64,000 nucleotides of DNA, taken from the NCBI GenBank assembly GCA_021399345.1, contig JAAFKI010000045.1:115228-179227 (forward strand). Reading direction: 5' to 3'. A model generated the notes under the pieces. That model did not search any database, had not been told where the DNA came from, and saw only the letters and a list, made by a program, of their open reading frames with translations. Shown piece after piece: positions 1 to 64,000 of the stretch. This DNA comes from Candidatus Heimdallarchaeota archaeon. Lineage in GTDB: Archaea; Asgardarchaeota; Heimdallarchaeia; Heimdallarchaeales; Heimdallarchaeaceae. A program made the translations under genes and the position numbers. Position 1 is the stretch's first letter. Each line of letters opens with the position of its first letter.

Positions 1-434
1 TGTCTTTTAGTAACGGTTATTCCCTTACCTTTCATATCAATTACTTTTCTTCTGATATTACCTTCACGATTTATTTTCACATCTATTACAAAATAATCCT
101 TCTCAATAAATGGTATGAGATCAGGATCTGAAGTTGTGAATATTCTGTTATCACTAAGTTTGGGATTATTCAATTTAAGTTGGATTTGAGAGTAATTATC
201 AAAGGGACCTATAATCTCTTTATACGTACTCAAAGAGACTCTATTAGGAACATGACCAATAGCCAGAATCAGAGCTTCTAAAATCTGTGTTTTGCCACTG
301 CCATTGGCACCTGAAATGACAACAATCGGAACTTCAGACAGACACAATTCAGTAGACTTATGCATCTTAAAATTATATAGCATAAGACTATCAAAAACAT
401 ACAAATCTGAATTGGTTTCAGTTGTAGTTGTCAT
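1..434 (-). CDS. SMC/Rad50/RecF-like ABC-type ATPase, N-terminal head fragment (3' end lies beyond the window)
   Basis: Not in the supplied ORF track because it runs off the edge. A reverse-strand ATG at 432-434 opens MTTTTETNSDLYVFDSLMLYNFKMHKSTELCLSEVPIVVISGANGSGKTQILEALILAIGH... The N-terminal strand plus Walker A (GANGSGKT) layout is typical of SMC/Rad50/RecF heads. A TATA-like ttttaaatag (rc of 468-477) sits about 38 bp upstream. Confidence 0.6.
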   Translation of the reverse strand, partial: MTTTTETNSDLYVFDSLMLYNFKMHKSTELCLSEVPIVVISGANGSGKTQILEALILAIGHVPNRVSLSTYKEIIGPFDNYSQIQLKLNNPKLSDNRIFTTSDPDLIPFIEKDYFVIDVKINREGNIRRKVIDMKGKGITVTKR

Positions 435-492
435 TCAGTTCCACTCTTGGAATCTAGCGACAAATCACTATTTAAAACAAGCTATTACAGGA

Positions 493-522
493 TAAAAATA
501 AAAGAAAAAGAAAAAAGAAAAG
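493..522 (-). terminator. oligo-T tract cluster immediately after the stop of the 523-3618 gene
   Basis: The reverse strand reads cttttcttttttctttttcttttatttttat directly 3' of the TAA at 523-525. Archaeal termination typically uses T-runs. Confidence 0.4.
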
Positions 523-3500
523 TTAGTTTTTAAGTTTCTTTCTAATGCTTGTAGCAACTGCTGTAACAAATATAGCACTGATTGACCAGAAGACCAGATC
601 GTATGAACCTATTCTTCGAGTATGTGTTCCACCAGTAAATACATCAGCACCAGCGGAAGAACCTGTTTGAGTTGATTCTCCGTAATCTTCCCAATCTTCT
701 TCATCTTGAGCTGATCCATCTAATGCATACAGTAGAGGAGCATCTGCTTCTGCAGCTGTATCTACAACATCGTTTCCTACATCGCTTGCGAATCTACTAT
801 CATAGACCACAATAATACCAGGAATGTAACAACCATTACTCGTTAAGAAGAGCCATCGCATAGTTAAGGTTACTTCTTCACCAGGCAAGAGAGTTATTCC
901 TTCAAAAAGTATTACTCCAATACCTAAGTGAGTTGCATTTGTTGTATATCCTTCTGTTGTGATTTTTCTTAATAATTGCATTTCAGTTGCATTATAGAAT
1001 TGAATAGCTGTTATGTGTGTTCTTTCATCTCCAATATTTGTGATGATTATGGTAATTTCTAATTCCCAAGGTGCATCTGTTGGAATGATAAATTCAACAC
1101 TGACATCTATATCTAGTATTGGTTGTGGAAATGCAGGTCTTCTGTCTTGAGTCTTTGGTAGAACTAATCCCCAATCCATATTTGAAACAACCAGTTGATA
1201 AGTTTCAGCGGCTCCTGCAAATATTGAGGTTAATCCAGGTGCAATGGTAATCACTCCATCAGATAGGACTGTTTGCCCAACATCACTCTTGAATCCTGCT
1301 ATTCCATAAACTGGATGAATTCCTAAGAATGAATTTGCTAGAACATCAGCTTGACCATAATATGTTGTACCATTTTCAATTGTTCCAATATCATCTATCC
1401 AGAACAGCTCAGGATCAACAATTTGCCAATCTGCACCCATTCTTCCATGGTATAGGAGGAGTAGAACTTCTTCAGCGGGTAGATCACCAGTATTTTCGAT
1501 TGAGTAGAATACTGTAACTGGATCTCCAACCTCATAACCAGTGGCATCCAACGAAACATGAACATTTAGAACAGCTTCATCATCTGCTATTTGAAGATTG
1601 ATACCATTACTGAAACCAAAGTATTCAAAACCTTCAGCATCCATATAAGCGAATTTTGCTCCAGTTGATAGCCAAGTATTAGTCCATGGTTCATAGTAAC
1701 TCAATGGTCGACTGAATCTGTCACCCAAATGAGGTGCTATAGCATCACCTAGACCGAATAAGTATTGCATCACATCATACCCTGTCTTTTCTACAGTAGT
1801 TAGCTGCAATGCGGGATAACCAGCTCCAACATTAATTTCTGCTAGACCCATCATACCGTAGTGATCATCTTTTGAAGGGATATTGTCTAAAGCCCAGCTA
1901 ACATTTACAGATTCACCAGGATGTAACAATGCAATAGTTGTGTTGAGAAATACTTCATTATAAGTATCTTCTGACCCAATTCTTCCTACTTCTCTAACAG
2001 TAAAACCGAAGTCCATAAGATCTGGATCAAATATTGATTGTGCAGTATATAGTCTATTGAAGAGGTCATCTCCAGTTGCTTGTACAGCATCCCAGATTTC
2101 TAAACTATAATCAGTTATAACAGTTGGAATGTCTCCCATAGTGTAATCCATCATGTTAATCGGTACTAAGAAAGCTGTAGCTAAATTGACTAAAGTATTA
2201 GGTAATCCATCTGGAGAACTAAATGTTACATGAGTTGTAACAGTTCCTGTTATTCCCACTACATCATATAAAGCACTATCAGTCTTTACTTCTTGAGCAG
2301 TATTTAGAGGATCAATATCAATATAGGACATATCTGTATTATTTTGATACCATCCATCAAGAACTAGAAATTGTTGTTCATATACTAGATCTGGATAGGC
2401 TATATCAGGGAATAAAGCTCCGTCAAAAGTCAGAGATATCTCTCCAGTTATTGTATTAATATACCCCTCATCAATTGTCACATCATCTCTAAGTTCCCAG
2501 AGATCAGGTTTATTGGCTAAGTAATTTAAGAAATCAGGTCCTAATGGATAACTAATATCTATATCTACTGCATCTTCTGTTCCTGTGTTGGTTACATTAT
2601 AGTCCATTTGTAATCTGCCAAAGTCATTAAGCATATCTTGATCGTATGCCATATTAACAGATACTCTTGGAGAAGAGGCAAGTGCAGAGTGATCAATGTT
2701 ATAAACCACTTCATAATTCATTGCGGGTTTTGCTAAGAACCATGGTGCATTTAAGTCCCAATCCATCTTACCTGTAATCTGTGGAGCAAAGTTACCTGGT
2801 GGAGGTGTAATGCTCAAAGGATTGATAGTATAGGGGAATCTGAACTTAAGAACAGAGAATTTTAGTAATCCTATAGTTGGAGCTACATCAACACCAAAGA
2901 TATTGTGTGTTGATAGAGTATATGTACTAGCACCGGTTATTGCATCTACATCAACGTAATATAATCCTCTAGCAGCACTTATCAATCCGTCCAAACCAAT
3001 TCTACCCATAAAAGCTACTTTTACGGGAGAAGCAGTCACTTCAACAGGATCTAATAAAGATGCAAAACCATCAGATATATCTGTCTGATATTCAGCAATT
3101 AATGTACTGAATATGGTGCTTGGCATTCCTCCAGTAAAGAAGTATAAGTAACTTCCCGGCAATGCTTCAGCTCTTGACCACATTAAATTTGTTCCATAAG
3201 CCGCATTAAACAGTAAGGCTATTTCAACTGCTCTTATCAAGCTGCCATCAATCCCTAAAGACGAATCAATATCTAACAGGAGTGTAGCATTATCAGGTGA
3301 TTTGAAAGGTCTTCTTAAAATATAATCTTGATAACCTGATTGATCTGAGGCAATAAAAGCCCAATTTTTCACTTCGCTGAATAGTGGATTAGAATCTATA
3401 GCAGGCATTGCGCCACCTATAAGGTCTAATTCTATAACAGCTGAAGAATCTATACCAGCGATTATTCGCATTTCTTCTACAAAAACAGGATTCAAAGCAC

Positions 3501-3618
3501 TTGTGTTGAGTACACTTTGATCAGCTACTAATTGAGCTTGAGTCACTGACCCGCTCATTGTAAGTAGAATAACCGTTAAACCCAACAAGGCTGAACCCAA
3601 AATTGCCTTATTTTTCAT
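523..3618 (-). CDS. large secreted surface protein (S-layer/cell-surface candidate) with CARDB/DUF11-like beta-sandwich segments and a C-terminal TM anchor
   Basis: 1031-aa ORF. N-terminal signal peptide (MKNKAILGSALLGLTVILLTMSGSVTQAQL). Many N-x-S/T sequons. Segments such as YNVTNTGTEDAVDIDISY, FYSIENTGDLPAEEVLLLLYHG and ITIIITNIGDERTHITAIQF resemble CARDB-type repeats. Acidic linker, then a hydrophobic helix plus RKKLKN tail. Confidence 0.75.
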   Translation of the reverse strand: MKNKAILGSALLGLTVILLTMSGSVTQAQLVADQSVLNTSALNPVFVEEMRIIAGIDSSAVIELDLIGGAMPAIDSNPLFSEVKNWAFIASDQSGYQDYILRRPFKSPDNATLLLDIDSSLGIDGSLIRAVEIALLFNAAYGTNLMWSRAEALPGSYLYFFTGGMPSTIFSTLIAEYQTDISDGFASLLDPVEVTASPVKVAFMGRIGLDGLISAARGLYYVDVDAITGASTYTLSTHNIFGVDVAPTIGLLKFSVLKFRFPYTINPLSITPPPGNFAPQITGKMDWDLNAPWFLAKPAMNYEVVYNIDHSALASSPRVSVNMAYDQDMLNDFGRLQMDYNVTNTGTEDAVDIDISYPLGPDFLNYLANKPDLWELRDDVTIDEGYINTITGEISLTFDGALFPDIAYPDLVYEQQFLVLDGWYQNNTDMSYIDIDPLNTAQEVKTDSALYDVVGITGTVTTHVTFSSPDGLPNTLVNLATAFLVPINMMDYTMGDIPTVITDYSLEIWDAVQATGDDLFNRLYTAQSIFDPDLMDFGFTVREVGRIGSEDTYNEVFLNTTIALLHPGESVNVSWALDNIPSKDDHYGMMGLAEINVGAGYPALQLTTVEKTGYDVMQYLFGLGDAIAPHLGDRFSRPLSYYEPWTNTWLSTGAKFAYMDAEGFEYFGFSNGINLQIADDEAVLNVHVSLDATGYEVGDPVTVFYSIENTGDLPAEEVLLLLYHGRMGADWQIVDPELFWIDDIGTIENGTTYYGQADVLANSFLGIHPVYGIAGFKSDVGQTVLSDGVITIAPGLTSIFAGAAETYQLVVSNMDWGLVLPKTQDRRPAFPQPILDIDVSVEFIIPTDAPWELEITIIITNIGDERTHITAIQFYNATEMQLLRKITTEGYTTNATHLGIGVILFEGITLLPGEEVTLTMRWLFLTSNGCYIPGIIVVYDSRFASDVGNDVVDTAAEADAPLLYALDGSAQDEEDWEDYGESTQTGSSAGADVFTGGTHTRRIGSYDLVFWSISAIFVTAVATSIRKKLKN

Positions 3619-3811
3619 TTTAGACCTCCATTTATTGTCTACTCTTAGTTACTGTTTAAACGTAATATAAGTATTGTTTTAGAATCCACCCAAATCATGA
3701 AGTTCGAAAAAATTAGAGGTTCTAGTTACAATCTGTCTAAAAGCCTATAAGTGAAATTAGCTCTTTCTTGGAAAAAAAACTAATCATAAAAACAGAGTTA
3801 ACAGAATTAAT

Positions 3812-4822
3812 TTATGACATTTTTTCTCGAATTCTATTAGCAGCGGTTTCTGGCAATATTCCATTGATGTAGGTCATCGTGCTAGTTTCAACCGCCCCTA
3901 GTAATTTCAGCGATTTGACATTTCTCTGAGGTGTATGAATTTTAAAATAAAGATGGAACATGTTAGAACCTTGTGTATTCAAGGGACTCTGATGTAATGA
4001 AAGTGAATAGCTGATGTTTTTCTCGAAAATATCATTTAGCGAGATAATTGTTTGCTTAATAATAGAGATGAAAGAATTCATCTCGGATCTTGTACACTGA
4101 TGAAGAAAGTTAACATGCCGTTTTGGATATACAAACACATCATAAGCATACCTTGCAAAATATGGGACAAATGCTAATAGATTATTATCTTGAAAAACAA
4201 TTCTCTCTTCTTTCTCTTGTTCTTCAACTATGTAATTACATACCATACAAGATTTTTCTTTTTCTCTGTATTTCTTAATTGAATCAAATTCTTTTTGAAT
4301 CATATTTGGAATCATTGGAAATGCATAGATTTGTCCATGAGGGTGGATGAGGGTTGCGCCTACATCCTCACCATAATTTTCGAAAGGTAGTATATATTTG
4401 ATATTTTTATCTATGCTTAATTCTTTAGTAGCTTCCATCCATGAATTAAAAATTTGGGAAATTTCCTCAGTTGACAAATCAATAAACTTAGCATTGTGGT
4501 TGTCTGTATATACAACAATTTCACATTTACCATAACTCCCCATTTTAATCTGAAATTCTCCTGAACTAAATTTTCGAGTGTTACCCTCTGCATCTAGTGC
4601 TGGAAATTTGTTTGGAATTCTTACAGATTCTCTGAATTCTGGAACTTCAGGAGAACCAGAACATAGGGGACAAAAATCCTTTTTTCTATCTGGTCTTACT
4701 TGTCTTGCTTCTGAATATATAATATATTCACCAGTAAACGGGTTTTTTCTGATTTCTCTATGACTCATTGTTTTAGAACTTCTATTGCCATATTTAATTT
4801 CTTCGGACATTTCCAAGCTCAC
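3812..4822 (-). CDS. galT: galactose-1-phosphate uridylyltransferase family (HIT superfamily)
   Basis: CPLCSG zinc motif near the N-terminus and the HIT-type catalytic motif HPHGQIYAFP. Length 336 aa. The ORF opens with GTG at 4820-4822; the first ATG is at 4808-4810. Confidence 0.85.
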   Translation of the reverse strand: MSLEMSEEIKYGNRSSKTMSHREIRKNPFTGEYIIYSEARQVRPDRKKDFCPLCSGSPEVPEFRESVRIPNKFPALDAEGNTRKFSSGEFQIKMGSYGKCEIVVYTDNHNAKFIDLSTEEISQIFNSWMEATKELSIDKNIKYILPFENYGEDVGATLIHPHGQIYAFPMIPNMIQKEFDSIKKYREKEKSCMVCNYIVEEQEKEERIVFQDNNLLAFVPYFARYAYDVFVYPKRHVNFLHQCTRSEMNSFISIIKQTIISLNDIFEKNISYSLSLHQSPLNTQGSNMFHLYFKIHTPQRNVKSLKLLGAVETSTMTYINGILPETAANRIREKMS

Positions 4823-4860
4823 AAAGTTTCAAGTTTTTTTCCTCCCAAAACGTTTATATT

Positions 4861-6120
4861 TTGAGTTTAGTGTTTCCTCTTGTGTATTCAACAATTGTTT
4901 TGCATGCAAATCTGCAGTATGCAGAAATACCTATGAGTGAAATACCTCAAGTAGTAAAACTGAGCTATATTCCAGTCCTATCAACTCTTCTAGATATCCC
5001 TAAAATTGAGGTTGTTCTAAATTTCACAGGAGTTACTTTGGAGATATTGAAAAATAGTTATCCTGAAGTTATTGATTTACTTAAGGAAGGAATTGATCAA
5101 GGCAAATTTGAACTGACAGGTTGTGGATATTCACACCCAATATTCCCATTATTACCAGTAACTGATATGAAGAAGCAAATTGAATTTAACAACAATGTTC
5201 TAGAATCCACTTTAAATTATAAACCTAAGGGGTTTTGGTTACCTGAACTAGCTTATGACCCTCTGATTCCTAGAGTTCTCAAAAGTTTTGATTTCTCGTA
5301 TACTTTTATTGACGAAGAATTATACAAGTTAAGTTCTCCTTTACTTAATGATGCAAACGAGTACAATATCCCTTATTATTCTGCTTCACATTACATTATA
5401 GAATTCATGAAAGCGAAAGGAATATTTCGTAAATTTTTCAAGTATAGAAAAGCTACAAGAGGTCTTAAAAGATATGCAAGAAAATCTAACTTTTATCCAG
5501 TTGAATTGAAAGGTGTTAAAGGTACAATCACAGGATTGAAGATTCCCCAAGCATGGAGTATTTTCTCTACTGCATGTTTATTGAAATTTCCTTTTCTTAA
5601 ACCTAAAAAAGCAATTAAAAATCTTACAAAATTCAGGAATGATCCCGGATTAGTTATACCTTATGGAACCGATATCGAATTCTTTGGTTATCGAAGTTTT
5701 GTTGAAGGAAAACTTCCAACAGAGAAACTTCTAAGGAATTTCCTTGAAAAAATGACAAGGATTCAAGATAATCAGATGATTTTACCTTCTAAATATCTAA
5801 AAGATAACAAACCAAAAGATCTCGGATATTTGAAAACAGGAAGTTGGGCCCCTGATAGAAGATTAGACATTTGGACTAAAGATGAAGATAATCAGAAACT
5901 TGAAAGGTTGTGCTGGGAAGCTCGTTGGTATTTTGCTCATTTACCCGAAAATGAGATAACTGAACAAATGTGGAAACATTTACTACTTGCTGAAAATAGT
6001 GATGGAAGAGGATGGGATCCAATTCCTGAAAGAAGATTGGATTGTTTTTCGCATGCCCATGAGGCAATCGAATTGGCTAAAGAAAAATACCTTAATCGAT
6101 ATTTGTATAAGAAAAAGTAG
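4861..6120 (+). CDS. glycoside hydrolase family 57-like protein
   Basis: GH57-type conserved regions read by eye: VLHANLQYAEIP (region I), FELTGCGYSHPIFPLL (II), KGFWLPELAYD (III, nucleophile Glu), YGTDIEFFGY (IV), LLAENSDGRGW (V). The start is uncertain (TTG 4861, GTG 4870 or GTG 4882); a TATA-like gtttatatttt lies at 4851-4861. Confidence 0.7.
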   Translation: MSLVFPLVYSTIVLHANLQYAEIPMSEIPQVVKLSYIPVLSTLLDIPKIEVVLNFTGVTLEILKNSYPEVIDLLKEGIDQGKFELTGCGYSHPIFPLLPVTDMKKQIEFNNNVLESTLNYKPKGFWLPELAYDPLIPRVLKSFDFSYTFIDEELYKLSSPLLNDANEYNIPYYSASHYIIEFMKAKGIFRKFFKYRKATRGLKRYARKSNFYPVELKGVKGTITGLKIPQAWSIFSTACLLKFPFLKPKKAIKNLTKFRNDPGLVIPYGTDIEFFGYRSFVEGKLPTEKLLRNFLEKMTRIQDNQMILPSKYLKDNKPKDLGYLKTGSWAPDRRLDIWTKDEDNQKLERLCWEARWYFAHLPENEITEQMWKHLLLAENSDGRGWDPIPERRLDCFSHAHEAIELAKEKYLNRYLYKKK

Positions 6121-6183
6121 AGAATATAATTAATAGAACGGCAATATTTATATTAATCCTTCAAATCTCTATGTATTCGTTTA

Positions 6184-7038
6184 TTGATTAGATGTTGGGG
6201 TAAAATGGAAATAGAAATTTATATTCATGATGAGCATTGTGATCACTGCCAACCTACGTTAAAGTTTCTTACTGCAGTTATTAGTGCTCTAAAAACACAA
6301 GAAGTTAAATTAATCGTTCATCAAGTAAGTAAGAATAGGGAATCAGCTGAGAAAAAAGACATACCTTTAAATCAGCTACCAGCAATTCTTCTCCCTTCAG
6401 GATGCATTGTAGCAGGATCTCTATCACATGATTTGATAGGAGTTCTTGTATGTAGTCTTTTAGCTAATTCAAAAGTTCCAATTCAATCAATTGATAAGTT
6501 TGAATTAAGCAAGAAGGAAGCCCCCCTACTCCTGGAATTAGCATCTGCAATGATAGAATATCAAGCTGCTTACACATTAAGAAGAGATAGATCCTATACT
6601 TTTATTATCAAAGAATCTACAAATCAAATACCGTTAGAAAGATATGAACAATTATCTAAAAATACAAAAATTATGGTTCTAACAAACTTTGAAAAACAGT
6701 CCAATACTGAGTTGTATGAACTTGGTCTAGATCCTAATGTTTATTTGGGGCATATTATTCGAGACAATATCTACCTATCGGCTAATCTTATTATCTGGAG
6801 AGATCGTTCGAATCACGTTAGCTTCTTCAGAGTAAGAAGGGTTGAAGGTGAAAAATACGTAGGAACTTGCTCCTGCCTTTTAGGTGACGGAAAACAGATG
6901 ATTAAAGAATTCTTCAAACCATTGTTTTTAACATCTGCAACGATAGACACTGATGGTACAAAAGGTACTGGACAAAATAGAATTGTAGCAAATGTAAAAG
7001 AAATTAGTAACGATTTAGATCAGTTGCTTAGAAAATAA
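6184..7038 (+). CDS. hypothetical protein with N-terminal thioredoxin/glutaredoxin-like CxxC module
   Basis: The likely true start is ATG 6205 (MEIEIYIHDEHCDHCQPTLKFL). The CDHC motif sits in a beta-alpha context like Trx-fold proteins. I did not recognise the remaining ~200 aa. Confidence 0.6.
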   Translation: MIRCWGKMEIEIYIHDEHCDHCQPTLKFLTAVISALKTQEVKLIVHQVSKNRESAEKKDIPLNQLPAILLPSGCIVAGSLSHDLIGVLVCSLLANSKVPIQSIDKFELSKKEAPLLLELASAMIEYQAAYTLRRDRSYTFIIKESTNQIPLERYEQLSKNTKIMVLTNFEKQSNTELYELGLDPNVYLGHIIRDNIYLSANLIIWRDRSNHVSFFRVRRVEGEKYVGTCSCLLGDGKQMIKEFFKPLFLTSATIDTDGTKGTGQNRIVANVKEISNDLDQLLRK

Positions 7039-7045
7039 GCTACTT

Positions 7046-7225
7046 TCATTTTTTCTTTAAAATTCCAAAACCATCACATAAACTGAATTTAATCATGCAC
7101 TCTCCAGTTTTTGTAACATAATATTTACAGTATCCACCCATTATAGGTTCATATTTTTCACAATCAGCACCTGAATCGTCGTCTTCTGATTTATTTTTGC
7201 TTGGGGGGAGTGGGATATCTGCCAT
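7046..7225 (-). CDS. small Cys-containing hypothetical protein
   Basis: ORF-track entry 7046-7234 (GTG); an ATG at 7223-7225 gives MADIPLPPSKNKSEDDDSGADCEKYEPIMGGYCKYYVTKTGECMIKFSLCDGFGILKKK. Four Cys, no recognised family. Confidence 0.3.
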   Translation of the reverse strand: MADIPLPPSKNKSEDDDSGADCEKYEPIMGGYCKYYVTKTGECMIKFSLCDGFGILKKK

Positions 7226-7284
7226 GAAGCGCACCTATAGAAATATGAATTCGTGCAATATATAATATTTTCTTAATGTTTTAA

Positions 7285-7434
7285 TCATCCAGTTATATAT
7301 TTGGGGTTTATTCTTTCACAGTTAGGACAAAATTCATCATTCTTGCTTAAAGGTGTTTCACATCCAGTACACTTGAATGATTTTTCATCTTCTTCCTTTG
7401 CTTCTTTTCTCTCTGAATTTGCGCCACTAGACAT
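7285..7434 (-). CDS. small zinc-ribbon protein (49 aa), below the ORF-track length cutoff
   Basis: My own translation of the reverse strand: MSSGANSERKEAKEEDEKSFKCTGCETPLSKNDEFCPNCERINPKYITG*. CxxC-x10-CxxC is a classic zinc-ribbon spacing. It sits in an otherwise empty gap. Confidence 0.4.
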   Translation of the reverse strand: MSSGANSERKEAKEEDEKSFKCTGCETPLSKNDEFCPNCERINPKYITG

Positions 7435-7584
7435 TATCTAATAATACCTTAGAACAGATGATTAATAATTATTGCGGGTAAGATAATCAAGATTAACTAA
7501 TATATTTTTACAAGGACACAATGCTTATTATATGCCTTGAACCTCATAATCTTTAAGATAGATAATGAATCTGGCGGTATTAAA

Positions 7585-9108
7585 ATGATAAAATTAATTG
7601 TAAGAATAGATAATATGTTGGATTCAGAGCCAGAATATATGCTAATTAATTCTGCTTTAGCCCATAAGTATGATATTTTACCAGGGCAACTAATTGAGAT
7701 TTCTCCATTTAATATAGGATTAAAAGTATATACTAGTGACAAATATCCCGAAAACACTGTTGGTATATCTGGAAAACTAGCAAAAGAACATGGTATTCAG
7801 AAAGGTAATGAAATAGTTCTTAAAGAACTAACCAATGAGAATTTAATTCATCTGATTCATAAAAAAATGAATGGGGATGTTCTCCAAGAAGAAGAAATAG
7901 ATGCAATATTTGAATCAATTGATAAGAATCTAATGCATCCAACACAAATAGCTGTTTTGATGTCATTATTCCAAGTTCAAGGTTTAACTTTAGAAGAAAC
8001 AACATCAGTTGCTAAAGCAATAATTAATAATTCACAAATTCTAAATATTAAGAAAAAACCTGTAGTTGACAAACATAGTATTGGAGGAATCGCAGGTAAT
8101 AGAATAACACCTATTATGGTACCTATATTAGCAGCATCAGGATTAACAATCCCAAAAGTGTCAACAAGAGCAATTACTTCTCCAGCAGGAACTATAGATG
8201 CTGTTGAATTGCTTATGCCTTGTGAATTAACACTAGAAGAAATGACAGAGGTTGTTGATACCACAGGGGGTTGTATAGTTAGTGGTGAAACAGTCGGCTT
8301 AGCAGACGTATCAGATAAAATAATTCATGTCATTGAAAAGGTAAAAATCGATCCCAAAGAATTTATGGTTGCTAGTATTATTGCCAAAAAAATAGCTGCT
8401 GGTTCCGAATACGTTCTTATTGATTTACCAACAGGTAAGGGAGCTAAAGTAGTTCACAGAGAAAATGCACAACAGGTTGGTAGTCTATTCATTTCGTTAG
8501 CTTATGCTTTGAAAATCAAACTTGATTGTATAATCAGTCCTGGAGACAGACCTATTGGAAGTATGATCGGACCAGCATTAGAAGCAAAAGATGCTCTTCA
8601 AATCTTAACAGATCAAGGCGGAAGTGCTGATTTGATGAGAAAAGCTCTCTCATTGTCAGGTATAATTCTTGAAGCTCACAATTTGTGTCCTCGAGGATAT
8701 GGTTTTGAGTATGCAGAAGATATTTTGAGAAGTGGAAAAGCACTACAAAAGTTCAAAGAAATTGTAATAGCTCAGGGAGGAGATGGGAACATTAAAGTAA
8801 ATGATATCCCACAAGCGCCCTATATTGACACTGTAGAAGCAAAGAGTGATGGTGTTGTATATGCAATAGATAGCTCGCCCATCTCAACAATAGCTCGACA
8901 AGCAGGAGCACCTGCTGATAAAACTGCAGGAGTTGTTCTTAAAGTAAAAAGAGGAGATAGATTCAAAAAAGGTGACGTTCTATTTGAAGTACATTCTTCT
9001 ACTGAAACTAAACTGTCATCTGCAGTCAAATTAGCAACATCAGATTTTGAACCCATTGATATGGAAAAAATGATTTTAGACATTATCAGAGGTCCTAAGG
9101 AGTTGTAG
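7585..9108 (+). CDS. deoA: AMP phosphorylase (archaeal thymidine-phosphorylase-family enzyme with N-terminal extension)
   Basis: Core motifs HSIGGIAGNRITPIMVPILAASGLTIPKVSTRAITSPAGTIDAVE. An ~85-aa N-terminal domain (MIKLIVRIDN...ISPFNIGLKVY...GISGKLAKEHGIQKGNEIVLKEL) is characteristic of AMPpase rather than plain thymidine phosphorylase. The track ORF opens at TTG 7537; ATG 7585 is the likelier start. Confidence 0.85.
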   Translation: MIKLIVRIDNMLDSEPEYMLINSALAHKYDILPGQLIEISPFNIGLKVYTSDKYPENTVGISGKLAKEHGIQKGNEIVLKELTNENLIHLIHKKMNGDVLQEEEIDAIFESIDKNLMHPTQIAVLMSLFQVQGLTLEETTSVAKAIINNSQILNIKKKPVVDKHSIGGIAGNRITPIMVPILAASGLTIPKVSTRAITSPAGTIDAVELLMPCELTLEEMTEVVDTTGGCIVSGETVGLADVSDKIIHVIEKVKIDPKEFMVASIIAKKIAAGSEYVLIDLPTGKGAKVVHRENAQQVGSLFISLAYALKIKLDCIISPGDRPIGSMIGPALEAKDALQILTDQGGSADLMRKALSLSGIILEAHNLCPRGYGFEYAEDILRSGKALQKFKEIVIAQGGDGNIKVNDIPQAPYIDTVEAKSDGVVYAIDSSPISTIARQAGAPADKTAGVVLKVKRGDRFKKGDVLFEVHSSTETKLSSAVKLATSDFEPIDMEKMILDIIRGPKEL

Positions 9109-9116
9109 GTTAAATC

Positions 9117-9641
9117 ATGAATAATCTTGGTAGTTTTGAATACCAATATTCTGTTTTTTCTACATCCCAACCTTTCAATTCAAAAACGGTAATTGAACTC
9201 ATCAAAAAGCAGAAGAAGGATAATGTTCATTTACAGATATTAGATCCAACATTCATTGTTAGTGAAAAGCAAATCATAGCTGCCTTATATCACACCAAAA
9301 AAGCATTTCAAAGAGAGAATAACATTGCTAGAGATTTCACAACTGAATTTTTGTTGCGACTTTCAGGAAAAAGACAAATATCAAATGCAATAAACTTTCT
9401 AGGGATCAAAGATTCATGCATTAATATAATGATTATTGCTTTTGGTGAGAAGAAAGAAGAAATAGAATATGAATTTGATATCATTCTAGAAACAATTTCA
9501 AAGAATATAAATCTGCAAACAAAGAAGAAATTTCCTATAGCGAGTTTAGAAAAACTAGCATTACATTATAAATGTGAAGAAAATCTAGAAATAATTGAGA
9601 AAAAAGCTTTTGAAACAATGGCATTTGTAGAAATACTCTAA
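9117..9641 (+). CDS. cgi121: KEOPS complex subunit Cgi121
   Basis: EFLLRLSGKRQISNAINFLGIKD matches the conserved E.L.R.SG.RQI..AI...G.KD core of archaeal Cgi121. 174 aa. Starts 8 bp after the AMPpase stop. Confidence 0.8.
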   Translation: MNNLGSFEYQYSVFSTSQPFNSKTVIELIKKQKKDNVHLQILDPTFIVSEKQIIAALYHTKKAFQRENNIARDFTTEFLLRLSGKRQISNAINFLGIKDSCINIMIIAFGEKKEEIEYEFDIILETISKNINLQTKKKFPIASLEKLALHYKCEENLEIIEKKAFETMAFVEIL

Positions 9642-9642
9642 G

Positions 9643-10716
9643 CTAATAGGATGGTATCCAACTTTTTAGTAGCTGAAATCCCATTTCTCTATATTGAATA
9701 ACAATATTTTCAATTCGTTCCAATTGTTCTCTTTCCTTTGAGGGGGAAGAAAATATTATTGGCTTTAATTTATGAACCACCCCTGATAGTGAGCCGATGC
9801 CAGCTGTACTGTAAGCTTTCTTTCCACTTCCAGTTCTTAATTCATAATCAGGTTCAACTAATAATTTATTATACCAAAGAGGATGAGCTGACATTATTTT
9901 AAATCCTTCAGCTACAGGATATGAACCACCTTCCAGAATGTGGTGATTGAACTTCTCAATAGCAACTTTATTGGGAAGAAATACATTTCTACTGATAATT
10001 CCCTTTACATAGGTTTGTACTGTCTCTTCTTGTTCTATAATATGAAAAGGCAAAACAGTTGATACTTCTGTAATAGTTGCATCAATTTTATCTGAGTGAT
10101 AAATCTTATCTGCCGTATAGATTTTTCCGAGAAGATCCAAAGGTAAACATATACCATTTATTTCCAAAGAGTCTTCTAAATAATTCCCCCTATCCACAGA
10201 AAATTCAGAGTGATAAATGCCAGGACCAAAAATGACTGCTATACGTTCATCTGTAAGCTCCTTAAATGTTTGAGTTTCATCAGTTAACATCACGATTGTA
10301 TCTTTTCTCAGATCAATTACAGGTTTACTAAGAAAAACACCTTTGTTTGGAGTTCCTATTAGTTTAGTCCATGAAGTTATTATTAACAAAGAGTTCAAGT
10401 TTCTGGATTCCATTTCCTGTAATCTCATTTGCTTTTTCTTATTCTCTAAAGTAATTATTTCCTCATCAACTCTCTTGAGAACATGTTCTGTTTCAGGTAA
10501 ACGTCTAGGGTATCCTTCATCAGACATAAAAGCTATTAATTCACGTAAAGGAAGATCACCAGTATCAAAATCATAGAAGTTTGCGCCTGAACCATAGTAT
10601 TGTTTCAAGAGTTGTAAAAGTTCTATCCTCTTATGAATCTCTTTGTATTCTTTTGAATCTTCAACTTTCAGTGACATTGTAGTAACAAACTTCCATGTAT
10701 TGGCTATAGTATTCAC
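9643..10716 (-). CDS. hypothetical protein (357 aa), last gene of the argS-pfkB string
   Basis: Long uninterrupted ORF, 7 bp downstream of the PfkB kinase gene on the same strand. No motif I recognise. Confidence 0.65.
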   Translation of the reverse strand: MNTIANTWKFVTTMSLKVEDSKEYKEIHKRIELLQLLKQYYGSGANFYDFDTGDLPLRELIAFMSDEGYPRRLPETEHVLKRVDEEIITLENKKKQMRLQEMESRNLNSLLIITSWTKLIGTPNKGVFLSKPVIDLRKDTIVMLTDETQTFKELTDERIAVIFGPGIYHSEFSVDRGNYLEDSLEINGICLPLDLLGKIYTADKIYHSDKIDATITEVSTVLPFHIIEQEETVQTYVKGIISRNVFLPNKVAIEKFNHHILEGGSYPVAEGFKIMSAHPLWYNKLLVEPDYELRTGSGKKAYSTAGIGSLSGVVHKLKPIIFSSPSKEREQLERIENIVIQYREMGFQLLKSWIPSY

Positions 10717-10723
10717 TAATTGT

Positions 10724-11746
10724 TTAGCTATTTATTCTTTTTGAGATATGTAATGCATTTGGGTATTTTCCAGTTTCTATTAAATATGAGGCAGCCTCTA
10801 TTGCACAGTTTAAAGAGTCAATTATAGGATGAGAATCTAATAATGAATGAATAAAAGCTCCGTTGAAGCAGTCTCCTGCTCCAACAAATTTCACTTTATT
10901 TACAAGATTCTTTGTTTTTAGGTTAATTACTTCTTTTCCATAATAAGAAACATTATCCGATGTGTGCAAAATAATAGGAACATCAAGAAAACTTGCTAGT
11001 TCCCTTGGGGATTTTGAGAAGTGCTTACTAAGAACGGTTAATTCATATTCATTTACAGATAGATATTTTTCTCCTTCGAATTTCTTTAATTGTACTAATA
11101 TCTTACAAAATTCATCAATTCTTTCAAAATGAGAAATATCTGAAGGGTCAACAAAAATAATTCCTTCATATGATGCTCCAGAACAGGAAGAGATCATGTC
11201 AAGAGGATCAGTGCTATCTTCAAGTGAATCTAATATAGTTTCATCTTCTAAACTTAGGAGAAGAAAGCTTACCCATTCAATAGAAGTAGGATTCAGTGAA
11301 ACATTACTTATAGGTTTCAAAGGACTTTTTCTGTAGTATCTAATAATCTCTTCAGATAAACTTTCAATCGAGAGTTTTCCTTGAATTGAATTGAACTGTA
11401 TTTCACCATCTCGAAGATTCAGAATCGTAGTATAATTGACCTCTGCATTTTGTATAGTTTTTATCTGAATTGGTATGTCATTGTCTTTTATCAATATCTC
11501 AAAAAAGGTTGATGAAGGTCCAACATAGGTTACATTTCTCCCTAGTGTAGCTAAAGTTCGACAGAGGTTAAAGCCATTGCCACCAGGTTGGAAGTCCAAT
11601 CTTGTATCTGAATGGTGCGATCCTAGTTCAGGTAGTTCTTTGATAAAACCTGTTTTACTAGAGTTTAAAGGGTGAATGTCTATATCAATAAAAGCTGGAT
11701 CAAAACCACCATAAATCATTGTATCTTTTAGCATTAAATCAAACAC
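10724..11746 (-). CDS. PfkB-family carbohydrate/ribokinase-like kinase
   Basis: N-terminal GGNGFNLCRTLATLG and C-terminal VGAGDCFNGAFIHSLL (PfkB signature 2, GAGD anion hole). GTG start directly abuts the argS TAG stop; an ATG lies 4 codons later. Confidence 0.85.
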   Translation of the reverse strand: MFDLMLKDTMIYGGFDPAFIDIDIHPLNSSKTGFIKELPELGSHHSDTRLDFQPGGNGFNLCRTLATLGRNVTYVGPSSTFFEILIKDNDIPIQIKTIQNAEVNYTTILNLRDGEIQFNSIQGKLSIESLSEEIIRYYRKSPLKPISNVSLNPTSIEWVSFLLLSLEDETILDSLEDSTDPLDMISSCSGASYEGIIFVDPSDISHFERIDEFCKILVQLKKFEGEKYLSVNEYELTVLSKHFSKSPRELASFLDVPIILHTSDNVSYYGKEVINLKTKNLVNKVKFVGAGDCFNGAFIHSLLDSHPIIDSLNCAIEAASYLIETGKYPNALHISKRINS

Positions 11747-13771
11747 CTACATTTTCTCTAGTATATCAATTCCCATCACTTCAAATAAACTTTCCAAACA
11801 TTTAGTAAACGAGTATACAATAGCAATTCTTGTATCAAGACTGTCTTTATCTTCAGCTTGTAGAACTGGACATGCATCATAGAATTTGTGGAAAGCTGAA
11901 GCTAAAGAAAACGCATAATTAGCTACAATATCAGGTTTAAGTTGAGTTAGAGCTCTCTTCAAAACAAAAGGTAATTCTTCCATCAAAGAGATCATCTTCC
12001 ACTCTACTTCTTTCTTGATATCAAAATTGATTTTTTTTGCTGACTTGATTATACTATCAATAACAATCCCTTTTTCAGGAGCTTTTTGAAGAATGCTTAA
12101 TGCTCTGGCATAAGAATATTGCAGAAAAGGCCCTGTGTTTTCATTTGGATTAACTGCCTTTTTTGCATCAAAAGTTACAGTTTTTTGAGGATCAATCTTG
12201 AGTATTGAATAACGAATACTGCCTATAGAGACTCTCCTTGCAATATCCTCTTTAACTACAGAAGAATAATCGCGGTTTTCGAGAATGGTTTCAATCTCGT
12301 TTTTGGCCAATATAAACAATTCATCACAAGTAACATATTCGAATTCACGACCAGCCATTCTCCCTCCAACTAAAGTAACGATTTCATAATCATAATGTAA
12401 AATTTTGTCTGCTTTTGCATGTTCTCCCAAACCGTATAAAGCTGTTCTCACTGACAATTGTGCTAGTTGTTGATCTTTGCCAATTACATTAATACAATAA
12501 TCAGCATCAAACTTCTCTAATTTATGAAGATGGTAAGCTATATCTCTACAAGGATAAAGAGCAATGCCTTCAGAATTAACTAAAATTAAATCAGGTATTT
12601 CATAATTGATGTTGTATTTTTCCTTAAATCCTAGTTGAGAAGCTATCTTATCATTCTCAAGCAAGAGAGCTTGACCATCATGTCTTAGAAATTCTTTCTT
12701 ATCCAGTTGAGTAAGTATTTTTCCTACTTCTCTGCCCCAAGAAACTTCAGATTCCCAATCAAAATCATCATGGTAGATATTATAGAGATTCAAAGTTTCC
12801 GTATGTCCAGAAAGTGTTTTTTGTGTTACTTCCCTAAATTTGTCTACCATTTCTTTATCTTCTCCAGCAAGATAACCAACAAGATATTTATTTGCTAGAT
12901 CATCTAGATCTTCAACATTTAGAACGAGAAGATTTTTCAGCTGAAGATACAATTCGGAGAGTTTTTCTTTCAAAGAATTTTGAACGCGTAACAACTTCAG
13001 TAACTGTTTAAGCATCCTCTCTTTCTGTTGTTGATCAACATTGGATGTGTCAAGCTTAGCTTGATAATATTCTATTTCAACCTCACTTAACTCGTATGAT
13101 GAAGATTCCATATCAGGTATTATAAATAATGATTCAAATCCACTTTTAATCTGGTAAATTTCTAGAAATGTGTTCATTAAAGCATAGATTTTTCCTATCC
13201 AGATATCAATTTTAATGTCAGGTTTAACTCCATCATTGTCCAATAAGAAATACCCTATTATAACGGGGGCAATTTGGCGTCCAAGATCATTAACATAATA
13301 GCGAAAATTAACTTTAGCTCCCAGAAATCTATAAAGTCGTCCAATAACATCACCTAGAATGGAATTTCGTATGTTACCTATATGGAGGGGGCTGATAGGA
13401 TTAGCAGAAGTATGTTCAACTATAATCCGTTTCTTTTCTTTCAAATTGCTTTTTCCATATTTATCCAACGAAATTATCTCAGAAAGAATTATTTTTGCGA
13501 ATTCATTTTGATTGATGAAGAGGTTTAGAAAACCTCCCTTCAACTCAAATCTATCTATTATATCCATCATAGAGAAATTTTCAATTAGTTCTTTCCCTAT
13601 ATCTTGTGGTGTTAGAGAAGTTTCTTTGGCAGCATTAAAAAGTGGAAAACTAAGATCTCCCAAATTTGAAGAATGTGGTTTAGACCACACTAGCTCAGTA
13701 GCAATATCGTGCTTATCTTTAAGAATCTTTTGCAGTTGGTTTTTTATGGAATCATATATACGAGAATACAT
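11747..13771 (-). CDS. argS: arginine--tRNA ligase
   Basis: Class I HIGH motif in HTSANPISPLHIGNIRN. N-terminal Arg-tRNA-binding domain pattern and a C-terminal DALR-type anticodon-binding helical region. 674 aa. Confidence 0.93.
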   Translation of the reverse strand: MYSRIYDSIKNQLQKILKDKHDIATELVWSKPHSSNLGDLSFPLFNAAKETSLTPQDIGKELIENFSMMDIIDRFELKGGFLNLFINQNEFAKIILSEIISLDKYGKSNLKEKKRIIVEHTSANPISPLHIGNIRNSILGDVIGRLYRFLGAKVNFRYYVNDLGRQIAPVIIGYFLLDNDGVKPDIKIDIWIGKIYALMNTFLEIYQIKSGFESLFIIPDMESSSYELSEVEIEYYQAKLDTSNVDQQQKERMLKQLLKLLRVQNSLKEKLSELYLQLKNLLVLNVEDLDDLANKYLVGYLAGEDKEMVDKFREVTQKTLSGHTETLNLYNIYHDDFDWESEVSWGREVGKILTQLDKKEFLRHDGQALLLENDKIASQLGFKEKYNINYEIPDLILVNSEGIALYPCRDIAYHLHKLEKFDADYCINVIGKDQQLAQLSVRTALYGLGEHAKADKILHYDYEIVTLVGGRMAGREFEYVTCDELFILAKNEIETILENRDYSSVVKEDIARRVSIGSIRYSILKIDPQKTVTFDAKKAVNPNENTGPFLQYSYARALSILQKAPEKGIVIDSIIKSAKKINFDIKKEVEWKMISLMEELPFVLKRALTQLKPDIVANYAFSLASAFHKFYDACPVLQAEDKDSLDTRIAIVYSFTKCLESLFEVMGIDILEKM

Positions 13772-13964
13772 GTGAATTACTCCTAGGTTGGTACAAACTA
13801 TCTGGTTTCTACTTTTACAAATTTCTTTAAAAAATACTTAAACTTTCCCTCTTTCGGTTGTTTTACATAAACTTTTATTTGGAAAATATCCAAAGATGTG
13901 AAGAGATAAATAAGAGTGTATAAAAAACAGTACAAACTCTCGAAATTATAGATAGGGGAAAAAA

Positions 13965-14294
13965 ATGGGTAAAATACAAAACGTAACAAATGATGAATTT
14001 GAGGAGATTTTAAAATCTGAAACAAAACCGATTATAGTAGATACTTGGGCACCTTGGTGTGGCCCATGCAGAAGTATAGAACCATTTTTTGAACTATTAT
14101 TTGAGAAGTATGCAAATTCTGTTAGATTCCTTCGAATGAATATGGACCAAGAATCGATATTTGCTCAAAAATATATGGTTTCCAGTCTTCCCACATTTGT
14201 AGTATTTAAAGATGGAAAGCCGTTCAATTCACTTATTGGTGCTAAGAGAGATAAACTAAAAGATTTGGTTGAAAAAACTGCAAAAGGCAAATAA
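13965..14294 (+). CDS. trxA: thioredoxin
   Basis: WAPWCGPCR active site. 109 aa with a typical Trx layout (VDTWAPWCGPC...LPTFVVFKDG). A TATA-like gtataaaaaa lies ~40 bp upstream. Confidence 0.9.
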   Translation: MGKIQNVTNDEFEEILKSETKPIIVDTWAPWCGPCRSIEPFFELLFEKYANSVRFLRMNMDQESIFAQKYMVSSLPTFVVFKDGKPFNSLIGAKRDKLKDLVEKTAKGK

Positions 14295-14364
14295 TTATGC
14301 AGTTAAGTTTTTAGGCTAGTTTTTTTCATAGTTTAGTGTAAGAGAGACTTACGAGTGAAATTAT

Positions 14365-14991
14365 TTGAGCTTTGATAGAAAGAAAATTACCTACCCCTCT
14401 GGCATATACGAGTATTTGGCTAGAAAGGCTAATGCAGCAGTAGGGGAGGCTTTCATTACCATCTCATTTCCTGTTTTAGAGATTAAATTCTTGAATACTA
14501 GCAGAAAAGGCAGTCAGAAAACTATTGATTGGTTGTTTGAAGAATTAAGTCAAAGAATTGTAAATATCTCAAAGAAGTATAAACTAGATTTAGGACAAAG
14601 TGCTCAAAGGAGGGATTTGGTGATAGACTATAAAGTTAAAGAGACCTCTCAACAAATTAATATCACAGGTTACCATCATATTCCAATTAAATCGTTTGGA
14701 AATATTCTAGATATAGTTTTGTGGAGTTATATTATTTTCATAACGGGACATACTACAAGTGAAGATAAAGAAGCAAAGGAACTGCATCAGAAGTATTTGG
14801 AGAGTTTAGAGGAATTCAAGAACTACTGGAATAGAATGCCAAGAAAGAAATTACCTTTACTAGATGAGAAAGCTTGTTTTATTTGTGGAAAGGAAGCATT
14901 TGCAATAAATGGGTGGATCTATAAATCCAAAGGAACAAGTGTAGAGATTTATACTCCAGTTTGTAAAACACATCGAGATAGACTTATCTAG
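14365..14991 (+). CDS. hypothetical protein with C-terminal Cys/His cluster
   Basis: 208-aa ORF opening with TTG (no early ATG; start uncertain). The C-terminus CFICGKE...x24...CKTHRDRL suggests a small zinc site. Lies 50 bp upstream of the roadblock gene. Confidence 0.5.
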   Translation: MSFDRKKITYPSGIYEYLARKANAAVGEAFITISFPVLEIKFLNTSRKGSQKTIDWLFEELSQRIVNISKKYKLDLGQSAQRRDLVIDYKVKETSQQINITGYHHIPIKSFGNILDIVLWSYIIFITGHTTSEDKEAKELHQKYLESLEEFKNYWNRMPRKKLPLLDEKACFICGKEAFAINGWIYKSKGTSVEIYTPVCKTHRDRLI

Positions 14992-15041
14992 AAAAAATTC
15001 ATTTAAGAAAGTTTATAATTTTGTTCTTTCAATGTAGATTA

Positions 15042-15425
15042 ATGTTAGATTTTATAACTCCTGAGAAGAAGAATGAATTATTAATAACACTGCGTGATAT
15101 TTCAAAGGAATGTAGCTTAAGTGCAATCGCTGTAGTAAGTTCTGAAGGACAAGAAGTAGCATTCTTTGCAGAGAAAAGTACAGATCAAGTTATCATGTCC
15201 GCTTTAGCCTCTGCTCTCAACTCAGCTGGTCAACAAACTGTAAATCAGATTAAGTGTGGAAATTTGGATCAAGTAATTATTAAAGGATCTGAAGGGTTTG
15301 TTATTCTTCTAAATCTTGACCAATTCATTGTCCTTGCTGCATCTAAAGACATTTACACTTTAGCTCTTGCAATGACAGTACTTGGAAAATACAGTAAAAA
15401 AGTATATCAGATTCTTACGACTTAA
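15042..15425 (+). CDS. Roadblock/LC7 (MglB-like) domain protein
   Basis: LSAIAVVSSEGQEVAFFAEKSTDQVIMSALASALNSAGQQTVNQIKCGNLDQVIIKGSEGFVILLNLDQFIVLAAS follows the Roadblock/LC7 alpha-beta pattern. ATG at 15042 (track ORF opens at TTG 15021). Confidence 0.7.
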   Translation: MLDFITPEKKNELLITLRDISKECSLSAIAVVSSEGQEVAFFAEKSTDQVIMSALASALNSAGQQTVNQIKCGNLDQVIIKGSEGFVILLNLDQFIVLAASKDIYTLALAMTVLGKYSKKVYQILTT

Positions 15426-18231
15426 CTCGCTTTTTCTTAGTTATCAACAAATAAACAACACATACTATTAATGAAATTTCAACCACTATAGGTCCCCAAG
15501 AAACCTTTGCTAGAACATGAATTTTCCATGAATGTGTACCAAATGAGGAACGGATTGCGAGAGTGTGTTCTCCAGGAGAAATTGAATATAGTGATGGGTC
15601 AAAACTAATCAAATATGTTCCATTACCATAATCAATCTTATCATAATTTCGAACTACAATAACATCCTTGTTCTGTACTGTTAAATAAAAATCCCAATTG
15701 GTTAAGGGTTTATAATTGTTAGCAGCACTTATTGTTACTTCGATAGTGTCTTCTCCCTTCACTGCTTCCAAACTGGATATATTATAAGCAAATTCAAGAT
15801 TTGTTACAACTGCTGTACTCATGATATTATGAAGCAATTCTTGATTATCTCCAAAGTTTAAAGCAGAGTTCAACACTTTGTAATCCATTTGCAAATTATC
15901 ATAGAGATATGGAGAATTTAGAAACATTGACAAATCATTTACCGCAACCACTAGTGAACCATTATTACTTCTATAGTCAGAATAAACAAAACGATCAAAT
16001 ATAGTTCCAACGGAATCATTTGTTTTTATCACATCAAAAGGAGATGGGATAAAGATCTCTTGCAGACTATTAGGATTTGAAGTTAAAAGATGGAAATTTG
16101 ATGATAAATTAATCGTCTCATTGATTAATCCTGTTTGGCTATATGTGATGTTAAGTGCATCAAGAAGGCTATTAAGGCCGCCAATATCACTTTCCTTAGA
16201 AGGAAAAATCACAATTGCGCCACCTGAATAATCTCCTCCTGGATAAATGTAATCTAAAATTGCTGAAGAATCCAAAGAGGAGAAATTATGAAGAAGTGAA
16301 TTATTATGGTTAATTAAAGCTATAACTTCATAATTGTTGAGATTCATTTGGTTTAGATGGAAAACATTTTCATCTCTTCTTAATATTTCAGGAATCAACC
16401 CATAGAATCTGGCTGTATCTAGAAAATTGTTCAGATTACCATATAACGAGAAAAGCGCTTCATCTCCAACCTCATTGCAGTCAAATAATATTCTCCCTTT
16501 TCCAATTCTTATGTGAAAGTCAAAATCTATAGAATAAGTTTGATTATCGGCTACAAAATCAAGATGACTGCTGATTGGTCCCGTAAACAGATTCTCTGAT
16601 GAAAATTCCACTAGAATATCATGTTGACCGATTTCATAGTCCGCTGGTATGTTACTTAGCGTTAATAGCTCAGTTAATACAGCTGGATACCCCACTACCA
16701 AATAATCAATTTTCTTGTTGATAAACAGATGAATATAGAATGATTGCCTTTCATTTTTGAAAAATACTTGTCTGGTATAGGGTAAATCTGAAGGCCAGAT
16801 GGTTATACTTTGCGGATCTTGTAAGTAGTTTCTAGCTGCACTGGCATCTACTAATCCTGCTCCTTGATAATCTGGTGGTACAAAGAGACCGATATATTCT
16901 CCAAAAGGAGATAGATAATCTATTGTTAATGACTCTGAAGTTTCAAGAAGTGCAGCTTTCAAGATTGACGGTTTATACTCAGGATAAATTTGCTTTAATA
17001 ACAAACACAATCCTGACACAACAGCTGTTGAGTAACTTGTCCCTGATACTATAGTTGATCCTTGTAAATTAGTTGAAGTAGTATTTAAAAAAACACCAGG
17101 AGCAACAACATCTGGCTTTGACCAAGTATTTTCTAAATCTACAGAGTCAAAAAGAAAATTTTCCGAACTTACATTGTAATTTACAGCTACAGGCCCAGCA
17201 CTACTCTCCTCGAATAAAATTTTATTATTATCTATAGCTCCCACAGTAATAGCCTGCATAGCAATTCCTGGACTTAAAATTGTATATTTATCATTATATC
17301 CAAATTCAGCAATTCCTCGTGAATTCCCTGTAGCTACACATACCACAACTCCACTTTTTACTGCACTATTAACAGCTTCAACCTCTGGAGATTCTTTATT
17401 CGAAACTTCTTTTCCTAAAGAGAGATTTATTACATCTACCCCGTTTGCTACAGCCCAGTCAATTCCTTCAATTAAATCTTCAATTGAACCTGTAGCATCA
17501 TAAGAAAGAATCTTTCCAACTAAAAATTCACAGTTCGGTGCTACTCCACGATCATACCCATATAATCCGTTACCACCAATTATCCCAGCAACTTCTGTAC
17601 CATGTCCATTATCATCTTCAACATTGGCATTGTTCTCAATAAAATTCCAACTGTCTATTATTCGATTTTCACCATCCAAACCCACTTCTAGTGCAGGATG
17701 GTCTGTTTTTATTCCTGTATCCAGAATTGCTACTAAAGTTTCATTTCCGAAAAATCCTAAATCCCAAAGTGCTTGAGTATTGATTTTGCTATTAAAATCA
17801 TCTATGTCTCTACTTATGTTTAAAGAAGTCAAATGAGCATCTAAACTAGCTGCTCTTATCTTCGAGTTTTCCCATACTGAAAGTATATTCCCTATCTTAA
17901 TCTGGTTTAACAATGCAGCTTTTGAAATTGTTAAAGCAATTCCTTCAAATGTTTCAAAGAATTTGAGATCTTTTCCCACAATCTCAAGAGAACGAATAGC
18001 ATCTTTATTATTAGTCTTTACTAGAATTCTAAAGAAGTCATTATTTTTCGATTGAAGAATTTCATCTAGGAGAAAATTCTCTTTAAAGATAGTTGATAAT
18101 TTGTCGGTATCATGTGAAAGATCTAGAAAAGAATCATCAGTTGAGCAACTATAGGAAGTATAAGAAAACAAGCATAAAATAATAATTAGAAAACCTGAAC
18201 ATTTTGTAAATAGGAGGGGAATTTGTTTCAC
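15415..18231 (-). CDS. secreted subtilisin-like serine protease (peptidase S8) with large C-terminal extension and TM anchor
   Basis: Catalytic triad contexts VAILDTGIKTDHPAL (Asp), DDNGHGTEVAGIIGG (His) and GTSYSTAVVSGLCLLL (Ser). N-terminal signal sequence. ~500-aa extension, then a hydrophobic helix plus KKKRVKS. Confidence 0.9.
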   Translation of the reverse strand: MKQIPLLFTKCSGFLIIILCLFSYTSYSCSTDDSFLDLSHDTDKLSTIFKENFLLDEILQSKNNDFFRILVKTNNKDAIRSLEIVGKDLKFFETFEGIALTISKAALLNQIKIGNILSVWENSKIRAASLDAHLTSLNISRDIDDFNSKINTQALWDLGFFGNETLVAILDTGIKTDHPALEVGLDGENRIIDSWNFIENNANVEDDNGHGTEVAGIIGGNGLYGYDRGVAPNCEFLVGKILSYDATGSIEDLIEGIDWAVANGVDVINLSLGKEVSNKESPEVEAVNSAVKSGVVVCVATGNSRGIAEFGYNDKYTILSPGIAMQAITVGAIDNNKILFEESSAGPVAVNYNVSSENFLFDSVDLENTWSKPDVVAPGVFLNTTSTNLQGSTIVSGTSYSTAVVSGLCLLLKQIYPEYKPSILKAALLETSESLTIDYLSPFGEYIGLFVPPDYQGAGLVDASAARNYLQDPQSITIWPSDLPYTRQVFFKNERQSFYIHLFINKKIDYLVVGYPAVLTELLTLSNIPADYEIGQHDILVEFSSENLFTGPISSHLDFVADNQTYSIDFDFHIRIGKGRILFDCNEVGDEALFSLYGNLNNFLDTARFYGLIPEILRRDENVFHLNQMNLNNYEVIALINHNNSLLHNFSSLDSSAILDYIYPGGDYSGGAIVIFPSKESDIGGLNSLLDALNITYSQTGLINETINLSSNFHLLTSNPNSLQEIFIPSPFDVIKTNDSVGTIFDRFVYSDYRSNNGSLVVAVNDLSMFLNSPYLYDNLQMDYKVLNSALNFGDNQELLHNIMSTAVVTNLEFAYNISSLEAVKGEDTIEVTISAANNYKPLTNWDFYLTVQNKDVIVVRNYDKIDYGNGTYLISFDPSLYSISPGEHTLAIRSSFGTHSWKIHVLAKVSWGPIVVEISLIVCVVYLLITKKKRVKS

Positions 18232-18276
18232 ATAACATGTTTTACAATTTAACTATAAAAATTTAAGGTGAAGTAC

Positions 18277-19113
18277 CTAATTAAAATCATTGACAGCATC
18301 TTCGAGATTGTTGATAATTATATCTGGTCCACTGTCTTCTTTCAAATCTCCTAGATCATCCATTGATGTAACACCAGATAAAACTAAACAAGAATTTATC
18401 CCTGCTTTATTAGCTCCATATATATCTGTTTCAATTCTATCTCCAAACATTATTGAGAGGTCTTTCTTCGATTTAGCTATCGAGATTGCTGTTTCATACA
18501 TTAAAGGAGCAGGTTTTCCAATAATAGTTTCGACTTTCCTGTTAGATAATGCTTCTAGCATTGCAATCATTGCACCTCCCCCCGGGATTAAACCTTTAAC
18601 TGAAGGGAATGTAAAATCACCATTGGTTGCTATGAATTGAACATTTTTATAATTTACAAGTATATGAGTTGCTCTCGCTATTTTCGTGTAATTAAAATTT
18701 CGATCCATTCCAGTAATAACGTAATCAATATTATCAAAATTTAAATTGAAAATATCTTCTTCATTTGTCTCTTCCCAATTATTAACAACATCCAATCCAG
18801 CAAGCAATAGTTCTCGTTTCAAACCTTGTTCCCCAATAACATACACAGAAGAGTTTGGGGCATTTTGTTTCAAATATTCAGCTGTTAAGGAAGCTGAAGT
18901 TAAAATGTGATTTATAGATAAAGAAATACCCAGATTCTTTAGTTTATCTTGAAATTCTTTTCGTGTTTTTGTACTATTATTAGTTAAAATGAAAATTTGC
19001 TTGTCTTTCTTTTCAAGCAGGTGTAAAAATTCCATAGCTCCCGGAAGAGGTGAATTTTCTTTATACAAAACTCCATCTCCGTCAAAGAGAAAGGTTTCGA
19101 AAATCTCAAACAT
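18277..19113 (-). CDS. HAD-superfamily hydrolase, subfamily IIA (NagD/phosphoglycolate-phosphatase-like)
   Basis: Motif I FLFDGDGVLY, motif II ILTNNST, motif IV GDRIETDIYGANKAG. 278 aa. Confidence 0.85.
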   Translation of the reverse strand: MFEIFETFLFDGDGVLYKENSPLPGAMEFLHLLEKKDKQIFILTNNSTKTRKEFQDKLKNLGISLSINHILTSASLTAEYLKQNAPNSSVYVIGEQGLKRELLLAGLDVVNNWEETNEEDIFNLNFDNIDYVITGMDRNFNYTKIARATHILVNYKNVQFIATNGDFTFPSVKGLIPGGGAMIAMLEALSNRKVETIIGKPAPLMYETAISIAKSKKDLSIMFGDRIETDIYGANKAGINSCLVLSGVTSMDDLGDLKEDSGPDIIINNLEDAVNDFN

Positions 19114-19260
19114 TAGTATCCTCTAATATTCTATTAAGAGATTATATAACAGTTTTTGAAAAAGAGGGTTCTAGAAGAAAAAGAGTGGATAACAATCATT
19201 AGATACTAAGTTTGCTCTATTTTCCAAACTTTTTTTATAGACTGAAGATATTGGATATTC

Positions 19261-20775
19261 ATGTCATATGTTGAGAAAGCTTTCTATAAATATATCAAAA
19301 ACATCTTCACTAGCGGTTTTAAAGTACTCTTCAGCAAAAGATATATCTTTTACACTTTAGCTTTTGTTTTGATTAGTCTAACAACTACCATCTTCTATTT
19401 AATTCGTAAAAATGTTGAAGTTGGTCCTCCTGGAACACTGAAGATAGTAGCAGATATACTTATATCAATAGAGTTGTCTGTAGCTATCACATACGTGCTG
19501 TTCGGGCTATTTTTCTCAAAATATCAATTGAAATATTGGGTTCCTCCAGCAATATTATCTGCAGTTGGTGGAGCAGTATTACTTTACTTCGTTCCAATTA
19601 TTTCACCATATATCGCATCAATTTGTTATTTTAGCTGGATAATTGTATCTATATTTCTAACATTTTCACTATCAAGAAATTTCTGGGGAAGCAAGGTTTT
19701 AGGAAGCATCATGTTTCTTGGAAAACCAGCTGATGAAGGAACAATTATATTCAGTGGTATTGCGTTTTTCTTCTCATTAGTTAATTCGGTTTTAGCTGGT
19801 TATGTTATCTATGATTCCGTTAGAAGATTCTTGATACCACCAATAACAGCTGAAAGTATAACTAGTTTGGTCTTCACTTTAGTTACAGTCTTATTTGCAC
19901 TTATAGCCATAATTCTAGTTAATCTTATGATTTTTGTATGGGGAAAGAAGGATGATGTTTTCTACACAATTTTAGCATTCTTCTATGTTTTTTCCTCATT
20001 CACATTATGGAAATATGCACTTTACACATTCCAAAATAGAGCTGAAACTAACATAATTCCATATGATAATGCAGGAAGTATAATTATTGCTCTCTTCTTC
20101 ATTTTTTATACTGTTTCTAGTTATGGGAGAAAAGTAAAAAAAATAGAGAAGGGTGAGGCTAAGGAAATGATCCTATCTGTTGATGAATCAACTAAGAATG
20201 AAGATATCAGTGAAACTGAAGCTGAGGAGGAATGGTATTTATTGAAAATTCCCAGATTTATGGGTCCTTTAGGAGTTTTAATCACTTTAATGGGATTGGT
20301 TTTAGGATATCATGTAACTATTCTTCAGTTTATTGCAACTGAAGATCTCTTCACTCAAACCTTTTTCTCACTAAACGATCTGGTTGGTTTAAAGGATAAA
20401 ATAGCAATTATTCTTTTACCTTTGATAATAATGTTCTTCCTATTTAGCTACAAATGGTCTTCAAGATTTCGTAGATATTCTTCACCTGAATTATATCGAT
20501 TTGAATTTCTTCCATCATTTGAAGAATTAGAAGAAAGACTAGACAGAATCAAACGTGGGGAAGATTCATGGAAGGATTACGCAAACATGATAATTAAGGA
20601 GGGGATTAAAATAGGTGCAAAATCAGCAGCACAGAAAGTTTTTATCGCCCCTACCAAAAAAGTTGCAGGAGCTATTGTTGGAGCTTACTCCAAAACGAGA
20701 AGTGGTGTTTCTAGAGGTTTTAGAAAGGTTTTTAGGAGAAAATCTAAAGAAAAAAATGACTTAGAAAACTCCTAA
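19261..20775 (+). CDS. polytopic membrane protein of unknown function
   Basis: 504 aa with roughly ten hydrophobic segments, an acidic loop (DESTKNEDISETEAEEE) and a basic C-terminal tail. Confidence 0.7.
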   Translation: MSYVEKAFYKYIKNIFTSGFKVLFSKRYIFYTLAFVLISLTTTIFYLIRKNVEVGPPGTLKIVADILISIELSVAITYVLFGLFFSKYQLKYWVPPAILSAVGGAVLLYFVPIISPYIASICYFSWIIVSIFLTFSLSRNFWGSKVLGSIMFLGKPADEGTIIFSGIAFFFSLVNSVLAGYVIYDSVRRFLIPPITAESITSLVFTLVTVLFALIAIILVNLMIFVWGKKDDVFYTILAFFYVFSSFTLWKYALYTFQNRAETNIIPYDNAGSIIIALFFIFYTVSSYGRKVKKIEKGEAKEMILSVDESTKNEDISETEAEEEWYLLKIPRFMGPLGVLITLMGLVLGYHVTILQFIATEDLFTQTFFSLNDLVGLKDKIAIILLPLIIMFFLFSYKWSSRFRRYSSPELYRFEFLPSFEELEERLDRIKRGEDSWKDYANMIIKEGIKIGAKSAAQKVFIAPTKKVAGAIVGAYSKTRSGVSRGFRKVFRRKSKEKNDLENS

Positions 20776-20788
20776 CTTTCTCTACTTT

Positions 20789-22909
20789 TTATATTGTTTT
20801 AACTTCTAATTCGGATAGATGTTCAATGAAGAATTTCATAACTTTCTTTTTTACTCCAGAATAGAATTTAATTGAACCTACAACTTCGTGCCCACCGCCC
20901 TCAACATCGGCTTCAGAAATTTTGTTTTGTATTAATTTCACTGCATCGGGAAAATTGATTAAAAGTCCCTTAGAACGAAGAATTATGAAGTCTGGACCTT
21001 CGCCAAGAGTAACCACAGCTTTATCAGGATTTTCTTGACAATGATGATCGAAAATTAATCCTGTTAGTTTACCAGGATTCGGGAAAGTAAATCTATGTGT
21101 ATACAACTCTACATCTATAGTTACCAGTAACGCACCATTTGCTAGCTCCTTGACTTTACTATGAGGAAGAGCATTCTTATACGCTTTATCCATCATCTCT
21201 CTTGTTTCATTTCCGATTAAAGTATACATCTTTGTATGCCATTCTATTGAAGTATCAACGCCAAATAATATTTTCAAAAGGTTTTGTCCTTCTGAAAATC
21301 TTAGTTGATATACTTCATAGTCCACAGCTATACCAATTTTTTTCAGATCATCAATCGTATAATCTTTGGATTCAGCTAACTTGATGTATTGCTCCAGTTC
21401 TTTTCCTTCAACTCTATCCATCAACCCTGCAATTGCTGGTAGATGTAGCAAATCATCATGAATATCAGAGCTGATTATCCTAGCCAATTCAAACCCTAAC
21501 ATACCTGCAGACAGTTCATAACCTCCTCCGACGAAATATGGATTTACATGTATATCTACTAAATCTTTGATTTCTTTATCGGGAAAATGGTGATCTATTA
21601 CAATTACTTCTAAATCTAGAGATTTAATTTGTAAATAAGGAAAGAGAGATTCAGTACTCGATCCAAAATCTAAGCATACGAATAAGGGTAACTTGTCACC
21701 AAATCTTTCTTGATCTGCTAAAGCAAAGTCAAGGTCTTTTGTAACATCAATAGCATCATAGAATGGTGGTTTATTGGGTAGGCGTTTTAACCTCATCCTT
21801 ATTGTATCATTATCATATCCCTCTTTTTCCATCAAGTTTTTGATAGCCATCTTGACTGCAAATCCTGCAACTGTACCATCGGCATCAGCATGATTTCGTA
21901 TTATTATAGGTTGACCTGTGAAAATGGCTTTTCTAATACGTTTAGCAGCTTTAGTTAGGTCTGGTCTAAGTTTTTCAAGAAGCTCACTTTTTATCGAAAA
22001 GTCTATTTTTTGGGGAGTAGCTTTTTCATCTATCGCTTTTTCGATTTCTTTTACCAAACTAGAACTCTCAGCTTCATCCAAAGCTTCCATGTCTTTTATT
22101 TCAATTTGTAAAATATCTCTGTGCTTATTTATTTCCCCGAAAATTGCTACAACTGTATCTTCTTCTATTTCTGGAAATGCTCTTTCTCCAGGTTTAATGA
22201 ATGCAGCACCATTAATTGAGCCAGTTTGATCAGCAAGTGTAAAACGAGTTGGTCCCGATGTTTGTAAAACAGATACAACTTGTGCATTAAGAGAGATAAA
22301 GGACCCTTCCATGTCTTGATTCAAGTTACTAATTTGGAGTTTTCTTACTCTACCTCGTAAAGATTCTATTGCATAATCATCTATATTCAGAGGAATACCA
22401 AAAAGCTTCCCTTGATCATTTATGAAATTAACCTTAACAATCACTTCCTCTCCAATATCCCATGCATAGTCTTGAGTTACATCCTTTGTTCTTATTAAAA
22501 CATTCAAATCAGGAGCAATTTGAACAAAAACACCTACTTTTTTCACAGCATCAACTCTAGAAAGAAGTAACATCCCTTTTCTGACTAGTCGGGAATCAAT
22601 AGGGGGTTTTAAACTATAAACTACTGGAACCTTCTTATCCTCACAACCACTACATAAGCCAGAAGATGTAGGTTCTTTTATTATTTTCTTGCAATTTGAA
22701 CATAATTGAACTGATTGTTTCCCTCCACACGTTGGACACTTTTCACGCAAAATAATTTTTCCTGTTCCCTTACACTTCTCACAAGCCTGTCCTTCTTTAG
22801 CTTCACCTAGTGTGAAGGATGTTTTACCTATACCTAAACACGAAGGACAAGTCATTTTTTCTTTTATAATCTTTCCTCGACCTTTACAAGTGGGACATTT
22901 TGAACTCAA
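20789..22909 (-). CDS. RecJ-like DHH/DHHA1 phosphoesterase with N-terminal DnaJ-type zinc-finger array and OB-fold region
   Basis: N-terminus: CPTCKGRGK, CPSCLGIGK, CEKCKGTGK, CPTCGGK, then CSNC...CSGC. Next an S1/OB-like stretch (GMLLLSRVDAVKKVGVFVQIAPDLNVLIRTKDV; ISLNAQVVSVLQTSGPTRFTLADQTGSINGAAFI). DHH motifs NHADADGTVAG, CLDFGS and VIDHH, and the DHHA1 motif GGGHEVVGS. Confidence 0.8.
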   Translation of the reverse strand: MSSKCPTCKGRGKIIKEKMTCPSCLGIGKTSFTLGEAKEGQACEKCKGTGKIILREKCPTCGGKQSVQLCSNCKKIIKEPTSSGLCSGCEDKKVPVVYSLKPPIDSRLVRKGMLLLSRVDAVKKVGVFVQIAPDLNVLIRTKDVTQDYAWDIGEEVIVKVNFINDQGKLFGIPLNIDDYAIESLRGRVRKLQISNLNQDMEGSFISLNAQVVSVLQTSGPTRFTLADQTGSINGAAFIKPGERAFPEIEEDTVVAIFGEINKHRDILQIEIKDMEALDEAESSSLVKEIEKAIDEKATPQKIDFSIKSELLEKLRPDLTKAAKRIRKAIFTGQPIIIRNHADADGTVAGFAVKMAIKNLMEKEGYDNDTIRMRLKRLPNKPPFYDAIDVTKDLDFALADQERFGDKLPLFVCLDFGSSTESLFPYLQIKSLDLEVIVIDHHFPDKEIKDLVDIHVNPYFVGGGYELSAGMLGFELARIISSDIHDDLLHLPAIAGLMDRVEGKELEQYIKLAESKDYTIDDLKKIGIAVDYEVYQLRFSEGQNLLKILFGVDTSIEWHTKMYTLIGNETREMMDKAYKNALPHSKVKELANGALLVTIDVELYTHRFTFPNPGKLTGLIFDHHCQENPDKAVVTLGEGPDFIILRSKGLLINFPDAVKLIQNKISEADVEGGGHEVVGSIKFYSGVKKKVMKFFIEHLSELEVKTI

Positions 22910-22984
22910 GATTTATACACCTATATCTAATAATAGACTAACGAAACAAAAATTCAATATACAAAAAAATTACGTTGTAAGAGA

Positions 22985-23368
22985 TTAATCTGGAATTAAG
23001 GCTATTTCACTGAAATTAAGTAATCTAGTGAATAATAGATTGCTTATTTCCAGTTTTAGTTTTTCTGAACTATCTTCAAATCTTTCTGCAGCACTATAGA
23101 TTTTCATTGAAAGTTCTGCATCCCCAAAAACATAATGTACATAAAAAGCTAAATCTCGGGTTCCTGCATCATCAGAGTCTTCACATGAACACACATGAGC
23201 TTTGATTATTACAGGACTTAGATCCAATACGCACTCGTATAATTCTTCTAATGTTGAGCTGGAACAAAGAACACCAAGTGTATCAGGTGAAATAAATTTG
23301 AACCTTTCATTTGGTCCTTCATCACCACTAGCCATTTTAGCCAGTACTTTAAGCGTAGTTAGATCCAC
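22985..23368 (-). CDS. acidic hypothetical protein (127 aa)
   Basis: ORF 22 bp downstream of the roadblock gene on the same strand. No recognised motif; Cys/Asp-rich centre (HVCSCEDSDDAGT). Confidence 0.55.
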   Translation of the reverse strand: MDLTTLKVLAKMASGDEGPNERFKFISPDTLGVLCSSSTLEELYECVLDLSPVIIKAHVCSCEDSDDAGTRDLAFYVHYVFGDAELSMKIYSAAERFEDSSEKLKLEISNLLFTRLLNFSEIALIPD

Positions 23369-23390
23369 AGTTTTTCACCTCATTGCTTGT

Positions 23391-23777
23391 TTAACTTATC
23401 ATCATTGGGGTTAGTTGTTGCAATAATCGTTTAATATTGTGTTCCAGAAGGCCTCTGTTTTCTTCTTTGGTAGTTATAATTACTGCGTAATATTCATCAC
23501 CAATTGGACGAAGATAAACAAAGTGATCCTTTTCTTCAATTGTAACACTCATCAAAGTAAATTCTTTCATTAATTGTTGGAGGGATTCCTTTGCTAGAGA
23601 AAGCATCTTTTCACTTAACCATTGAATAACAAGTCTTTCAAATTTCTGTGATGATTCCGCTAACAATAAAGCATCTTTAGCATAAATAATTGAACAACCC
23701 AATACTCCTTCTGTATTAGATTCAAATTCATGTAGCATTTTTTCTATTTGTTGTCCAGATAGACTCATCTTATCCAC
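23391..23777 (-). CDS. Roadblock/LC7-like domain protein
   Basis: TEGVLGCSIIYAKDALLLAESS...LMSVTIEEKDHFVYLRPIGDEYYAVIITTKEEN follows the roadblock pattern (helix, beta-hairpin, helix, three strands). 128 aa. Confidence 0.6.
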   Translation of the reverse strand: MDKMSLSGQQIEKMLHEFESNTEGVLGCSIIYAKDALLLAESSQKFERLVIQWLSEKMLSLAKESLQQLMKEFTLMSVTIEEKDHFVYLRPIGDEYYAVIITTKEENRGLLEHNIKRLLQQLTPMMIS

Positions 23778-23925
23778 CAGTTTCTTTGGGTAAGTAGTAA
23801 TACTAATAGTATATCAATCTTATCTTTATTTTTGAATGTTCATTCAGTGATAGAATGCGGATTTAGTATATAAACTCTCAAGTTTAGAAAAAAAACTTCA
23901 TGCTGAAGTAGAATATTGAAATTTT

Positions 23926-24852
23926 TTATAACATTCTCTCAACAAACATAGAAATTCTACTCATGTGAGGAGACATAGATTCTAATTCATCTCGAAAACT
24001 ACTAAAAACAATAGCTTTTGAGGTTTGATTCTTGTTTGAATAAACCAATACCCAGTATAATTCATCCTCCACTGTAATTGATTTAATTAGATTTTCTGAG
24101 GATTTAGGATCGATGCTAATTTCTGAAGGATTGGACATAATGTATTTTATTACTGGATATATTTCGGAAAATACTCGTCGACTAAAAACAAATGAAAAAA
24201 GCTGGTCATCCTTTGCAACTGCAAATAAACTTGAAATTAGTCTCTTATACCCCAAGAAGAAATTTGTTAAAGATTTCTTAATACTATTAATTTTATCTCC
24301 ACCCAATTTTTCTTCGTCAGTTAGAACCTCTACGAAAAATTCCTCCATCTTGACTGTTGGGATAGAAATTTCAGGGAGAGGTAAAGATTCTTCTGTAATT
24401 ACTTCATTATCAATATATCTCTCTGGTTTTTTCTGTCCTTTTCTTCTAATTTCTGCAACTAAATCCAAGGGTATAATTGTATCCCCAATATCAAACAGAG
24501 AAGAAATTTCACTAATAGATTTATTTTCTGTCAATATTTCATACCTAAGAGATATATTATGTATAAGTGTACTTTCAATTTCTTTGCTTAGGGTTTCCTT
24601 AGTAATAATAACAAGTAATTTTCCGTCATGAAGTTCTGCAAAAAGAAATTTGCTCGTACCAAAATCTATTGTTCTAACCTCTTCATTACCCATAGCATAA
24701 GTATAGCTGTGCAGTGCCGATATGAAACCGAATACTAATACATCATCAATATTCAAGAAATCTGTGAATTTTTCAGTAAATACACTAATTCCTTGATCTA
24801 TAATTTGAATTGAGAAAATCTTCTCTTTGTATTTGGAAATATCAACACTCAT
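23926..24852 (-). CDS. two-domain longin/roadblock-like protein
   Basis: The N-terminal half (IFSIQIIDQGISVFTEKF...DDVLVFGFISALHSYTYAMGNEEVRTIDFGTSKFLFAELHDGKLLVIITKE) has the longin/roadblock-style beta-beta-alpha-beta-beta-beta pattern. After a charged linker, the C-terminal half (DDQLFSFVFSRR...ELYWVLVYSNKNQTSKAIVFSS) has a similar beta-rich pattern. The fold assignment is by eye only. Confidence 0.5.
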   Translation of the reverse strand: MSVDISKYKEKIFSIQIIDQGISVFTEKFTDFLNIDDVLVFGFISALHSYTYAMGNEEVRTIDFGTSKFLFAELHDGKLLVIITKETLSKEIESTLIHNISLRYEILTENKSISEISSLFDIGDTIIPLDLVAEIRRKGQKKPERYIDNEVITEESLPLPEISIPTVKMEEFFVEVLTDEEKLGGDKINSIKKSLTNFFLGYKRLISSLFAVAKDDQLFSFVFSRRVFSEIYPVIKYIMSNPSEISIDPKSSENLIKSITVEDELYWVLVYSNKNQTSKAIVFSSFRDELESMSPHMSRISMFVERML

Positions 24853-24884
24853 TGGATAGAGATATAGTAAGAGGATTTTTATTC

Positions 24885-25442
24885 TTATTGTTGTTTTTCA
24901 CTAAAAAAATCAGCGATTTTTGATTGTGTATAGAAAGTTAGTCCAACAGATTCTAAATTTCTTTGAATGTAATCTTGTGTGGATGAGAACATGTAAACGT
25001 TTCTCTTCCATATAGTTTCTAAGTCCTTATTATCCGGAAAACTTCGATTTTTTCTCCAATTTTTTCGTCTATTTTTATAAATTCCATAATCTTTCAAGAG
25101 AACAAGATATCCTATGAATGTGACCCTCTTCAAAACATGAGAAAATTTCTTTCTTTCTAGTTCCCGTAAAATCAAAATTCTTAGATATTCATTTAGTTGT
25201 TCTAGAAACTTATCTTCATTTCCTGCAGATACTTTATTGTGATGTTTTGCTTCAAAAACAATATAGTATGTTTTGTCCCTAATAGATCTTTTAGCTAATA
25301 TATCTAATCTCCTATTCTCAATCTTTTTCTCTTCCCAAACCTCAAAACTATTATTGTGTAAAAAATGTGCTATTGAACTTTGAGCCACCCTCCATGCCTC
25401 AGGAGATTTTTCATTATTTGGATTCATATAGAGTTTTCCCAT
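24885..25442 (-). CDS. PD-(D/E)xK nuclease-fold protein (Hjc/restriction-endonuclease-like)
   Basis: RRLDILAKRS...YYIVFEAKHH gives D...E-x-K after an N-terminal helix (EAWRVAQSSIAHFL), as in Hjc-type nucleases. Its second Met codon (25425-25427) forms an ATGA overlap with the TPR gene stop. Confidence 0.55.
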   Translation of the reverse strand: MGKLYMNPNNEKSPEAWRVAQSSIAHFLHNNSFEVWEEKKIENRRLDILAKRSIRDKTYYIVFEAKHHNKVSAGNEDKFLEQLNEYLRILILRELERKKFSHVLKRVTFIGYLVLLKDYGIYKNRRKNWRKNRSFPDNKDLETIWKRNVYMFSSTQDYIQRNLESVGLTFYTQSKIADFFSEKQQ

Positions 25443-27199
25443 TCTTCAAATCGTGCAGCTGTTTTATAATCTTTATTCTTTATAGCAATGTCTTTTGCTT
25501 TGTTATAGCAATTTTTAGCTTCATTCTTAAGTTTCAATTCTTCATAGAGTATCCCAAGATTCGCCCAAGAAATGGCTTTGCTTGGTTCAATATCTATAGC
25601 TGTTTGATAAGCATCAATCGCTTCATCATATCTCTTTAATTCTTTTAAAACATTACCTAAATTGTTTAAAGCTGCATGATCTTCAGGATTTAATTCCAAT
25701 ACTTTTTTGTATGTTTCTTCAGCCTTTTTGTAAAGTGATAATTCTTGATATGCTAGCCCAAGATTAAACTGTATCCTAGAATCATTCGGATCAAATGATA
25801 TTACTTTTCTGAAAGCTTCACTTGCACCAAGATAGTCTTTAGCTCTCATAAGAAGATCACCTATTTTATTCCAAAGAGTAGTTTCATCCCAAGGGAGATA
25901 AGAAGATACCATCTTAAGAATGCGAACTAATCGTTTATCATCATGAAGCACAGTTAAAATTGAAGTAATTTTCTGAAGATATTTTTGAACTTCTTTTCCA
26001 GACATCAGTAATTCTTCATAGATGCTTATGGCTTCATCTACCTTTCCCATTCTTTCATAAACCAAAGCCAAATTTTCTAATATTCCTGCATTCTCGGGAA
26101 ATTTTGATACACCTATCTGGAGTATTTCCAGAGAATTATCATATTTCTTTCTACTAATTAGCCCAGTTACGAAACGAACAATTGCTTCAGCTGAAGACAT
26201 CAATTGAATTTGCTTAATAAAGTACTCATACTCTCCCATAGATTCAATAGTTGCTATAGCTATTCCAGCTAAAGTCCAACACTCTAAACATTCTGGATCC
26301 AGTGTTAAAGCAGTCTTAATTGCTTTGATAGCTTGTTCATTTTTATGCTGAGCAAAGAAACAATCAGCTAATTCATTCCAATACTCAGGTATATCATTCT
26401 TAATCTGAAGTGCTTTCTTGAAATATTCTTCAGCAATGAGGTAATGTTTGCCTTCAAATGCCGCTTTTCCAGTGAAAAATAATATTACATGGCTATCTGG
26501 TTGTTTAAGAACTACGCTTGAAAAGAGAATGAAAGCTTCATCAGTATTATTATTTGCTAAAGCTTCTTGCCCGTTAACAAAATCTTTGTTTGCGTATAAT
26601 TCCCTTAACTCGTGCTCAAATTGTTGTTTCAATTCAGTTGATGTTTGTGCTCTTCGAGTTAGAGATTTCAAAGATTTTGGTAGGGGATAAGCAGTTGAAA
26701 TATTCAATATCCTATATGCATCTGATGTTGAATCTTTTTTCTCATTGTTTGAATGTTCTATAAAATCTGGACGAAGCCTAAGATAACAATCCATTGCTTC
26801 CTTATGTTTACCTTGAAGCATGTATATTGACATCAAGTTTGCCCATGCGAATTGGTTGTCTGGATTGTAATTAGACAATTTACTATAAATTTCGATTGCC
26901 ATATCATATTCTTTAATTTCAGTTAAAAGATTAGCTAGAATAATAACTTCATCTTCACGATCATAAGGTAGTTTAGAAAGTTCTTTTTTCAGTACTTTCT
27001 TTATTAAATCAAAATTATCTGTAAACTCTTTAAGAAAAATGTCATCCTCGAATTTGAATAGACTTGAAGTAATTTCACCAGGAGGATAACTTGCATATAT
27101 TTTACTGGTTGAATGTACAATTTCAGAAGCTATAGTCTCCAATAGGAGGGTAGTATTTTTCAACATCTCATCTATTGGTCTAATATTTTCTTGTGTCAT
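25424..27199 (-). CDS. tetratricopeptide-repeat (TPR) protein
   Basis: 591 aa with many 34-aa units of the W/A-x-N-L-G-x-x-Y...A...Y/F...A-L/I-x-x-x-P type (e.g. ALNNLGNVLKELKRYDEAIDAYQTAIDIEP, SWANLGILYEELKLKNEAKNCYNKA). Confidence 0.9.
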   Translation of the reverse strand: MTQENIRPIDEMLKNTTLLLETIASEIVHSTSKIYASYPPGEITSSLFKFEDDIFLKEFTDNFDLIKKVLKKELSKLPYDREDEVIILANLLTEIKEYDMAIEIYSKLSNYNPDNQFAWANLMSIYMLQGKHKEAMDCYLRLRPDFIEHSNNEKKDSTSDAYRILNISTAYPLPKSLKSLTRRAQTSTELKQQFEHELRELYANKDFVNGQEALANNNTDEAFILFSSVVLKQPDSHVILFFTGKAAFEGKHYLIAEEYFKKALQIKNDIPEYWNELADCFFAQHKNEQAIKAIKTALTLDPECLECWTLAGIAIATIESMGEYEYFIKQIQLMSSAEAIVRFVTGLISRKKYDNSLEILQIGVSKFPENAGILENLALVYERMGKVDEAISIYEELLMSGKEVQKYLQKITSILTVLHDDKRLVRILKMVSSYLPWDETTLWNKIGDLLMRAKDYLGASEAFRKVISFDPNDSRIQFNLGLAYQELSLYKKAEETYKKVLELNPEDHAALNNLGNVLKELKRYDEAIDAYQTAIDIEPSKAISWANLGILYEELKLKNEAKNCYNKAKDIAIKNKDYKTAARFEEWENSI

Positions 27200-27484
27200 T
27201 TAATTTCACAAACCAGACTATTTGCTTTACCCCCTAAGTCGTAAATGACCCCAACCAGAGGTTCGTATTAGTTTTTGACTAATCTCTTTGAAATAGCTTT
27301 TCATTACTCGTTGTATTTAAACATTGCTAGTTAATTTTTGATTACTAGTCTAGTTTCAATAATATAATTCACACGGGTATTTATTAATATAATCTTCTAA
27401 AAAAATGGAGTTAGTGCAAAAAATCGAATTTTCAACTATTTCTTAATCGTCTGTTTTACGTTTTCTCTACTCATGCAATAAAGC

Positions 27485-27490
27485 TTATAT
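27485..27490 (+). promoter_or_regulatory. TATA-box-like element upstream of xpd
   Basis: ttatat is centred ~32 bp upstream of the ATG at 27520, consistent with a very short or absent 5' leader. Confidence 0.35.
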
Positions 27491-27519
27491 GGACTCTCAT
27501 AAACGAAACAAAGACACTT

Positions 27520-29604
27520 ATGAGTAATCGTAGAGAGAGTGGAACCGAGATAGATGATTATATTTTTTGTTCCAAATGTGGGAAAATCATACCATCCAAT
27601 GCAAACAATGGAATCTGTACTAAATGCAATACACCTCTCAATCAACCTGTAGTTCATAAGCGATTAAATACGAATAAAGTGTGGGAAGAGTATTTTCCCT
27701 ATATTGAAGTCAGACCTCTTCAAAATCAAATTATAGAGAGTATTTCTGAAGAGAACAACAATCAAAAACATATAATTATTCAAGCTGCTAACGGTGTAGG
27801 TAAAACAATCGCTATTTTAACAGCTTTATTGCCAATCTGTATAAAGAAGAAGAAAACTATAGTTTACTGTTGCCGAACTCATCAACAAATGAGCAGGGTG
27901 ATAGAAGAACTAAAGATGATTAAACAGCTTAAACCTATTTCAGGAATAGCTCTAAGAGGGAGAAAGGAATTGTGTTTACATCCGATTATTCAGAAGTTTG
28001 CTTTAGATGCTGCGAATGCTGCAGATATTTGTAGATATCTAAAAAAAGAGAATAAGTGCAAATATTTCTCCAATACTGCTAAAACAGATATTAAAGCTAA
28101 AATAGAAAAGATAACAAAAGAACAAGTTCTAGATAGTTTGGAGATATTTGAAATTGGAAAATCCTTTGAAGTATGCCCATTTGAAATTTCGAAGAAAGTG
28201 ATACCAAATGTAAATGTTGTAGCAGCTAGTTATCAACATATTTTCAATCCGGGAGTACAAGCGAATTTTCTACAGAATTTGGATAAAGAATTAAAGAACA
28301 TCATATTAGTAATTGATGAAGCTCATAATTTACCTTCAACAGCTGTCGATATTAGCAGTAATAGCTTATCAAATTTTAGCATTGATAATGCTAAATCAGA
28401 AGCGATAAAATACAAGATGGGTGAAATTTATGACCTACTAGATGCTTTATCTTTAATACTAGTTGATGAAAGCTCTTCTTTAAAAATAAATGAAGAAATT
28501 AGTTTCAATCCTGCTGATTTTATTAAAAAAGTAGAAAAAAGTGCTGGTCAAAAAATTGATGAACAATTCCTAAAATCGCTTGACAGACTTGCGGATTTTG
28601 TCAAAGAAATGCAAGCTAAACAGAATAAAGCTCCTCTTTCTTACACATCTGCAGTTGTATCCTATCTCAATCGGCTTCTTGAAACAAAAACAAGAGATGA
28701 CTTTGCTCATTTCATTTTGAAAAAAGAATCAAAAACTGGAAATATAAGCTCAAAACTATTAACACAGTCGCTTGACCCTAGATCAATAACGAAAAATATT
28801 CTAGATAGCGTATATATGTCGGTTTCCTTATCAGGAACTTTAGATCCAATTGAAGCATATGCATCACTGATTGGACTTCAACTTGAAAATTTAAAGATTC
28901 TTAGTTTACCGTCTCCTTACAGAAAAGAAAACCATGTTACTTTGGTAGTTGATAAGATTTCATCAAAACTAGAAGATCGAATTCCTGCTACATTTTTAAA
29001 AATGTTGGAAGTAATTACAGAAACAGTCGAGTCAACACCAAAAAATATAGGTGTTTTCTGTGCAAGTTATGCCATTATGAGAAGTATCCTTGAAACAGGT
29101 CTTGAAAGAGCTATATCAAAGCCTCTTTTCATTGCTTATCAGGGAATGTCGTCTCGAGAAAACGATAAACTAGTTCAGGATTTTAAGAATGAATCCAAGA
29201 AGAAGGGGGGCGTTTTAATATCTGTTCTAGGTGGCAGATCATCTGAAGGAAGTGACTATCCAGGAGGTGAAATGCAGAGTGTAATTATTGTAGGAATTCC
29301 TTATGCAAGGCCAACTCCTACAGTCAAAGCCAGCATAGATTATTTGGAAAAGCAATTTCCAACCAAAGGTAGAGAGTTTGGCTACAATATTCCTGCAATT
29401 ACTAGAGCGGCTCAAGCAGCAGGAAGACCAATTAGAAGTTTAGAAGATTACGCAGTAATCATGTTACTTGACTATCGTTTTGCCAGACATTATTACAAAA
29501 AACATCTCCCTATATGGTTAAAGGATAACTTGCATCTGGTACAACCAGAAAAGGAAATTTTGCAATCTAAAATTAAACAATTCTATCAATATCATGGGGA
29601 CTAG
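27520..29604 (+). CDS. xpd: XPD/Rad3-family Fe-S DNA helicase with N-terminal zinc ribbon
   Basis: Walker A AANGVGKT, DEAH box VIDEAHNL, four Fe-S-domain Cys (ELCLHP, DICRYL, NKCKYF, EVCPFE), and C-terminal motifs GGRSSEGSDYPG and QAAGRPIRS. Extra N-terminal CSKCGK-x12-CTKCN. Confidence 0.9.
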   Translation: MSNRRESGTEIDDYIFCSKCGKIIPSNANNGICTKCNTPLNQPVVHKRLNTNKVWEEYFPYIEVRPLQNQIIESISEENNNQKHIIIQAANGVGKTIAILTALLPICIKKKKTIVYCCRTHQQMSRVIEELKMIKQLKPISGIALRGRKELCLHPIIQKFALDAANAADICRYLKKENKCKYFSNTAKTDIKAKIEKITKEQVLDSLEIFEIGKSFEVCPFEISKKVIPNVNVVAASYQHIFNPGVQANFLQNLDKELKNIILVIDEAHNLPSTAVDISSNSLSNFSIDNAKSEAIKYKMGEIYDLLDALSLILVDESSSLKINEEISFNPADFIKKVEKSAGQKIDEQFLKSLDRLADFVKEMQAKQNKAPLSYTSAVVSYLNRLLETKTRDDFAHFILKKESKTGNISSKLLTQSLDPRSITKNILDSVYMSVSLSGTLDPIEAYASLIGLQLENLKILSLPSPYRKENHVTLVVDKISSKLEDRIPATFLKMLEVITETVESTPKNIGVFCASYAIMRSILETGLERAISKPLFIAYQGMSSRENDKLVQDFKNESKKKGGVLISVLGGRSSEGSDYPGGEMQSVIIVGIPYARPTPTVKASIDYLEKQFPTKGREFGYNIPAITRAAQAAGRPIRSLEDYAVIMLLDYRFARHYYKKHLPIWLKDNLHLVQPEKEILQSKIKQFYQYHGD

Positions 29605-30115
29605 TATCCCATCTTTTAGGAAATTGAGAAACTATTTTAAGACTCATAACCAAACAGCAGATATGAAGGTCATTTATGAAATAAAAAACACAAGTGAGTT
29701 TCTCAATCAATTATATCTGATTGCTCAGAAATATGGAGCACATGTCTCAAAACAAGATGAAGGACCGGGTCACTTTATTTTCATCAAATCAAGACTTAAA
29801 ATAGCTGGAAAACTGAGAGATAACAAACAATTTGCATATGTTTGGGGAGCTACTGAGGAAGATCTTTCTTTTCTGAATTCTTTTTGGGGAGAACCAGATC
29901 AAATTATAGAACTAAAAATGACACCTCTTGAATTTGCATTCGAATTAATCGAAATTCCTCAAGCAGAAGCACTTACTGTTGAAGAAATAATGCAGATAAT
30001 GGAGATAACTGAAAAAGATTTTAAGCAATACTCAAGATATATTAAAATGGCTTCAAGAAAATCTGATATCTCCGAAGATGTAAAGCGAGCAAATACAATT
30101 TTAGAAAATCTGTAG
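29594..30115 (+). CDS. hypothetical protein overlapping the xpd 3' end
   Basis: 173-aa ORF; its ATG overlaps the last 11 nt of xpd (alternative ATG at 29663). No recognised motif. Confidence 0.55.
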   Translation: MGTSIPSFRKLRNYFKTHNQTADMKVIYEIKNTSEFLNQLYLIAQKYGAHVSKQDEGPGHFIFIKSRLKIAGKLRDNKQFAYVWGATEEDLSFLNSFWGEPDQIIELKMTPLEFAFELIEIPQAEALTVEEIMQIMEITEKDFKQYSRYIKMASRKSDISEDVKRANTILENL

Positions 30116-30173
30116 AAAATCTGATTCGGTTTAGACGATATATATTTATTAAGCATAATTTGTATGTATAGAT

Positions 30174-32213
30174 ATGATTAGAAAAAAACAAATTATCTTT
30201 TTAGCAATTTTGTCGTTACTTTTACCAGCATTTGTTCCATTTAGTGCAAATCAACAAGTACTTGTTGCTTCAAATTTTGCTAATAATTTAAGTGATATTT
30301 CTCTGGATGCCATTACAACAGAAACATTTTCAGGAATAACAAATATTACTACTTTTGTAGGACCAGATAATGCTCATGAAATTGTAATAAATTCCATTAA
30401 TAATGCACAATCAACCTTCTATCTTGAAGTTTATACATTGTCAAGTGAATCTTTAATAAATGAGCTTATTGCAGCTCATGGTAGAGGAGTCACAGTTATT
30501 GTACAACTTTCAGATGACCGTGTTAACAGCTATGAAGATGAATATACCGAAGAAGCTGCATGGAGACTAGATAATGCAGGAATTGATGTTTACTGGACAA
30601 GTAGTTCTTTCACTTTCACACATGCTAAATTCTGGATTGTGGATAGTCAAGAAGTTTATGTATACTCAGGAAACTGGGCTCCTTCAAGTATGCCTGAATC
30701 TCCTGAAGCAAGAACTAATAGAGAGATGGGATTTATTTTCAATGATGTTGCAATTGCATCATACTTTGAAGACGTCTTCATTGATGATGGGTTGATTTCT
30801 ACTGCATACGATTCTGCAATTGGACATACTGGAAATCTTCAAGCTCCTGAAACTAGTGGAACTTATGAACATCCATTTTCTCCATCTATCTTCGTAGAGT
30901 ATGCTGAAGTAACACCAATTTTCTCTCCAGATAACAGTTTTGAATTACTTTCTAACTTAATTCAATCAGCAACTACTAGTATCGATTTAGAACTTCAATA
31001 TATCAAGTTTGATTGTGATTTACTCTATGATGTTATTGATGCTGCACTAAGAGGGGTTTCAATAAGAGTTCTAATACCAGAACCTGACTCATCAACCGGA
31101 AATGTTACAGAAACTTTGATCAACAGTGGTGTTCAAGTTAAGTTTTTCAAAGGTATGTATGATCATAACAAATATGTTTCTGTTGATGGTGAAACTGTCC
31201 AAGTTTCAAGTATCAATTGGTCTAACAATTCAATTGAAAATAACAGAGAAGCAGGAGCTATTGTAAAAAATGCTAATATTGCAGCATATTTCAAAGAAGT
31301 ATTTGATTATGATTGGACTAATGGTGAAACACCTGTTGGTTTTGCAGCTCCAGTAGCTTTAGTATCTCCAAAAGTTGGAGGAATAGCTTCAGGAAACTAC
31401 CTGTTCCAAGCATCATTTGCAATTAATACATACACCTCTGGAGAGCTTTTCATTGATGGTACATCGGTTCATATCTGGAGTAATCCAACTGGAATAGTCA
31501 GTACAAGCATCAATACTGAAACATATACCCATGGTATCCACAATATCAAAGTTTTAGGAACTCCTACTGTGGGAGATCCTATTGAAGTTGTTAAAAAGAT
31601 TAACATAATCAATGAAGCAGGATGGAAAATATTCATCACTGAAATTCGTTATGATGCTGACGATGAACCTGAAGGGGAATTTGTTGAGATTTATAATGCG
31701 TTTGATTTTGATATTTACCTTGAAAACTGGAAACTAACGGATAGTGAGGGAAATTATATCCTACCAGAAGGGGCACAAATTGATGCAGATGACATATTGA
31801 TATTTGCATATGATAAAGCAATATATCTAAGTGAGATGACAGCATTAGGTGTTACAGCTCCAGCTGCTGATTACAATTTAGGTGACATTCAACTAGCTAA
31901 TACAGGAGATGATCTTAGCTTAAAAGATCCATCAGATGCTACAAAGGATGCTGTTGCTTGGGGATCTGGAAGTGTAGCAGGTGTTGTTGCATGGTCAGGC
32001 TCTACTACAGATGCAGATAAAACTTTACAAAGAGATCCTGCGAATGAGGACACAAATAATTGTAACACAGATTTCATAGTAGATACTCCAAATCCAGGAG
32101 CTGTATATGTTAGTACTCCACCTGACACAGGTTATACTTCATATGAGTTTGTATTGCCTGTGATTGGAATAGTAGGTTTAGCTGTACTACTTTTAAGAAG
32201 AAGAAAAAGGTAA
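30174..32213 (+). CDS. secreted phospholipase D-superfamily protein (two HKD motifs) with Ig-like middle region, lamin-tail domain (LTD) and C-terminal TM anchor
   Basis: Signal peptide MIRKKQIIFLAILSLLLPAFVPFSA. HKD 1 HAKFWIVDSQEVYVYSGNW; HKD 2 HNKYVSVDGETVQVSSINWS. LTD pattern ITEIRYDADDEPEGEFVEIYNAFDFDIYLENWKLTDSEGN...LANTGDDLSLKDPSDATKDAVAWG (~31630-32000). Tail VLPVIGIVGLAVLLLRRRKR. Confidence 0.85.
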   Translation: MIRKKQIIFLAILSLLLPAFVPFSANQQVLVASNFANNLSDISLDAITTETFSGITNITTFVGPDNAHEIVINSINNAQSTFYLEVYTLSSESLINELIAAHGRGVTVIVQLSDDRVNSYEDEYTEEAAWRLDNAGIDVYWTSSSFTFTHAKFWIVDSQEVYVYSGNWAPSSMPESPEARTNREMGFIFNDVAIASYFEDVFIDDGLISTAYDSAIGHTGNLQAPETSGTYEHPFSPSIFVEYAEVTPIFSPDNSFELLSNLIQSATTSIDLELQYIKFDCDLLYDVIDAALRGVSIRVLIPEPDSSTGNVTETLINSGVQVKFFKGMYDHNKYVSVDGETVQVSSINWSNNSIENNREAGAIVKNANIAAYFKEVFDYDWTNGETPVGFAAPVALVSPKVGGIASGNYLFQASFAINTYTSGELFIDGTSVHIWSNPTGIVSTSINTETYTHGIHNIKVLGTPTVGDPIEVVKKINIINEAGWKIFITEIRYDADDEPEGEFVEIYNAFDFDIYLENWKLTDSEGNYILPEGAQIDADDILIFAYDKAIYLSEMTALGVTAPAADYNLGDIQLANTGDDLSLKDPSDATKDAVAWGSGSVAGVVAWSGSTTDADKTLQRDPANEDTNNCNTDFIVDTPNPGAVYVSTPPDTGYTSYEFVLPVIGIVGLAVLLLRRRKR

Positions 32214-32217
32214 TTCC

Positions 32218-32246
32218 TTTTTCATTTTTTATTTTTTGGACTTTTT
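32218..32246 (+). terminator. cluster of T5-T6 tracts after the PLD-LTD gene
   Basis: tttttcattttttattttttggacttttt begins 5 nt after the TAA stop. Confidence 0.45.
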
Positions 32247-32252
32247 ATATTA
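32245..32252 (+). promoter_or_regulatory. TATA-box-like element for the Y-family polymerase gene (leaderless geometry)
   Basis: ttatatta is centred ~26 bp upstream of the ATG at 32274, the canonical archaeal TATA-to-TSS distance. This implies a leaderless mRNA. Confidence 0.4.
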
Positions 32253-32273
32253 AAAAGACTATAATTCAATAAT

Positions 32274-33404
32274 ATGACACTTGCTAATCAAGTCGTTTAT
32301 TTCTCAGAGAAGGAACAAACATTTGATTCTATCATACTGTATATGGATTTAGATGCTTTTTTTGCTTCTGTTGAAATAAGAGATAATCCTAGTTTAGCAG
32401 ATAAACCTCTAGTTGTTGGAGGAAATCCAAAAACAAAGCAAGGTGTCGTTAGTACTTGTAACTATAATGCAAGAAAATATGGTATTCATTCAGGTATGCC
32501 AATATCACAAGCACTAAGATTATGTCCACATCTAACAATGGTTAGAGGGTCATATAAGCTGTATAGTGAAGTTTCAAAGAGTATTATGAATATAGTAAAA
32601 CATTATTCCCCTACTATGAAAGTAGCAGGTAATGATGAAGCTTATCTTGATTTAACTGAAATAGCATCCGATTATGAAGAAGCAAGAAGACTTGCTGTGG
32701 AATTAAAGGATGACATTTATGCGACAGAACGTTTAACTTGTTCAATAGGTATTGCTCCTACAAAAATACTGGCAAAAATCGCTTCTGAAACAGATAAACC
32801 TGATGGATTAATTGTTGTAAAACCTCTAGAGATTACAGAATTTATGGAACCTCTCAAAATTACCATCATACCTGGAGTAGGAAAAAAAAGTGCTGAATCT
32901 TTCAGTAGGAAAAATATATACACATGTGGTGATTTAGCCAAATTACCATACCAGTTAGTCTACCAGAAATTTGGTAAATATGGACTTAAAACATGGAAAC
33001 TGGTAAATGGTTTCAATACTGAAAATACTCAAGAAAAATTCTTATCTAGTGAAAGGAAATCAATTAGTGAAGAGAGAACTTTCTTTGATAGATACCAAAA
33101 ATGGGAAAATATTTGGGTACAAATTGATTCTTCCATTGACACAATTATAGCAAGAATGAAAGTTAAAAACATGAGTTTTAAAACTATAACTCTTAAAATT
33201 CGTTTTAAAAACTTCGAAACCTATACTAGATCACATTCTCTATCCAGTTACAATATCACAGAAAAACTTGTTAGGACTGTTGTCCAGAAACTTTTAGAAG
33301 AATTTGAAAACAAAAAACCTGAAGATATAAGACTGATAGGGGTTAAAATATCTAATTTAAGAAAAATAGATAATAATCAAAAAACTTTAACACAATTTTT
33401 TTAA
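32274..33404 (+). CDS. dinB: Y-family DNA polymerase IV (Dpo4/DinB)
   Basis: MDLDAFFASVE (catalytic Asp), SIGIAPTKILAKIASE, and GVGKK in the thumb HhH. 376 aa. Confidence 0.92.
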   Translation: MTLANQVVYFSEKEQTFDSIILYMDLDAFFASVEIRDNPSLADKPLVVGGNPKTKQGVVSTCNYNARKYGIHSGMPISQALRLCPHLTMVRGSYKLYSEVSKSIMNIVKHYSPTMKVAGNDEAYLDLTEIASDYEEARRLAVELKDDIYATERLTCSIGIAPTKILAKIASETDKPDGLIVVKPLEITEFMEPLKITIIPGVGKKSAESFSRKNIYTCGDLAKLPYQLVYQKFGKYGLKTWKLVNGFNTENTQEKFLSSERKSISEERTFFDRYQKWENIWVQIDSSIDTIIARMKVKNMSFKTITLKIRFKNFETYTRSHSLSSYNITEKLVRTVVQKLLEEFENKKPEDIRLIGVKISNLRKIDNNQKTLTQFF

Positions 33405-33438
33405 TACTGTTATGTAAGTATTAAAGAAAGGAAAAATC

Positions 33439-34791
33439 ATGTCGACTGAAATTCCTGACTGGTTTGTTTTAAAAGACCCTGGAGACATATCTTTAGATGT
33501 TGAAAGTTGGAATAAGTATGCCAATACACGCTTAGACCGTCTTATTTCGGAAGATCTATGGATAATAACTCAACCTTCATGGATGTCTGAAGATGAATGG
33601 TTTCAGTCGAAAGTAGAGGAATTTGGAGGACACACTTCACTTAAACTTGCAGTTTCCCAAGATCCAAGATTAACATCCTGGTTAATAGAGGTTGAGGGGG
33701 ATCTATTTGAATTCCGTTTTATCAGTAGTCCAAGTTTTGAACAAAAAATAAGTGTGTTAAAAGAACTTTATTCTCAAGAAAATGTTAAATTAATCAGTGA
33801 AATTAATAGCATGTTTAGTATAGATATTTTCAGAAAATTCAATATTGCAGAAGTTGATACAAGATCTGTAAAATACGCTAAAAGCAAATATGGAACAAGC
33901 GCCACTGACCTTAACAGAAAAGTAGCTATTCATTATACAAAAATCCCCTCAATAGTTTCAGCAAAAAGAGTACTTCTCTACAAAGGATGGGGAATTGTCA
34001 CACTTGCAGACATACGCCTCGCAGTTAAAAGAGAGTTTGAGAAACAGCTGAGAGAGGTTATTGAGAGATCAAAAGAACTTGTCGAACAAGATGAAGGATT
34101 AAAAAATGCCATTAAACCTATATTTGACAGAGTAGAAGAAATTGCACGATCCACAAGATTATCAAAAGATTTCCTAAGTTTAGGTTTAGATGAGGGAGTT
34201 GAAATCCTTTCTAAACCTGAATTATTTCCACCTTGTATTCAGGAACTAATTGGAATTCTTAAATCAGAAGGTCATCTGGCTCATTTAGAAAATTGGCAGT
34301 TAGGAACTTTTTTAAAAAGAGCTGGCATGGCTGTTGAAGAACAACAGAGATTTTGGTATGAAAGCTCAGTAGACAATATTGGAATTTCTTTTGAGGAATT
34401 TAAACAGAAGGTAAACTATCAGATTCTACATATTTATGGTAAAGTTGGTCGTGAAGTCGATTACAACCCTCCAAGTTGTAAAACTTGTATCAACAATTAT
34501 TATTGTTACTGGGCACATAAAGAAAGTGCCAAAATTATAGAAGACATAAAAACCCGTTTTGAAGACAGAAAGGGAGAAGTTGTTGAAACGGCAATAGAAG
34601 ATATTTCTAAATTATTAAATGGTCAACAGTATCAAAGAGCATGTGCGAGATATTTCACATTATTAACAGGTTGGACTGTTCGAGGAAATCACATTAATCA
34701 AATGATAAGTTTCACCAGACAAGCCTACAAGAGATTCTATGCAAAGAAAAAGGAAGAAAAAGAAGTAAAGGAGAGTAATGAAGATGAGTGA
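33439..34791 (+). CDS. priL: DNA primase large subunit PriL
   Basis: Fe-S ligand contexts FPPCIQELI and PPSCKTCINNYYCYWAH. Sits immediately upstream of, and overlaps, priS. 450 aa. Confidence 0.85.
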   Translation: MSTEIPDWFVLKDPGDISLDVESWNKYANTRLDRLISEDLWIITQPSWMSEDEWFQSKVEEFGGHTSLKLAVSQDPRLTSWLIEVEGDLFEFRFISSPSFEQKISVLKELYSQENVKLISEINSMFSIDIFRKFNIAEVDTRSVKYAKSKYGTSATDLNRKVAIHYTKIPSIVSAKRVLLYKGWGIVTLADIRLAVKREFEKQLREVIERSKELVEQDEGLKNAIKPIFDRVEEIARSTRLSKDFLSLGLDEGVEILSKPELFPPCIQELIGILKSEGHLAHLENWQLGTFLKRAGMAVEEQQRFWYESSVDNIGISFEEFKQKVNYQILHIYGKVGREVDYNPPSCKTCINNYYCYWAHKESAKIIEDIKTRFEDRKGEVVETAIEDISKLLNGQQYQRACARYFTLLTGWTVRGNHINQMISFTRQAYKRFYAKKKEEKEVKESNEDE

Positions 34792-35944
34792 GGAAGTTAC
34801 ATCAGAATTACTGTCTGAATATTATGATAAGAAATTTCCTATGGAAAGTTTCATGTCTTATCTAGGTTCGCCTGATTTTCAAAATAGAGAATTTGGCTTT
34901 GTTGTTAATGAAAGATTTACGAGAAACATATCTTTTGAAAATACAAAAAAATTAAGAGACTTTATGGTTTCCAATTCAGTTCAACATGCTTATGTAGGTT
35001 CAGTATATGAAAAGCCACCTTCCAGAGATAATAGAATACATTCTATCAAATGGAAGTATAGAGAATTTATTTTTGACATTGATATCAATGAATATGATTT
35101 AGTAAGATCATGTGACTGTGGCAAATACGACTATTGTAAAATTTGCTGGCCTTTAGTTCAAGATGCAGTTATATTTATTGAAGAAACTATGAAAGAAGAT
35201 TTTGGTTTTAAGGAGATGAAATGGTTCTTTTCGGGTAGAAGAGGAGTACATGGATGGGTAGTGGATAAAGAATCGAAGTTTCTAAACAATGAACAAAGAG
35301 TTTCAATTTTGAACTATTTAACTTTCATACATGACGAAACTAGATCTCAATCTATTGAAGAAATTCCTAATGAAGCAAAACCTCTCAGAAACAGAATTTT
35401 TTCTCTTTTAGTTAAACCTTACATTGAGCACTCTTTTCTTGTGGATTTGGATAACCCTATCTTACACTGTCAAAGTTGTAAATCAAAATTTAGAGCTTAT
35501 GAATTAGTAGAAGAAGTAACAGGAAGAAAAGCAGAAGGTTTAAGGTTTAGTACACTAAACAAAAGAATTCAAGATAGCAATATAAAATGCAAATACTGTT
35601 CTGGAGAACTAGAAAATATAACAAAATTAGAAATTGAAGATTTTGGATTAACAGAACTTAAGGCTAGAAAAATAATAACTCAAGTTAAGGAAGCTACTTC
35701 TTTTGATCATAATCAATATAACATTATAATGCCAAATGAGTGGAAAGTAAGAAGGAAAATGTCAAATGACATAATCTTGAACAGATACCCTAGAATTGAT
35801 AGAGTTGTATCTACAGACATTAAAAGAGTAAGCAGAATGCCCTATTCAATTCATGGGAATACTGGAAAAATAGTTATTGAAATAAAGGACATAGATAGTT
35901 TTTACCCTGATTCTACACCAAATATTTGGGAAGCTTTAATGTGA
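34778..35944 (+). CDS. priS: DNA primase small (catalytic) subunit PriS
   Basis: Catalytic EFIFDIDINEYD (DxD), FSGRRGVHGWV, zinc knuckle CDCGKYDYCKICW, and C-terminal RMPYSIHGNTGK. Overlaps priL by 14 nt. Confidence 0.9.
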   Translation: MKMSEEVTSELLSEYYDKKFPMESFMSYLGSPDFQNREFGFVVNERFTRNISFENTKKLRDFMVSNSVQHAYVGSVYEKPPSRDNRIHSIKWKYREFIFDIDINEYDLVRSCDCGKYDYCKICWPLVQDAVIFIEETMKEDFGFKEMKWFFSGRRGVHGWVVDKESKFLNNEQRVSILNYLTFIHDETRSQSIEEIPNEAKPLRNRIFSLLVKPYIEHSFLVDLDNPILHCQSCKSKFRAYELVEEVTGRKAEGLRFSTLNKRIQDSNIKCKYCSGELENITKLEIEDFGLTELKARKIITQVKEATSFDHNQYNIIMPNEWKVRRKMSNDIILNRYPRIDRVVSTDIKRVSRMPYSIHGNTGKIVIEIKDIDSFYPDSTPNIWEALM

Positions 35945-35961
35945 AAGAAGAAGATTTCTAA

Positions 35962-37152
35962 TTAGAAATCTGCATGTAAAAATGGCAATTTTTGTGGAAA
36001 GAGTTTCTTTAGTTTTAGTTTATTTTCTTCTGATAAATCTCCCCATTTTTTGAAAGGAAAGTCATCCAAATTATAACAACCATAGATTATGGCAGATAAT
36101 CCTTGTATTGTTAACTCACAATCATGGTGATCAGTTTCATTTACATTCAGAATACCATCTTTGTTTTCAAACAAGTATGTTTTGTTATTCCATTCACATT
36201 GCTCATCTTTGATTTTCATTGAAATGGACCCTTCTCCAACATGGATGCCAGAAATTTGGTCTACAATTACAACTCGACCCATAGGGGAAGGCACCCATTC
36301 TCTGCTGATTATTTTTCCCTTAGAACCCCAAAATGTATCATTAAACCAAATTTCAGGAAAATCTCCAGGAAGAACGGGGAGATGAATTTCATTAACTTGG
36401 TCAGCGTGATGAGCTAGCCATTGTAGTAACAAATATTTGCCTTGAGAATTATCAAAATAAAAATGTCTAATTTTAATTTCCTTCCAAAATCCAGTGATTT
36501 TATAGGTCATGATTCCTATAACCTCACCATTATTCTTTTTTGCAATAGCAAGCCAGTAAGTAGCTTCATCTTTCATCCTAGCTTGTTCAGTGTCATGTTT
36601 TATTCCCATTCCATGAGTTTTAAGCTGAAACTTCTTAATGTAATCAAGATATACATCAATTCCTTCTTTGATATTGATCCTCTCTACAGTGCCGTCTAGT
36701 TCTTCTTTGATTATAGGAACCAAAGATTGAGGAGAGAAAACAGCTGTTCTTATTTGAGGAAAACTAATGTATCCTAATCTTTCATAAAACTCCTCTTTGA
36801 AAGGATATAAGGTAGAAAATACTTGTTCTTTTTCTTTCATCTTTTTGAATGAAAAATCCATTAATTTCTTAGCATATCCTTTTCTTCTAGCTTCAGGATT
36901 AGTAACGACTTCTGCGACTCCACACATTTTTTTAATTGTTCCTCGAACATTTTGCATGATAGGTTTGAGCATTAATCCCGAAACGGGCTTATTGTTCTCA
37001 TAAATTGCATAACATAAATCCTCTTTGAAATAGTGTTTGTTTTTAAGTAATCTTTCAATGTCCCCAGGAGTTGTAAAAAAAGCATAGAAAACCATTTCGA
37101 GTAATGGATCTAATTCATCCCCTGATACCTCCTTAATTTCAACATCTTTCAT
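35962..37152 (-). CDS. Eis-like GNAT acetyltransferase (GNAT + second GNAT-like + SCP2-like C-terminus)
   Basis: Acetyl-CoA motif A in GVAEVVTNPEARRKGYAKKLM. The ~400-aa length and three-part layout are typical of the COG4552/Eis family. Confidence 0.7.
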   Translation of the reverse strand: MKDVEIKEVSGDELDPLLEMVFYAFFTTPGDIERLLKNKHYFKEDLCYAIYENNKPVSGLMLKPIMQNVRGTIKKMCGVAEVVTNPEARRKGYAKKLMDFSFKKMKEKEQVFSTLYPFKEEFYERLGYISFPQIRTAVFSPQSLVPIIKEELDGTVERINIKEGIDVYLDYIKKFQLKTHGMGIKHDTEQARMKDEATYWLAIAKKNNGEVIGIMTYKITGFWKEIKIRHFYFDNSQGKYLLLQWLAHHADQVNEIHLPVLPGDFPEIWFNDTFWGSKGKIISREWVPSPMGRVVIVDQISGIHVGEGSISMKIKDEQCEWNNKTYLFENKDGILNVNETDHHDCELTIQGLSAIIYGCYNLDDFPFKKWGDLSEENKLKLKKLFPQKLPFLHADF

Positions 37153-37272
37153 AATAGAAGGCGGGAAAAGGCGCTTAAAAGAGTTTTGTAGCCAATATGA
37201 TTATTATGGGAAAATTTCCTATTGATACAAAATTTTATTATATTTGGGTTGGTTTTGGGATTTAGAGTAATA

Positions 37273-40041
37273 ATGTCCATATCAAAAGATAAACTCAAAG
37301 AGAGATTCAAGAAGGAGAACTACGAAGTTAACCTATTCAAGGAAAAAGGATTTATCAGAAAGGAATGCCCTCACTGTAAGCACCATTTCTGGACATTAAT
37401 TCCAGACCAAGAAAACTGTGGAGATACCAGATGTTCTGGAGGATATAAGTTCATTGACAAAAAAGGAAAGAACATGGACTTTGATCAAACAATTAAAAGT
37501 TTGACAGATTTCTTTGTAAAAAATGGACATACCGCAATAAAGGATTATCCAGTTGTATCAAGATGGAGAGCTGATATGGATTTTACAATAGCCTCTATAG
37601 CTGATTTTCAACCCTGGGTTCTAGAGGGGGTTGTTGATCCTCCGGCAAATCCTCTAGTTGTACCCCAAATGTGTATTAGAACAGGTGGAGAATTCTCAGA
37701 TATAGATAATATTGGAAAAACAGCTAGACATTTAACTAGTTTCGTTATGTTTGGACAACATTCTTTCAATTCTAAAACACTAACTGATGGATATTGGATC
37801 GACAGATGCTTAGATTTGAACTTTCAATATCTAACTGACGAATTAGGACTTAAACCTGAAGAAATATCTTATGTGGAAGGCATTTGGGCAGGTGGAGGTA
37901 ACTTTGGACCTAATTTGGAAGCTATGGCTTATGGAATAGAAGTTGTGAATAATGTATTTATTGCTTATGGATTCGATAATGGAAAAGTAAAGAATCTTGA
38001 TATGCAAGTAATAGATGTAGGCTGGGGTTTGGATAGAGTATCATGGTTCTCCCAAGGAACGCCATCAATATATGAAGCAATATTTCCAAAAGCCATCAAT
38101 TATTTACAAAAAGAAAATGATTACAAACCAGACCATAAATTACTAGTAGAATACAATATACTTGCAGGTCTTTTAGCAGTGGAAGAAGTCAAAGATTTGA
38201 GAAAAGAAAGAAGACAAATGGCTAAGAAACTAGGGATGACATATGATGAAATGCTAGAAGTTCTTGGACCACAAGAAGCGATATATGCAATTGCAGACCA
38301 TGCAAGAACACTGTCTATGACTATTGCTGACGGAGCAATTCCTTCAAATGTAGGTGGTGGATACAACCTAAGAGTTCTTTTGCGAAGAATAGAAGCTCTC
38401 AGAAGTTTATATGGACTACAATTCTCAATTGAGAAACTATTTGATCTTCAAATCGATCACCTCTCAGTCTCTTATCCTAGAGTAAAGGATCATAGAGATG
38501 ATATCTTCAAGATAGTTGATATAGAACTTAAACGATATGAAGAAACTAAGAAATCAGGGAAAAGAATTGTTAATAAACTAATCCAACAAAAGAATGAATT
38601 TGATTTTAAAACACTCTTAGATTTGTATCAAAACAATGGAATAAATCCTTTAATGGTAAAGGAACTAGCTAAAGAAAGCAAATTGGATATTGAAGTCCCA
38701 GATGATTTTTATATTAAATCGGAAGAAATTCTTGCACAGCAAAAAGCTAAGCAAAAGGCAGCCAAGGACGAACTTGTTTTAGAAATAGAAGAAGAATATA
38801 TTACTCAAGCTTTATACTATGAAGATGCCTATAAGACGAAGTTTGAAGCTAAGGTAGAATCAGTACTAAAAGGTAAATATCTTGTACTAGATAAAACACT
38901 ATTCTATCCTACAGGTGGAGGACAAATTCACGATATTGGCACTATAAGTGCAGATGGAAAAGAATTTCATGTCACTGACGTTTTCAAAAAAGGAACTACA
39001 ATCATTCATAAGCTAGAGGAAAAATGTGACCTCAAAAAAGGTCAATCTGTCAAAGGAGAAATTGATGGAAAAAGACGTATGGATATTATGCGCCACCATA
39101 CAGCTGTTCACGTTGTAAATACTGCAGCAAAAGAAATTCTAGGAGATCATGTTTGGCAAGCAGGTGCAGATAAAACTGAATACAAAGCTCGATTAGATAT
39201 AACACATTACAACTCTGTAAAAGCAGAAGAATTGCAAAGGATAGAATATTTAGCTAACCAAGTAGTATTTGAAAATCGCTCAATTTTAAAAACCGATTTA
39301 GATAGAGATGAAGCTGAAAGGAATTATGGTTTCCAAATTTATCAAGGTGGTGTTGTTCCAGGAAAAACACTTCACATTGTGTCCATTAATGAATGGGATA
39401 TAGAAGCATGTGGTGGTACACATCTAGATAGCACCAGTGACATTGGAATCATCAAGCTTGTTAGTAGTGAAAGAATCCAAGATGGAATAGTGAGGTTGGA
39501 AATTCTTGCAGGTAATCCAGCCTTGAAATATATTCAAGAACAAGAAAATATTCTCAAAGAATCTTCAAATATTCTTAGTGTGGAACCTAAAATACTTCCT
39601 AAAACTGTAAATAGGTTCTTTAAGGAATGGAAAGAACAGAAGAAAGAAATTGAAAATCTAAACCAAAAAATTGCTGAATTGCAATTTTCTCCTACTCAAA
39701 TAAAAACTAAGAAGATCAATGATGTTGATGTTTTAGTTCAAGAAACAATAGGAAATCAAAAAGAGCTAATTATTCAAGCTACTCAAGCAGTCAAGAATTT
39801 TAAGAATGGAATAAGTATTTTGATTTCCTCAGATGAGGATAAAGTAATTCTAGTTGGAGCTAGGAGTAAAAATTCCGATGTTGATATTGTTTCAATAATT
39901 AAGGAATTGTCAGAATTAGTTGGTGGTTCAGGTGGAGGAAAAGATGAACTAGCAATTGGGGGAGGACCACAAAAAGAGAAATTAGCAGATTTAATATCAA
40001 ATGTGGATAAGATTATTGAATTGAAAATAAACTCAAATTAA
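37273..40041 (+). CDS. alaS: alanine--tRNA ligase (archaeal type)
   Basis: Archaeal N-terminal zinc segment CPHCKHHFWT...CGDTRCSG, a class II core, editing-domain HxxxH (MRHHTAVHVV) and CGGTH, and a C-terminal DHHA1-like GGSGGGK. ATG at 37273 (track ORF opens upstream at 37222). Confidence 0.95.
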   Translation: MSISKDKLKERFKKENYEVNLFKEKGFIRKECPHCKHHFWTLIPDQENCGDTRCSGGYKFIDKKGKNMDFDQTIKSLTDFFVKNGHTAIKDYPVVSRWRADMDFTIASIADFQPWVLEGVVDPPANPLVVPQMCIRTGGEFSDIDNIGKTARHLTSFVMFGQHSFNSKTLTDGYWIDRCLDLNFQYLTDELGLKPEEISYVEGIWAGGGNFGPNLEAMAYGIEVVNNVFIAYGFDNGKVKNLDMQVIDVGWGLDRVSWFSQGTPSIYEAIFPKAINYLQKENDYKPDHKLLVEYNILAGLLAVEEVKDLRKERRQMAKKLGMTYDEMLEVLGPQEAIYAIADHARTLSMTIADGAIPSNVGGGYNLRVLLRRIEALRSLYGLQFSIEKLFDLQIDHLSVSYPRVKDHRDDIFKIVDIELKRYEETKKSGKRIVNKLIQQKNEFDFKTLLDLYQNNGINPLMVKELAKESKLDIEVPDDFYIKSEEILAQQKAKQKAAKDELVLEIEEEYITQALYYEDAYKTKFEAKVESVLKGKYLVLDKTLFYPTGGGQIHDIGTISADGKEFHVTDVFKKGTTIIHKLEEKCDLKKGQSVKGEIDGKRRMDIMRHHTAVHVVNTAAKEILGDHVWQAGADKTEYKARLDITHYNSVKAEELQRIEYLANQVVFENRSILKTDLDRDEAERNYGFQIYQGGVVPGKTLHIVSINEWDIEACGGTHLDSTSDIGIIKLVSSERIQDGIVRLEILAGNPALKYIQEQENILKESSNILSVEPKILPKTVNRFFKEWKEQKKEIENLNQKIAELQFSPTQIKTKKINDVDVLVQETIGNQKELIIQATQAVKNFKNGISILISSDEDKVILVGARSKNSDVDIVSIIKELSELVGGSGGGKDELAIGGGPQKEKLADLISNVDKIIELKINSN

Positions 40042-40068
40042 ATAAGAATCTACTAAGCCTTCTTTTTT

Positions 40069-40428
40069 CTATTCCTTAGAGTTAAATTTGATATTTCTTA
40101 ATCCAGTTGGGGACAAAGATCTTATCTCAACAGGAACAGTAGATGGAGCAATCATTAGTGTTTCATTGGATACCATCTTCAAGGTAGCATGAAGCTTTGC
40201 TGATGTGTTCTTCAGAGATTGTAGAAATTCATTTTTCCTCTCAGGACATGCTGAAATTCTATTTATATTTAGGAAAACCAAATGCCCTTCCTTAACTTCA
40301 TCCATAATACGATCAGTTTTAACAATATCAATTAGAGAGTAGAATTTCACTCCAGGTGGTTGTGAAATAACTTGAGTATCTTCTGGCTTAATATTAGAAT
40401 CTTTTAGAATCTTTTTCTTAATACCCAT
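40069..40428 (-). CDS. sepF: SepF-like cell-division protein (DUF552-type)
   Basis: The 119-aa product's core, KFYSLIDIVKTDRIMDEVKEGHLVFLNINRISACPERKNEFLQSLKNTSAKLHATLKMVSNETLMIAPSTVPVE, follows the SepF pattern: strand, helix, G..V..N, helix, strand, then P..V at the end. Confidence 0.55.
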   Translation of the reverse strand: MGIKKKILKDSNIKPEDTQVISQPPGVKFYSLIDIVKTDRIMDEVKEGHLVFLNINRISACPERKNEFLQSLKNTSAKLHATLKMVSNETLMIAPSTVPVEIRSLSPTGLRNIKFNSKE

Positions 40429-40521
40429 AGAGTTTAACCCATTTAATGAGAAGTTTTCACTTAATAAAACCAGATTAATACAGTAATAACATTAGGGTAA
40501 TACTAGAATAAGAAAGAAGTA

Positions 40522-41484
40522 TTAGAACTTCCATGGATCGCGAACATAAACAGGTGCTGATGCAGCTCCTCTTTTTACGATTACGTTAGCTAATTCTAAA
40601 GAGTCTACTATTTCTCGGAATCGATTTCGTAATGTAACTGGAGTTGTTTTTGCTACTTTAGCAACTTGTTGTTGAGTTCTTCTTTCACCGGTTCTGATTC
40701 CTGCGATATATATTGCAGCTGCTGCGACACTTAATGGATTCTTACCCATATCGAGTCTTCTTGATTTGCTCTCTTCTAGAATTTTCAAAGCTTCATTCTG
40801 TGTAGCTGTTGTTAATTCAAGTTCATTACATAACTTTGTGAGTAAAACTGCAGGATCAATGGGTGTTGGTTTAATATGTAATTCCTGAACATATAATCTG
40901 AAACATCGAGCTATAACTTTCTTATCTGCTCTGATATGTTTTTCAATATCTTTAAGTGTGGTCGGATTGTTATATTGACGAGCTGCTATGTATATTGCGG
41001 CTGCAACCATAGATTCAATGCTTCTTCCACGAATTAAATCTGCTTTCAAAGCTTTTCTATAAGTAGTAGCTGATGCTTCTGCTATCTCATCACTTAACTC
41101 AAGTTGACTTACTATTCTTTTCAACTCTCTCAGAGCTATTCTCAGGTTTCGAATTTGGGATCGAGAATCTCTTCTATTAAGCCATCTCAATCTTCTCATC
41201 TTTGCCACAACATTTGGATCTAGTTTCTTACCAAAAATATCCATGTTACCAAAACTAATTTGAGATGAAACACCATAATCAGATTTTAAGGGTGATATAG
41301 GTGAACCAGTTCTACTCCGAGCAGCTTTTTCTTCTCCTGTAAATGCTCTCCATTCAGGAGTTGTATCAATTAATTTTGAGAGCACTAACCCACAATTACT
41401 GCAAATAGACTCACCACGTGTGTAGTCATCAATAATTTCCTCTGAGTTACAATTTGGGCAGCGTTCTCCACTCATTTCAGACAC
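40522..41484 (-). CDS. tfb: transcription initiation factor B (TFB/TFIIB)
   Basis: N-terminal zinc ribbon CPNCNSEEIIDDYTRGESICSNCG, a B-reader/linker, and two cyclin-fold repeats (GRSIESMVAAAIYIAARQ and NPLSVAAAAIYIAGIRTGERRTQQQVA). GTG at 41482-41484; ATG at 41473-41475. Confidence 0.95.
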   Translation of the reverse strand: MSEMSGERCPNCNSEEIIDDYTRGESICSNCGLVLSKLIDTTPEWRAFTGEEKAARSRTGSPISPLKSDYGVSSQISFGNMDIFGKKLDPNVVAKMRRLRWLNRRDSRSQIRNLRIALRELKRIVSQLELSDEIAEASATTYRKALKADLIRGRSIESMVAAAIYIAARQYNNPTTLKDIEKHIRADKKVIARCFRLYVQELHIKPTPIDPAVLLTKLCNELELTTATQNEALKILEESKSRRLDMGKNPLSVAAAAIYIAGIRTGERRTQQQVAKVAKTTPVTLRNRFREIVDSLELANVIVKRGAASAPVYVRDPWKF

Positions 41485-41507
41485 TCTAATTAGAAATGCA
41501 CATGAGA

Positions 41508-41516
41508 TTATATAAA
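41508..41516 (-). promoter_or_regulatory. TATA-box-like element for tfb
   Basis: The reverse strand reads tttatataa, centred ~28 bp upstream of the GTG (41484) and ~37 bp upstream of the first ATG (41475). Confidence 0.45.
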
Positions 41517-41703
41517 GCTAGCTAAATAAAGAACGATAGAAGGCCCCTAACTGCAAATTTCAAATATGTGATAGATGTTTGATTAAACATCGTATTTTGT
41601 GTTTAAATAGACAATGGTTGATTTATACATTTGTTTGTCACCGGTTAAAACGAATGAACGTTCCACAGAAAGACATTTTAATAACAGTGAGACCAATTTC
41701 TAG

Positions 41704-43599
41704 ATGACGGTTTATTTGTCTGTACATTATAATCTGTCTTGCTTTAGGGGTTTAGTTACCAAAGATCACGCTGACAGATATCAACAGATTATAGATTGGT
41801 TCGCAAGAGAACCTCGGTTTAAAGGAACCATCTCCTTCAATACTCTCTTTCTCCAATCAATAATCTGGGAGAATGAATCTATTGTTAAAGATATTTCCAA
41901 ACTGTGTCTAACAGAACAATTAGACCTGTCAGCATCAATGTTTTCGAATTATGCTCCTTTCTCGTTAGATTTCGAAAATGAGATTCTTGAACACCAAATC
42001 AAATATGCGTCTAAAGAGTTACAAGACATTTATCCTGATAAATATATCAAGGGTTTTTATTCCCCCTTCGGTGTTTTTGATGATCGAAATGTAGGTCACC
42101 TTGTTGACGAATCGTACAAATATATAATAGTAGACTGGAGTATTCTAGATCGAACAATAAACGAAAAACCCATTGGAAATATAGATACCAGTTTTTCCAA
42201 GGTCTTTAAAATAAAAGATAAAGAAATTTATGTTCTTCCATCATATAATTTGAGAAGTGTCTATAGACTTTTCCCAGAGTTCTATAAACAATATCTCAGC
42301 TCAGGTATTATTGACAGTTTGTCAGAAGCTATCCAAGAAGGGGATGAAATATCGGAGAAAGAAGGGATAGATCTATTCGGCATATTAACTATTGATCTTA
42401 ATGATCTAAAGTTCCCGACTTTTAGATCTGATTTTGATTTTGACAACTATTTCATTGAAAGCAAACAATTACTCAAGCAGCCGATGAGTTTTATTAGACC
42501 ATCAGAAGTTATAGAAAAATTCGATATCGAAGAAATCGAATTGAAGTACTCATTACCATATGAAATGATATTATCTTCTGAAACTATTCCGACTATAGAC
42601 ATCTCTCCATGTTGTGAAAATCTAATTAGAATAGTAAAATTGAATTTGAACAGAATCAAAAAGATAGAAAAAGCTGCAAGTTTGCTTGAAAATGATCAAA
42701 AGGATGCAGTTGAAAATCTACTTAAACACTCTTGGAATTATCTTTTAACAAATTTACATAATACTTACTTTTCACAATTCAATGAACCAATTAAAGGAGT
42801 AAATATTCTTGACTTTAGAAATATGTGGAATAGTATAAATCATATTAATTTAGCAGAATTTATAGCAAACTCCTACAAAACAGGTAAAATAACCAAAAAT
42901 GGCATTCATATAATTGACCCAATTTGTGGAGATATGGTTTATTTCAATAAGAAACTTCTCTGTAGTTTTCTACATAGAGGGGGTATAATTAATAATCTTG
43001 CTAATCTTGAAAACGGAGAGTTTCTAGTTTCTTCGCCCTCACCTAATCTGATCGTAAACACTGTAACCCAAGAACCCAATTATGGATTAATGTTTGATAT
43101 AGTATCTAAGAAGTACAGTGGTCAATATAATTTATTCAACGAAGGTTATGTTGCTAGTAGAAAAGAATTAACTGATGGAGTTGAAGTTACTTTAAGTACT
43201 TATGCAACAAGTGACATAGTTCTGAAGAAAGTTTTTACAATCACAAACGATTCTAACAAAATTGACATTATTTACAATTTTCAAAATAGAGGGATAGTCA
43301 AAGAAGAATTCATTCTTTACAGTCTCTCTAAATTTAATATGGGAGATTATATAGCACCAGTATTTTCACAAGAGAATCTCGTTCTAGAAAACACATCAAG
43401 TTCAAAAGATACTGTGATTCTGGAGATAAATAATGAAAAAACAAACTCAAAGGTAAAAATCACTCTTCCTAAAGAGATTGGATATGATAGTAAGAAACGT
43501 TTTCGTAATTTAGAATTAACTCTGAGAATGAAAGTACCAATCTTAGAATTACATGAAACAAAAGATTTTGTTTTTAACATAGAAATTGAGAAAAAATAG
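41704..43599 (+). CDS. GH57-like paralog with substituted catalytic positions (possible non-catalytic glycan-binding/pseudoenzyme)
   Basis: The N-terminal ~160 aa are collinear by eye with the 4861-6120 product: LSVHYNLSCF vs VLHANLQYAE, LDLSASMFSNYAPFSL vs FELTGCGYSHPIFPLL, KGFYSPFGVFDD vs KGFWLPELAYD. The nucleophile Glu position is Phe. 631 aa. Confidence 0.45.
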   Translation: MTVYLSVHYNLSCFRGLVTKDHADRYQQIIDWFAREPRFKGTISFNTLFLQSIIWENESIVKDISKLCLTEQLDLSASMFSNYAPFSLDFENEILEHQIKYASKELQDIYPDKYIKGFYSPFGVFDDRNVGHLVDESYKYIIVDWSILDRTINEKPIGNIDTSFSKVFKIKDKEIYVLPSYNLRSVYRLFPEFYKQYLSSGIIDSLSEAIQEGDEISEKEGIDLFGILTIDLNDLKFPTFRSDFDFDNYFIESKQLLKQPMSFIRPSEVIEKFDIEEIELKYSLPYEMILSSETIPTIDISPCCENLIRIVKLNLNRIKKIEKAASLLENDQKDAVENLLKHSWNYLLTNLHNTYFSQFNEPIKGVNILDFRNMWNSINHINLAEFIANSYKTGKITKNGIHIIDPICGDMVYFNKKLLCSFLHRGGIINNLANLENGEFLVSSPSPNLIVNTVTQEPNYGLMFDIVSKKYSGQYNLFNEGYVASRKELTDGVEVTLSTYATSDIVLKKVFTITNDSNKIDIIYNFQNRGIVKEEFILYSLSKFNMGDYIAPVFSQENLVLENTSSSKDTVILEINNEKTNSKVKITLPKEIGYDSKKRFRNLELTLRMKVPILELHETKDFVFNIEIEKK

Positions 43600-43620
43600 A
43601 ATAATGAGAAAGTAGGGATT

Positions 43621-45504
43621 TTACTTTCGATTTGTTTTATTCTTCTTGTTAATGGCGTAACCTGCTACTAGGAGAGAAAATAGAATTGATAAAGTTGCAT
43701 AAGGAGCTGTTGTTGGTGTCTCAACTTCAAGCACGACATTAAATATTATGGTTGAATTAAACTGATTTCCAGCCTTATCTTCCACCATTATAATTACAGT
43801 ATAATTTCCATTTTCTACATAATTGTGGAACGCAAAATTATCATCTGTAACATTCTGAACTACACCATCATCCCAGAAAATCCAGACTCTACCTATTCCT
43901 GCATACGCATCAGAATAGTCAAAATAAACTTCAACATAACCATCAATTATTGCTGTATCATTTGAAGTATGACTAGTGATTTCCAATGAAGGATTTTCGA
44001 AATCAAGATAGATAATCGTAAAAATTGTAGCATTTACTAATATAGGGGCATCATTAACTCTTGTAATGTTAATTGAGACATATAATGTCGCGTTATATTC
44101 GCCTGTAACTTGAGGATAATAATGAACACTTGTATTTGTATCAACATCCATGATATCAGTGATTGGTGTTCCATCATCAAAATCCATTTCAACACTATAA
44201 AGTGACCCTCGAGAAGCATCAATTTCGTAGTAAAATGTCACATTATAGTCGTTTGTGTAGGTGTTATTCACAGGATATAAACTAATCTCTGGAACTGAAT
44301 CGTAAATATACAACAATTTCATTATTCCACCCGTTTCATTATAAAACGCACCATAATAGAGATTGTATGCTTCATAATGCAAAATATTCCCTTTGGAGAA
44401 TGAACCAATAGAAACAAAGTATTCTCTTATTGTATCAGTGTGCCCATTTTCGTTTTCTACTGTGTAATTTCTATTAAGTGTTGCTTCGACTTCAGTAAAC
44501 GGAATTATTTCCGTATCATTATCTAGACCTTGTGTTGCAAAATATCTGATTCCATATTTCTCTACATCTGTTGAATTGTGAGTAGTAATATTAAATTCTA
44601 TATTATCTAAATCGGTTATTTTTCCTTCTTGTAATGTATTTGATTCAAAGTAAAAACCATTGTGAATCATATACACATTTAGCTGAGTTCTGACTTCATT
44701 TATACCGGCCCACATATCCCAACCATATGAGTTGTTCGCACTGAAGAAAATTGTTCTATCCGTAAATTCAAACGTTGTGTTGAAAATAATAGAAGTTGTA
44801 GTTGTATTCCCTTCTTGCCAATCCATTTCAATAAATGTTACATCACCATTAAAAACACCTAAAGCGACATCAGTTATTGGATCTCTGTATTTCGACAATG
44901 CTAAAGTTACAGTATCATTTTCTGTGCCCCCATAGATTTCGTAACGGACAGTTATTGTATTATTTGTTTGGTTAGAAGGAGTATAGTAAATGTAACTGTT
45001 TTGTGTCACAGTTGCATTATCAATACTATGAAAATCAGGAGGTGTCCCTTCTTCTGTAACATATAGATAATGCCATGGTCCTAAATGATTAAAATTTTCT
45101 AATTCTTCATAGGTTCCATTAGTGATATCACCAATCCAAGCATAACCCTTGAATGTAGTTAAACCTGTTAAACTGAAAGTTCCTTTATAATATAAACGGT
45201 CAACTAGAGAGGAGGAGTAATTCAATGCTAAGCTGGTTTCGGGGGTTAGACTCAGGTTTGAACCAGAACCTACAATCACTATTCCACTGATACCTATGAA
45301 ACGATCTACGGAATATTCAACTGTTATTAAAGTGAGATTTGGGAAATTGATTCCTTGGAAATCTTCAAGCCCTTCAGCTACTAGGCTTTCTAAAATCGGT
45401 TCTGTAGGACTAGCGGCATGCATTTTAGGATCGAATGATCCAAGTCCCAATGAAAGTGTTATCAGTACTATAACTACAAAGGTATATGTCTTTTTGCTGT
45501 TCAT
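43621..45504 (-). CDS. secreted, sequon-rich surface protein with PKD-like domains and C-terminal TM anchor
   Basis: Signal peptide MNSKKTYTFVVIVLITLSLGLGS. Very many N-x-S/T sites. PKD-like segments (MDFDDGTPITDI...YNATLYVSINI; IFWDDGVVQNVTDDNFAFHNYVENGNYTVIIMVEDKAGN). Tail LSILFSLLVAGYAINKKNKTNRK. Confidence 0.8.
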   Translation of the reverse strand: MNSKKTYTFVVIVLITLSLGLGSFDPKMHAASPTEPILESLVAEGLEDFQGINFPNLTLITVEYSVDRFIGISGIVIVGSGSNLSLTPETSLALNYSSSLVDRLYYKGTFSLTGLTTFKGYAWIGDITNGTYEELENFNHLGPWHYLYVTEEGTPPDFHSIDNATVTQNSYIYYTPSNQTNNTITVRYEIYGGTENDTVTLALSKYRDPITDVALGVFNGDVTFIEMDWQEGNTTTTSIIFNTTFEFTDRTIFFSANNSYGWDMWAGINEVRTQLNVYMIHNGFYFESNTLQEGKITDLDNIEFNITTHNSTDVEKYGIRYFATQGLDNDTEIIPFTEVEATLNRNYTVENENGHTDTIREYFVSIGSFSKGNILHYEAYNLYYGAFYNETGGIMKLLYIYDSVPEISLYPVNNTYTNDYNVTFYYEIDASRGSLYSVEMDFDDGTPITDIMDVDTNTSVHYYPQVTGEYNATLYVSINITRVNDAPILVNATIFTIIYLDFENPSLEITSHTSNDTAIIDGYVEVYFDYSDAYAGIGRVWIFWDDGVVQNVTDDNFAFHNYVENGNYTVIIMVEDKAGNQFNSTIIFNVVLEVETPTTAPYATLSILFSLLVAGYAINKKNKTNRK

Positions 45505-45591
45505 ATCTCTTCACTTCAGCCTTGCTTGGTTGTGGTATTTTAAAGCTATTTTTATGCTTTATGTATTGTGTTTTTTGTTTTGGAGTCTTTT

Positions 45592-46149
45592 TCATTCATT
45601 CCGATACGTAAATGGGTCGAAGACAACAAATGAAATTGAGCAACCAAAATTTTTAGTGATTTCTAAAAATGAGCTTATAGTTTTAAAGCCAGATAAACCC
45701 CAGGAAGAATCAATTTTTGCCCTTCTTTCTTGAACCATTGATTTCACGCCCTCTATAGCCATAGTCTCAGTTTTATCTAAAGTCTCACCCTTGCTTTCAA
45801 AAGCTAACATACATGGAATTTGTTCCTCTCTGATTTTTACAAAGACTTTTGCTAAAGCAATGCATGTTGCATGTTTTTGTCCAACAGACCCTTTAGAGAG
45901 AGATTTAACAACATGAATATTTGTACTAAATGGAATCATTATGAATTTATCATCAACGTCTATGAATGTAATCCCTTTCGCTCTATCTATTTCAGGTATT
46001 ATCTCTACAACAGGAGGAATGGAGGACACAGTAATATGGTTTTGATAACCTAATCCTGAATTCATGAATGCTTTATCAATTGCATCTAGTTCAGATGTAT
46101 CAGATTCACCTATACCGGATGTAAACCAAAATCTCGTTGGGCTGCTCAT
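45592..46149 (-). CDS. pdaD: pyruvoyl-dependent arginine decarboxylase
   Basis: SGIGESDTSELDAIDKAFMNSGLGYQNHITVSSIPP matches the PdaD N-terminal region, including the Ser-Ser self-cleavage site context (vSSIxP). 185 aa. Confidence 0.8.
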   Translation of the reverse strand: MSSPTRFWFTSGIGESDTSELDAIDKAFMNSGLGYQNHITVSSIPPVVEIIPEIDRAKGITFIDVDDKFIMIPFSTNIHVVKSLSKGSVGQKHATCIALAKVFVKIREEQIPCMLAFESKGETLDKTETMAIEGVKSMVQERRAKIDSSWGLSGFKTISSFLEITKNFGCSISFVVFDPFTYRNE

Positions 46150-46241
46150 TTTTCAATGAAAAAATCTTTGCGGATTATATATAATTGTCGAACGAGCATA
46201 AATTATACGGAAATCTACAGAGTAAATACTTTCACAAAAGC

Positions 46242-46251
46242 ATATATATTA
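46242..46251 (+). promoter_or_regulatory. TATA-box-like element upstream of glnA
   Basis: atatatatta is centred ~37 bp upstream of the ATG at 46284. This argues against the TTG at 46185 used by the ORF track. Confidence 0.35.
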
Positions 46252-46283
46252 ATTTAGATTTTTCTTCTTTACAACCAAATGGT

Positions 46284-47591
46284 ATGGTATATCTCATGGA
46301 TGAACTGAAAGAGTTTTTCAGAAAAAATAATATTGAATTTATTCAATTTCAATTTACAACTATATTTGGAGATCTAAAGTCAGTCGAATTTCCCTCAGAC
46401 ATCTGGGAGGAAATGAAAGATGGAACTGGAGTGGATGGATCTTCCTTAGGATTCTTAAAAACTGAACAGAGCGACATGAAGATAGTTCCTGATCTATCAA
46501 CTTTAGCTGTTTTTCCCTGGGAACCAAGAATGGCAAGATTCATTTGTGATATTTATGGAAATGATGGAAAACCCCATCCGACTGATCCTCGGAGCATTTT
46601 GAAAAAAGTAATTAAACAGGCTAAAAATTTAGGGTATGAATTCAAGACACGACCTGAACTTGAATGGCACTTCCTAGACTCAGATCTTGAACCATATGAA
46701 TCTGGTGAATACATGGATACTCTCCCTTATGATGAATTAGGATATCTTCGACGAAGTATTGCAAGCGATATGCAAGAAATGGGCATTGCAGTTAAAACAA
46801 TTCACCATGAAGTTGGTAATGGTCAACAAGAGATTGAATTCGCTGCTTTAGAAGCGTTAAAGCAAGCAGATGACACACAAACTGCGAAAATGATTGTCAA
46901 AGCAGATTCTCTTTTTAATGAAATTTTTAGTACTTTCATGCCAAAACCCTTTGCAGATCAAGCTGGAAATGGAATGCATGTTCATCAATATCTTACCAAA
47001 GATGGAAAGAATATCTTTGCTGATGAAGAAAAAGGAATCAGTGATACATTACGCTATTTTGTTGGAGGAATTTTGAAACATGTAGATGCAATGACTGCAC
47101 TCTTCAATCCAACAACAAATTCTTACAAAAGATTGGTTCCTGGTCATGAAGCTCCTGTTTACAAATCCTGGGGAGTTGCCAATAGAACAGCTTTAATTCG
47201 AGTTCCAGGATACGAAAAGAAAGCAAGAATCGAATTTCGTGCAACAGATGCTGCTTCAAACATCTACCTAGCTACAGCTTTACTTCTAGCTTCAGGTTTG
47301 GATGGAATCAAGGATAAGATTGAACCAATTCCTCCTACAACTAAAAATATTGAAACTTTATCTATTGAGGAAAGGAAAAGTATGGGGATTGTACAATTAC
47401 CTAGTAGTTTATCTGAAGCTCTGGACCACTTGGAAAAAAGCTCTTTCGTAAAAGAAACCCTTGGTCAAGACATTCTCGAGATATTTCTAGCCGTTAAAAG
47501 AATGGAATGTAAGGAACATGCTGAAGCTAAGAACAAAGGCGATGAAGAAGAATGGGAATGGGAGTATGAAACCTATCTTGACAGAACATAA
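46284..47591 (+). CDS. glnA: glutamine synthetase, type I
   Basis: N-terminal beta-grasp (IEFIQFQFTTIFGDLKSVEF), the catalytic region FMPKPFADQAGNGMHVHQ, NSYKRLVPGHEAPVY and the ATP site RIEFRATDAASNIYLA. Alternative ATG at 46296. Confidence 0.93.
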   Translation: MVYLMDELKEFFRKNNIEFIQFQFTTIFGDLKSVEFPSDIWEEMKDGTGVDGSSLGFLKTEQSDMKIVPDLSTLAVFPWEPRMARFICDIYGNDGKPHPTDPRSILKKVIKQAKNLGYEFKTRPELEWHFLDSDLEPYESGEYMDTLPYDELGYLRRSIASDMQEMGIAVKTIHHEVGNGQQEIEFAALEALKQADDTQTAKMIVKADSLFNEIFSTFMPKPFADQAGNGMHVHQYLTKDGKNIFADEEKGISDTLRYFVGGILKHVDAMTALFNPTTNSYKRLVPGHEAPVYKSWGVANRTALIRVPGYEKKARIEFRATDAASNIYLATALLLASGLDGIKDKIEPIPPTTKNIETLSIEERKSMGIVQLPSSLSEALDHLEKSSFVKETLGQDILEIFLAVKRMECKEHAEAKNKGDEEEWEWEYETYLDRT

Positions 47592-47603
47592 CTAAATGAG
47601 CTG

Positions 47604-47609
47604 TTTTTT
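47604..47609 (+). terminator. T6 tract 13 nt after the glnA stop
   Basis: gagctgttttttattc. A single oligo-T run, so a weak call. Confidence 0.3.
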
Positions 47610-47743
47610 ATTCTATCCGCTAAATTCTTGTTTTCAATAAGGTAACTTTAATAAGTCATGTAATGCTAAATAAAACTAATTGGCTGGGGTAGTTTCAACT
47701 GAGTTATGAACGTGAAGATATTGTCGAATTAGACTTCCAAGAA

Positions 47744-49765
47744 TTGGATCTTCCTACAGTAACTCTGTCTAAAACAAGGAAATCACAAATAATTTCACAA
47801 CTCTATCTGTATAGAGAAATTAACTTAAAATTGTTTTCTGAGCAGACTGGCGTTGCCATTGTAACAATCAAAGATTATATTCAGTTACTCATTCAAGCTC
47901 TTATTCTGAGGGGGTATTACAGAAAAGACAGGTTTGTTCTAGTATCAGCATACAGGTATCCAAGGGTGAATCCAGGAAGATTAAGTAATCTTAGAAGAAA
48001 TTTGTTAGGAGTACTAGTAAGCAATAAAAAAATCAATATCCATTTTCTTCGCAAAATTTTGAACATTTCTTCTGAGGAACTAATATCGCATCTTCTATTC
48101 CTCACAGTTAGAGGATTATTTATTGGAAGTCTGAAAAATCAAGAGATATCAGTTCAAAAAATATGGGTGCCTTTCGAGAAAGTAAAAATCAGTTCTGATG
48201 ATACATTTATCATAGGAACATGCATGCTTCTGCGAGATGCAGATTTAAGCAAAGTAGCAAAACTAACAGGTTTCACTAAGGATGAAGTATTTAACACAAT
48301 TACCAATCTTATGTTATATAAAAAATTGGAAGCTTCATTTGAAGTTTCTGGAGGAATTGTTGGTTCGAGTAAAATTTCCGTAAACGTCAAAAAGTATCTG
48401 ATTGCTCCCCGCACTTTACCTATGGAAGCTCTTCAAGGTGATGAAAGATCTGTAGTTGGGTACAGTATATTGAAGAAAGAAGCTGATATAGAGGAATTAG
48501 CAAAATATCTTGACAAAAAAGAAAAAGAAGTAGTCAAAATTATTGCCGTCTTAACTGCAAGGGGTACTTTTCAATTTATATTTAATGAAAAAAATAAGAT
48601 AGTACCAATTATCATTCCTGATACACAACCGAATCAAACAATAGAAGAAATGGCTGCATTATCATTTTTCAATTACGAAGCATTGTTTGGTCTATTATCG
48701 ACTCAAGAAAGAATTCCTCTTAGGAAACTTGCTACTTTAATGAATAGAGAAGTTGACGAAGTCTTAGAAGGTGTAATGAATCTATATCTAGAGGGATTTG
48801 TTACTTGTACATTAAAGGGTGCCACAATTCATGTAGATAGCCTCAAAAGGTATAGTAGAACTCAAGAAGGAACCCTTGAAAGATGGGAAAAAATTGTACT
48901 AGGTATGATAATTGCAAAAACATCTATCACCACTAAAGATATCGAGGACGCATTAGGTATTGACAAAAATCATGCTAAAGAAAGAATGTATGGATTTTAT
49001 GGAAAGGGTTTAATCAAAGGCACTATCACAGGAAATAAACTTGAACCTGAAGAAATACCTATATTTCCTCCTTTAGTTCAACTAGATGATCTTCCTATTC
49101 ATTATCAGGAAATTTATGGTTACATTATTTCAAACTCCAGAGTTTCATTTAGGAATATAATGAAATTCTGGGAGAAAACACTTATTGCATCAAAGAACAT
49201 AGTTTACGAATTAACAGGTTCTGGTCTGATGAATATATCTTCACGTGGAAGTACTGTAACAATAGTTTCAAGCCAAAAATTCCTACCAAATAAGCAATTG
49301 AACGAACTAGGTGATATTTACACCAGAACTGTAAATGAGATTGAAAAATCAAGAAGAAAAAGGATTAAGTTAACAACAATTGCAAATTCTGTTGGAATGG
49401 AATCTTTAGATTTGTTCAAAATGTTATGCCAGTTAATCGCCCATGGGTATTATAAAGGAGTTTTAACTTCAGCTTATTTTGAAAGAGTTGGTAAAATAGT
49501 ATTGCCAAAGGGTAAAAATTATTGCCTCAATTGTGGGTATGTAATAAAATCTTCAACTGAACCTTGCGATAATTGTAAACAATTGCATCAGAAGTGTATG
49601 GTTTGTCAAGGATTAATTAAGAAGGGTGATAATGTGAAAGAATGCCCAACTTGTAACAATATTGCTCATGATGATCATTTGGAACAATGGATGAAGATAA
49701 AGCAAGAATGTCCGATATGTAAAACTAGAATTTCGAAAAGAAATCTAAAAAAATATTCAGTATAA
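47744..49765 (+). CDS. multi-winged-helix repeat protein with C-terminal zinc ribbon and RING-like finger (candidate E3-type protein)
   Basis: About eight ~70-75-aa HTH-plus-hairpin units, then CLNC-x10-CDNC (49523-49576) and CMVC-x12-CPTC-x4-H-x2-H-LEQW-x6-CPIC (49595-49720). TTG start; no in-frame ATG for ~160 codons. Confidence 0.8.
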   Translation: MDLPTVTLSKTRKSQIISQLYLYREINLKLFSEQTGVAIVTIKDYIQLLIQALILRGYYRKDRFVLVSAYRYPRVNPGRLSNLRRNLLGVLVSNKKINIHFLRKILNISSEELISHLLFLTVRGLFIGSLKNQEISVQKIWVPFEKVKISSDDTFIIGTCMLLRDADLSKVAKLTGFTKDEVFNTITNLMLYKKLEASFEVSGGIVGSSKISVNVKKYLIAPRTLPMEALQGDERSVVGYSILKKEADIEELAKYLDKKEKEVVKIIAVLTARGTFQFIFNEKNKIVPIIIPDTQPNQTIEEMAALSFFNYEALFGLLSTQERIPLRKLATLMNREVDEVLEGVMNLYLEGFVTCTLKGATIHVDSLKRYSRTQEGTLERWEKIVLGMIIAKTSITTKDIEDALGIDKNHAKERMYGFYGKGLIKGTITGNKLEPEEIPIFPPLVQLDDLPIHYQEIYGYIISNSRVSFRNIMKFWEKTLIASKNIVYELTGSGLMNISSRGSTVTIVSSQKFLPNKQLNELGDIYTRTVNEIEKSRRKRIKLTTIANSVGMESLDLFKMLCQLIAHGYYKGVLTSAYFERVGKIVLPKGKNYCLNCGYVIKSSTEPCDNCKQLHQKCMVCQGLIKKGDNVKECPTCNNIAHDDHLEQWMKIKQECPICKTRISKRNLKKYSV

Positions 49766-49777
49766 TGGTTGATTTTG

Positions 49778-50089
49778 ATGGAACTTCAAAAAATACAAGA
49801 TGAAGTATATAATTTCTTAAAAGATAGAGATTGGTTCAAATATTCTCCAAATGATGTTCTTATTCATCTGTACGAGGAATTAAGTGAAATTGGAAAACAC
49901 CTACTATTCAAATCAAAGTATAAAGAAGAAGGTGGCCATTCAAAGCCAGATGGAGAAGAATTACCAAGGGAATTTGCTCAAGCATTTTCGTTGTTCTTAC
50001 AACTCTGTATTCTGCTAGATGTCGATTTGGAACAAGCGTGGAAAAATGAGATAAAAATAATGAGAGAAAGATTTCCAATAGATAAATAA
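49778..50089 (+). CDS. MazG-like nucleotide pyrophosphohydrolase (small all-alpha NTP-PPase)
   Basis: IQDEVYNFLKDRDWFKYSPNDVLIHLYEELSEIGKHL and EFAQAFSLFLQLCILLDVDLEQA fit the MazG/DCTPP1-type four-helix pattern with an EExxE-like acidic motif. Confidence 0.7.
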   Translation: MELQKIQDEVYNFLKDRDWFKYSPNDVLIHLYEELSEIGKHLLFKSKYKEEGGHSKPDGEELPREFAQAFSLFLQLCILLDVDLEQAWKNEIKIMRERFPIDK

Positions 50090-50116
50090 AAATATCAATT
50101 AGGGAGAAGTTAGTAA

Positions 50117-50851
50117 ATGAGTGACAAAAAGAAGAGCAAACCTCAAACGAAGAAAACCACAAAAAAAATCTTTGTTGATGTTAAAGGGGTATCAAAAAGC
50201 TATCAAATGGGTGAGGTAGAGGTTCAAGCTCTAAAGAATGTGTCACTTGTTTTAGGTTTAGGAGAAATAGTTTCAATTATTGGACCTTCAGGAAGCGGTA
50301 AGACGACTCTTTTGAATGTTATTGGAGCTTTGGATTATGTTGATTCTGGATCCATTAGCATTAATCGGAAAAAATTAAGTTCAATGAGTGATAAAGAATT
50401 AAGCTTTCTTCGAAGAGACACCATAGGTTATATTTTCCAAAATTTTAACTTGCTAGAGGAAATTAATGCTGAAAAAAATATTGAAATGCCTTTAATTCTA
50501 GCGAAGTTAGAAAAAGAAGATCGTAAAAAGAGAGTAGAGGAATTGTTAGAAAGTGTTGATCTTATCGAGAGAAGATCACATAATCCTGATCAACTATCTG
50601 GAGGAGAACAACAAAGAGTTGCAATAGCAAGAGCTTTAGCTAACAACCCAAAATTACTCCTTGCTGATGAACCCACAGGAAATCTAGATTCTATAACAGG
50701 AGAAAAAGTTCTAAAATTACTTATAGACCTAAGTAAAAATCAAAATAAAACACTAATTTATGTTACTCATGACGTAGAATCAGCTACTTTAGCTGATAGA
50801 CAACTATACATGAGTGATGGTAAAATAGTAAAAGATACTTCCACTAAATAG
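50117..50851 (+). CDS. ABC transporter ATP-binding protein (MacB/LolD/FtsE-like stand-alone NBD)
   Basis: Walker [11 protein letters not shown]-loop, signature [15 protein letters not shown], Walker [14 protein letters not shown]-loop VTHD. Confidence 0.92.
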
Positions 50852-50963
50852 AGATAGAGTGTTCTTTTACAATTAGAAATAACTTTTAAAGCTGTTACTT
50901 GACAGAATTATAAAAATAAATTTTATTTGTAAAGAAGTAGAGATTTGAAAGTTAGTGAAAAAA

Positions 50964-52718
50964 ATGGGTTATAAACGCTGGTTTCTGAAACATCTACTAA
51001 AAGAGAAATTACTATCCACAATATTACTAGTATTTCTCTTAGTATTTATTGGAACAGTCTCTATAACCCCATTATTTATAGGGAATATTTTTAATGAATT
51101 AGCTAGTGAAAATAGCTCATTTAAAGCCATAGTGAGTATTGCTTTATTTATCGCAGGGGCGGGAGTAATCAGAGCAGTTGCAGATTTTACACAGAGTTAT
51201 GCAAATGAGGTTTTAGCTCATAAAATTACCAAAAATGTTACTGAAGAATTCTATGGAGATATGCTCGAGAAGAGTCAAGAATTTCACGATAGAATTAGAA
51301 TAGGAGATATAATGGCAAGAGCTACATATGATACACGTCAAATGAATATATTCATTTCTCCTGGAATAAAATTTCTATTTGAGGCAGCTTTTACACTTCT
51401 CTTTTCGGTTTCTCTAATGATTTGGATCAGTCCAAAATTAACACTTCTTCTAGTAGCAGCTCTGCCTTTCTATGTCATAGTAATGTATGATTATAATAAA
51501 AGATTGCGTCCAATTTCTAAAGCTCAAATGGAACAGAATAGTCTTTTGAATGCCAGATTACAAGAAAGTATTACAGGAATCAGAGTGATTAGGGCTTTTG
51601 TGAAAGAAGAGAAAGAGATAAATGAGTTTGATGATGAAACAGATAAATTACGAGATATAAATACTCGAAGAGGAATTCTTAGTGCTCGTTATTTTGGAGT
51701 TGTGGTAACAGTGTTGATCATCTCTTTCAGCTTCTTATGGGGATCATATGAAGTAATTAACGGAGATTTAGCTCTTGGTTATCTGATTACCTATGTCTTT
51801 CTAATGATGACTTTGATGATGCCTACTTGGCAAATTGGTTGGGGGATCACACAATTTCAAATAGGAATGGCAGCTGCAAAAAGAATTTTTGAAATGAAAG
51901 AGAGAGAGGAGTACGTCCCAGAATCTTCATCACCTATAGAATGGCATAGTAAACAAGGAGCAATCAGTTTCATGAATGTCTCTTTCTCTTATAATGGAGG
52001 AAGTAGTAGAAAAAAAGCGCTGAGCAATATAAACCTAGAAGTCCCTGGAGGATCCACTGTAGCAATCATTGGTAATCCAGGATCAGGAAAATCCACACTG
52101 ATAAAATTACTAATGAGACTTTATGATCCCACACAAGGGAGTATATTCATTGATGGGGTTAATATTAAAGACATACTTCTATCCAATCTCAGAGATCACA
52201 TAGGTGTGATTGAACAAGAGGTATTTCTGTTCAGTAAATCAATTAGGGAAAATATAGCATATGGAAAACCAAATGCAACTAAGGAAGAAATAGAAGAAGC
52301 ATCAGAATTAGCACAAGCTCATGAATTCATAATGGGTTTTGAAAAAGGATATAATACAATTATCGGAGAAAGAGGAGTTACCCTTTCGGGGGGACAAAAA
52401 CAAAGAATTGCAATTGCTAGAGCATTGCTAGTTAATCCTTCATTTTTAATTCTTGATGACGCAAGCAGTGCCATAGATGCAGAAACGGAAAGAAAAATCC
52501 AAACTGCAATAGCTAATGTATTAAAAAATCGAACCACCTTTATTATCACACACAGGTTAGCTACAATTAAGCATGCTGACCTAATCATAGTTTTGAGAAA
52601 TGGTTTACTTAAGGACAGTGGATCCCATGATGAACTTATTCTAAGAAATATCGATTACAGAAGATTGTTTGAAAGGTTTTCTGAGCTTCCACCAATGACA
52701 AAAATGGAGGAGAACTAG
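50964..52718 (+). CDS. ABC exporter, fused TMD-NBD half-transporter (MsbA/MdlA-like)
   Basis: Six-helix TMD, then GNPGSGKST, LSGGQKQRIAIARAL and ILDDASSAID. GTG at 50955; ATG at 50964. Confidence 0.92.
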   Translation: MGYKRWFLKHLLKEKLLSTILLVFLLVFIGTVSITPLFIGNIFNELASENSSFKAIVSIALFIAGAGVIRAVADFTQSYANEVLAHKITKNVTEEFYGDMLEKSQEFHDRIRIGDIMARATYDTRQMNIFISPGIKFLFEAAFTLLFSVSLMIWISPKLTLLLVAALPFYVIVMYDYNKRLRPISKAQMEQNSLLNARLQESITGIRVIRAFVKEEKEINEFDDETDKLRDINTRRGILSARYFGVVVTVLIISFSFLWGSYEVINGDLALGYLITYVFLMMTLMMPTWQIGWGITQFQIGMAAAKRIFEMKEREEYVPESSSPIEWHSKQGAISFMNVSFSYNGGSSRKKALSNINLEVPGGSTVAIIGNPGSGKSTLIKLLMRLYDPTQGSIFIDGVNIKDILLSNLRDHIGVIEQEVFLFSKSIRENIAYGKPNATKEEIEEASELAQAHEFIMGFEKGYNTIIGERGVTLSGGQKQRIAIARALLVNPSFLILDDASSAIDAETERKIQTAIANVLKNRTTFIITHRLATIKHADLIIVLRNGLLKDSGSHDELILRNIDYRRLFERFSELPPMTKMEEN

Positions 52719-52719
52719 T

Positions 52720-54597
52720 ATGTCAGAAGAAGATGATTTCAAGAAATCATATGATAGACAATATGGAGATATTGAACTATTAACACGATTTTGGAGATAT
52801 CTGAAAGTATACAAAAAATATCTTCTCTTTATAATAGTAGGTATTTTAGTAACAGCTGTTGTTACTATTCTCCCCCCATCTATGGTTCAAAGTGCTTTTG
52901 AATCTTTGGCAGATAGAACCAAACCTTTCCCTCAAGCAATCGATTTTATGCCAACATCTCTATTCTTATGGAAATTTCAAATAAACTTGTGGAGAGCTGT
53001 TTACCCTTATGCAATTGGATATGTTCTTCTATCGTTATTCTTATGGTTAGCCCAAGTACTTCTAGGGATCGTTGTAACCATTGTTTCACAAAAGATAATC
53101 AAACGTATTCAAATGGAAACCTATGAGAGTTTACAAGAACATGATTTGATGTATTTTGACACGCAGTCAACAGGTCAAATAATGAGCAGAATAACAAATG
53201 ATTCCCAAGAACTGAATGATATGATCAATGTTGTTTCACAGTTTGTAGCTAATTTCTTCATACTATTTGCAGTACTGATATGGATGTTCGTTGTAAATTG
53301 GAGACTGACATTTATCACCCTTGGAATGGCTCCTTTTGTCTTTATTGTTGCTTTTTTCTTCAGAAGAATAACAAGATTAACCACTGGAAAATGGAGAGAA
53401 GCAATTGGAGAAGTGAATGCTTCTTTCCAAGAGAGCGTAGCGGGAATTTCAGTAGCTAAAGCATTTGGAAGAGAAAAGAAATCTAAAGAAGAATTCGAAG
53501 TAATAAATCAAGCAACTTTCTATCATGCGAAGAAAAGAGCATTTGCGGTTATGGGAATCTGGCCCCTTATGGACGGTATAAGCACAATTGGTGTTTTTGG
53601 AATCACTCTTTACGGTAGTTGGTTATTTTTTGGAAATTTGGCTTCATCAGATGTTATTTTATTGTTCCTCCTACTGCTAAATAGATTCTTATATCCTCTT
53701 GTTAGAGTAGCATCTCAGTTTTCAATCATCCAATCTGGTTTCGCAGCTATGGAACGTATTTTCAGTATAGTTGATGCTAAAAAGGAAATTGTTAATCCAG
53801 CTAATCCAATCAGTAAAGAGATGCAAGGACAAATCACTTTCGAGGATGTTTATCATCAATATGTTCAAGGAGAACTTGTATTGAAAGATATCAACCTTAA
53901 GATTCAACCAGGTGAGTCTATAGCTGTCGTTGGCCATACTGGCGCTGGCAAGACCACTATTGCTTCCTTGTTAATGCGGTTTTACGATATTTCCAAAGGT
54001 TCAATTAAAATCGATAATGTTGATATTAGAGAATATGACTTACACAATCTCAGATCTCAGATAGGTTTGGTGAGTCAAGATGTTTTCCTTTTTAGTGGAA
54101 CAGTTTTAGATAATATACGATATGGTAATCCTGAAGCAAGCTTATCTGAAGTTCAAAAGGTGATAGATATTGTATCAGCACAAGAATTTATTGACGCTTT
54201 ACCTGATGGTTTAGAAACTGAATTAGGTGAACGAGGTAAGGGTCTTTCATCTGGACAGCGTCAAATGGTTTCATTTGCTAGAACATTATTAATTGATCCT
54301 AAGATATTAATATTGGACGAAGCTACAGCTGCAGTGGATGCTTACACTGAATGGAAAATCCAAGAAGCACTCGATAAGCTTCTAGCTGACAGAACTTCGA
54401 TAGTAATAGCTCATCGTTTAACAACTATAAAGAATTCAGACAGAATCATAGTTCTTGATCATGGTAAAATAGTTGAAGAAGGTAATCATGAGAGTCTTAT
54501 GAATAAAGGTGAATTATATTCTGAACTTTATGAAACATATTTCAAACATCAATCTGCTGAATGGATTTCAGAAATCAGTGATGTATTTACTGATTAA
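52720..54597 (+). CDS. ABC exporter, fused TMD-NBD half-transporter (MdlB-like partner)
   Basis: TMD, then GHTGAGKTT, LSSGQRQMVSFARTL and ILDEATAAVD. Starts 1 nt after the upstream stop, so a heterodimer pair is likely. Confidence 0.92.
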   Translation: MSEEDDFKKSYDRQYGDIELLTRFWRYLKVYKKYLLFIIVGILVTAVVTILPPSMVQSAFESLADRTKPFPQAIDFMPTSLFLWKFQINLWRAVYPYAIGYVLLSLFLWLAQVLLGIVVTIVSQKIIKRIQMETYESLQEHDLMYFDTQSTGQIMSRITNDSQELNDMINVVSQFVANFFILFAVLIWMFVVNWRLTFITLGMAPFVFIVAFFFRRITRLTTGKWREAIGEVNASFQESVAGISVAKAFGREKKSKEEFEVINQATFYHAKKRAFAVMGIWPLMDGISTIGVFGITLYGSWLFFGNLASSDVILLFLLLLNRFLYPLVRVASQFSIIQSGFAAMERIFSIVDAKKEIVNPANPISKEMQGQITFEDVYHQYVQGELVLKDINLKIQPGESIAVVGHTGAGKTTIASLLMRFYDISKGSIKIDNVDIREYDLHNLRSQIGLVSQDVFLFSGTVLDNIRYGNPEASLSEVQKVIDIVSAQEFIDALPDGLETELGERGKGLSSGQRQMVSFARTLLIDPKILILDEATAAVDAYTEWKIQEALDKLLADRTSIVIAHRLTTIKNSDRIIVLDHGKIVEEGNHESLMNKGELYSELYETYFKHQSAEWISEISDVFTD

Positions 54598-54638
54598 AAA
54601 TACTGGAAGAAAGATACTAAGATAACAGAAATAAATAA

Positions 54639-56060
54639 TTAGATGACGCAAATTCGTTCTTCTTTTGAGTATAGAAATATCATTACATACATTTCCTCTA
54701 GAAGTGAAAAACAAGAATAATTCTGATAAACTTTTGTACTAAATGCATGACCAATTATAGTTTTACCTTCACACCTTATATTTTTCTTCATATCCACTGA
54801 TATGTTTGCTTCAAGAAGTGATGATATTGGTATTCTATTATAATATTGGACACTATTTGGATGATAAAACCATTCAGATCCAGAGTTTTTAGTTGTAGTC
54901 CATGTATAATGGAAGTAATTTTCACCTATATCACAATTTGCCCAGCGCTCATATAGTTCATCTGTTTGAGTTATCTGGAATTCAAGATACATATAACCAT
55001 CATAAGTACCCATATACAAATCTGAAATGTCATATGTATCATTCTCATGTTTTGAATAAAGAAAAACAAAATTATTGTCTCCAAAAGAGCAAATAGAATC
55101 TTGGTGGAAATCAATTATACCTTCTATTTCCACGATTTGACTAGTTTCATAATAACTAGAATTATATACTTCAACAGAATATATCGTAGTATTACCGCTT
55201 ATACTCCCACTATCGTAGAAGAAAGCATTAAAATGGTCATTAGTATAGAAAATTGATAAAGGTATGAATTGATCTTCATCGGTTCCTAATTCAAAGAGAG
55301 TCCAATTTTTATCTTCCCACTCAATAGCCAGAATAGGATAATAGCTAGTACTATTTAGATATCTCTTCCAAATCAAAGCCGTTCTATTTGATTCAATTCT
55401 GAAATCTCCAGGAGTATAATTCTTGTAATCTTTAATTTGTGGAAAAATATCACTAAGAAATACAAAATTACTGTCTTCCTCATAGAAGATTGTTGGTTCT
55501 ATATTTTCTCCCCAACAACGAGAAGCTAATCTAATTTTGTTAAATTGATTGAAATTAAGATTGAACAATTTACCCATAGTCCTTCTAGTGGTGGTATTAT
55601 CAAAAAAAGCAGGAATTACCCATATTTCATTGTTAAGTGTATAATACCGCTCCACCAGAGCGATTTGACCATCATAGAAATACCAGTAAATAAGAGGTGT
55701 TTTATTTTGATCCAAGAATATTCGTAGTTCACGATTATCACCAGAAAATTGTCTCTTAATAAGCTCAAACGTGAAAGAATGATTAGAAAAATCTTGTAGG
55801 TCTAGAAATGCATAAACAGGGCCCCAATTCGAAAAATCATAACTCATAATAGAAAAATGTACTTTATCATCTTCTTCAACAACCAGATCAGAAAAAGTAC
55901 CATTGTTAAATATGGGAGTTGGGTATAAGTAATTAAATGAAGAAGGTTCATTAACTGTATTATCTGGAATAAGGAAAAACACAGGTAACAATATACTTCC
56001 AAGAATAATAATAACCAAAGTAACAGTTATTATAATCCATTTTGTTCTCAAATTAAGCAC
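54639..56060 (-). CDS. exported/membrane-anchored hypothetical protein (473 aa)
   Basis: N-terminal signal-anchor (WIIITVTLVIIILGSILLPVFFLI). Aromatic- and Asn-rich extracellular region with several sequons. No recognised family. Confidence 0.65.
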   Translation of the reverse strand: MLNLRTKWIIITVTLVIIILGSILLPVFFLIPDNTVNEPSSFNYLYPTPIFNNGTFSDLVVEEDDKVHFSIMSYDFSNWGPVYAFLDLQDFSNHSFTFELIKRQFSGDNRELRIFLDQNKTPLIYWYFYDGQIALVERYYTLNNEIWVIPAFFDNTTTRRTMGKLFNLNFNQFNKIRLASRCWGENIEPTIFYEEDSNFVFLSDIFPQIKDYKNYTPGDFRIESNRTALIWKRYLNSTSYYPILAIEWEDKNWTLFELGTDEDQFIPLSIFYTNDHFNAFFYDSGSISGNTTIYSVEVYNSSYYETSQIVEIEGIIDFHQDSICSFGDNNFVFLYSKHENDTYDISDLYMGTYDGYMYLEFQITQTDELYERWANCDIGENYFHYTWTTTKNSGSEWFYHPNSVQYYNRIPISSLLEANISVDMKKNIRCEGKTIIGHAFSTKVYQNYSCFSLLEEMYVMIFLYSKEERICVI

Positions 56061-56353
56061 CCCAAGTTTCTAGCAATAGAAAATCAGCGCACCAACACTT
56101 ATAATGGTTTTGAAAATAAGCATTTCAAAAAACCAATAAGATCTATTGCATTTTAATGCAAAAGCATATGTCTTCTAATATCAACCACCTTTTTAGAAGA
56201 GTGTAGAGCTTACTCCTTAGTAGTCTAGATATGTTACTCCACCTTATTAGAAAACCCTTTCTCATATAATACTCCCAGCTTACATTAATAATACACTCAA
56301 ACTTTTATTGTTTGAAAAAACAATTTTATAGCTCTACGAGAAAATAGTGAATA

Positions 56354-56749
56354 ATGATAAAAATAGTTATCCTAGTTGGAAGCATGATTACACTTGGATT
56401 TGCTGTTTGGCATTTTCTAGTTCCTTGGAAACATAAGTGGTCTAATTACATGCCTAACATCTCTAAGGATTTAGAAAATTCAATTAAAGCTACAAATTTC
56501 TTCTTCGCTCTTTCATTACTACTACTGGGAAGTTTGTCCTTAATAGTTACAAGCTGGTTATGGGAAGATACTCTAATTGTAAAAATAGTATTAGTAATGA
56601 TGTCTATTCTATGGACTGCTAGAGTTGTTTATCAAATCATTAAACCACAAGGAAAGATGCTTCAGCACGTCTCCACAATAATATTAGGAACCTATATCAT
56701 AACAGATCTGTTGTTCGTTATCCCAATGTTCATCGTATTCTTCAAATAA
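56354..56749 (+). CDS. small membrane protein (about 4 TM)
   Basis: 131 aa with four hydrophobic segments. Confidence 0.6.
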   Translation: MIKIVILVGSMITLGFAVWHFLVPWKHKWSNYMPNISKDLENSIKATNFFFALSLLLLGSLSLIVTSWLWEDTLIVKIVLVMMSILWTARVVYQIIKPQGKMLQHVSTIILGTYIITDLLFVIPMFIVFFK

Positions 56750-56802
56750 TTTAGAAATGTTAATATAGAAAGCAAGGTGTTAGAAATAATAGAGATGATA
56801 TT

Positions 56803-57183
56803 ATGCCTCGTCCAGCAGCTTTCTTAGGCGGAGCTTTAACAGCTATAGGTATTTTTGGTGTTATTATTTCGATAGTCCAGTTAACAGATAAGTATTGGTG
56901 GCTACTGTTTTATCTAGCTATAGGGATAATTGGTGGTTTCTCCCTTGGATCAGTTTCAGCATCTTTCAAAGAGCAAGAAAAGAATGCTTATTTGACGCTA
57001 ACCGGATTTATGCTAGCAGCATTAATTTTGTTAACTGTTTTTCTAGGGATATGGCAAAACAGTAATCCTGCTTTAAACACCGAATTAAGCGGTATTTGGG
57101 TAATTATCATTGCCGCAGCTTCAGGTTTAGTCACATTTATTGGAACGACTTTAATGTCAGTTGGCGAAGGTTTCAAAAGATAA
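56803..57183 (+). CDS. small membrane protein (about 4 TM)
   Basis: 126 aa with four hydrophobic, Gly-rich segments. Confidence 0.6.
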   Translation: MPRPAAFLGGALTAIGIFGVIISIVQLTDKYWWLLFYLAIGIIGGFSLGSVSASFKEQEKNAYLTLTGFMLAALILLTVFLGIWQNSNPALNTELSGIWVIIIAAASGLVTFIGTTLMSVGEGFKR

Positions 57184-57269
57184 TTTTCTCGTTAACACTT
57201 CCACAATCTTTTTTTTCCCATAAGACTTAATATCTTCTAAGTAACTATAATATTAAAAAAAAGAGAACG

Positions 57270-58424
57270 ATGTTTATGAAAAATATAAAATTCTTTCATC
57301 TTGGACAATTTTTCGGTAAAAGAGCCTTGATTGCGACACTTCTCGGTGCTGGACTTGCCGTTGTAACAGAATATGTTCTTCCAAAGTTCGGAATTCTTGC
57401 TATACCCGCTATTCAATCCTGGATTACCCCCGCAACCATAACATTTACTCTTGCAGTAATTATCATATTTAGTGCAATTGCGAAAAACTTAGTAGCATCT
57501 ATTTTTATAGGAACAGCAGCTATTCTTTCTTTCTATAGTCCTTACATAGCAGGAATTTACGATTATGGCTTTTGGTCAGTTGTAATAATTTACCTAGTCA
57601 CCGCATTTTTCTCAGGATTATTTGCAGCAATAGAAATGTCTGGAAGAACAGCTCTGTTAGTTGTCGGAATTGTATATGGAATACAAGGATTCATTGGTGC
57701 AGGGACTAGTATGTTCCTTAGTTTAACTAATATGCAACAACCGTTTCTCGATAATAATCTCGGAATTGCATTTGGTGAGACGATGGGTTCATTTCCATTG
57801 TATGATGTGATAGTAGGAGGATTTTCATTTATCTTCATGTTAGTTTTTATCATTCTTTCTCGTAGAAGATATTCAATTGATGTTGATAACAAAAAACGTG
57901 AAATAATTGGTCAAATCATAATATTTCTAGCAATAGTTGGAGCAATACTTTTCATTGTTTTATCTAACGTTATGTTTGATCAGACTTCTGCAGAGTTAAT
58001 TTTTGGTGAAAAAAATACTAGATTCATGAATCTTCTTTTTGCTAAGAATCTTACAGGTGGATTTATGGCGATTAGATTGCTTAATGTGTTCTATATTCTA
58101 CCCATTGTAGGTTTTGCTATTGGAATTGGAATGCTTTTCATCATACATGGAAGAGCAGAAGGTACAACCGGTCACTTTAGAATGAATTTTGAAGGACCTT
58201 TATTACTCCTCAATGTTGTCCCATTCTTAATAATTGCATTCTATAGTTATCCTGTTCAAAGATTCTTTGCAGGAGATGCTCCAGTAACAAATTTCTACCT
58301 TGAGATGCCTACTTGGTTTACACTATTCACCGAATATACAAGTCTATTACTCATAAATCTATTAGTTGCATACATAATTTTCAAAATAGTTTCTTTAATT
58401 AGAAATTTGATTCAGAAGAAATAA
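57270..58424 (+). CDS. polytopic membrane protein of unknown function
   Basis: 384 aa with about ten hydrophobic segments. Confidence 0.7.
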   Translation: MFMKNIKFFHLGQFFGKRALIATLLGAGLAVVTEYVLPKFGILAIPAIQSWITPATITFTLAVIIIFSAIAKNLVASIFIGTAAILSFYSPYIAGIYDYGFWSVVIIYLVTAFFSGLFAAIEMSGRTALLVVGIVYGIQGFIGAGTSMFLSLTNMQQPFLDNNLGIAFGETMGSFPLYDVIVGGFSFIFMLVFIILSRRRYSIDVDNKKREIIGQIIIFLAIVGAILFIVLSNVMFDQTSAELIFGEKNTRFMNLLFAKNLTGGFMAIRLLNVFYILPIVGFAIGIGMLFIIHGRAEGTTGHFRMNFEGPLLLLNVVPFLIIAFYSYPVQRFFAGDAPVTNFYLEMPTWFTLFTEYTSLLLINLLVAYIIFKIVSLIRNLIQKK

Positions 58425-58451
58425 TCAATTTATTTCTTTCTTTTATCTTTT

Positions 58452-59699
58452 TCAGGTAACGATAAACTCATGGCCATCATATGAAGCAGTTTGATCTCCG
58501 CTATTTCTCTGTATTAATCTTTCTTTCATTTTGGGATTGAGACCAAATAAGTAAGATCTTCCTTTTTGACCTTTTAGAACGACTATATTTTTCTCTTTTA
58601 ATCGTTTAAGAAAGCTCTTAGTCCCCATATATTTGCTTCGGTATTCTGAGGAAGGTAATTCTCCATAGAGATAAAGGGTTATTTCCTTTGCAGAAGCATC
58701 TTTGTGAATAAGATACTCACACACTTGTCTTTCTCTATGTGGTAAGCTATTCAAGACTTGTTGGTATAAAAATTTCTCATGGTCATCCATACCATCTTGC
58801 ACAGTAGAACGGGAGAAGAGATCTATTACATCAATAACATCTTCATGGCTTACACTTTTCGAGCCTTTTTTCTGGGAATACGAGTAAGCGTCAGATAGAA
58901 TAGAAATTAAAATCCATGGATTTCCTTTTGATTTGTTCCATGCTTCCTCTATTGCCAACTCCGAAAAGACCTCTGTCACTTTAAAGGATGATTGATTTAA
59001 TGCATAACACATCCGAGAACGAATTAATTCTTTCGCTTCCTGAAGTGACAATTCAGAAACTTTAATCGAATATGTAAAATGATCCCACCCACCATTTTTT
59101 AAGCCGTTTAAACTTATTGGCATATCACTGAGATTGAATGATATGACACAAGAAAAGTTTTCTCGTAGTAATTTTAGTATTTTGGCTGAATATTGGGAGA
59201 TAGCAAAAAGATTATCTCCTGTGAAATTATCAAGTAAAACTACAAGTAGTGAGTTTGTACTCATAACGTATTTTTTTAACTCTACTATTATTTGCTCTTT
59301 TGTGGAGTAATATTTTCCAAGTACTTGATCTGCAATATTTTGAAGAAAATTAGTTAGAGTATATTCTTTGAACTCGTCGGAAGTGAAATTCACAATGAAT
59401 ATTTTATCAAAATCTGCATACTTCCAAAGAGATTCTTTTAACCCGTCATTTAACAAATTCATCAGATAAGATTTTCCTGATTTAATATCCCCCATTATAG
59501 AACAAACAGATTTACCGTTTTTTATTATCTGTACTAGACGTGCAACTTGAATGTTGAGTTTTTCTGATGATATATACAATTCTGGAAGAGGGTTCATTGT
59601 CCAAGGATCACGTCTAAACTCCTGATCCTGTACATTGAAATTTTCATCAGTTATATATTGTGAAATTTTGAACACTTTATCTAGTAGGTTTTCTAACAA
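58452..59699 (-). CDS. divergent Orc1/Cdc6-like AAA+ ATPase with C-terminal winged helix
   Basis: Collinear with Orc1/Cdc6 by eye: PLPELYISSEKLNIQVARL, Walker A GDIKSGKS, Walker B LLVVLLDNF, sensor-1 ISFN, lid SIKVSELSLQEAKELIRSRM, sensor-2 region KGNPWILISILSDAY, WH LNSLPHRERQVCEYL...IVVLKGQKGRSYLFGL. Confidence 0.6.
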   Translation of the reverse strand: MLENLLDKVFKISQYITDENFNVQDQEFRRDPWTMNPLPELYISSEKLNIQVARLVQIIKNGKSVCSIMGDIKSGKSYLMNLLNDGLKESLWKYADFDKIFIVNFTSDEFKEYTLTNFLQNIADQVLGKYYSTKEQIIVELKKYVMSTNSLLVVLLDNFTGDNLFAISQYSAKILKLLRENFSCVISFNLSDMPISLNGLKNGGWDHFTYSIKVSELSLQEAKELIRSRMCYALNQSSFKVTEVFSELAIEEAWNKSKGNPWILISILSDAYSYSQKKGSKSVSHEDVIDVIDLFSRSTVQDGMDDHEKFLYQQVLNSLPHRERQVCEYLIHKDASAKEITLYLYGELPSSEYRSKYMGTKSFLKRLKEKNIVVLKGQKGRSYLFGLNPKMKERLIQRNSGDQTASYDGHEFIVT

Positions 59700-59779
59700 T
59701 GTATCCCCATTGAGTATTCACGAATTTTCTATATATAGTTTATTAATAAGGAAATGGTGGAAAACACTAGTTTAAACCT

Positions 59780-60910
59780 GTGGATTTAATCGGAAAAGAT
59801 ATTAAGCTAGTTATTGATTTATCACGAAAATCAATGTACTTTTCATCAGCACCTGCCAGAGTTTGTTTGTTTGGAGAACATCAAGATTACTTGGAATTGA
59901 AAGTTATTCCCGCAGCAATTAATTTACGTCTTCAAATAACTTCACAAAAAATAAGCGGAAACGTAATTAAGGTACACAGTCAAGATTTGGATGAAACAAC
60001 CCAAATTAGAATGAATATCAAATATTTAGAAGCAGAAAAAGGTTCTCTAAAATCATATCTAGAAGCTGGAATTCTTGCTCTGAAAATGCTCAAACAAGAT
60101 ATTATCATTCCTCCTTTAAACGTAACTGTAAGAAGTCAAATTCCTATCGCAAGCGGTCTTTCCAGTTCAGCAGCTCTTCTAGTTGGATGGATAAAACATT
60201 TGGCAGGAATATTAGAGCTAAACTTGGATGAAAGAACAATCGCCGAGTTAGCTTATAATGCAGAACATAATATCTTAAAAATACCATGTGGAAGAATGGA
60301 TCAATATGCTTCATCATTCGGGGGAATTTTTAGCTTAATATGTAAAGAAAAACCTACTTTGAGCAGATTAAAGTATCCAAATTTAGGCCTGATTATAGTA
60401 AATAGTCAAATTCCCAAATTAACTAGCACTGTTCATGGGGAAAAAGTTGCAAAGATTAAGCAAGTTGTTGATAATTTCAATAAAATGTTTAATAAGAAAC
60501 TAGAAGACATTACTACAGATTTTCTTCAAGAATCGAAAGAAAAAATAAAATCAGATGAGTTCAAAATACTGAAAGGTGTTGTTTCAATAAAAGAGAATAC
60601 TTCAATAGCAGAAAAAGAATTATTGAAACCAACTCCTGATTTAGAACTACTTGGTCAGCTTCTAACAACACAGCATAATTTATTGAAAAACAATATACAG
60701 GTTTCTCTACCATTACTAGATAAAATTGTTGAAAAGGGAATAAAAAATGGTGCGATGGGAGGAAAATTAACTGGAGCAGGATTAGGCGGAAGTGTAGTTC
60801 TTCTCATTGAGGAGACAAATGAAAAAATTGTTGAAAAGATTAAAAATGATTTGAAACTTCCCGCATATTCAGTGAGAATAGATAAAGGAGCTGTTTTTGA
60901 AGTAATTTAA
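59780..60910 (+). CDS. GHMP-family sugar kinase, galactokinase-like
   Basis: Galactokinase-type N-terminal signature APARVCLFGEHQDY, GHMP motif PIASGLSSSAALLVG and C-terminal motif GGKLTGAGLGGSVV. GTG start. Confidence 0.8.
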   Translation: MDLIGKDIKLVIDLSRKSMYFSSAPARVCLFGEHQDYLELKVIPAAINLRLQITSQKISGNVIKVHSQDLDETTQIRMNIKYLEAEKGSLKSYLEAGILALKMLKQDIIIPPLNVTVRSQIPIASGLSSSAALLVGWIKHLAGILELNLDERTIAELAYNAEHNILKIPCGRMDQYASSFGGIFSLICKEKPTLSRLKYPNLGLIIVNSQIPKLTSTVHGEKVAKIKQVVDNFNKMFNKKLEDITTDFLQESKEKIKSDEFKILKGVVSIKENTSIAEKELLKPTPDLELLGQLLTTQHNLLKNNIQVSLPLLDKIVEKGIKNGAMGGKLTGAGLGGSVVLLIEETNEKIVEKIKNDLKLPAYSVRIDKGAVFEVI

Positions 60911-60921
60911 AAGAAAGAATC

Positions 60922-61779
60922 TTAGATTTCGTAATGCAGAATGGTTTGTGCTACTTTAACAGCTTCTAAAGTAGGCTTTACATCGTGAGTTCTAATGATG
61001 TGAGCACCATTTACAAAAGCAATTATAGTTGCACCCAATGTCCCAAAAAGCCTTTGATCAGGAGGTGCATCATTTAGTACCTTGCCTATTGATGTTTTTC
61101 TGCTTATACCAACATAAACAGGTTTGTTCAGTATCCTGAGTTCTTCTAAATTCTTTATAATTACATAATCATGATGGTAATCTCTAGCTTCCCAGCTACC
61201 AATACCAGGGTCAATAACGATTTTTGTTTCATCAATACCGTATTTAATACCAATTGCAATACTTTTTCTTAGTTCAGTGATGATATCATTAATTAGATAT
61301 ACATCGCCTGGCTCAGTTCTAGCGGCCATAACAACAGCTGTTCCATCAAAATCAGCAATACATTTAGCTATTTTTTCTTCTTTCTTAAAACCAGAAATAT
61401 CGTTTATGATGTTAACTCCCTTATTCAATGAATGTTCAGCAACTGCTGAACGTTGAGTATCAACTGAAATTTCAATACTGTTGTAACTACTTAGAACATC
61501 CATTGTTACTTCCAATGTTTCCTTAATAATTTGAAGTTCTTTTATTTCATCTACTCTACCTTCACCACCATAAATCTGAATAGGTCTAGTAGATTGAGCG
61601 CCTAAATCAATGCCATGCACACCTTCGTTTATCATGTTGGCAACCATTTTTTCTAAATCATCTGATGAAGAAACTATTGATCCTAGATAGAATGATGCCT
61701 CTGATAGATTAACTACTCCAATAATTTTTGCAGGATGTTTATCTCCAACTAATAATTTGCCCAAAAATCCTTCAATCAT
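60922..61779 (-). CDS. folP: dihydropteroate synthase (pterin-binding TIM barrel)
   Basis: IGVVNLSEASFY, GIDLGAQSTRP, INDISG, VIDPGIG, VGISRK, GAHIIRTHDV. Confidence 0.88.
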   Translation of the reverse strand: MIEGFLGKLLVGDKHPAKIIGVVNLSEASFYLGSIVSSSDDLEKMVANMINEGVHGIDLGAQSTRPIQIYGGEGRVDEIKELQIIKETLEVTMDVLSSYNSIEISVDTQRSAVAEHSLNKGVNIINDISGFKKEEKIAKCIADFDGTAVVMAARTEPGDVYLINDIITELRKSIAIGIKYGIDETKIVIDPGIGSWEARDYHHDYVIIKNLEELRILNKPVYVGISRKTSIGKVLNDAPPDQRLFGTLGATIIAFVNGAHIIRTHDVKPTLEAVKVAQTILHYEI

Positions 61780-61791
61780 AACAACATCTCT

Positions 61792-62583
61792 TTATTCATT
61801 TGTTTTGCTAATATAAGGTCCCATAAACATACATTCTTCAGGAGAGATAAGAGTGTTGAGATCCATTTCTTCATCTTTGGATATTCTTACCATCGGAAAA
61901 CCTCTGATTATTGCAAAAGGAATCATTTCATCTGTTTCTCCCATTACAATTTCTGCAGCTGTTGCTAGTTGATCAGCTATTGCTCTAACTGTAATATGCA
62001 TGGGTCTTCCAAAGAGATCATTTTTCCCTCTCACATCAAGAATTGATAAAAAACCATAAGTAGCTAATGCGCAACCCACTGTCCCTAATCTCAAAGGTGT
62101 AGTTCTTGAATCAGCTATGATAATCCCAACATGCTTTTTCACTTTTTCAAAAATTCGTTTGTGAATATTCTCTGCTGATTTCTTGCAATTTCTTGGTAAA
62201 AGGATTATCTTCTCTTTTCCAGAATTCGATTGATCTGCTCCCGCATTTGCTAATAGACCATACTTGTTAATGGTAGTAATTGCCCCAGGAACAGCCCCCG
62301 TATAATTACCATTAGATTCATCTAGTATAACTTGAGCAAATTCCGGTTCCATATGGGCATTCTTAGCAAGTTCAATTGCTTCTTTAGAAGGTTTAATAGA
62401 TGAATATGACACGATACCATCTTCGACAACTGCAACTACTTTACTTGCAATGACAAGAATATCATCATCTCTGAACTCTATTTCACTTACTCTAAGTGAC
62501 TCCTCAAGAATAGAAAGTAAATCATCACTTTCTTCTACTAATTTGTAAGAGGGTATAGGTATAATCTCCAAATTTGGCATCAT
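61792..62583 (-). CDS. cofE: CofE-family gamma-glutamyl ligase (F420-0:L-glutamate ligase-like)
   Basis: DDDILVIASKVV, LANAGADQSNSG, HVGIIIADSRTT and GKNDLFGRPMHITVRAIADQLATAAEIVMGET align by eye with the CofE blocks DGDVLVV.S.V, NAGID.SN, GVIITDTNGR and GR.DLYGR.L.VT...ADE.A..A.L.MGE. Confidence 0.85.
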   Translation of the reverse strand: MMPNLEIIPIPSYKLVEESDDLLSILEESLRVSEIEFRDDDILVIASKVVAVVEDGIVSYSSIKPSKEAIELAKNAHMEPEFAQVILDESNGNYTGAVPGAITTINKYGLLANAGADQSNSGKEKIILLPRNCKKSAENIHKRIFEKVKKHVGIIIADSRTTPLRLGTVGCALATYGFLSILDVRGKNDLFGRPMHITVRAIADQLATAAEIVMGETDEMIPFAIIRGFPMVRISKDEEMDLNTLISPEECMFMGPYISKTNE

Positions 62584-62650
62584 GTTACTATGAATTATAT
62601 ACTTAAAAAAATTCTTCGGCTGATGTTAGTTTTAAATAAGATTCTGGAAT

Positions 62651-63490
62651 TTAAGCCAGAAAAGCTGCTAGTAACCACGAAATTGCTATGATAATTACAG
62701 CAACCACATTCAGAACAGCATATAGATTGGATGTTTCTTCATTGTAAATGTGATTAACATCTCTTACTATTTCATTCAATTTTGTATCAATAGATTCAAG
62801 AATGTCTTTACCTTCTCCTCCTTCAGTAAACTGTTCAGTTGAGGTGCTTAAAACATCAATAAATCCATGTAACATTTTTTTGTCAACTTCAAGCAAAGTA
62901 GGCGATGTAATTGTATGCAGTTTTTCGTGTAACCGTTTAACTTCTTCTAAAGTTAACTGTGGTATTTCCCATTTTATATTAAATTCAACTAAATTTGCTA
63001 GATGAGTGGTTAAATTATCATAATATATTCCAAAAGGTATGGCCTTGTAATCTAATTCATTAACCAATCTAAAGAATTTTATTTCTAAATCCTCTTGTTT
63101 TGATGATTTATAATATTTCGAAGGGTCAACAACCAATGCTACAGCTTGAGGGAATAGGTTCTGATAGGTTCTTTGAGTTCCTTTATCTGTTCCTGAGAGG
63201 AAGCAACCATATGAAGGATGAGTATGAGCCCAACCAACAATGGTTTCATCCTTATCCCTTTTGTACAAATCTTCAACAATCTGAACCAGAGCTTCATCAC
63301 TAAGAACTACATATGTTGATGTTTGTTCTTGTCTTCCAGTATCAAAATCAGTAATTACTAATGTTCCCTCATCATTAACATAACCTAACAATAAACCCGC
63401 TGATTCTTTTGATTTATCTAACGAATCAACTGCTAGCATCTTAGCTAAAACATATGCGGAAATTAGAATCTCCTTTTTTGAGTGAGTCAT
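62651..63490 (-). CDS. JAMM/MPN+ metalloprotease with C-terminal transmembrane (tail) anchor
   Basis: ESAGLLLGY (upstream Glu) and VGWAHTHPSYGCFLSGTD give a complete E...H-x-H-x7-S-x2-D JAMM motif. Helical middle region; C-terminal LYAVLNVVAVIIIAISWLLAAFLA. Confidence 0.85.
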   Translation of the reverse strand: MTHSKKEILISAYVLAKMLAVDSLDKSKESAGLLLGYVNDEGTLVITDFDTGRQEQTSTYVVLSDEALVQIVEDLYKRDKDETIVGWAHTHPSYGCFLSGTDKGTQRTYQNLFPQAVALVVDPSKYYKSSKQEDLEIKFFRLVNELDYKAIPFGIYYDNLTTHLANLVEFNIKWEIPQLTLEEVKRLHEKLHTITSPTLLEVDKKMLHGFIDVLSTSTEQFTEGGEGKDILESIDTKLNEIVRDVNHIYNEETSNLYAVLNVVAVIIIAISWLLAAFLA

Positions 63491-63538
63491 CTCTCAAATA
63501 TCCATTGTTTTCGTCTATAAAATATTTACCCTTCCCTT

Positions 63539-64000
63539 TCATATAAAACTATTGATTTCCTTTCCTATAGGTTGCTCTGTCAGGAAATAGTAAGCGAAAT
63601 CTTTGAGAAGTTCAATATTTGGATTGTCAGCAGGTAAATTTTGGACTGTGGTTTTATCCAATATATCCATTAATGCCCAGATTGCCAAGAATAGGTCTAG
63701 AGGAAATCCTTTTGGATAGAGTGTTTCCAACGGTTGAGAGTTTATTTCTCTCAAGTGTACACTGTATCCCAAAATGAACTGTTTGATGTCTTCTATGGTG
63801 ACAGGGATTCCTTTTGATTCTCTATATTCAAGAAATGCTTGTCTCCCGAAAAATGTACCAATATCTTCAAACCTATCAAATGCCCCTTGCATCCAAAAAG
63901 TTGGATCTATGAGAGCTATGTTTAATACTTCGTTCTGAGGAGAAGCTCTAATCATAAGATTACTCTGATGAAAATCTCCAAAAGCATCACTTCCACCTTG
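63539..64000 (-). CDS. protein-kinase-like (APH/choline-kinase-type) phosphotransferase, C-terminal part (5' end beyond window)
   Basis: The reading frame stays open upstream of the track's Met to the window edge: QGGSDAFGDFHQSNLMIRASPQNEVLNIALIDPTFWMQGAFDRFEDIG. This resembles the hGDxhxxN catalytic loop plus the IDx metal-binding motif of APH-type kinases. Confidence 0.5.
   Translation of the reverse strand, partial: QGGSDAFGDFHQSNLMIRASPQNEVLNIALIDPTFWMQGAFDRFEDIGTFFGRQAFLEYRESKGIPVTIEDIKQFILGYSVHLREINSQPLETLYPKGFPLDLFLAIWALMDILDKTTVQNLPADNPNIELLKDFAYYFLTEQPIGKEINSFI

What the first reader, a model, noticed from the sequence alone, without database searches (positions are those of the whole stretch)
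47744..49765. About eight tandem winged-helix-like repeats fused to a zinc ribbon and a C-terminal RING-like finger: candidate archaeal E3 ligase of unusual architecture
The 673-aa product opens with TTG. It reads as about eight consecutive ~70-75-aa units with one recurring helix-turn-helix-plus-hairpin pattern:
- INLKLFSEQTGVAIVTIKDYIQLLIQALILRGYY
- INIHFLRKILNISSEELISHLLFLTVRGLFIGSL
- ADLSKVAKLTGFTKDEVFNTITNLMLYKKLEASF
- ADIEELAKYLDKKEKEVVKIIAVLTARGTFQFIF
- IPLRKLATLMNREVDEVLEGVMNLYLEGFVTCTL
- ITTKDIEDALGIDKNHAKERMYGFYGKGLIKGTI
- VSFRNIMKFWEKTLIASKNIVYELTGSGLMNISS
- IKLTTIANSVGMESLDLFKMLCQLIAHGYYKGVL

A CxxC-x10-CxxC ribbon follows (49523-49576), then C-x2-C-x12-C-x2-C-x4-H-x2-H-x3-W-x6-C-P-x-C (49595-49720). 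That last element has the eight-ligand count and spacing, the Trp after ligand 6 and the terminal CPxC of RING/RING-H2 fingers, but the ligand order is C4H2C2. Tandem WH arrays recall ESCRT-II, cullin/PCI and TFIIE/Rpc34-type scaffolds. A poly-WH platform ending in a RING would be a ready-made substrate- or nucleic-acid-binding E3. I see no ubiquitin-like, E1 or E2 gene in this window. A JAMM/MPN+ gene lies 13 kb away.
Basis: partly seen in the sequence, partly recalled or inferred. Interest (0 to 1): 0.75.

Follow-up and report, generated by a model that had tools for sequence, protein, structure and literature searches.

The report
Eight-winged-helix RING ligase of Heimdallarchaeia
This gene encodes a conserved protein of Heimdall-group Asgard archaea, with eight tandem winged-helix domains ending in a zinc ribbon and a RING finger that keeps every hallmark of a ubiquitin ligase; this domain combination was not found described in the papers searched, it resembles the scaffold of the eukaryotic UFM1 ligase, and the gene almost always sits next to a gene for a surface glycoprotein.

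Summary
ORF 47744-49765 encodes eight winged-helix (WH) units, a CxxC-x10-CxxC zinc ribbon and a C4H2C2 RING. The units are related by profile comparison, and a confident AlphaFold2 model shows H-E-H-H-E-E eight times.

All 12 Zn ligands are conserved down to 18% identity, as are the E2-contact residues V/I620, W649, P657 and K/R660. The modelled C-terminus superposes on RING/U-box domains at 1.1-2.1 Å.

The WH units are of the PCI/DDRGK1 type, and the whole model's best PDB match is the UFL1-DDRGK1 UFM1-ligase scaffold. The ZnR-RING module recurs in about 100 other proteins, about 70% of them membrane proteins; the few that carry names are Asgard archaea. It also resembles the C-terminal modules of IFT-A and GATOR2 subunits.

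The family was found only in Heimdallarchaeia, including AB_125, whose genome encodes ubiquitin and catalytic E2s.

Two points are new. The TTG start is probably wrong, because a conserved 17-codon N-terminal extension lies upstream behind a TAG. And the most persistent neighbour across deep divergence is a PKD-domain type-I membrane glycoprotein.

Verdict: a probable RING E3 ligase on a new WH-array scaffold, a new variant of a known kind. Its activity and substrate are untested.

The parts
47744..49765 (+). ORF as delimited by the first canonical start (TTG): 8 WH domains + zinc ribbon + RING, 673 aa
47693..47743 (+). In-frame, conserved N-terminal extension (FQLSYEREDIVELDFQE) behind TAG 47690-92. 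The probable true start is the near-cognate CTG at 47699-47701. A GGGG Shine-Dalgarno-like motif lies at 47686-89 and a TTTAATAA TATA-like box at 47647-54.
   Evidence: Homologues start at GTG/ATG two codons before this Leu codon. Against AB_125 there are 4 synonymous and 2 non-synonymous changes. TTG 47744 is not conserved as a start (CTG, TTA or CTT in L010, L032, L012). The promoter and SD assignments come from inspection only.
47765..47956 (+). WH1 (aa 8-71), net charge +7
47981..48169 (+). WH2 (aa 80-142); carries the best Pfam PCI stretch (aa 84-118) and the DDRGK1-like match
48188..48403 (+). WH3 (aa 149-220), long wing hairpin
48431..48613 (+). WH4 (aa 230-290), invariant LTARGTFQ
48668..48850 (+). 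WH5 (aa 309-369); CSN2-PCI-like and DDRGK1-like by profile
48875..49060 (+). WH6 (aa 378-439). Together with its flanking linkers (RYSRxQEGTLERWEKI, EEIPIFPPLxQLDDLP) this is the most conserved part of the protein and the probable partner-binding core.
49091..49279 (+). WH7 (aa 450-512)
49307..49495 (+). WH8 (aa 522-584), basic SRRKR patch, net charge +5
49523..49576 (+). Zinc ribbon C594-x2-C597-x10-C608-x2-C611
49595..49720 (+). RING finger with C4H2C2 ligand order. Inferred site 1 is C618, C621, H642, H645 and site 2 is C634, C637, C656, C659. E2-contact residues are V620, W649 and P657, with linchpin K660.
43621..45504 (-). PKD-domain type-I membrane glycoprotein (signal peptide, C-terminal TM helix, Lys-rich tail). 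It is the most persistent genomic neighbour of the family and a candidate partner, substrate or regulated target.
49769..50089 (+). Downstream gene, 3 nt after the stop codon: DCTPP1/MazG-like all-alpha NTP pyrophosphatase. Probably co-transcribed.
50117..50851 (+). LolD/MacB/FtsE-type ABC ATPase, a conserved downstream neighbour
46185..47591 (+). Glutamine synthetase, a conserved upstream neighbour in the clade with at least 40% identity. A T-run after its stop suggests a separate transcript.
62651..63490 (-). JAB/MPN+ metalloprotease with an intact JAMM motif and a C-terminal TM helix. It is syntenic at 8-11 kb in relatives. A link to the E3 is not shown.

Best explanation
The gene encodes a soluble, single-chain RING-type ubiquitin (or ubiquitin-like) E3 ligase found only in Heimdallarchaeia.

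**Catalytic end.** The C-terminal zinc ribbon plus RING is a C4H2C2 variant of RING-H2, cross-braced. Site 1 would be C618/C621/H642/H645 and site 2 C634/C637/C656/C659. It docks an E2~Ub thioester through V620, W649 and P657. It primes the thioester with the linchpin K660.

**Scaffold.** The N-terminal array of eight PCI/DDRGK1-type winged helices is a rigid scaffold that selects and positions the substrate. This is analogous to the WH array of the UFL1-DDRGK1 UFM1 ligase. The highly conserved WH5-WH6 region with its linkers is the likely partner-binding site. The basic terminal units (WH1-2, WH7-8) could contact an acidic surface or nucleic acid.

**Likely site of action.** The same ZnR-RING module sits mostly on the cytosolic ends of membrane proteins in other proteins of the protein library, and the gene is persistently linked to a PKD-domain type-I membrane glycoprotein. 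The ligase therefore most likely acts at the cytoplasmic face of the membrane, on or with that protein.

**Shown versus inferred.**
- Shown: the domain architecture, its conservation, the RING fold on a model, the E2-contact signature and the gene linkage.
- Inferred: catalysis, the identity of the modifier and E2, the substrate, and the membrane connection.
For: **Architecture.**
- Eight WH units plus ZnR plus RING.
- Foldseek returns tandem-WH proteins, with UFL1-DDRGK1 (8b9x) first at E 1.6e-7.

**RING.**
- Pfam zf-RING_2 scores 27.5 bits against a gathering score of 27.3.
- Arkadia/RNF165 match at E 1e-5 to 2e-7.
- The C-terminal model superposes on RING/U-box domains bound to E2~Ub (5ulk, 5d0k, 9n1f, 5vo0) at rmsd 1.1-1.8 Å.
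- Across 28 sequences down to 18% identity, ligands are conserved in 27-28 of 28 rows. Among the 27 rows without a gap, V/I620 is kept in all 28, W649 in 25 (Y in 2), P657 in 27 and K/R660 in 24.

**WH type.**
- Pfam PCI scores 31.1 bits against a gathering score of 22.
- PCI is the family most often hit by single units.
- By family profile, DDRGK1 WH gives E 5e-4 and CSN2 gives E 4e-4.

**Ubiquitin machinery in the lineage.** AB_125 has an 80%-identical orthologue and is reported to encode Ub, E1 and two catalytic E2s (PMC9192718).

**Membrane context.**
- 66 of 94 other ZnR-RING proteins have a predicted TM segment upstream of the module.
- The PKD protein orthologue lies within 2.3 kb in nearly all loci with enough flank. 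It is directly adjacent in clades where the E3 is only 22-25% identical.
Against: - No biochemical evidence exists.
- The Pfam RING score is marginal, and the ligand order departs from C3H2C3.
- The gene is not in a Ub/E1/E2 operon, and none of those genes lies in the 64-kb window.
- Zn geometry could not be measured, because model coordinates are not exposed and AlphaFold2 has no zinc.
- The ZnR-RING modules that resemble it most over their whole length (GATOR2, IFT-A) are largely structural in eukaryotes.
- The protein is basic (pI 9.4). One relative replaces the RING with an Mrr nuclease. Adjacency of a WH protein to a conserved neighbour is also the classic signature of a transcription regulator.
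- The cytosolic tail of the PKD protein is only about 10 residues long.
Confidence: 0.55

Rival explanations
1. The protein is a nucleic-acid-binding regulator. The eight winged helices bind DNA or RNA, for example controlling the neighbouring PKD-glycoprotein gene, or acting on chromatin or the ribosome. The ZnR-RING would be a non-catalytic zinc module for dimerisation or nucleic-acid contact.
For: - The protein is basic (pI 9.4), with net charges of +5 to +7 on WH1, WH2 and WH8.
- Single units hit TFIIE_alpha, HTH_5, MarR-like and TrmB-like Pfam families.
- Automatic annotations name homologues 'TFIIE alpha' or 'DNA-binding transcriptional regulator'.
- Relative P0073 carries an Mrr restriction-nuclease domain in place of the RING, and P0071 carries an N-terminal resolvase/HTH.
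- Conserved adjacency to one target-like gene, divergently oriented in the window clade.
- Foldseek also returns TFIIIC tauB, RPC62 and SelB.
Against: - A purely structural zinc module would not be expected to keep all four E2-contact positions (V/I, W, P, K/R) over 18-95% identity.
- The most conserved region (WH5-WH6 and its linkers) is neutral or acidic and hydrophobic rather than basic.
- The closest WH relatives by sequence (PCI, DDRGK1) are protein-protein modules.
- DNA binding and E3 activity are not mutually exclusive.
Confidence: 0.2
2. The protein is a non-catalytic architectural scaffold. The WH array would act as a single-chain PCI-like platform, and the ZnR-RING would serve only to join partners, as the C-terminal ZnF-RING domains do in GATOR2/SEA and IFT-A.
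For: - The whole 87-residue ZnR+RING model matches IFT-A WDR19 best (TMq 0.66, rmsd 3.4 Å) and also matches GATOR2 subunits.
- Profile hits: WDR19 E 1.8e-5, MIOS E 4.2e-5.
- The PCI domain is above its Pfam threshold.
- pTM 0.69 suggests a fixed arrangement of the domains.
Against: - The E2-contact and linchpin residues are conserved.
- No beta-propeller/alpha-solenoid and no PCI helical-repeat subdomain are present.
- No partner subunits, such as an MPN protein, are encoded next to it. The JAB gene is 13 kb away among unrelated genes.
Confidence: 0.15
3. The protein is a component of a conflict or defence system. The WH array would be a sensor fused to interchangeable effectors (RING, Mrr nuclease).
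For: - Effector swapping occurs in relatives: Mrr_cat in P0073, whose nuclease domain matches ZorD at E 1e-11, and a resolvase fusion in P0071.
- A type II/IV restriction-like context lies near P0066.
Against: - The window protein has no PADLOC hit beyond generic WH similarity.
- The gene lies in one conserved position among housekeeping genes (GlnA, TFB, AlaRS) in the genomes scanned, down to 40% identity, with no mobile-element signs in the window.
- The Mrr and resolvase variants lack the PKD neighbour and look like separate offshoots.
Confidence: 0.05

Closest known systems
UFL1-DDRGK1 (UFBP1) scaffold-type UFM1 E3 ligase
   Same: - An E3 built on a tandem array of winged helices.
- It is the best Foldseek PDB match of the whole model (8b9x, E 1.6e-7; also 8qfc, 8ohd, 9gy4).
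- The DDRGK1 WH is the best natural PDB sequence match of the generic WH unit (E 5.7e-4) and of WH2 and WH5 in the family profile.
- One distant relative (P0078) passes the Pfam E3_UFM1_ligase threshold (25.5 against 23.2 bits).
- hhalign aligns WH5-WH8 collinearly with UFL1 residues 12-236.
- UFL1 and DDRGK1 have been proposed to originate in Asgard archaea (PMC10183829).
   Different: - UFL1 has no RING and works with UFC1/UFM1 through an N-terminal helix. This protein has a ZnR-RING.
- The window protein itself does not hit PF09743, and the family profile does not hit UFL1 chains in the PDB.
- hhalign probability is only 59%.
- TM-scores are low (0.09-0.22), so the rigid-body arrangement differs.
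RING-H2 fingers of the Arkadia/RNF165 (Ark2C) type
   Same: - Best sequence matches (E 1e-5 to 2e-7).
- Same fold on the model (rmsd 1.1-2.1 Å, TMt up to 0.82).
- Shared features: hydrophobic residue at C1+2, Trp after ligand 6, CPxC, and a basic linchpin after ligand 8.
   Different: - Ligand 4 is Cys rather than His and ligand 6 is His rather than Cys, giving C4H2C2 instead of C3H2C3.
- The spacer between ligands 4 and 5 is x4 rather than x2-3.
- The RING is always preceded by a CxxC-x10-CxxC zinc ribbon.
C-terminal ZnF-RING modules of IFT-A (WDR19/IFT144) and GATOR2/SEA (MIOS, WDR24, WDR59)
   Same: - A zinc ribbon immediately followed by a RING.
- Profile hits span both elements (WDR19 E 1.8e-5, MIOS E 4.2e-5).
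- The model aligns over 87 columns to WDR19 at rmsd 3.4 Å and TMq 0.66.
   Different: - Those proteins are beta-propeller/alpha-solenoid coat-like proteins, and their RINGs mainly serve as structural junctions.
- Here the module follows a WH array and keeps the E2-contact residues.
PCI domain proteins (proteasome lid, COP9 signalosome, eIF3)
   Same: - Pfam PCI is above its gathering score (31.1 against 22).
- PCI is the family hit most often by single units (9 of 96).
- CSN2 gives E 4e-4 and Rpn9/Rpn6 give weaker hits.
   Different: - Only the WH subdomain is present, repeated eight times in one chain.
- The helical-repeat subdomain that defines a full PCI domain is absent.
Nse1 (Smc5/6) and MAGE-RING ligases / kite proteins
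   Same: From established knowledge, these couple tandem winged helices to a RING-type finger. Nse1 has two WH domains plus a C-terminal variant RING, and MAGE tandem WH domains bind RING E3s. ScpB, a kite protein, appears among the Foldseek hits (6juv, E 0.013).
   Different: - Nse1 has two WH domains rather than eight and a C4HC3 RING.
- No Nse1 or MAGE structure is among the top 50 Foldseek hits.
- This comparison was not tested further.

Membership tests
RING finger (Pfam zf-RING_2 PF13639, RING-H2) | Profile score at or above the curated gathering score | tested here: met
   27.5 bits against 27.3, aa 617-660. The margin is small. Most homologues carry the precomputed PF13639 hit.
RING finger (Pfam zf-RING_2 PF13639, RING-H2) | Eight Zn ligands with cross-brace spacing | tested here: met
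   C-x2-C-x12-C-x2-C-x4-H-x2-H-x10-C-x2-C. It is invariant in 25 sequences and conserved in 27-28 of 28 in the broad family.
RING finger (Pfam zf-RING_2 PF13639, RING-H2) | Canonical C3H2C3 ligand identities | tested here: not met
   Ligand 4 is Cys and ligand 6 is His (C4H2C2). The same order occurs in 95 of 107 related modules, and the canonical order in 1. It is a distinct RING variant.
RING finger (Pfam zf-RING_2 PF13639, RING-H2) | RING/U-box fold | tested here: met
   The AlphaFold2 C-terminal model (pLDDT 73.5) superposes on RNF165, Rad18, TRAF6, Ring1B and Prp19 at rmsd 1.1-2.1 Å. This is a model without zinc, and the coordinates could not be inspected.
RING finger (Pfam zf-RING_2 PF13639, RING-H2) | E2-binding surface (hydrophobic residue at C1+2, Trp on the helix, Pro at C7+1) and a basic linchpin | tested here: met
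   V/I in 28 of 28, W in 25 of 27 (Y in 2), P in 27 of 27, K/R in 24 of 27.
RING finger (Pfam zf-RING_2 PF13639, RING-H2) | E2-dependent ubiquitin ligase activity | not testable with these tools
   Requires biochemistry.
PCI domain (PF01399) | Profile score at or above the gathering score | tested here: met
   31.1 bits against 22. Relatives reach 48-53 bits.
PCI domain (PF01399) | Helical-repeat (TPR-like) subdomain preceding the winged helix | tested here: not met
   The model shows only H-E-H-H-E-E units joined by linkers of 6-18 residues.
UFL1 (E3_UFM1_ligase PF09743) / DDRGK1 WH array | Sequence profile match | tested here: not met
   - The window protein has no PF09743 hit at E up to 10.
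- No UFL1 chain is hit by the family profiles.
- One distant relative, P0078, passes (25.5 against 23.2 bits), but with no single significant stretch.
- The DDRGK1 WH is hit at E 5e-4.
UFL1 (E3_UFM1_ligase PF09743) / DDRGK1 WH array | Collinear multi-WH homology by profile-profile comparison | tested here: inconclusive
   hhalign of the family against 20 eukaryotic UFL1 sequences gives 59% probability, E 9e-5, over 224 columns. Collinearity is expected between any two WH arrays.
UFL1 (E3_UFM1_ligase PF09743) / DDRGK1 WH array | Structural similarity of the array | tested here: inconclusive
   It is the top Foldseek hit (E 1.6e-7, probability 1.0), but TM is 0.09-0.22 and rmsd 15 Å.
ZnF-RING C-terminal module of GATOR2/SEA and IFT-A subunits | Zinc ribbon immediately N-terminal to the RING, matched as one unit | tested here: met
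   WDR19 E 1.8e-5 and MIOS E 4.2e-5 span both elements. WDR19 aligns over 87 columns at rmsd 3.4 Å.
ZnF-RING C-terminal module of GATOR2/SEA and IFT-A subunits | Beta-propeller plus alpha-solenoid body | tested here: not met
   The body is eight winged helices.
Known anti-phage defence systems (PADLOC) | Match to a defence-system protein model | tested here: not met
   Only a generic WH-level hit to a CARF model, E 2e-4, with no significant stretch.

The most novel reading that the evidence does not exclude
This family is the surviving archaeal form of the winged-helix-array scaffold from which the eukaryotic UFM1 ligase (UFL1-DDRGK1) descends, and it still carries a catalytic RING. On this reading the RING-less, 'scaffold-type' UFM1 E3 evolved from a conventional RING ubiquitin ligase of a Heimdallarchaeial ancestor. 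That ancestor would already have worked at the membrane on a surface-protein or ribosome-proximal substrate.
Probability: 0.17. Interest if true: 0.8.

Novelty: new variant of a known kind. Interest (0 to 1): 0.6.

Why it matters
Heimdallarchaeia are the closest known archaeal relatives of eukaryotes, and how the eukaryotic ubiquitin toolkit diversified is an open question. This family offers four things.

- **A testable E3.** It is a conserved E3 candidate that lies in the same genomic position in the genomes scanned, has a defined and confidently modelled architecture, and is distinct from the small RING proteins of the Asgard ubiquitin operons.
- **A possible link to UFL1.** It may connect RING ligases to the puzzling RING-less UFL1-DDRGK1 scaffold. 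The Asgard ancestry of that scaffold has been proposed but not characterised.
- **A possible precursor module.** The zinc-ribbon-plus-C4H2C2-RING module is shared with many membrane proteins in the protein library and resembles the C-terminal modules of IFT-A and GATOR2 coat-like proteins. This hints at where those eukaryotic modules came from.
- **A candidate partner.** The conserved pairing with a type-I surface glycoprotein provides a concrete candidate partner or substrate. That could make ubiquitin-dependent membrane-protein handling in Asgard archaea (the Ub-ESCRT link) directly testable.

Tried and rejected
- **Zn geometry.** Fold similarity was used as a proxy.
- **UFL1 by sequence profile.** The close-family profile (A1) and the broad profile (A4) do not hit UFL1 chains in the PDB.
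- **P0078 relatives.** Searching relatives of P0078, the one member with a Pfam UFL1 hit, returned only itself and one family member, so that lead could not be widened.
ESCRT-II appears only at Foldseek E 0.03-0.09, no cullin appears, and TFIIE appears only as weak Pfam hits. These were set aside in favour of PCI/DDRGK1/UFL1.
- **NZF-type ubiquitin-binding finger.** The ribbon has NZF-like x10 spacing but lacks the Trp and Asn signature (read from the sequence), so this idea was dropped.
- **Defence system.** There is no PADLOC support.
- **Link to the JAB gene.** The JAB gene is syntenic but separated by about ten unrelated genes, so no case could be made.
- **Link to GlnA.** GlnA is conserved only in the clade with at least 40% identity. 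It is replaced by PdxT in the divergent clade, so it was treated as lineage synteny.
- **Literature.** Searches found no description of this architecture. The supplements of PMC10183829 held as text do not list the Asgard UFL1/DDRGK1 homologues, so overlap with that set could not be checked.


Full report
**1. The observation**

ORF 47744-49765 (+) exists and translates to 673 aa. The two zinc motifs are at the stated coordinates with the stated spacings.

The repeat is not a chance pattern. I cut a 25-sequence family alignment (A1) into eight unit sub-alignments and compared them by hhalign. Unit 2 matches units 3-8 at 85-96% probability (E 6e-6 to 2e-9), and 18 of 28 unit pairs exceed 75%. 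Pairwise identity between units is only about 10-17%, so the duplication is ancient.

An AlphaFold2 model built on A1 is confident (mean pLDDT 87.7, pTM 0.69). It shows helix-strand-helix-helix-strand-strand, the canonical winged helix, eight times. The units are joined by linkers of 6-18 residues.

**2. The start codon**

The TTG start is probably wrong. In frame and directly upstream, after a TAG at 47690-92, the window encodes FQLSYEREDIVELDFQE. Homologues begin MFQLSYEREDIVDLDFHE or M(K/V)KLSFERED.

Relatives start at a GTG or ATG two codons before a conserved Leu codon. The window clade reads GGGG-TAG where AB_125 reads GGGG-TG, so a one-base insertion has destroyed that start.

- The 17 codons differ from AB_125 by 4 synonymous and 2 non-synonymous changes, so they are still under coding constraint.
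- TTG 47744 is CTG, TTA or CTT in close relatives (L010, L032, L012).

The likely start is therefore a near-cognate codon, CTG 47699. A GGGG motif lies 9 nt upstream and a TTTAATAA box about 45 nt upstream. The promoter and SD assignments come from inspection only. The protein is then about 688 aa.

**3. The C-terminal module**

*Sequence matches.* Pfam zf-RING_2 just passes its threshold (27.5 against 27.3 bits). The best PDB sequence matches are the RING-H2 domains of Arkadia and RNF165, at E about 1e-5 with the single sequence and 2e-7 with a profile of the last 91 residues (A2).

*Ligand assignment.* By that alignment the ligands are:
- C618 and C621 (ligands 1, 2)
- C634 and C637 (ligands 3, 4)
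- H642 and H645 (ligands 5, 6)
- C656 and C659 (ligands 7, 8)

This is C4H2C2 rather than C3H2C3.

*Fold.* A separate AlphaFold2 model of this part (pLDDT 73.5) superposes on RING and U-box domains at rmsd 1.1-2.1 Å over 46-59 residues. The targets include RNF165, Rad18, TRAF6, Ring1B and Prp19, and several of the structures are E2~Ub complexes.

*Conservation.* In a broad family alignment (A4, 28 sequences, 18-64% identity to the window protein), the ligands are conserved in 27-28 of 28 rows. The four positions that canonical RINGs use to bind and activate E2~Ub (established knowledge from c-Cbl, RNF4 and Arkadia) are kept among the 27 rows that have no gap there:
- V/I at C1+2: 28 of 28
- Trp after ligand 6: 25 of 27 (Tyr in 2)
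- Pro after ligand 7: 27 of 27
- Lys/Arg 'linchpin' after ligand 8: 24 of 27

This is the strongest argument for a catalytic E3.

**4. The module is not unique to this protein**

An exhaustive profile search of 1.84 billion representative proteins found 1637 hits at E up to 1e-3. Most of the top 150 that are not family members match only profile positions of about 590-677, that is, zinc ribbon plus RING.

- 95 of these 107 proteins carry exactly C-x2-C ... C-x2-C-x4-H-x2-H-x3-W/Y ... CPxC. Only 1 has the canonical order.
- 66 of 94 have a predicted transmembrane segment upstream of the module, by a simple hydropathy scan.
- Several have Ig-like, TSP3 or FG-GAP ectodomains.
- Where a source gives a name, they are Freyarchaeota, Lokiarchaeia or Heimdallarchaeota.

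Taken as one unit, ribbon plus RING resembles the C-terminal ZnF-RING of IFT-A WDR19. The profile E-value is 1.8e-5, and the Foldseek match covers 87 columns at rmsd 3.4 Å with TMq 0.66. It also resembles GATOR2 MIOS, WDR24 and WDR59.

**5. The winged-helix array**

*Structure.* Foldseek of the whole model against the PDB returns tandem-WH proteins, in this order:
- first, the UFL1-DDRGK1 chimera (8b9x, E 1.6e-7) and UFL1 on the 60S ribosome (8qfc, 8ohd, 9gy4)
- then TFIIIC tauB, SelB and RPC62/C82
- further down, ScpB and ESCRT-II (E 0.03-0.09)

TM-scores are low, so the domains match but their rigid-body arrangement does not.

*Sequence.*
- Pfam PCI is above threshold (31.1 against 22 bits).
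- PCI is the family hit most often when 96 single units are scanned.
- A generic unit profile (A3) finds the DDRGK1 winged helix as its best natural PDB match (E 5.7e-4).
- The broad family profile finds CSN2 (E 4e-4, on WH5) and DDRGK1 (E 5e-4, on WH2; 7e-4, on WH5).

So the units are PCI/DDRGK1-type winged helices, but without the helical-repeat half of a full PCI domain.

*Is the link to UFL1 specific?* This remains open.
- For: one distant member (P0078) passes Pfam E3_UFM1_ligase (25.5 against 23.2 bits, with no single significant stretch). hhalign of the family against 20 eukaryotic UFL1 sequences aligns WH5-WH8 collinearly with UFL1 residues 12-236.
- Against: that hhalign result is only 59% probability (E 9e-5). 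The window protein has no PF09743 hit. No UFL1 chain is hit by the sequence profiles.
- Context: Picchianti et al. [quoted passage not shown] Ufm1 homologues have since been reported in nine Asgard clades (PMC12962969).

*Within the array.* WH5-WH6 and the linkers around them are the most conserved part, more conserved than the RING (top-residue frequency 0.70-0.90 against 0.71). Their net charge is near zero. WH1, WH2 and WH8 carry +5 to +7 and WH7 +4, and the protein's pI is 9.4.

**6. Distribution**

- The first homology search returned 44 full-length relatives at 44-95% identity. All named ones are Heimdallarchaeota, Heimdallarchaeaceae or 'Asgard group'.
- The GTDB species-representative scan gave 35 loci, all Heimdallarchaeota MAGs. 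They include AB_125 (80% identity) and the closed genomes of Ca. Heimdallarchaeum endolithica and Ca. H. aukensis (46% and 44%). One 2.6-kb contig is binned as Thorarchaeota.
- More divergent full-length members (18-27% identity, 350-420 bits) keep the whole architecture. Where named, these are Heimdallarchaeota too.
- Offshoots replace or add effectors. P0073 (Hodarchaeales) has a WH array plus an Mrr nuclease. P0071 has an HTH plus resolvase, then the WH array and RING.

**7. Genomic context**

The window has no Ub-like, E1 or E2 Pfam hit in any ORF of at least 90 aa. The gene sits among housekeeping genes: AlaRS, SepF, TFB, GlnA and primase.

- The block GlnA - WH8-RING - DCTPP1-like orf106 - LolD-type ABC ATPase is kept in all loci from 40% to 95% identity. 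The only variations are local: orf106 lies after the ABC ATPase in the Ca. Heimdallarchaeum genomes and was not detected in L004/L005, and GlnA is displaced in L021.
- orf106 starts 3 nt after the stop codon, and the ABC ATPase gene starts 27 nt after orf106 ends.
- The JAB/MPN+ gene is syntenic 8-11 kb downstream. It has an intact JAMM motif and a C-terminal TM helix, but about ten unrelated genes intervene.

The most persistent neighbour is different. It is the 627-aa PKD-domain protein at 43621-45504 (-), with a signal peptide, many N-glycosylation sequons, a C-terminal TM helix and a Lys-rich tail.

- It has full-length orthologues (24-37% identity over about 600 aa, E 1e-15 to 1e-125) within 2.3 kb of the family gene in nearly all loci with enough flank.
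- It is directly adjacent on the same strand (gaps of 101-273 nt) in L006, L021, L025, L040, L043 and L044. In four of these (L006, L040, L043, L044) the E3 is only 22-25% identical to the window protein, and the other neighbours are entirely different (PdxT/PdxS and S8 peptidases).
- It is missing within 10 kb only in L033 and L038, and in the effector-swapped variants.

A gene pair that survives this much divergence and rearrangement suggests a functional link.

**8. Mechanism**

Best-supported reading (confidence about 0.55): a soluble RING E3 in which ZnR-RING recruits and activates an E2~Ub. The eight-WH array, a UFL1/DDRGK1-like scaffold, positions a substrate or partner bound at the conserved WH5-WH6 core.

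Its sister modules are mostly the cytosolic ends of membrane proteins, and its most constant neighbour is a type-I surface glycoprotein. I therefore infer action at the cytoplasmic face of the membrane, possibly on that protein's Lys-rich tail. This would fit the Ub-ESCRT link proposed for Asgard archaea (PMC9192718).

AB_125, which has an 80% orthologue, is reported to encode ubiquitin and two E2s with catalytic Cys.

- Shown: architecture, conservation, fold on a model, E2-contact signature, linkage.
- Inferred: catalysis, modifier, substrate, localisation.

Rivals:
- A nucleic-acid-binding regulator (0.2). Support comes from the basic charge, the Mrr and resolvase variants and the adjacency logic.
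- A non-catalytic scaffold with a structural RING, as in GATOR2 and IFT-A (0.15).
- A defence sensor-effector (0.05). There is no PADLOC support, and the gene keeps one position among housekeeping genes across the loci scanned.

**9. Novelty**

RING E3s in Asgard archaea are known, and the family is already in databases under generic names such as 'RING finger domain-containing protein', 'E3 ubiquitin protein ligase' and 'TFIIE alpha'. I found no paper describing the following:
- an eight-WH array fused to ZnR-RING
- the C4H2C2 ZnR-RING module as a family
- the link to the PKD glycoprotein

I rate it a new variant of a known kind, with interest 0.6. The most novel reading not excluded is that this is the RING-bearing archaeal relative of the UFL1-DDRGK1 scaffold (probability about 0.17).

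Noticed in passing
window 47686-47746: The annotated TTG start is probably wrong. A conserved 17-codon N-terminal extension lies in frame behind a TAG. The clade appears to have lost its GTG start through a 1-nt insertion (GGGG-TAG against GGGG-TG in AB_125). It probably initiates at a near-cognate CTG (47699), or at ATT in some relatives.
   Followed up: yes
window 43621-45504 (-); L006 7751-9853; L043 12186-13994; L044 12177-14021; L040 about 11821-13680: A PKD-domain type-I membrane glycoprotein is the most persistent neighbour of the WH8-RING gene. It is directly adjacent even in clades where both proteins are only about 25% identical to the window copies. In L043 and L044 a 1200-aa S8 peptidase follows it, and L006 has two S8 peptidases nearby.
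   Followed up: yes
proteins P0087-P0193: The zinc ribbon plus C4H2C2 RING (CPxC-x4-HxxH-x3-W...CPxC) is a module shared by at least 95 representative clusters. About 70% sit after a predicted TM segment, and several follow Ig-like, TSP3 or FG-GAP ectodomains; the few with names are Asgard archaea. The module resembles the ZnF-RING C-termini of IFT-A WDR19 and GATOR2 MIOS, WDR24 and WDR59. It is a possible archaeal precursor of those modules.
   Followed up: partly
P0073 (L007 10001-12829), P0071 (L045 1265-3943): Relatives of the WH array have other effectors. A Hodarchaeales protein has a C-terminal Mrr restriction-nuclease domain instead of the ZnR-RING. Another has an N-terminal HTH plus serine-recombinase (resolvase) domain ahead of the WH array and RING. 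Neither has the PKD neighbour.
   Followed up: partly
window 62651-63490 (-): This is a eukaryote-type JAB/MPN+ protease with an intact JAMM motif (HTHPSYGCFLSGTD) and a C-terminal transmembrane helix, so it is a membrane-anchored putative deubiquitylase. It is syntenic 8-11 kb from the E3 in most relatives.
   Followed up: partly
window 49769-50851 (+): orf106 is a DCTPP1/MazG-like NTP pyrophosphatase (PDB 2a3q, E 0.0018). A LolD/MacB-type ABC ATPase follows it. Gaps of 3 and 27 nt after the E3 gene suggest that the three genes are co-transcribed.
   Followed up: partly
window 50955-56060: Two fused ABC exporter genes (587 and 625 aa) and a 473-aa ORF on the opposite strand are present here. 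The two exporter genes are also found in the closest relatives and in L012 and L025. They are absent at this position in L001, L002 and most relatives at 57-64% identity, which indicates an insertion into otherwise conserved synteny.
   Followed up: no
window 15021-15425, 9117-9641, 30174-32213, 20789-22909: Other genes of possible interest are present. They include a Roadblock/LC7 domain protein, a CGI-121 (KEOPS) homologue, a PLD-like protein with a Lamin Tail Domain and a TrmB-like N-terminus, and a 706-aa protein combining a DnaJ-type CXXCXGXG zinc domain, an OB fold and a DHH phosphoesterase domain.
   Followed up: no
L043 9200-9802, L044 9277-9903; window 46185-47591: The gene immediately upstream of the E3 is glutamine synthetase in the window's clade. 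In the divergent clade it is PdxT, a glutaminase subunit. Both are glutamine-handling enzymes. This is probably coincidence, and it was not examined.
   Followed up: no
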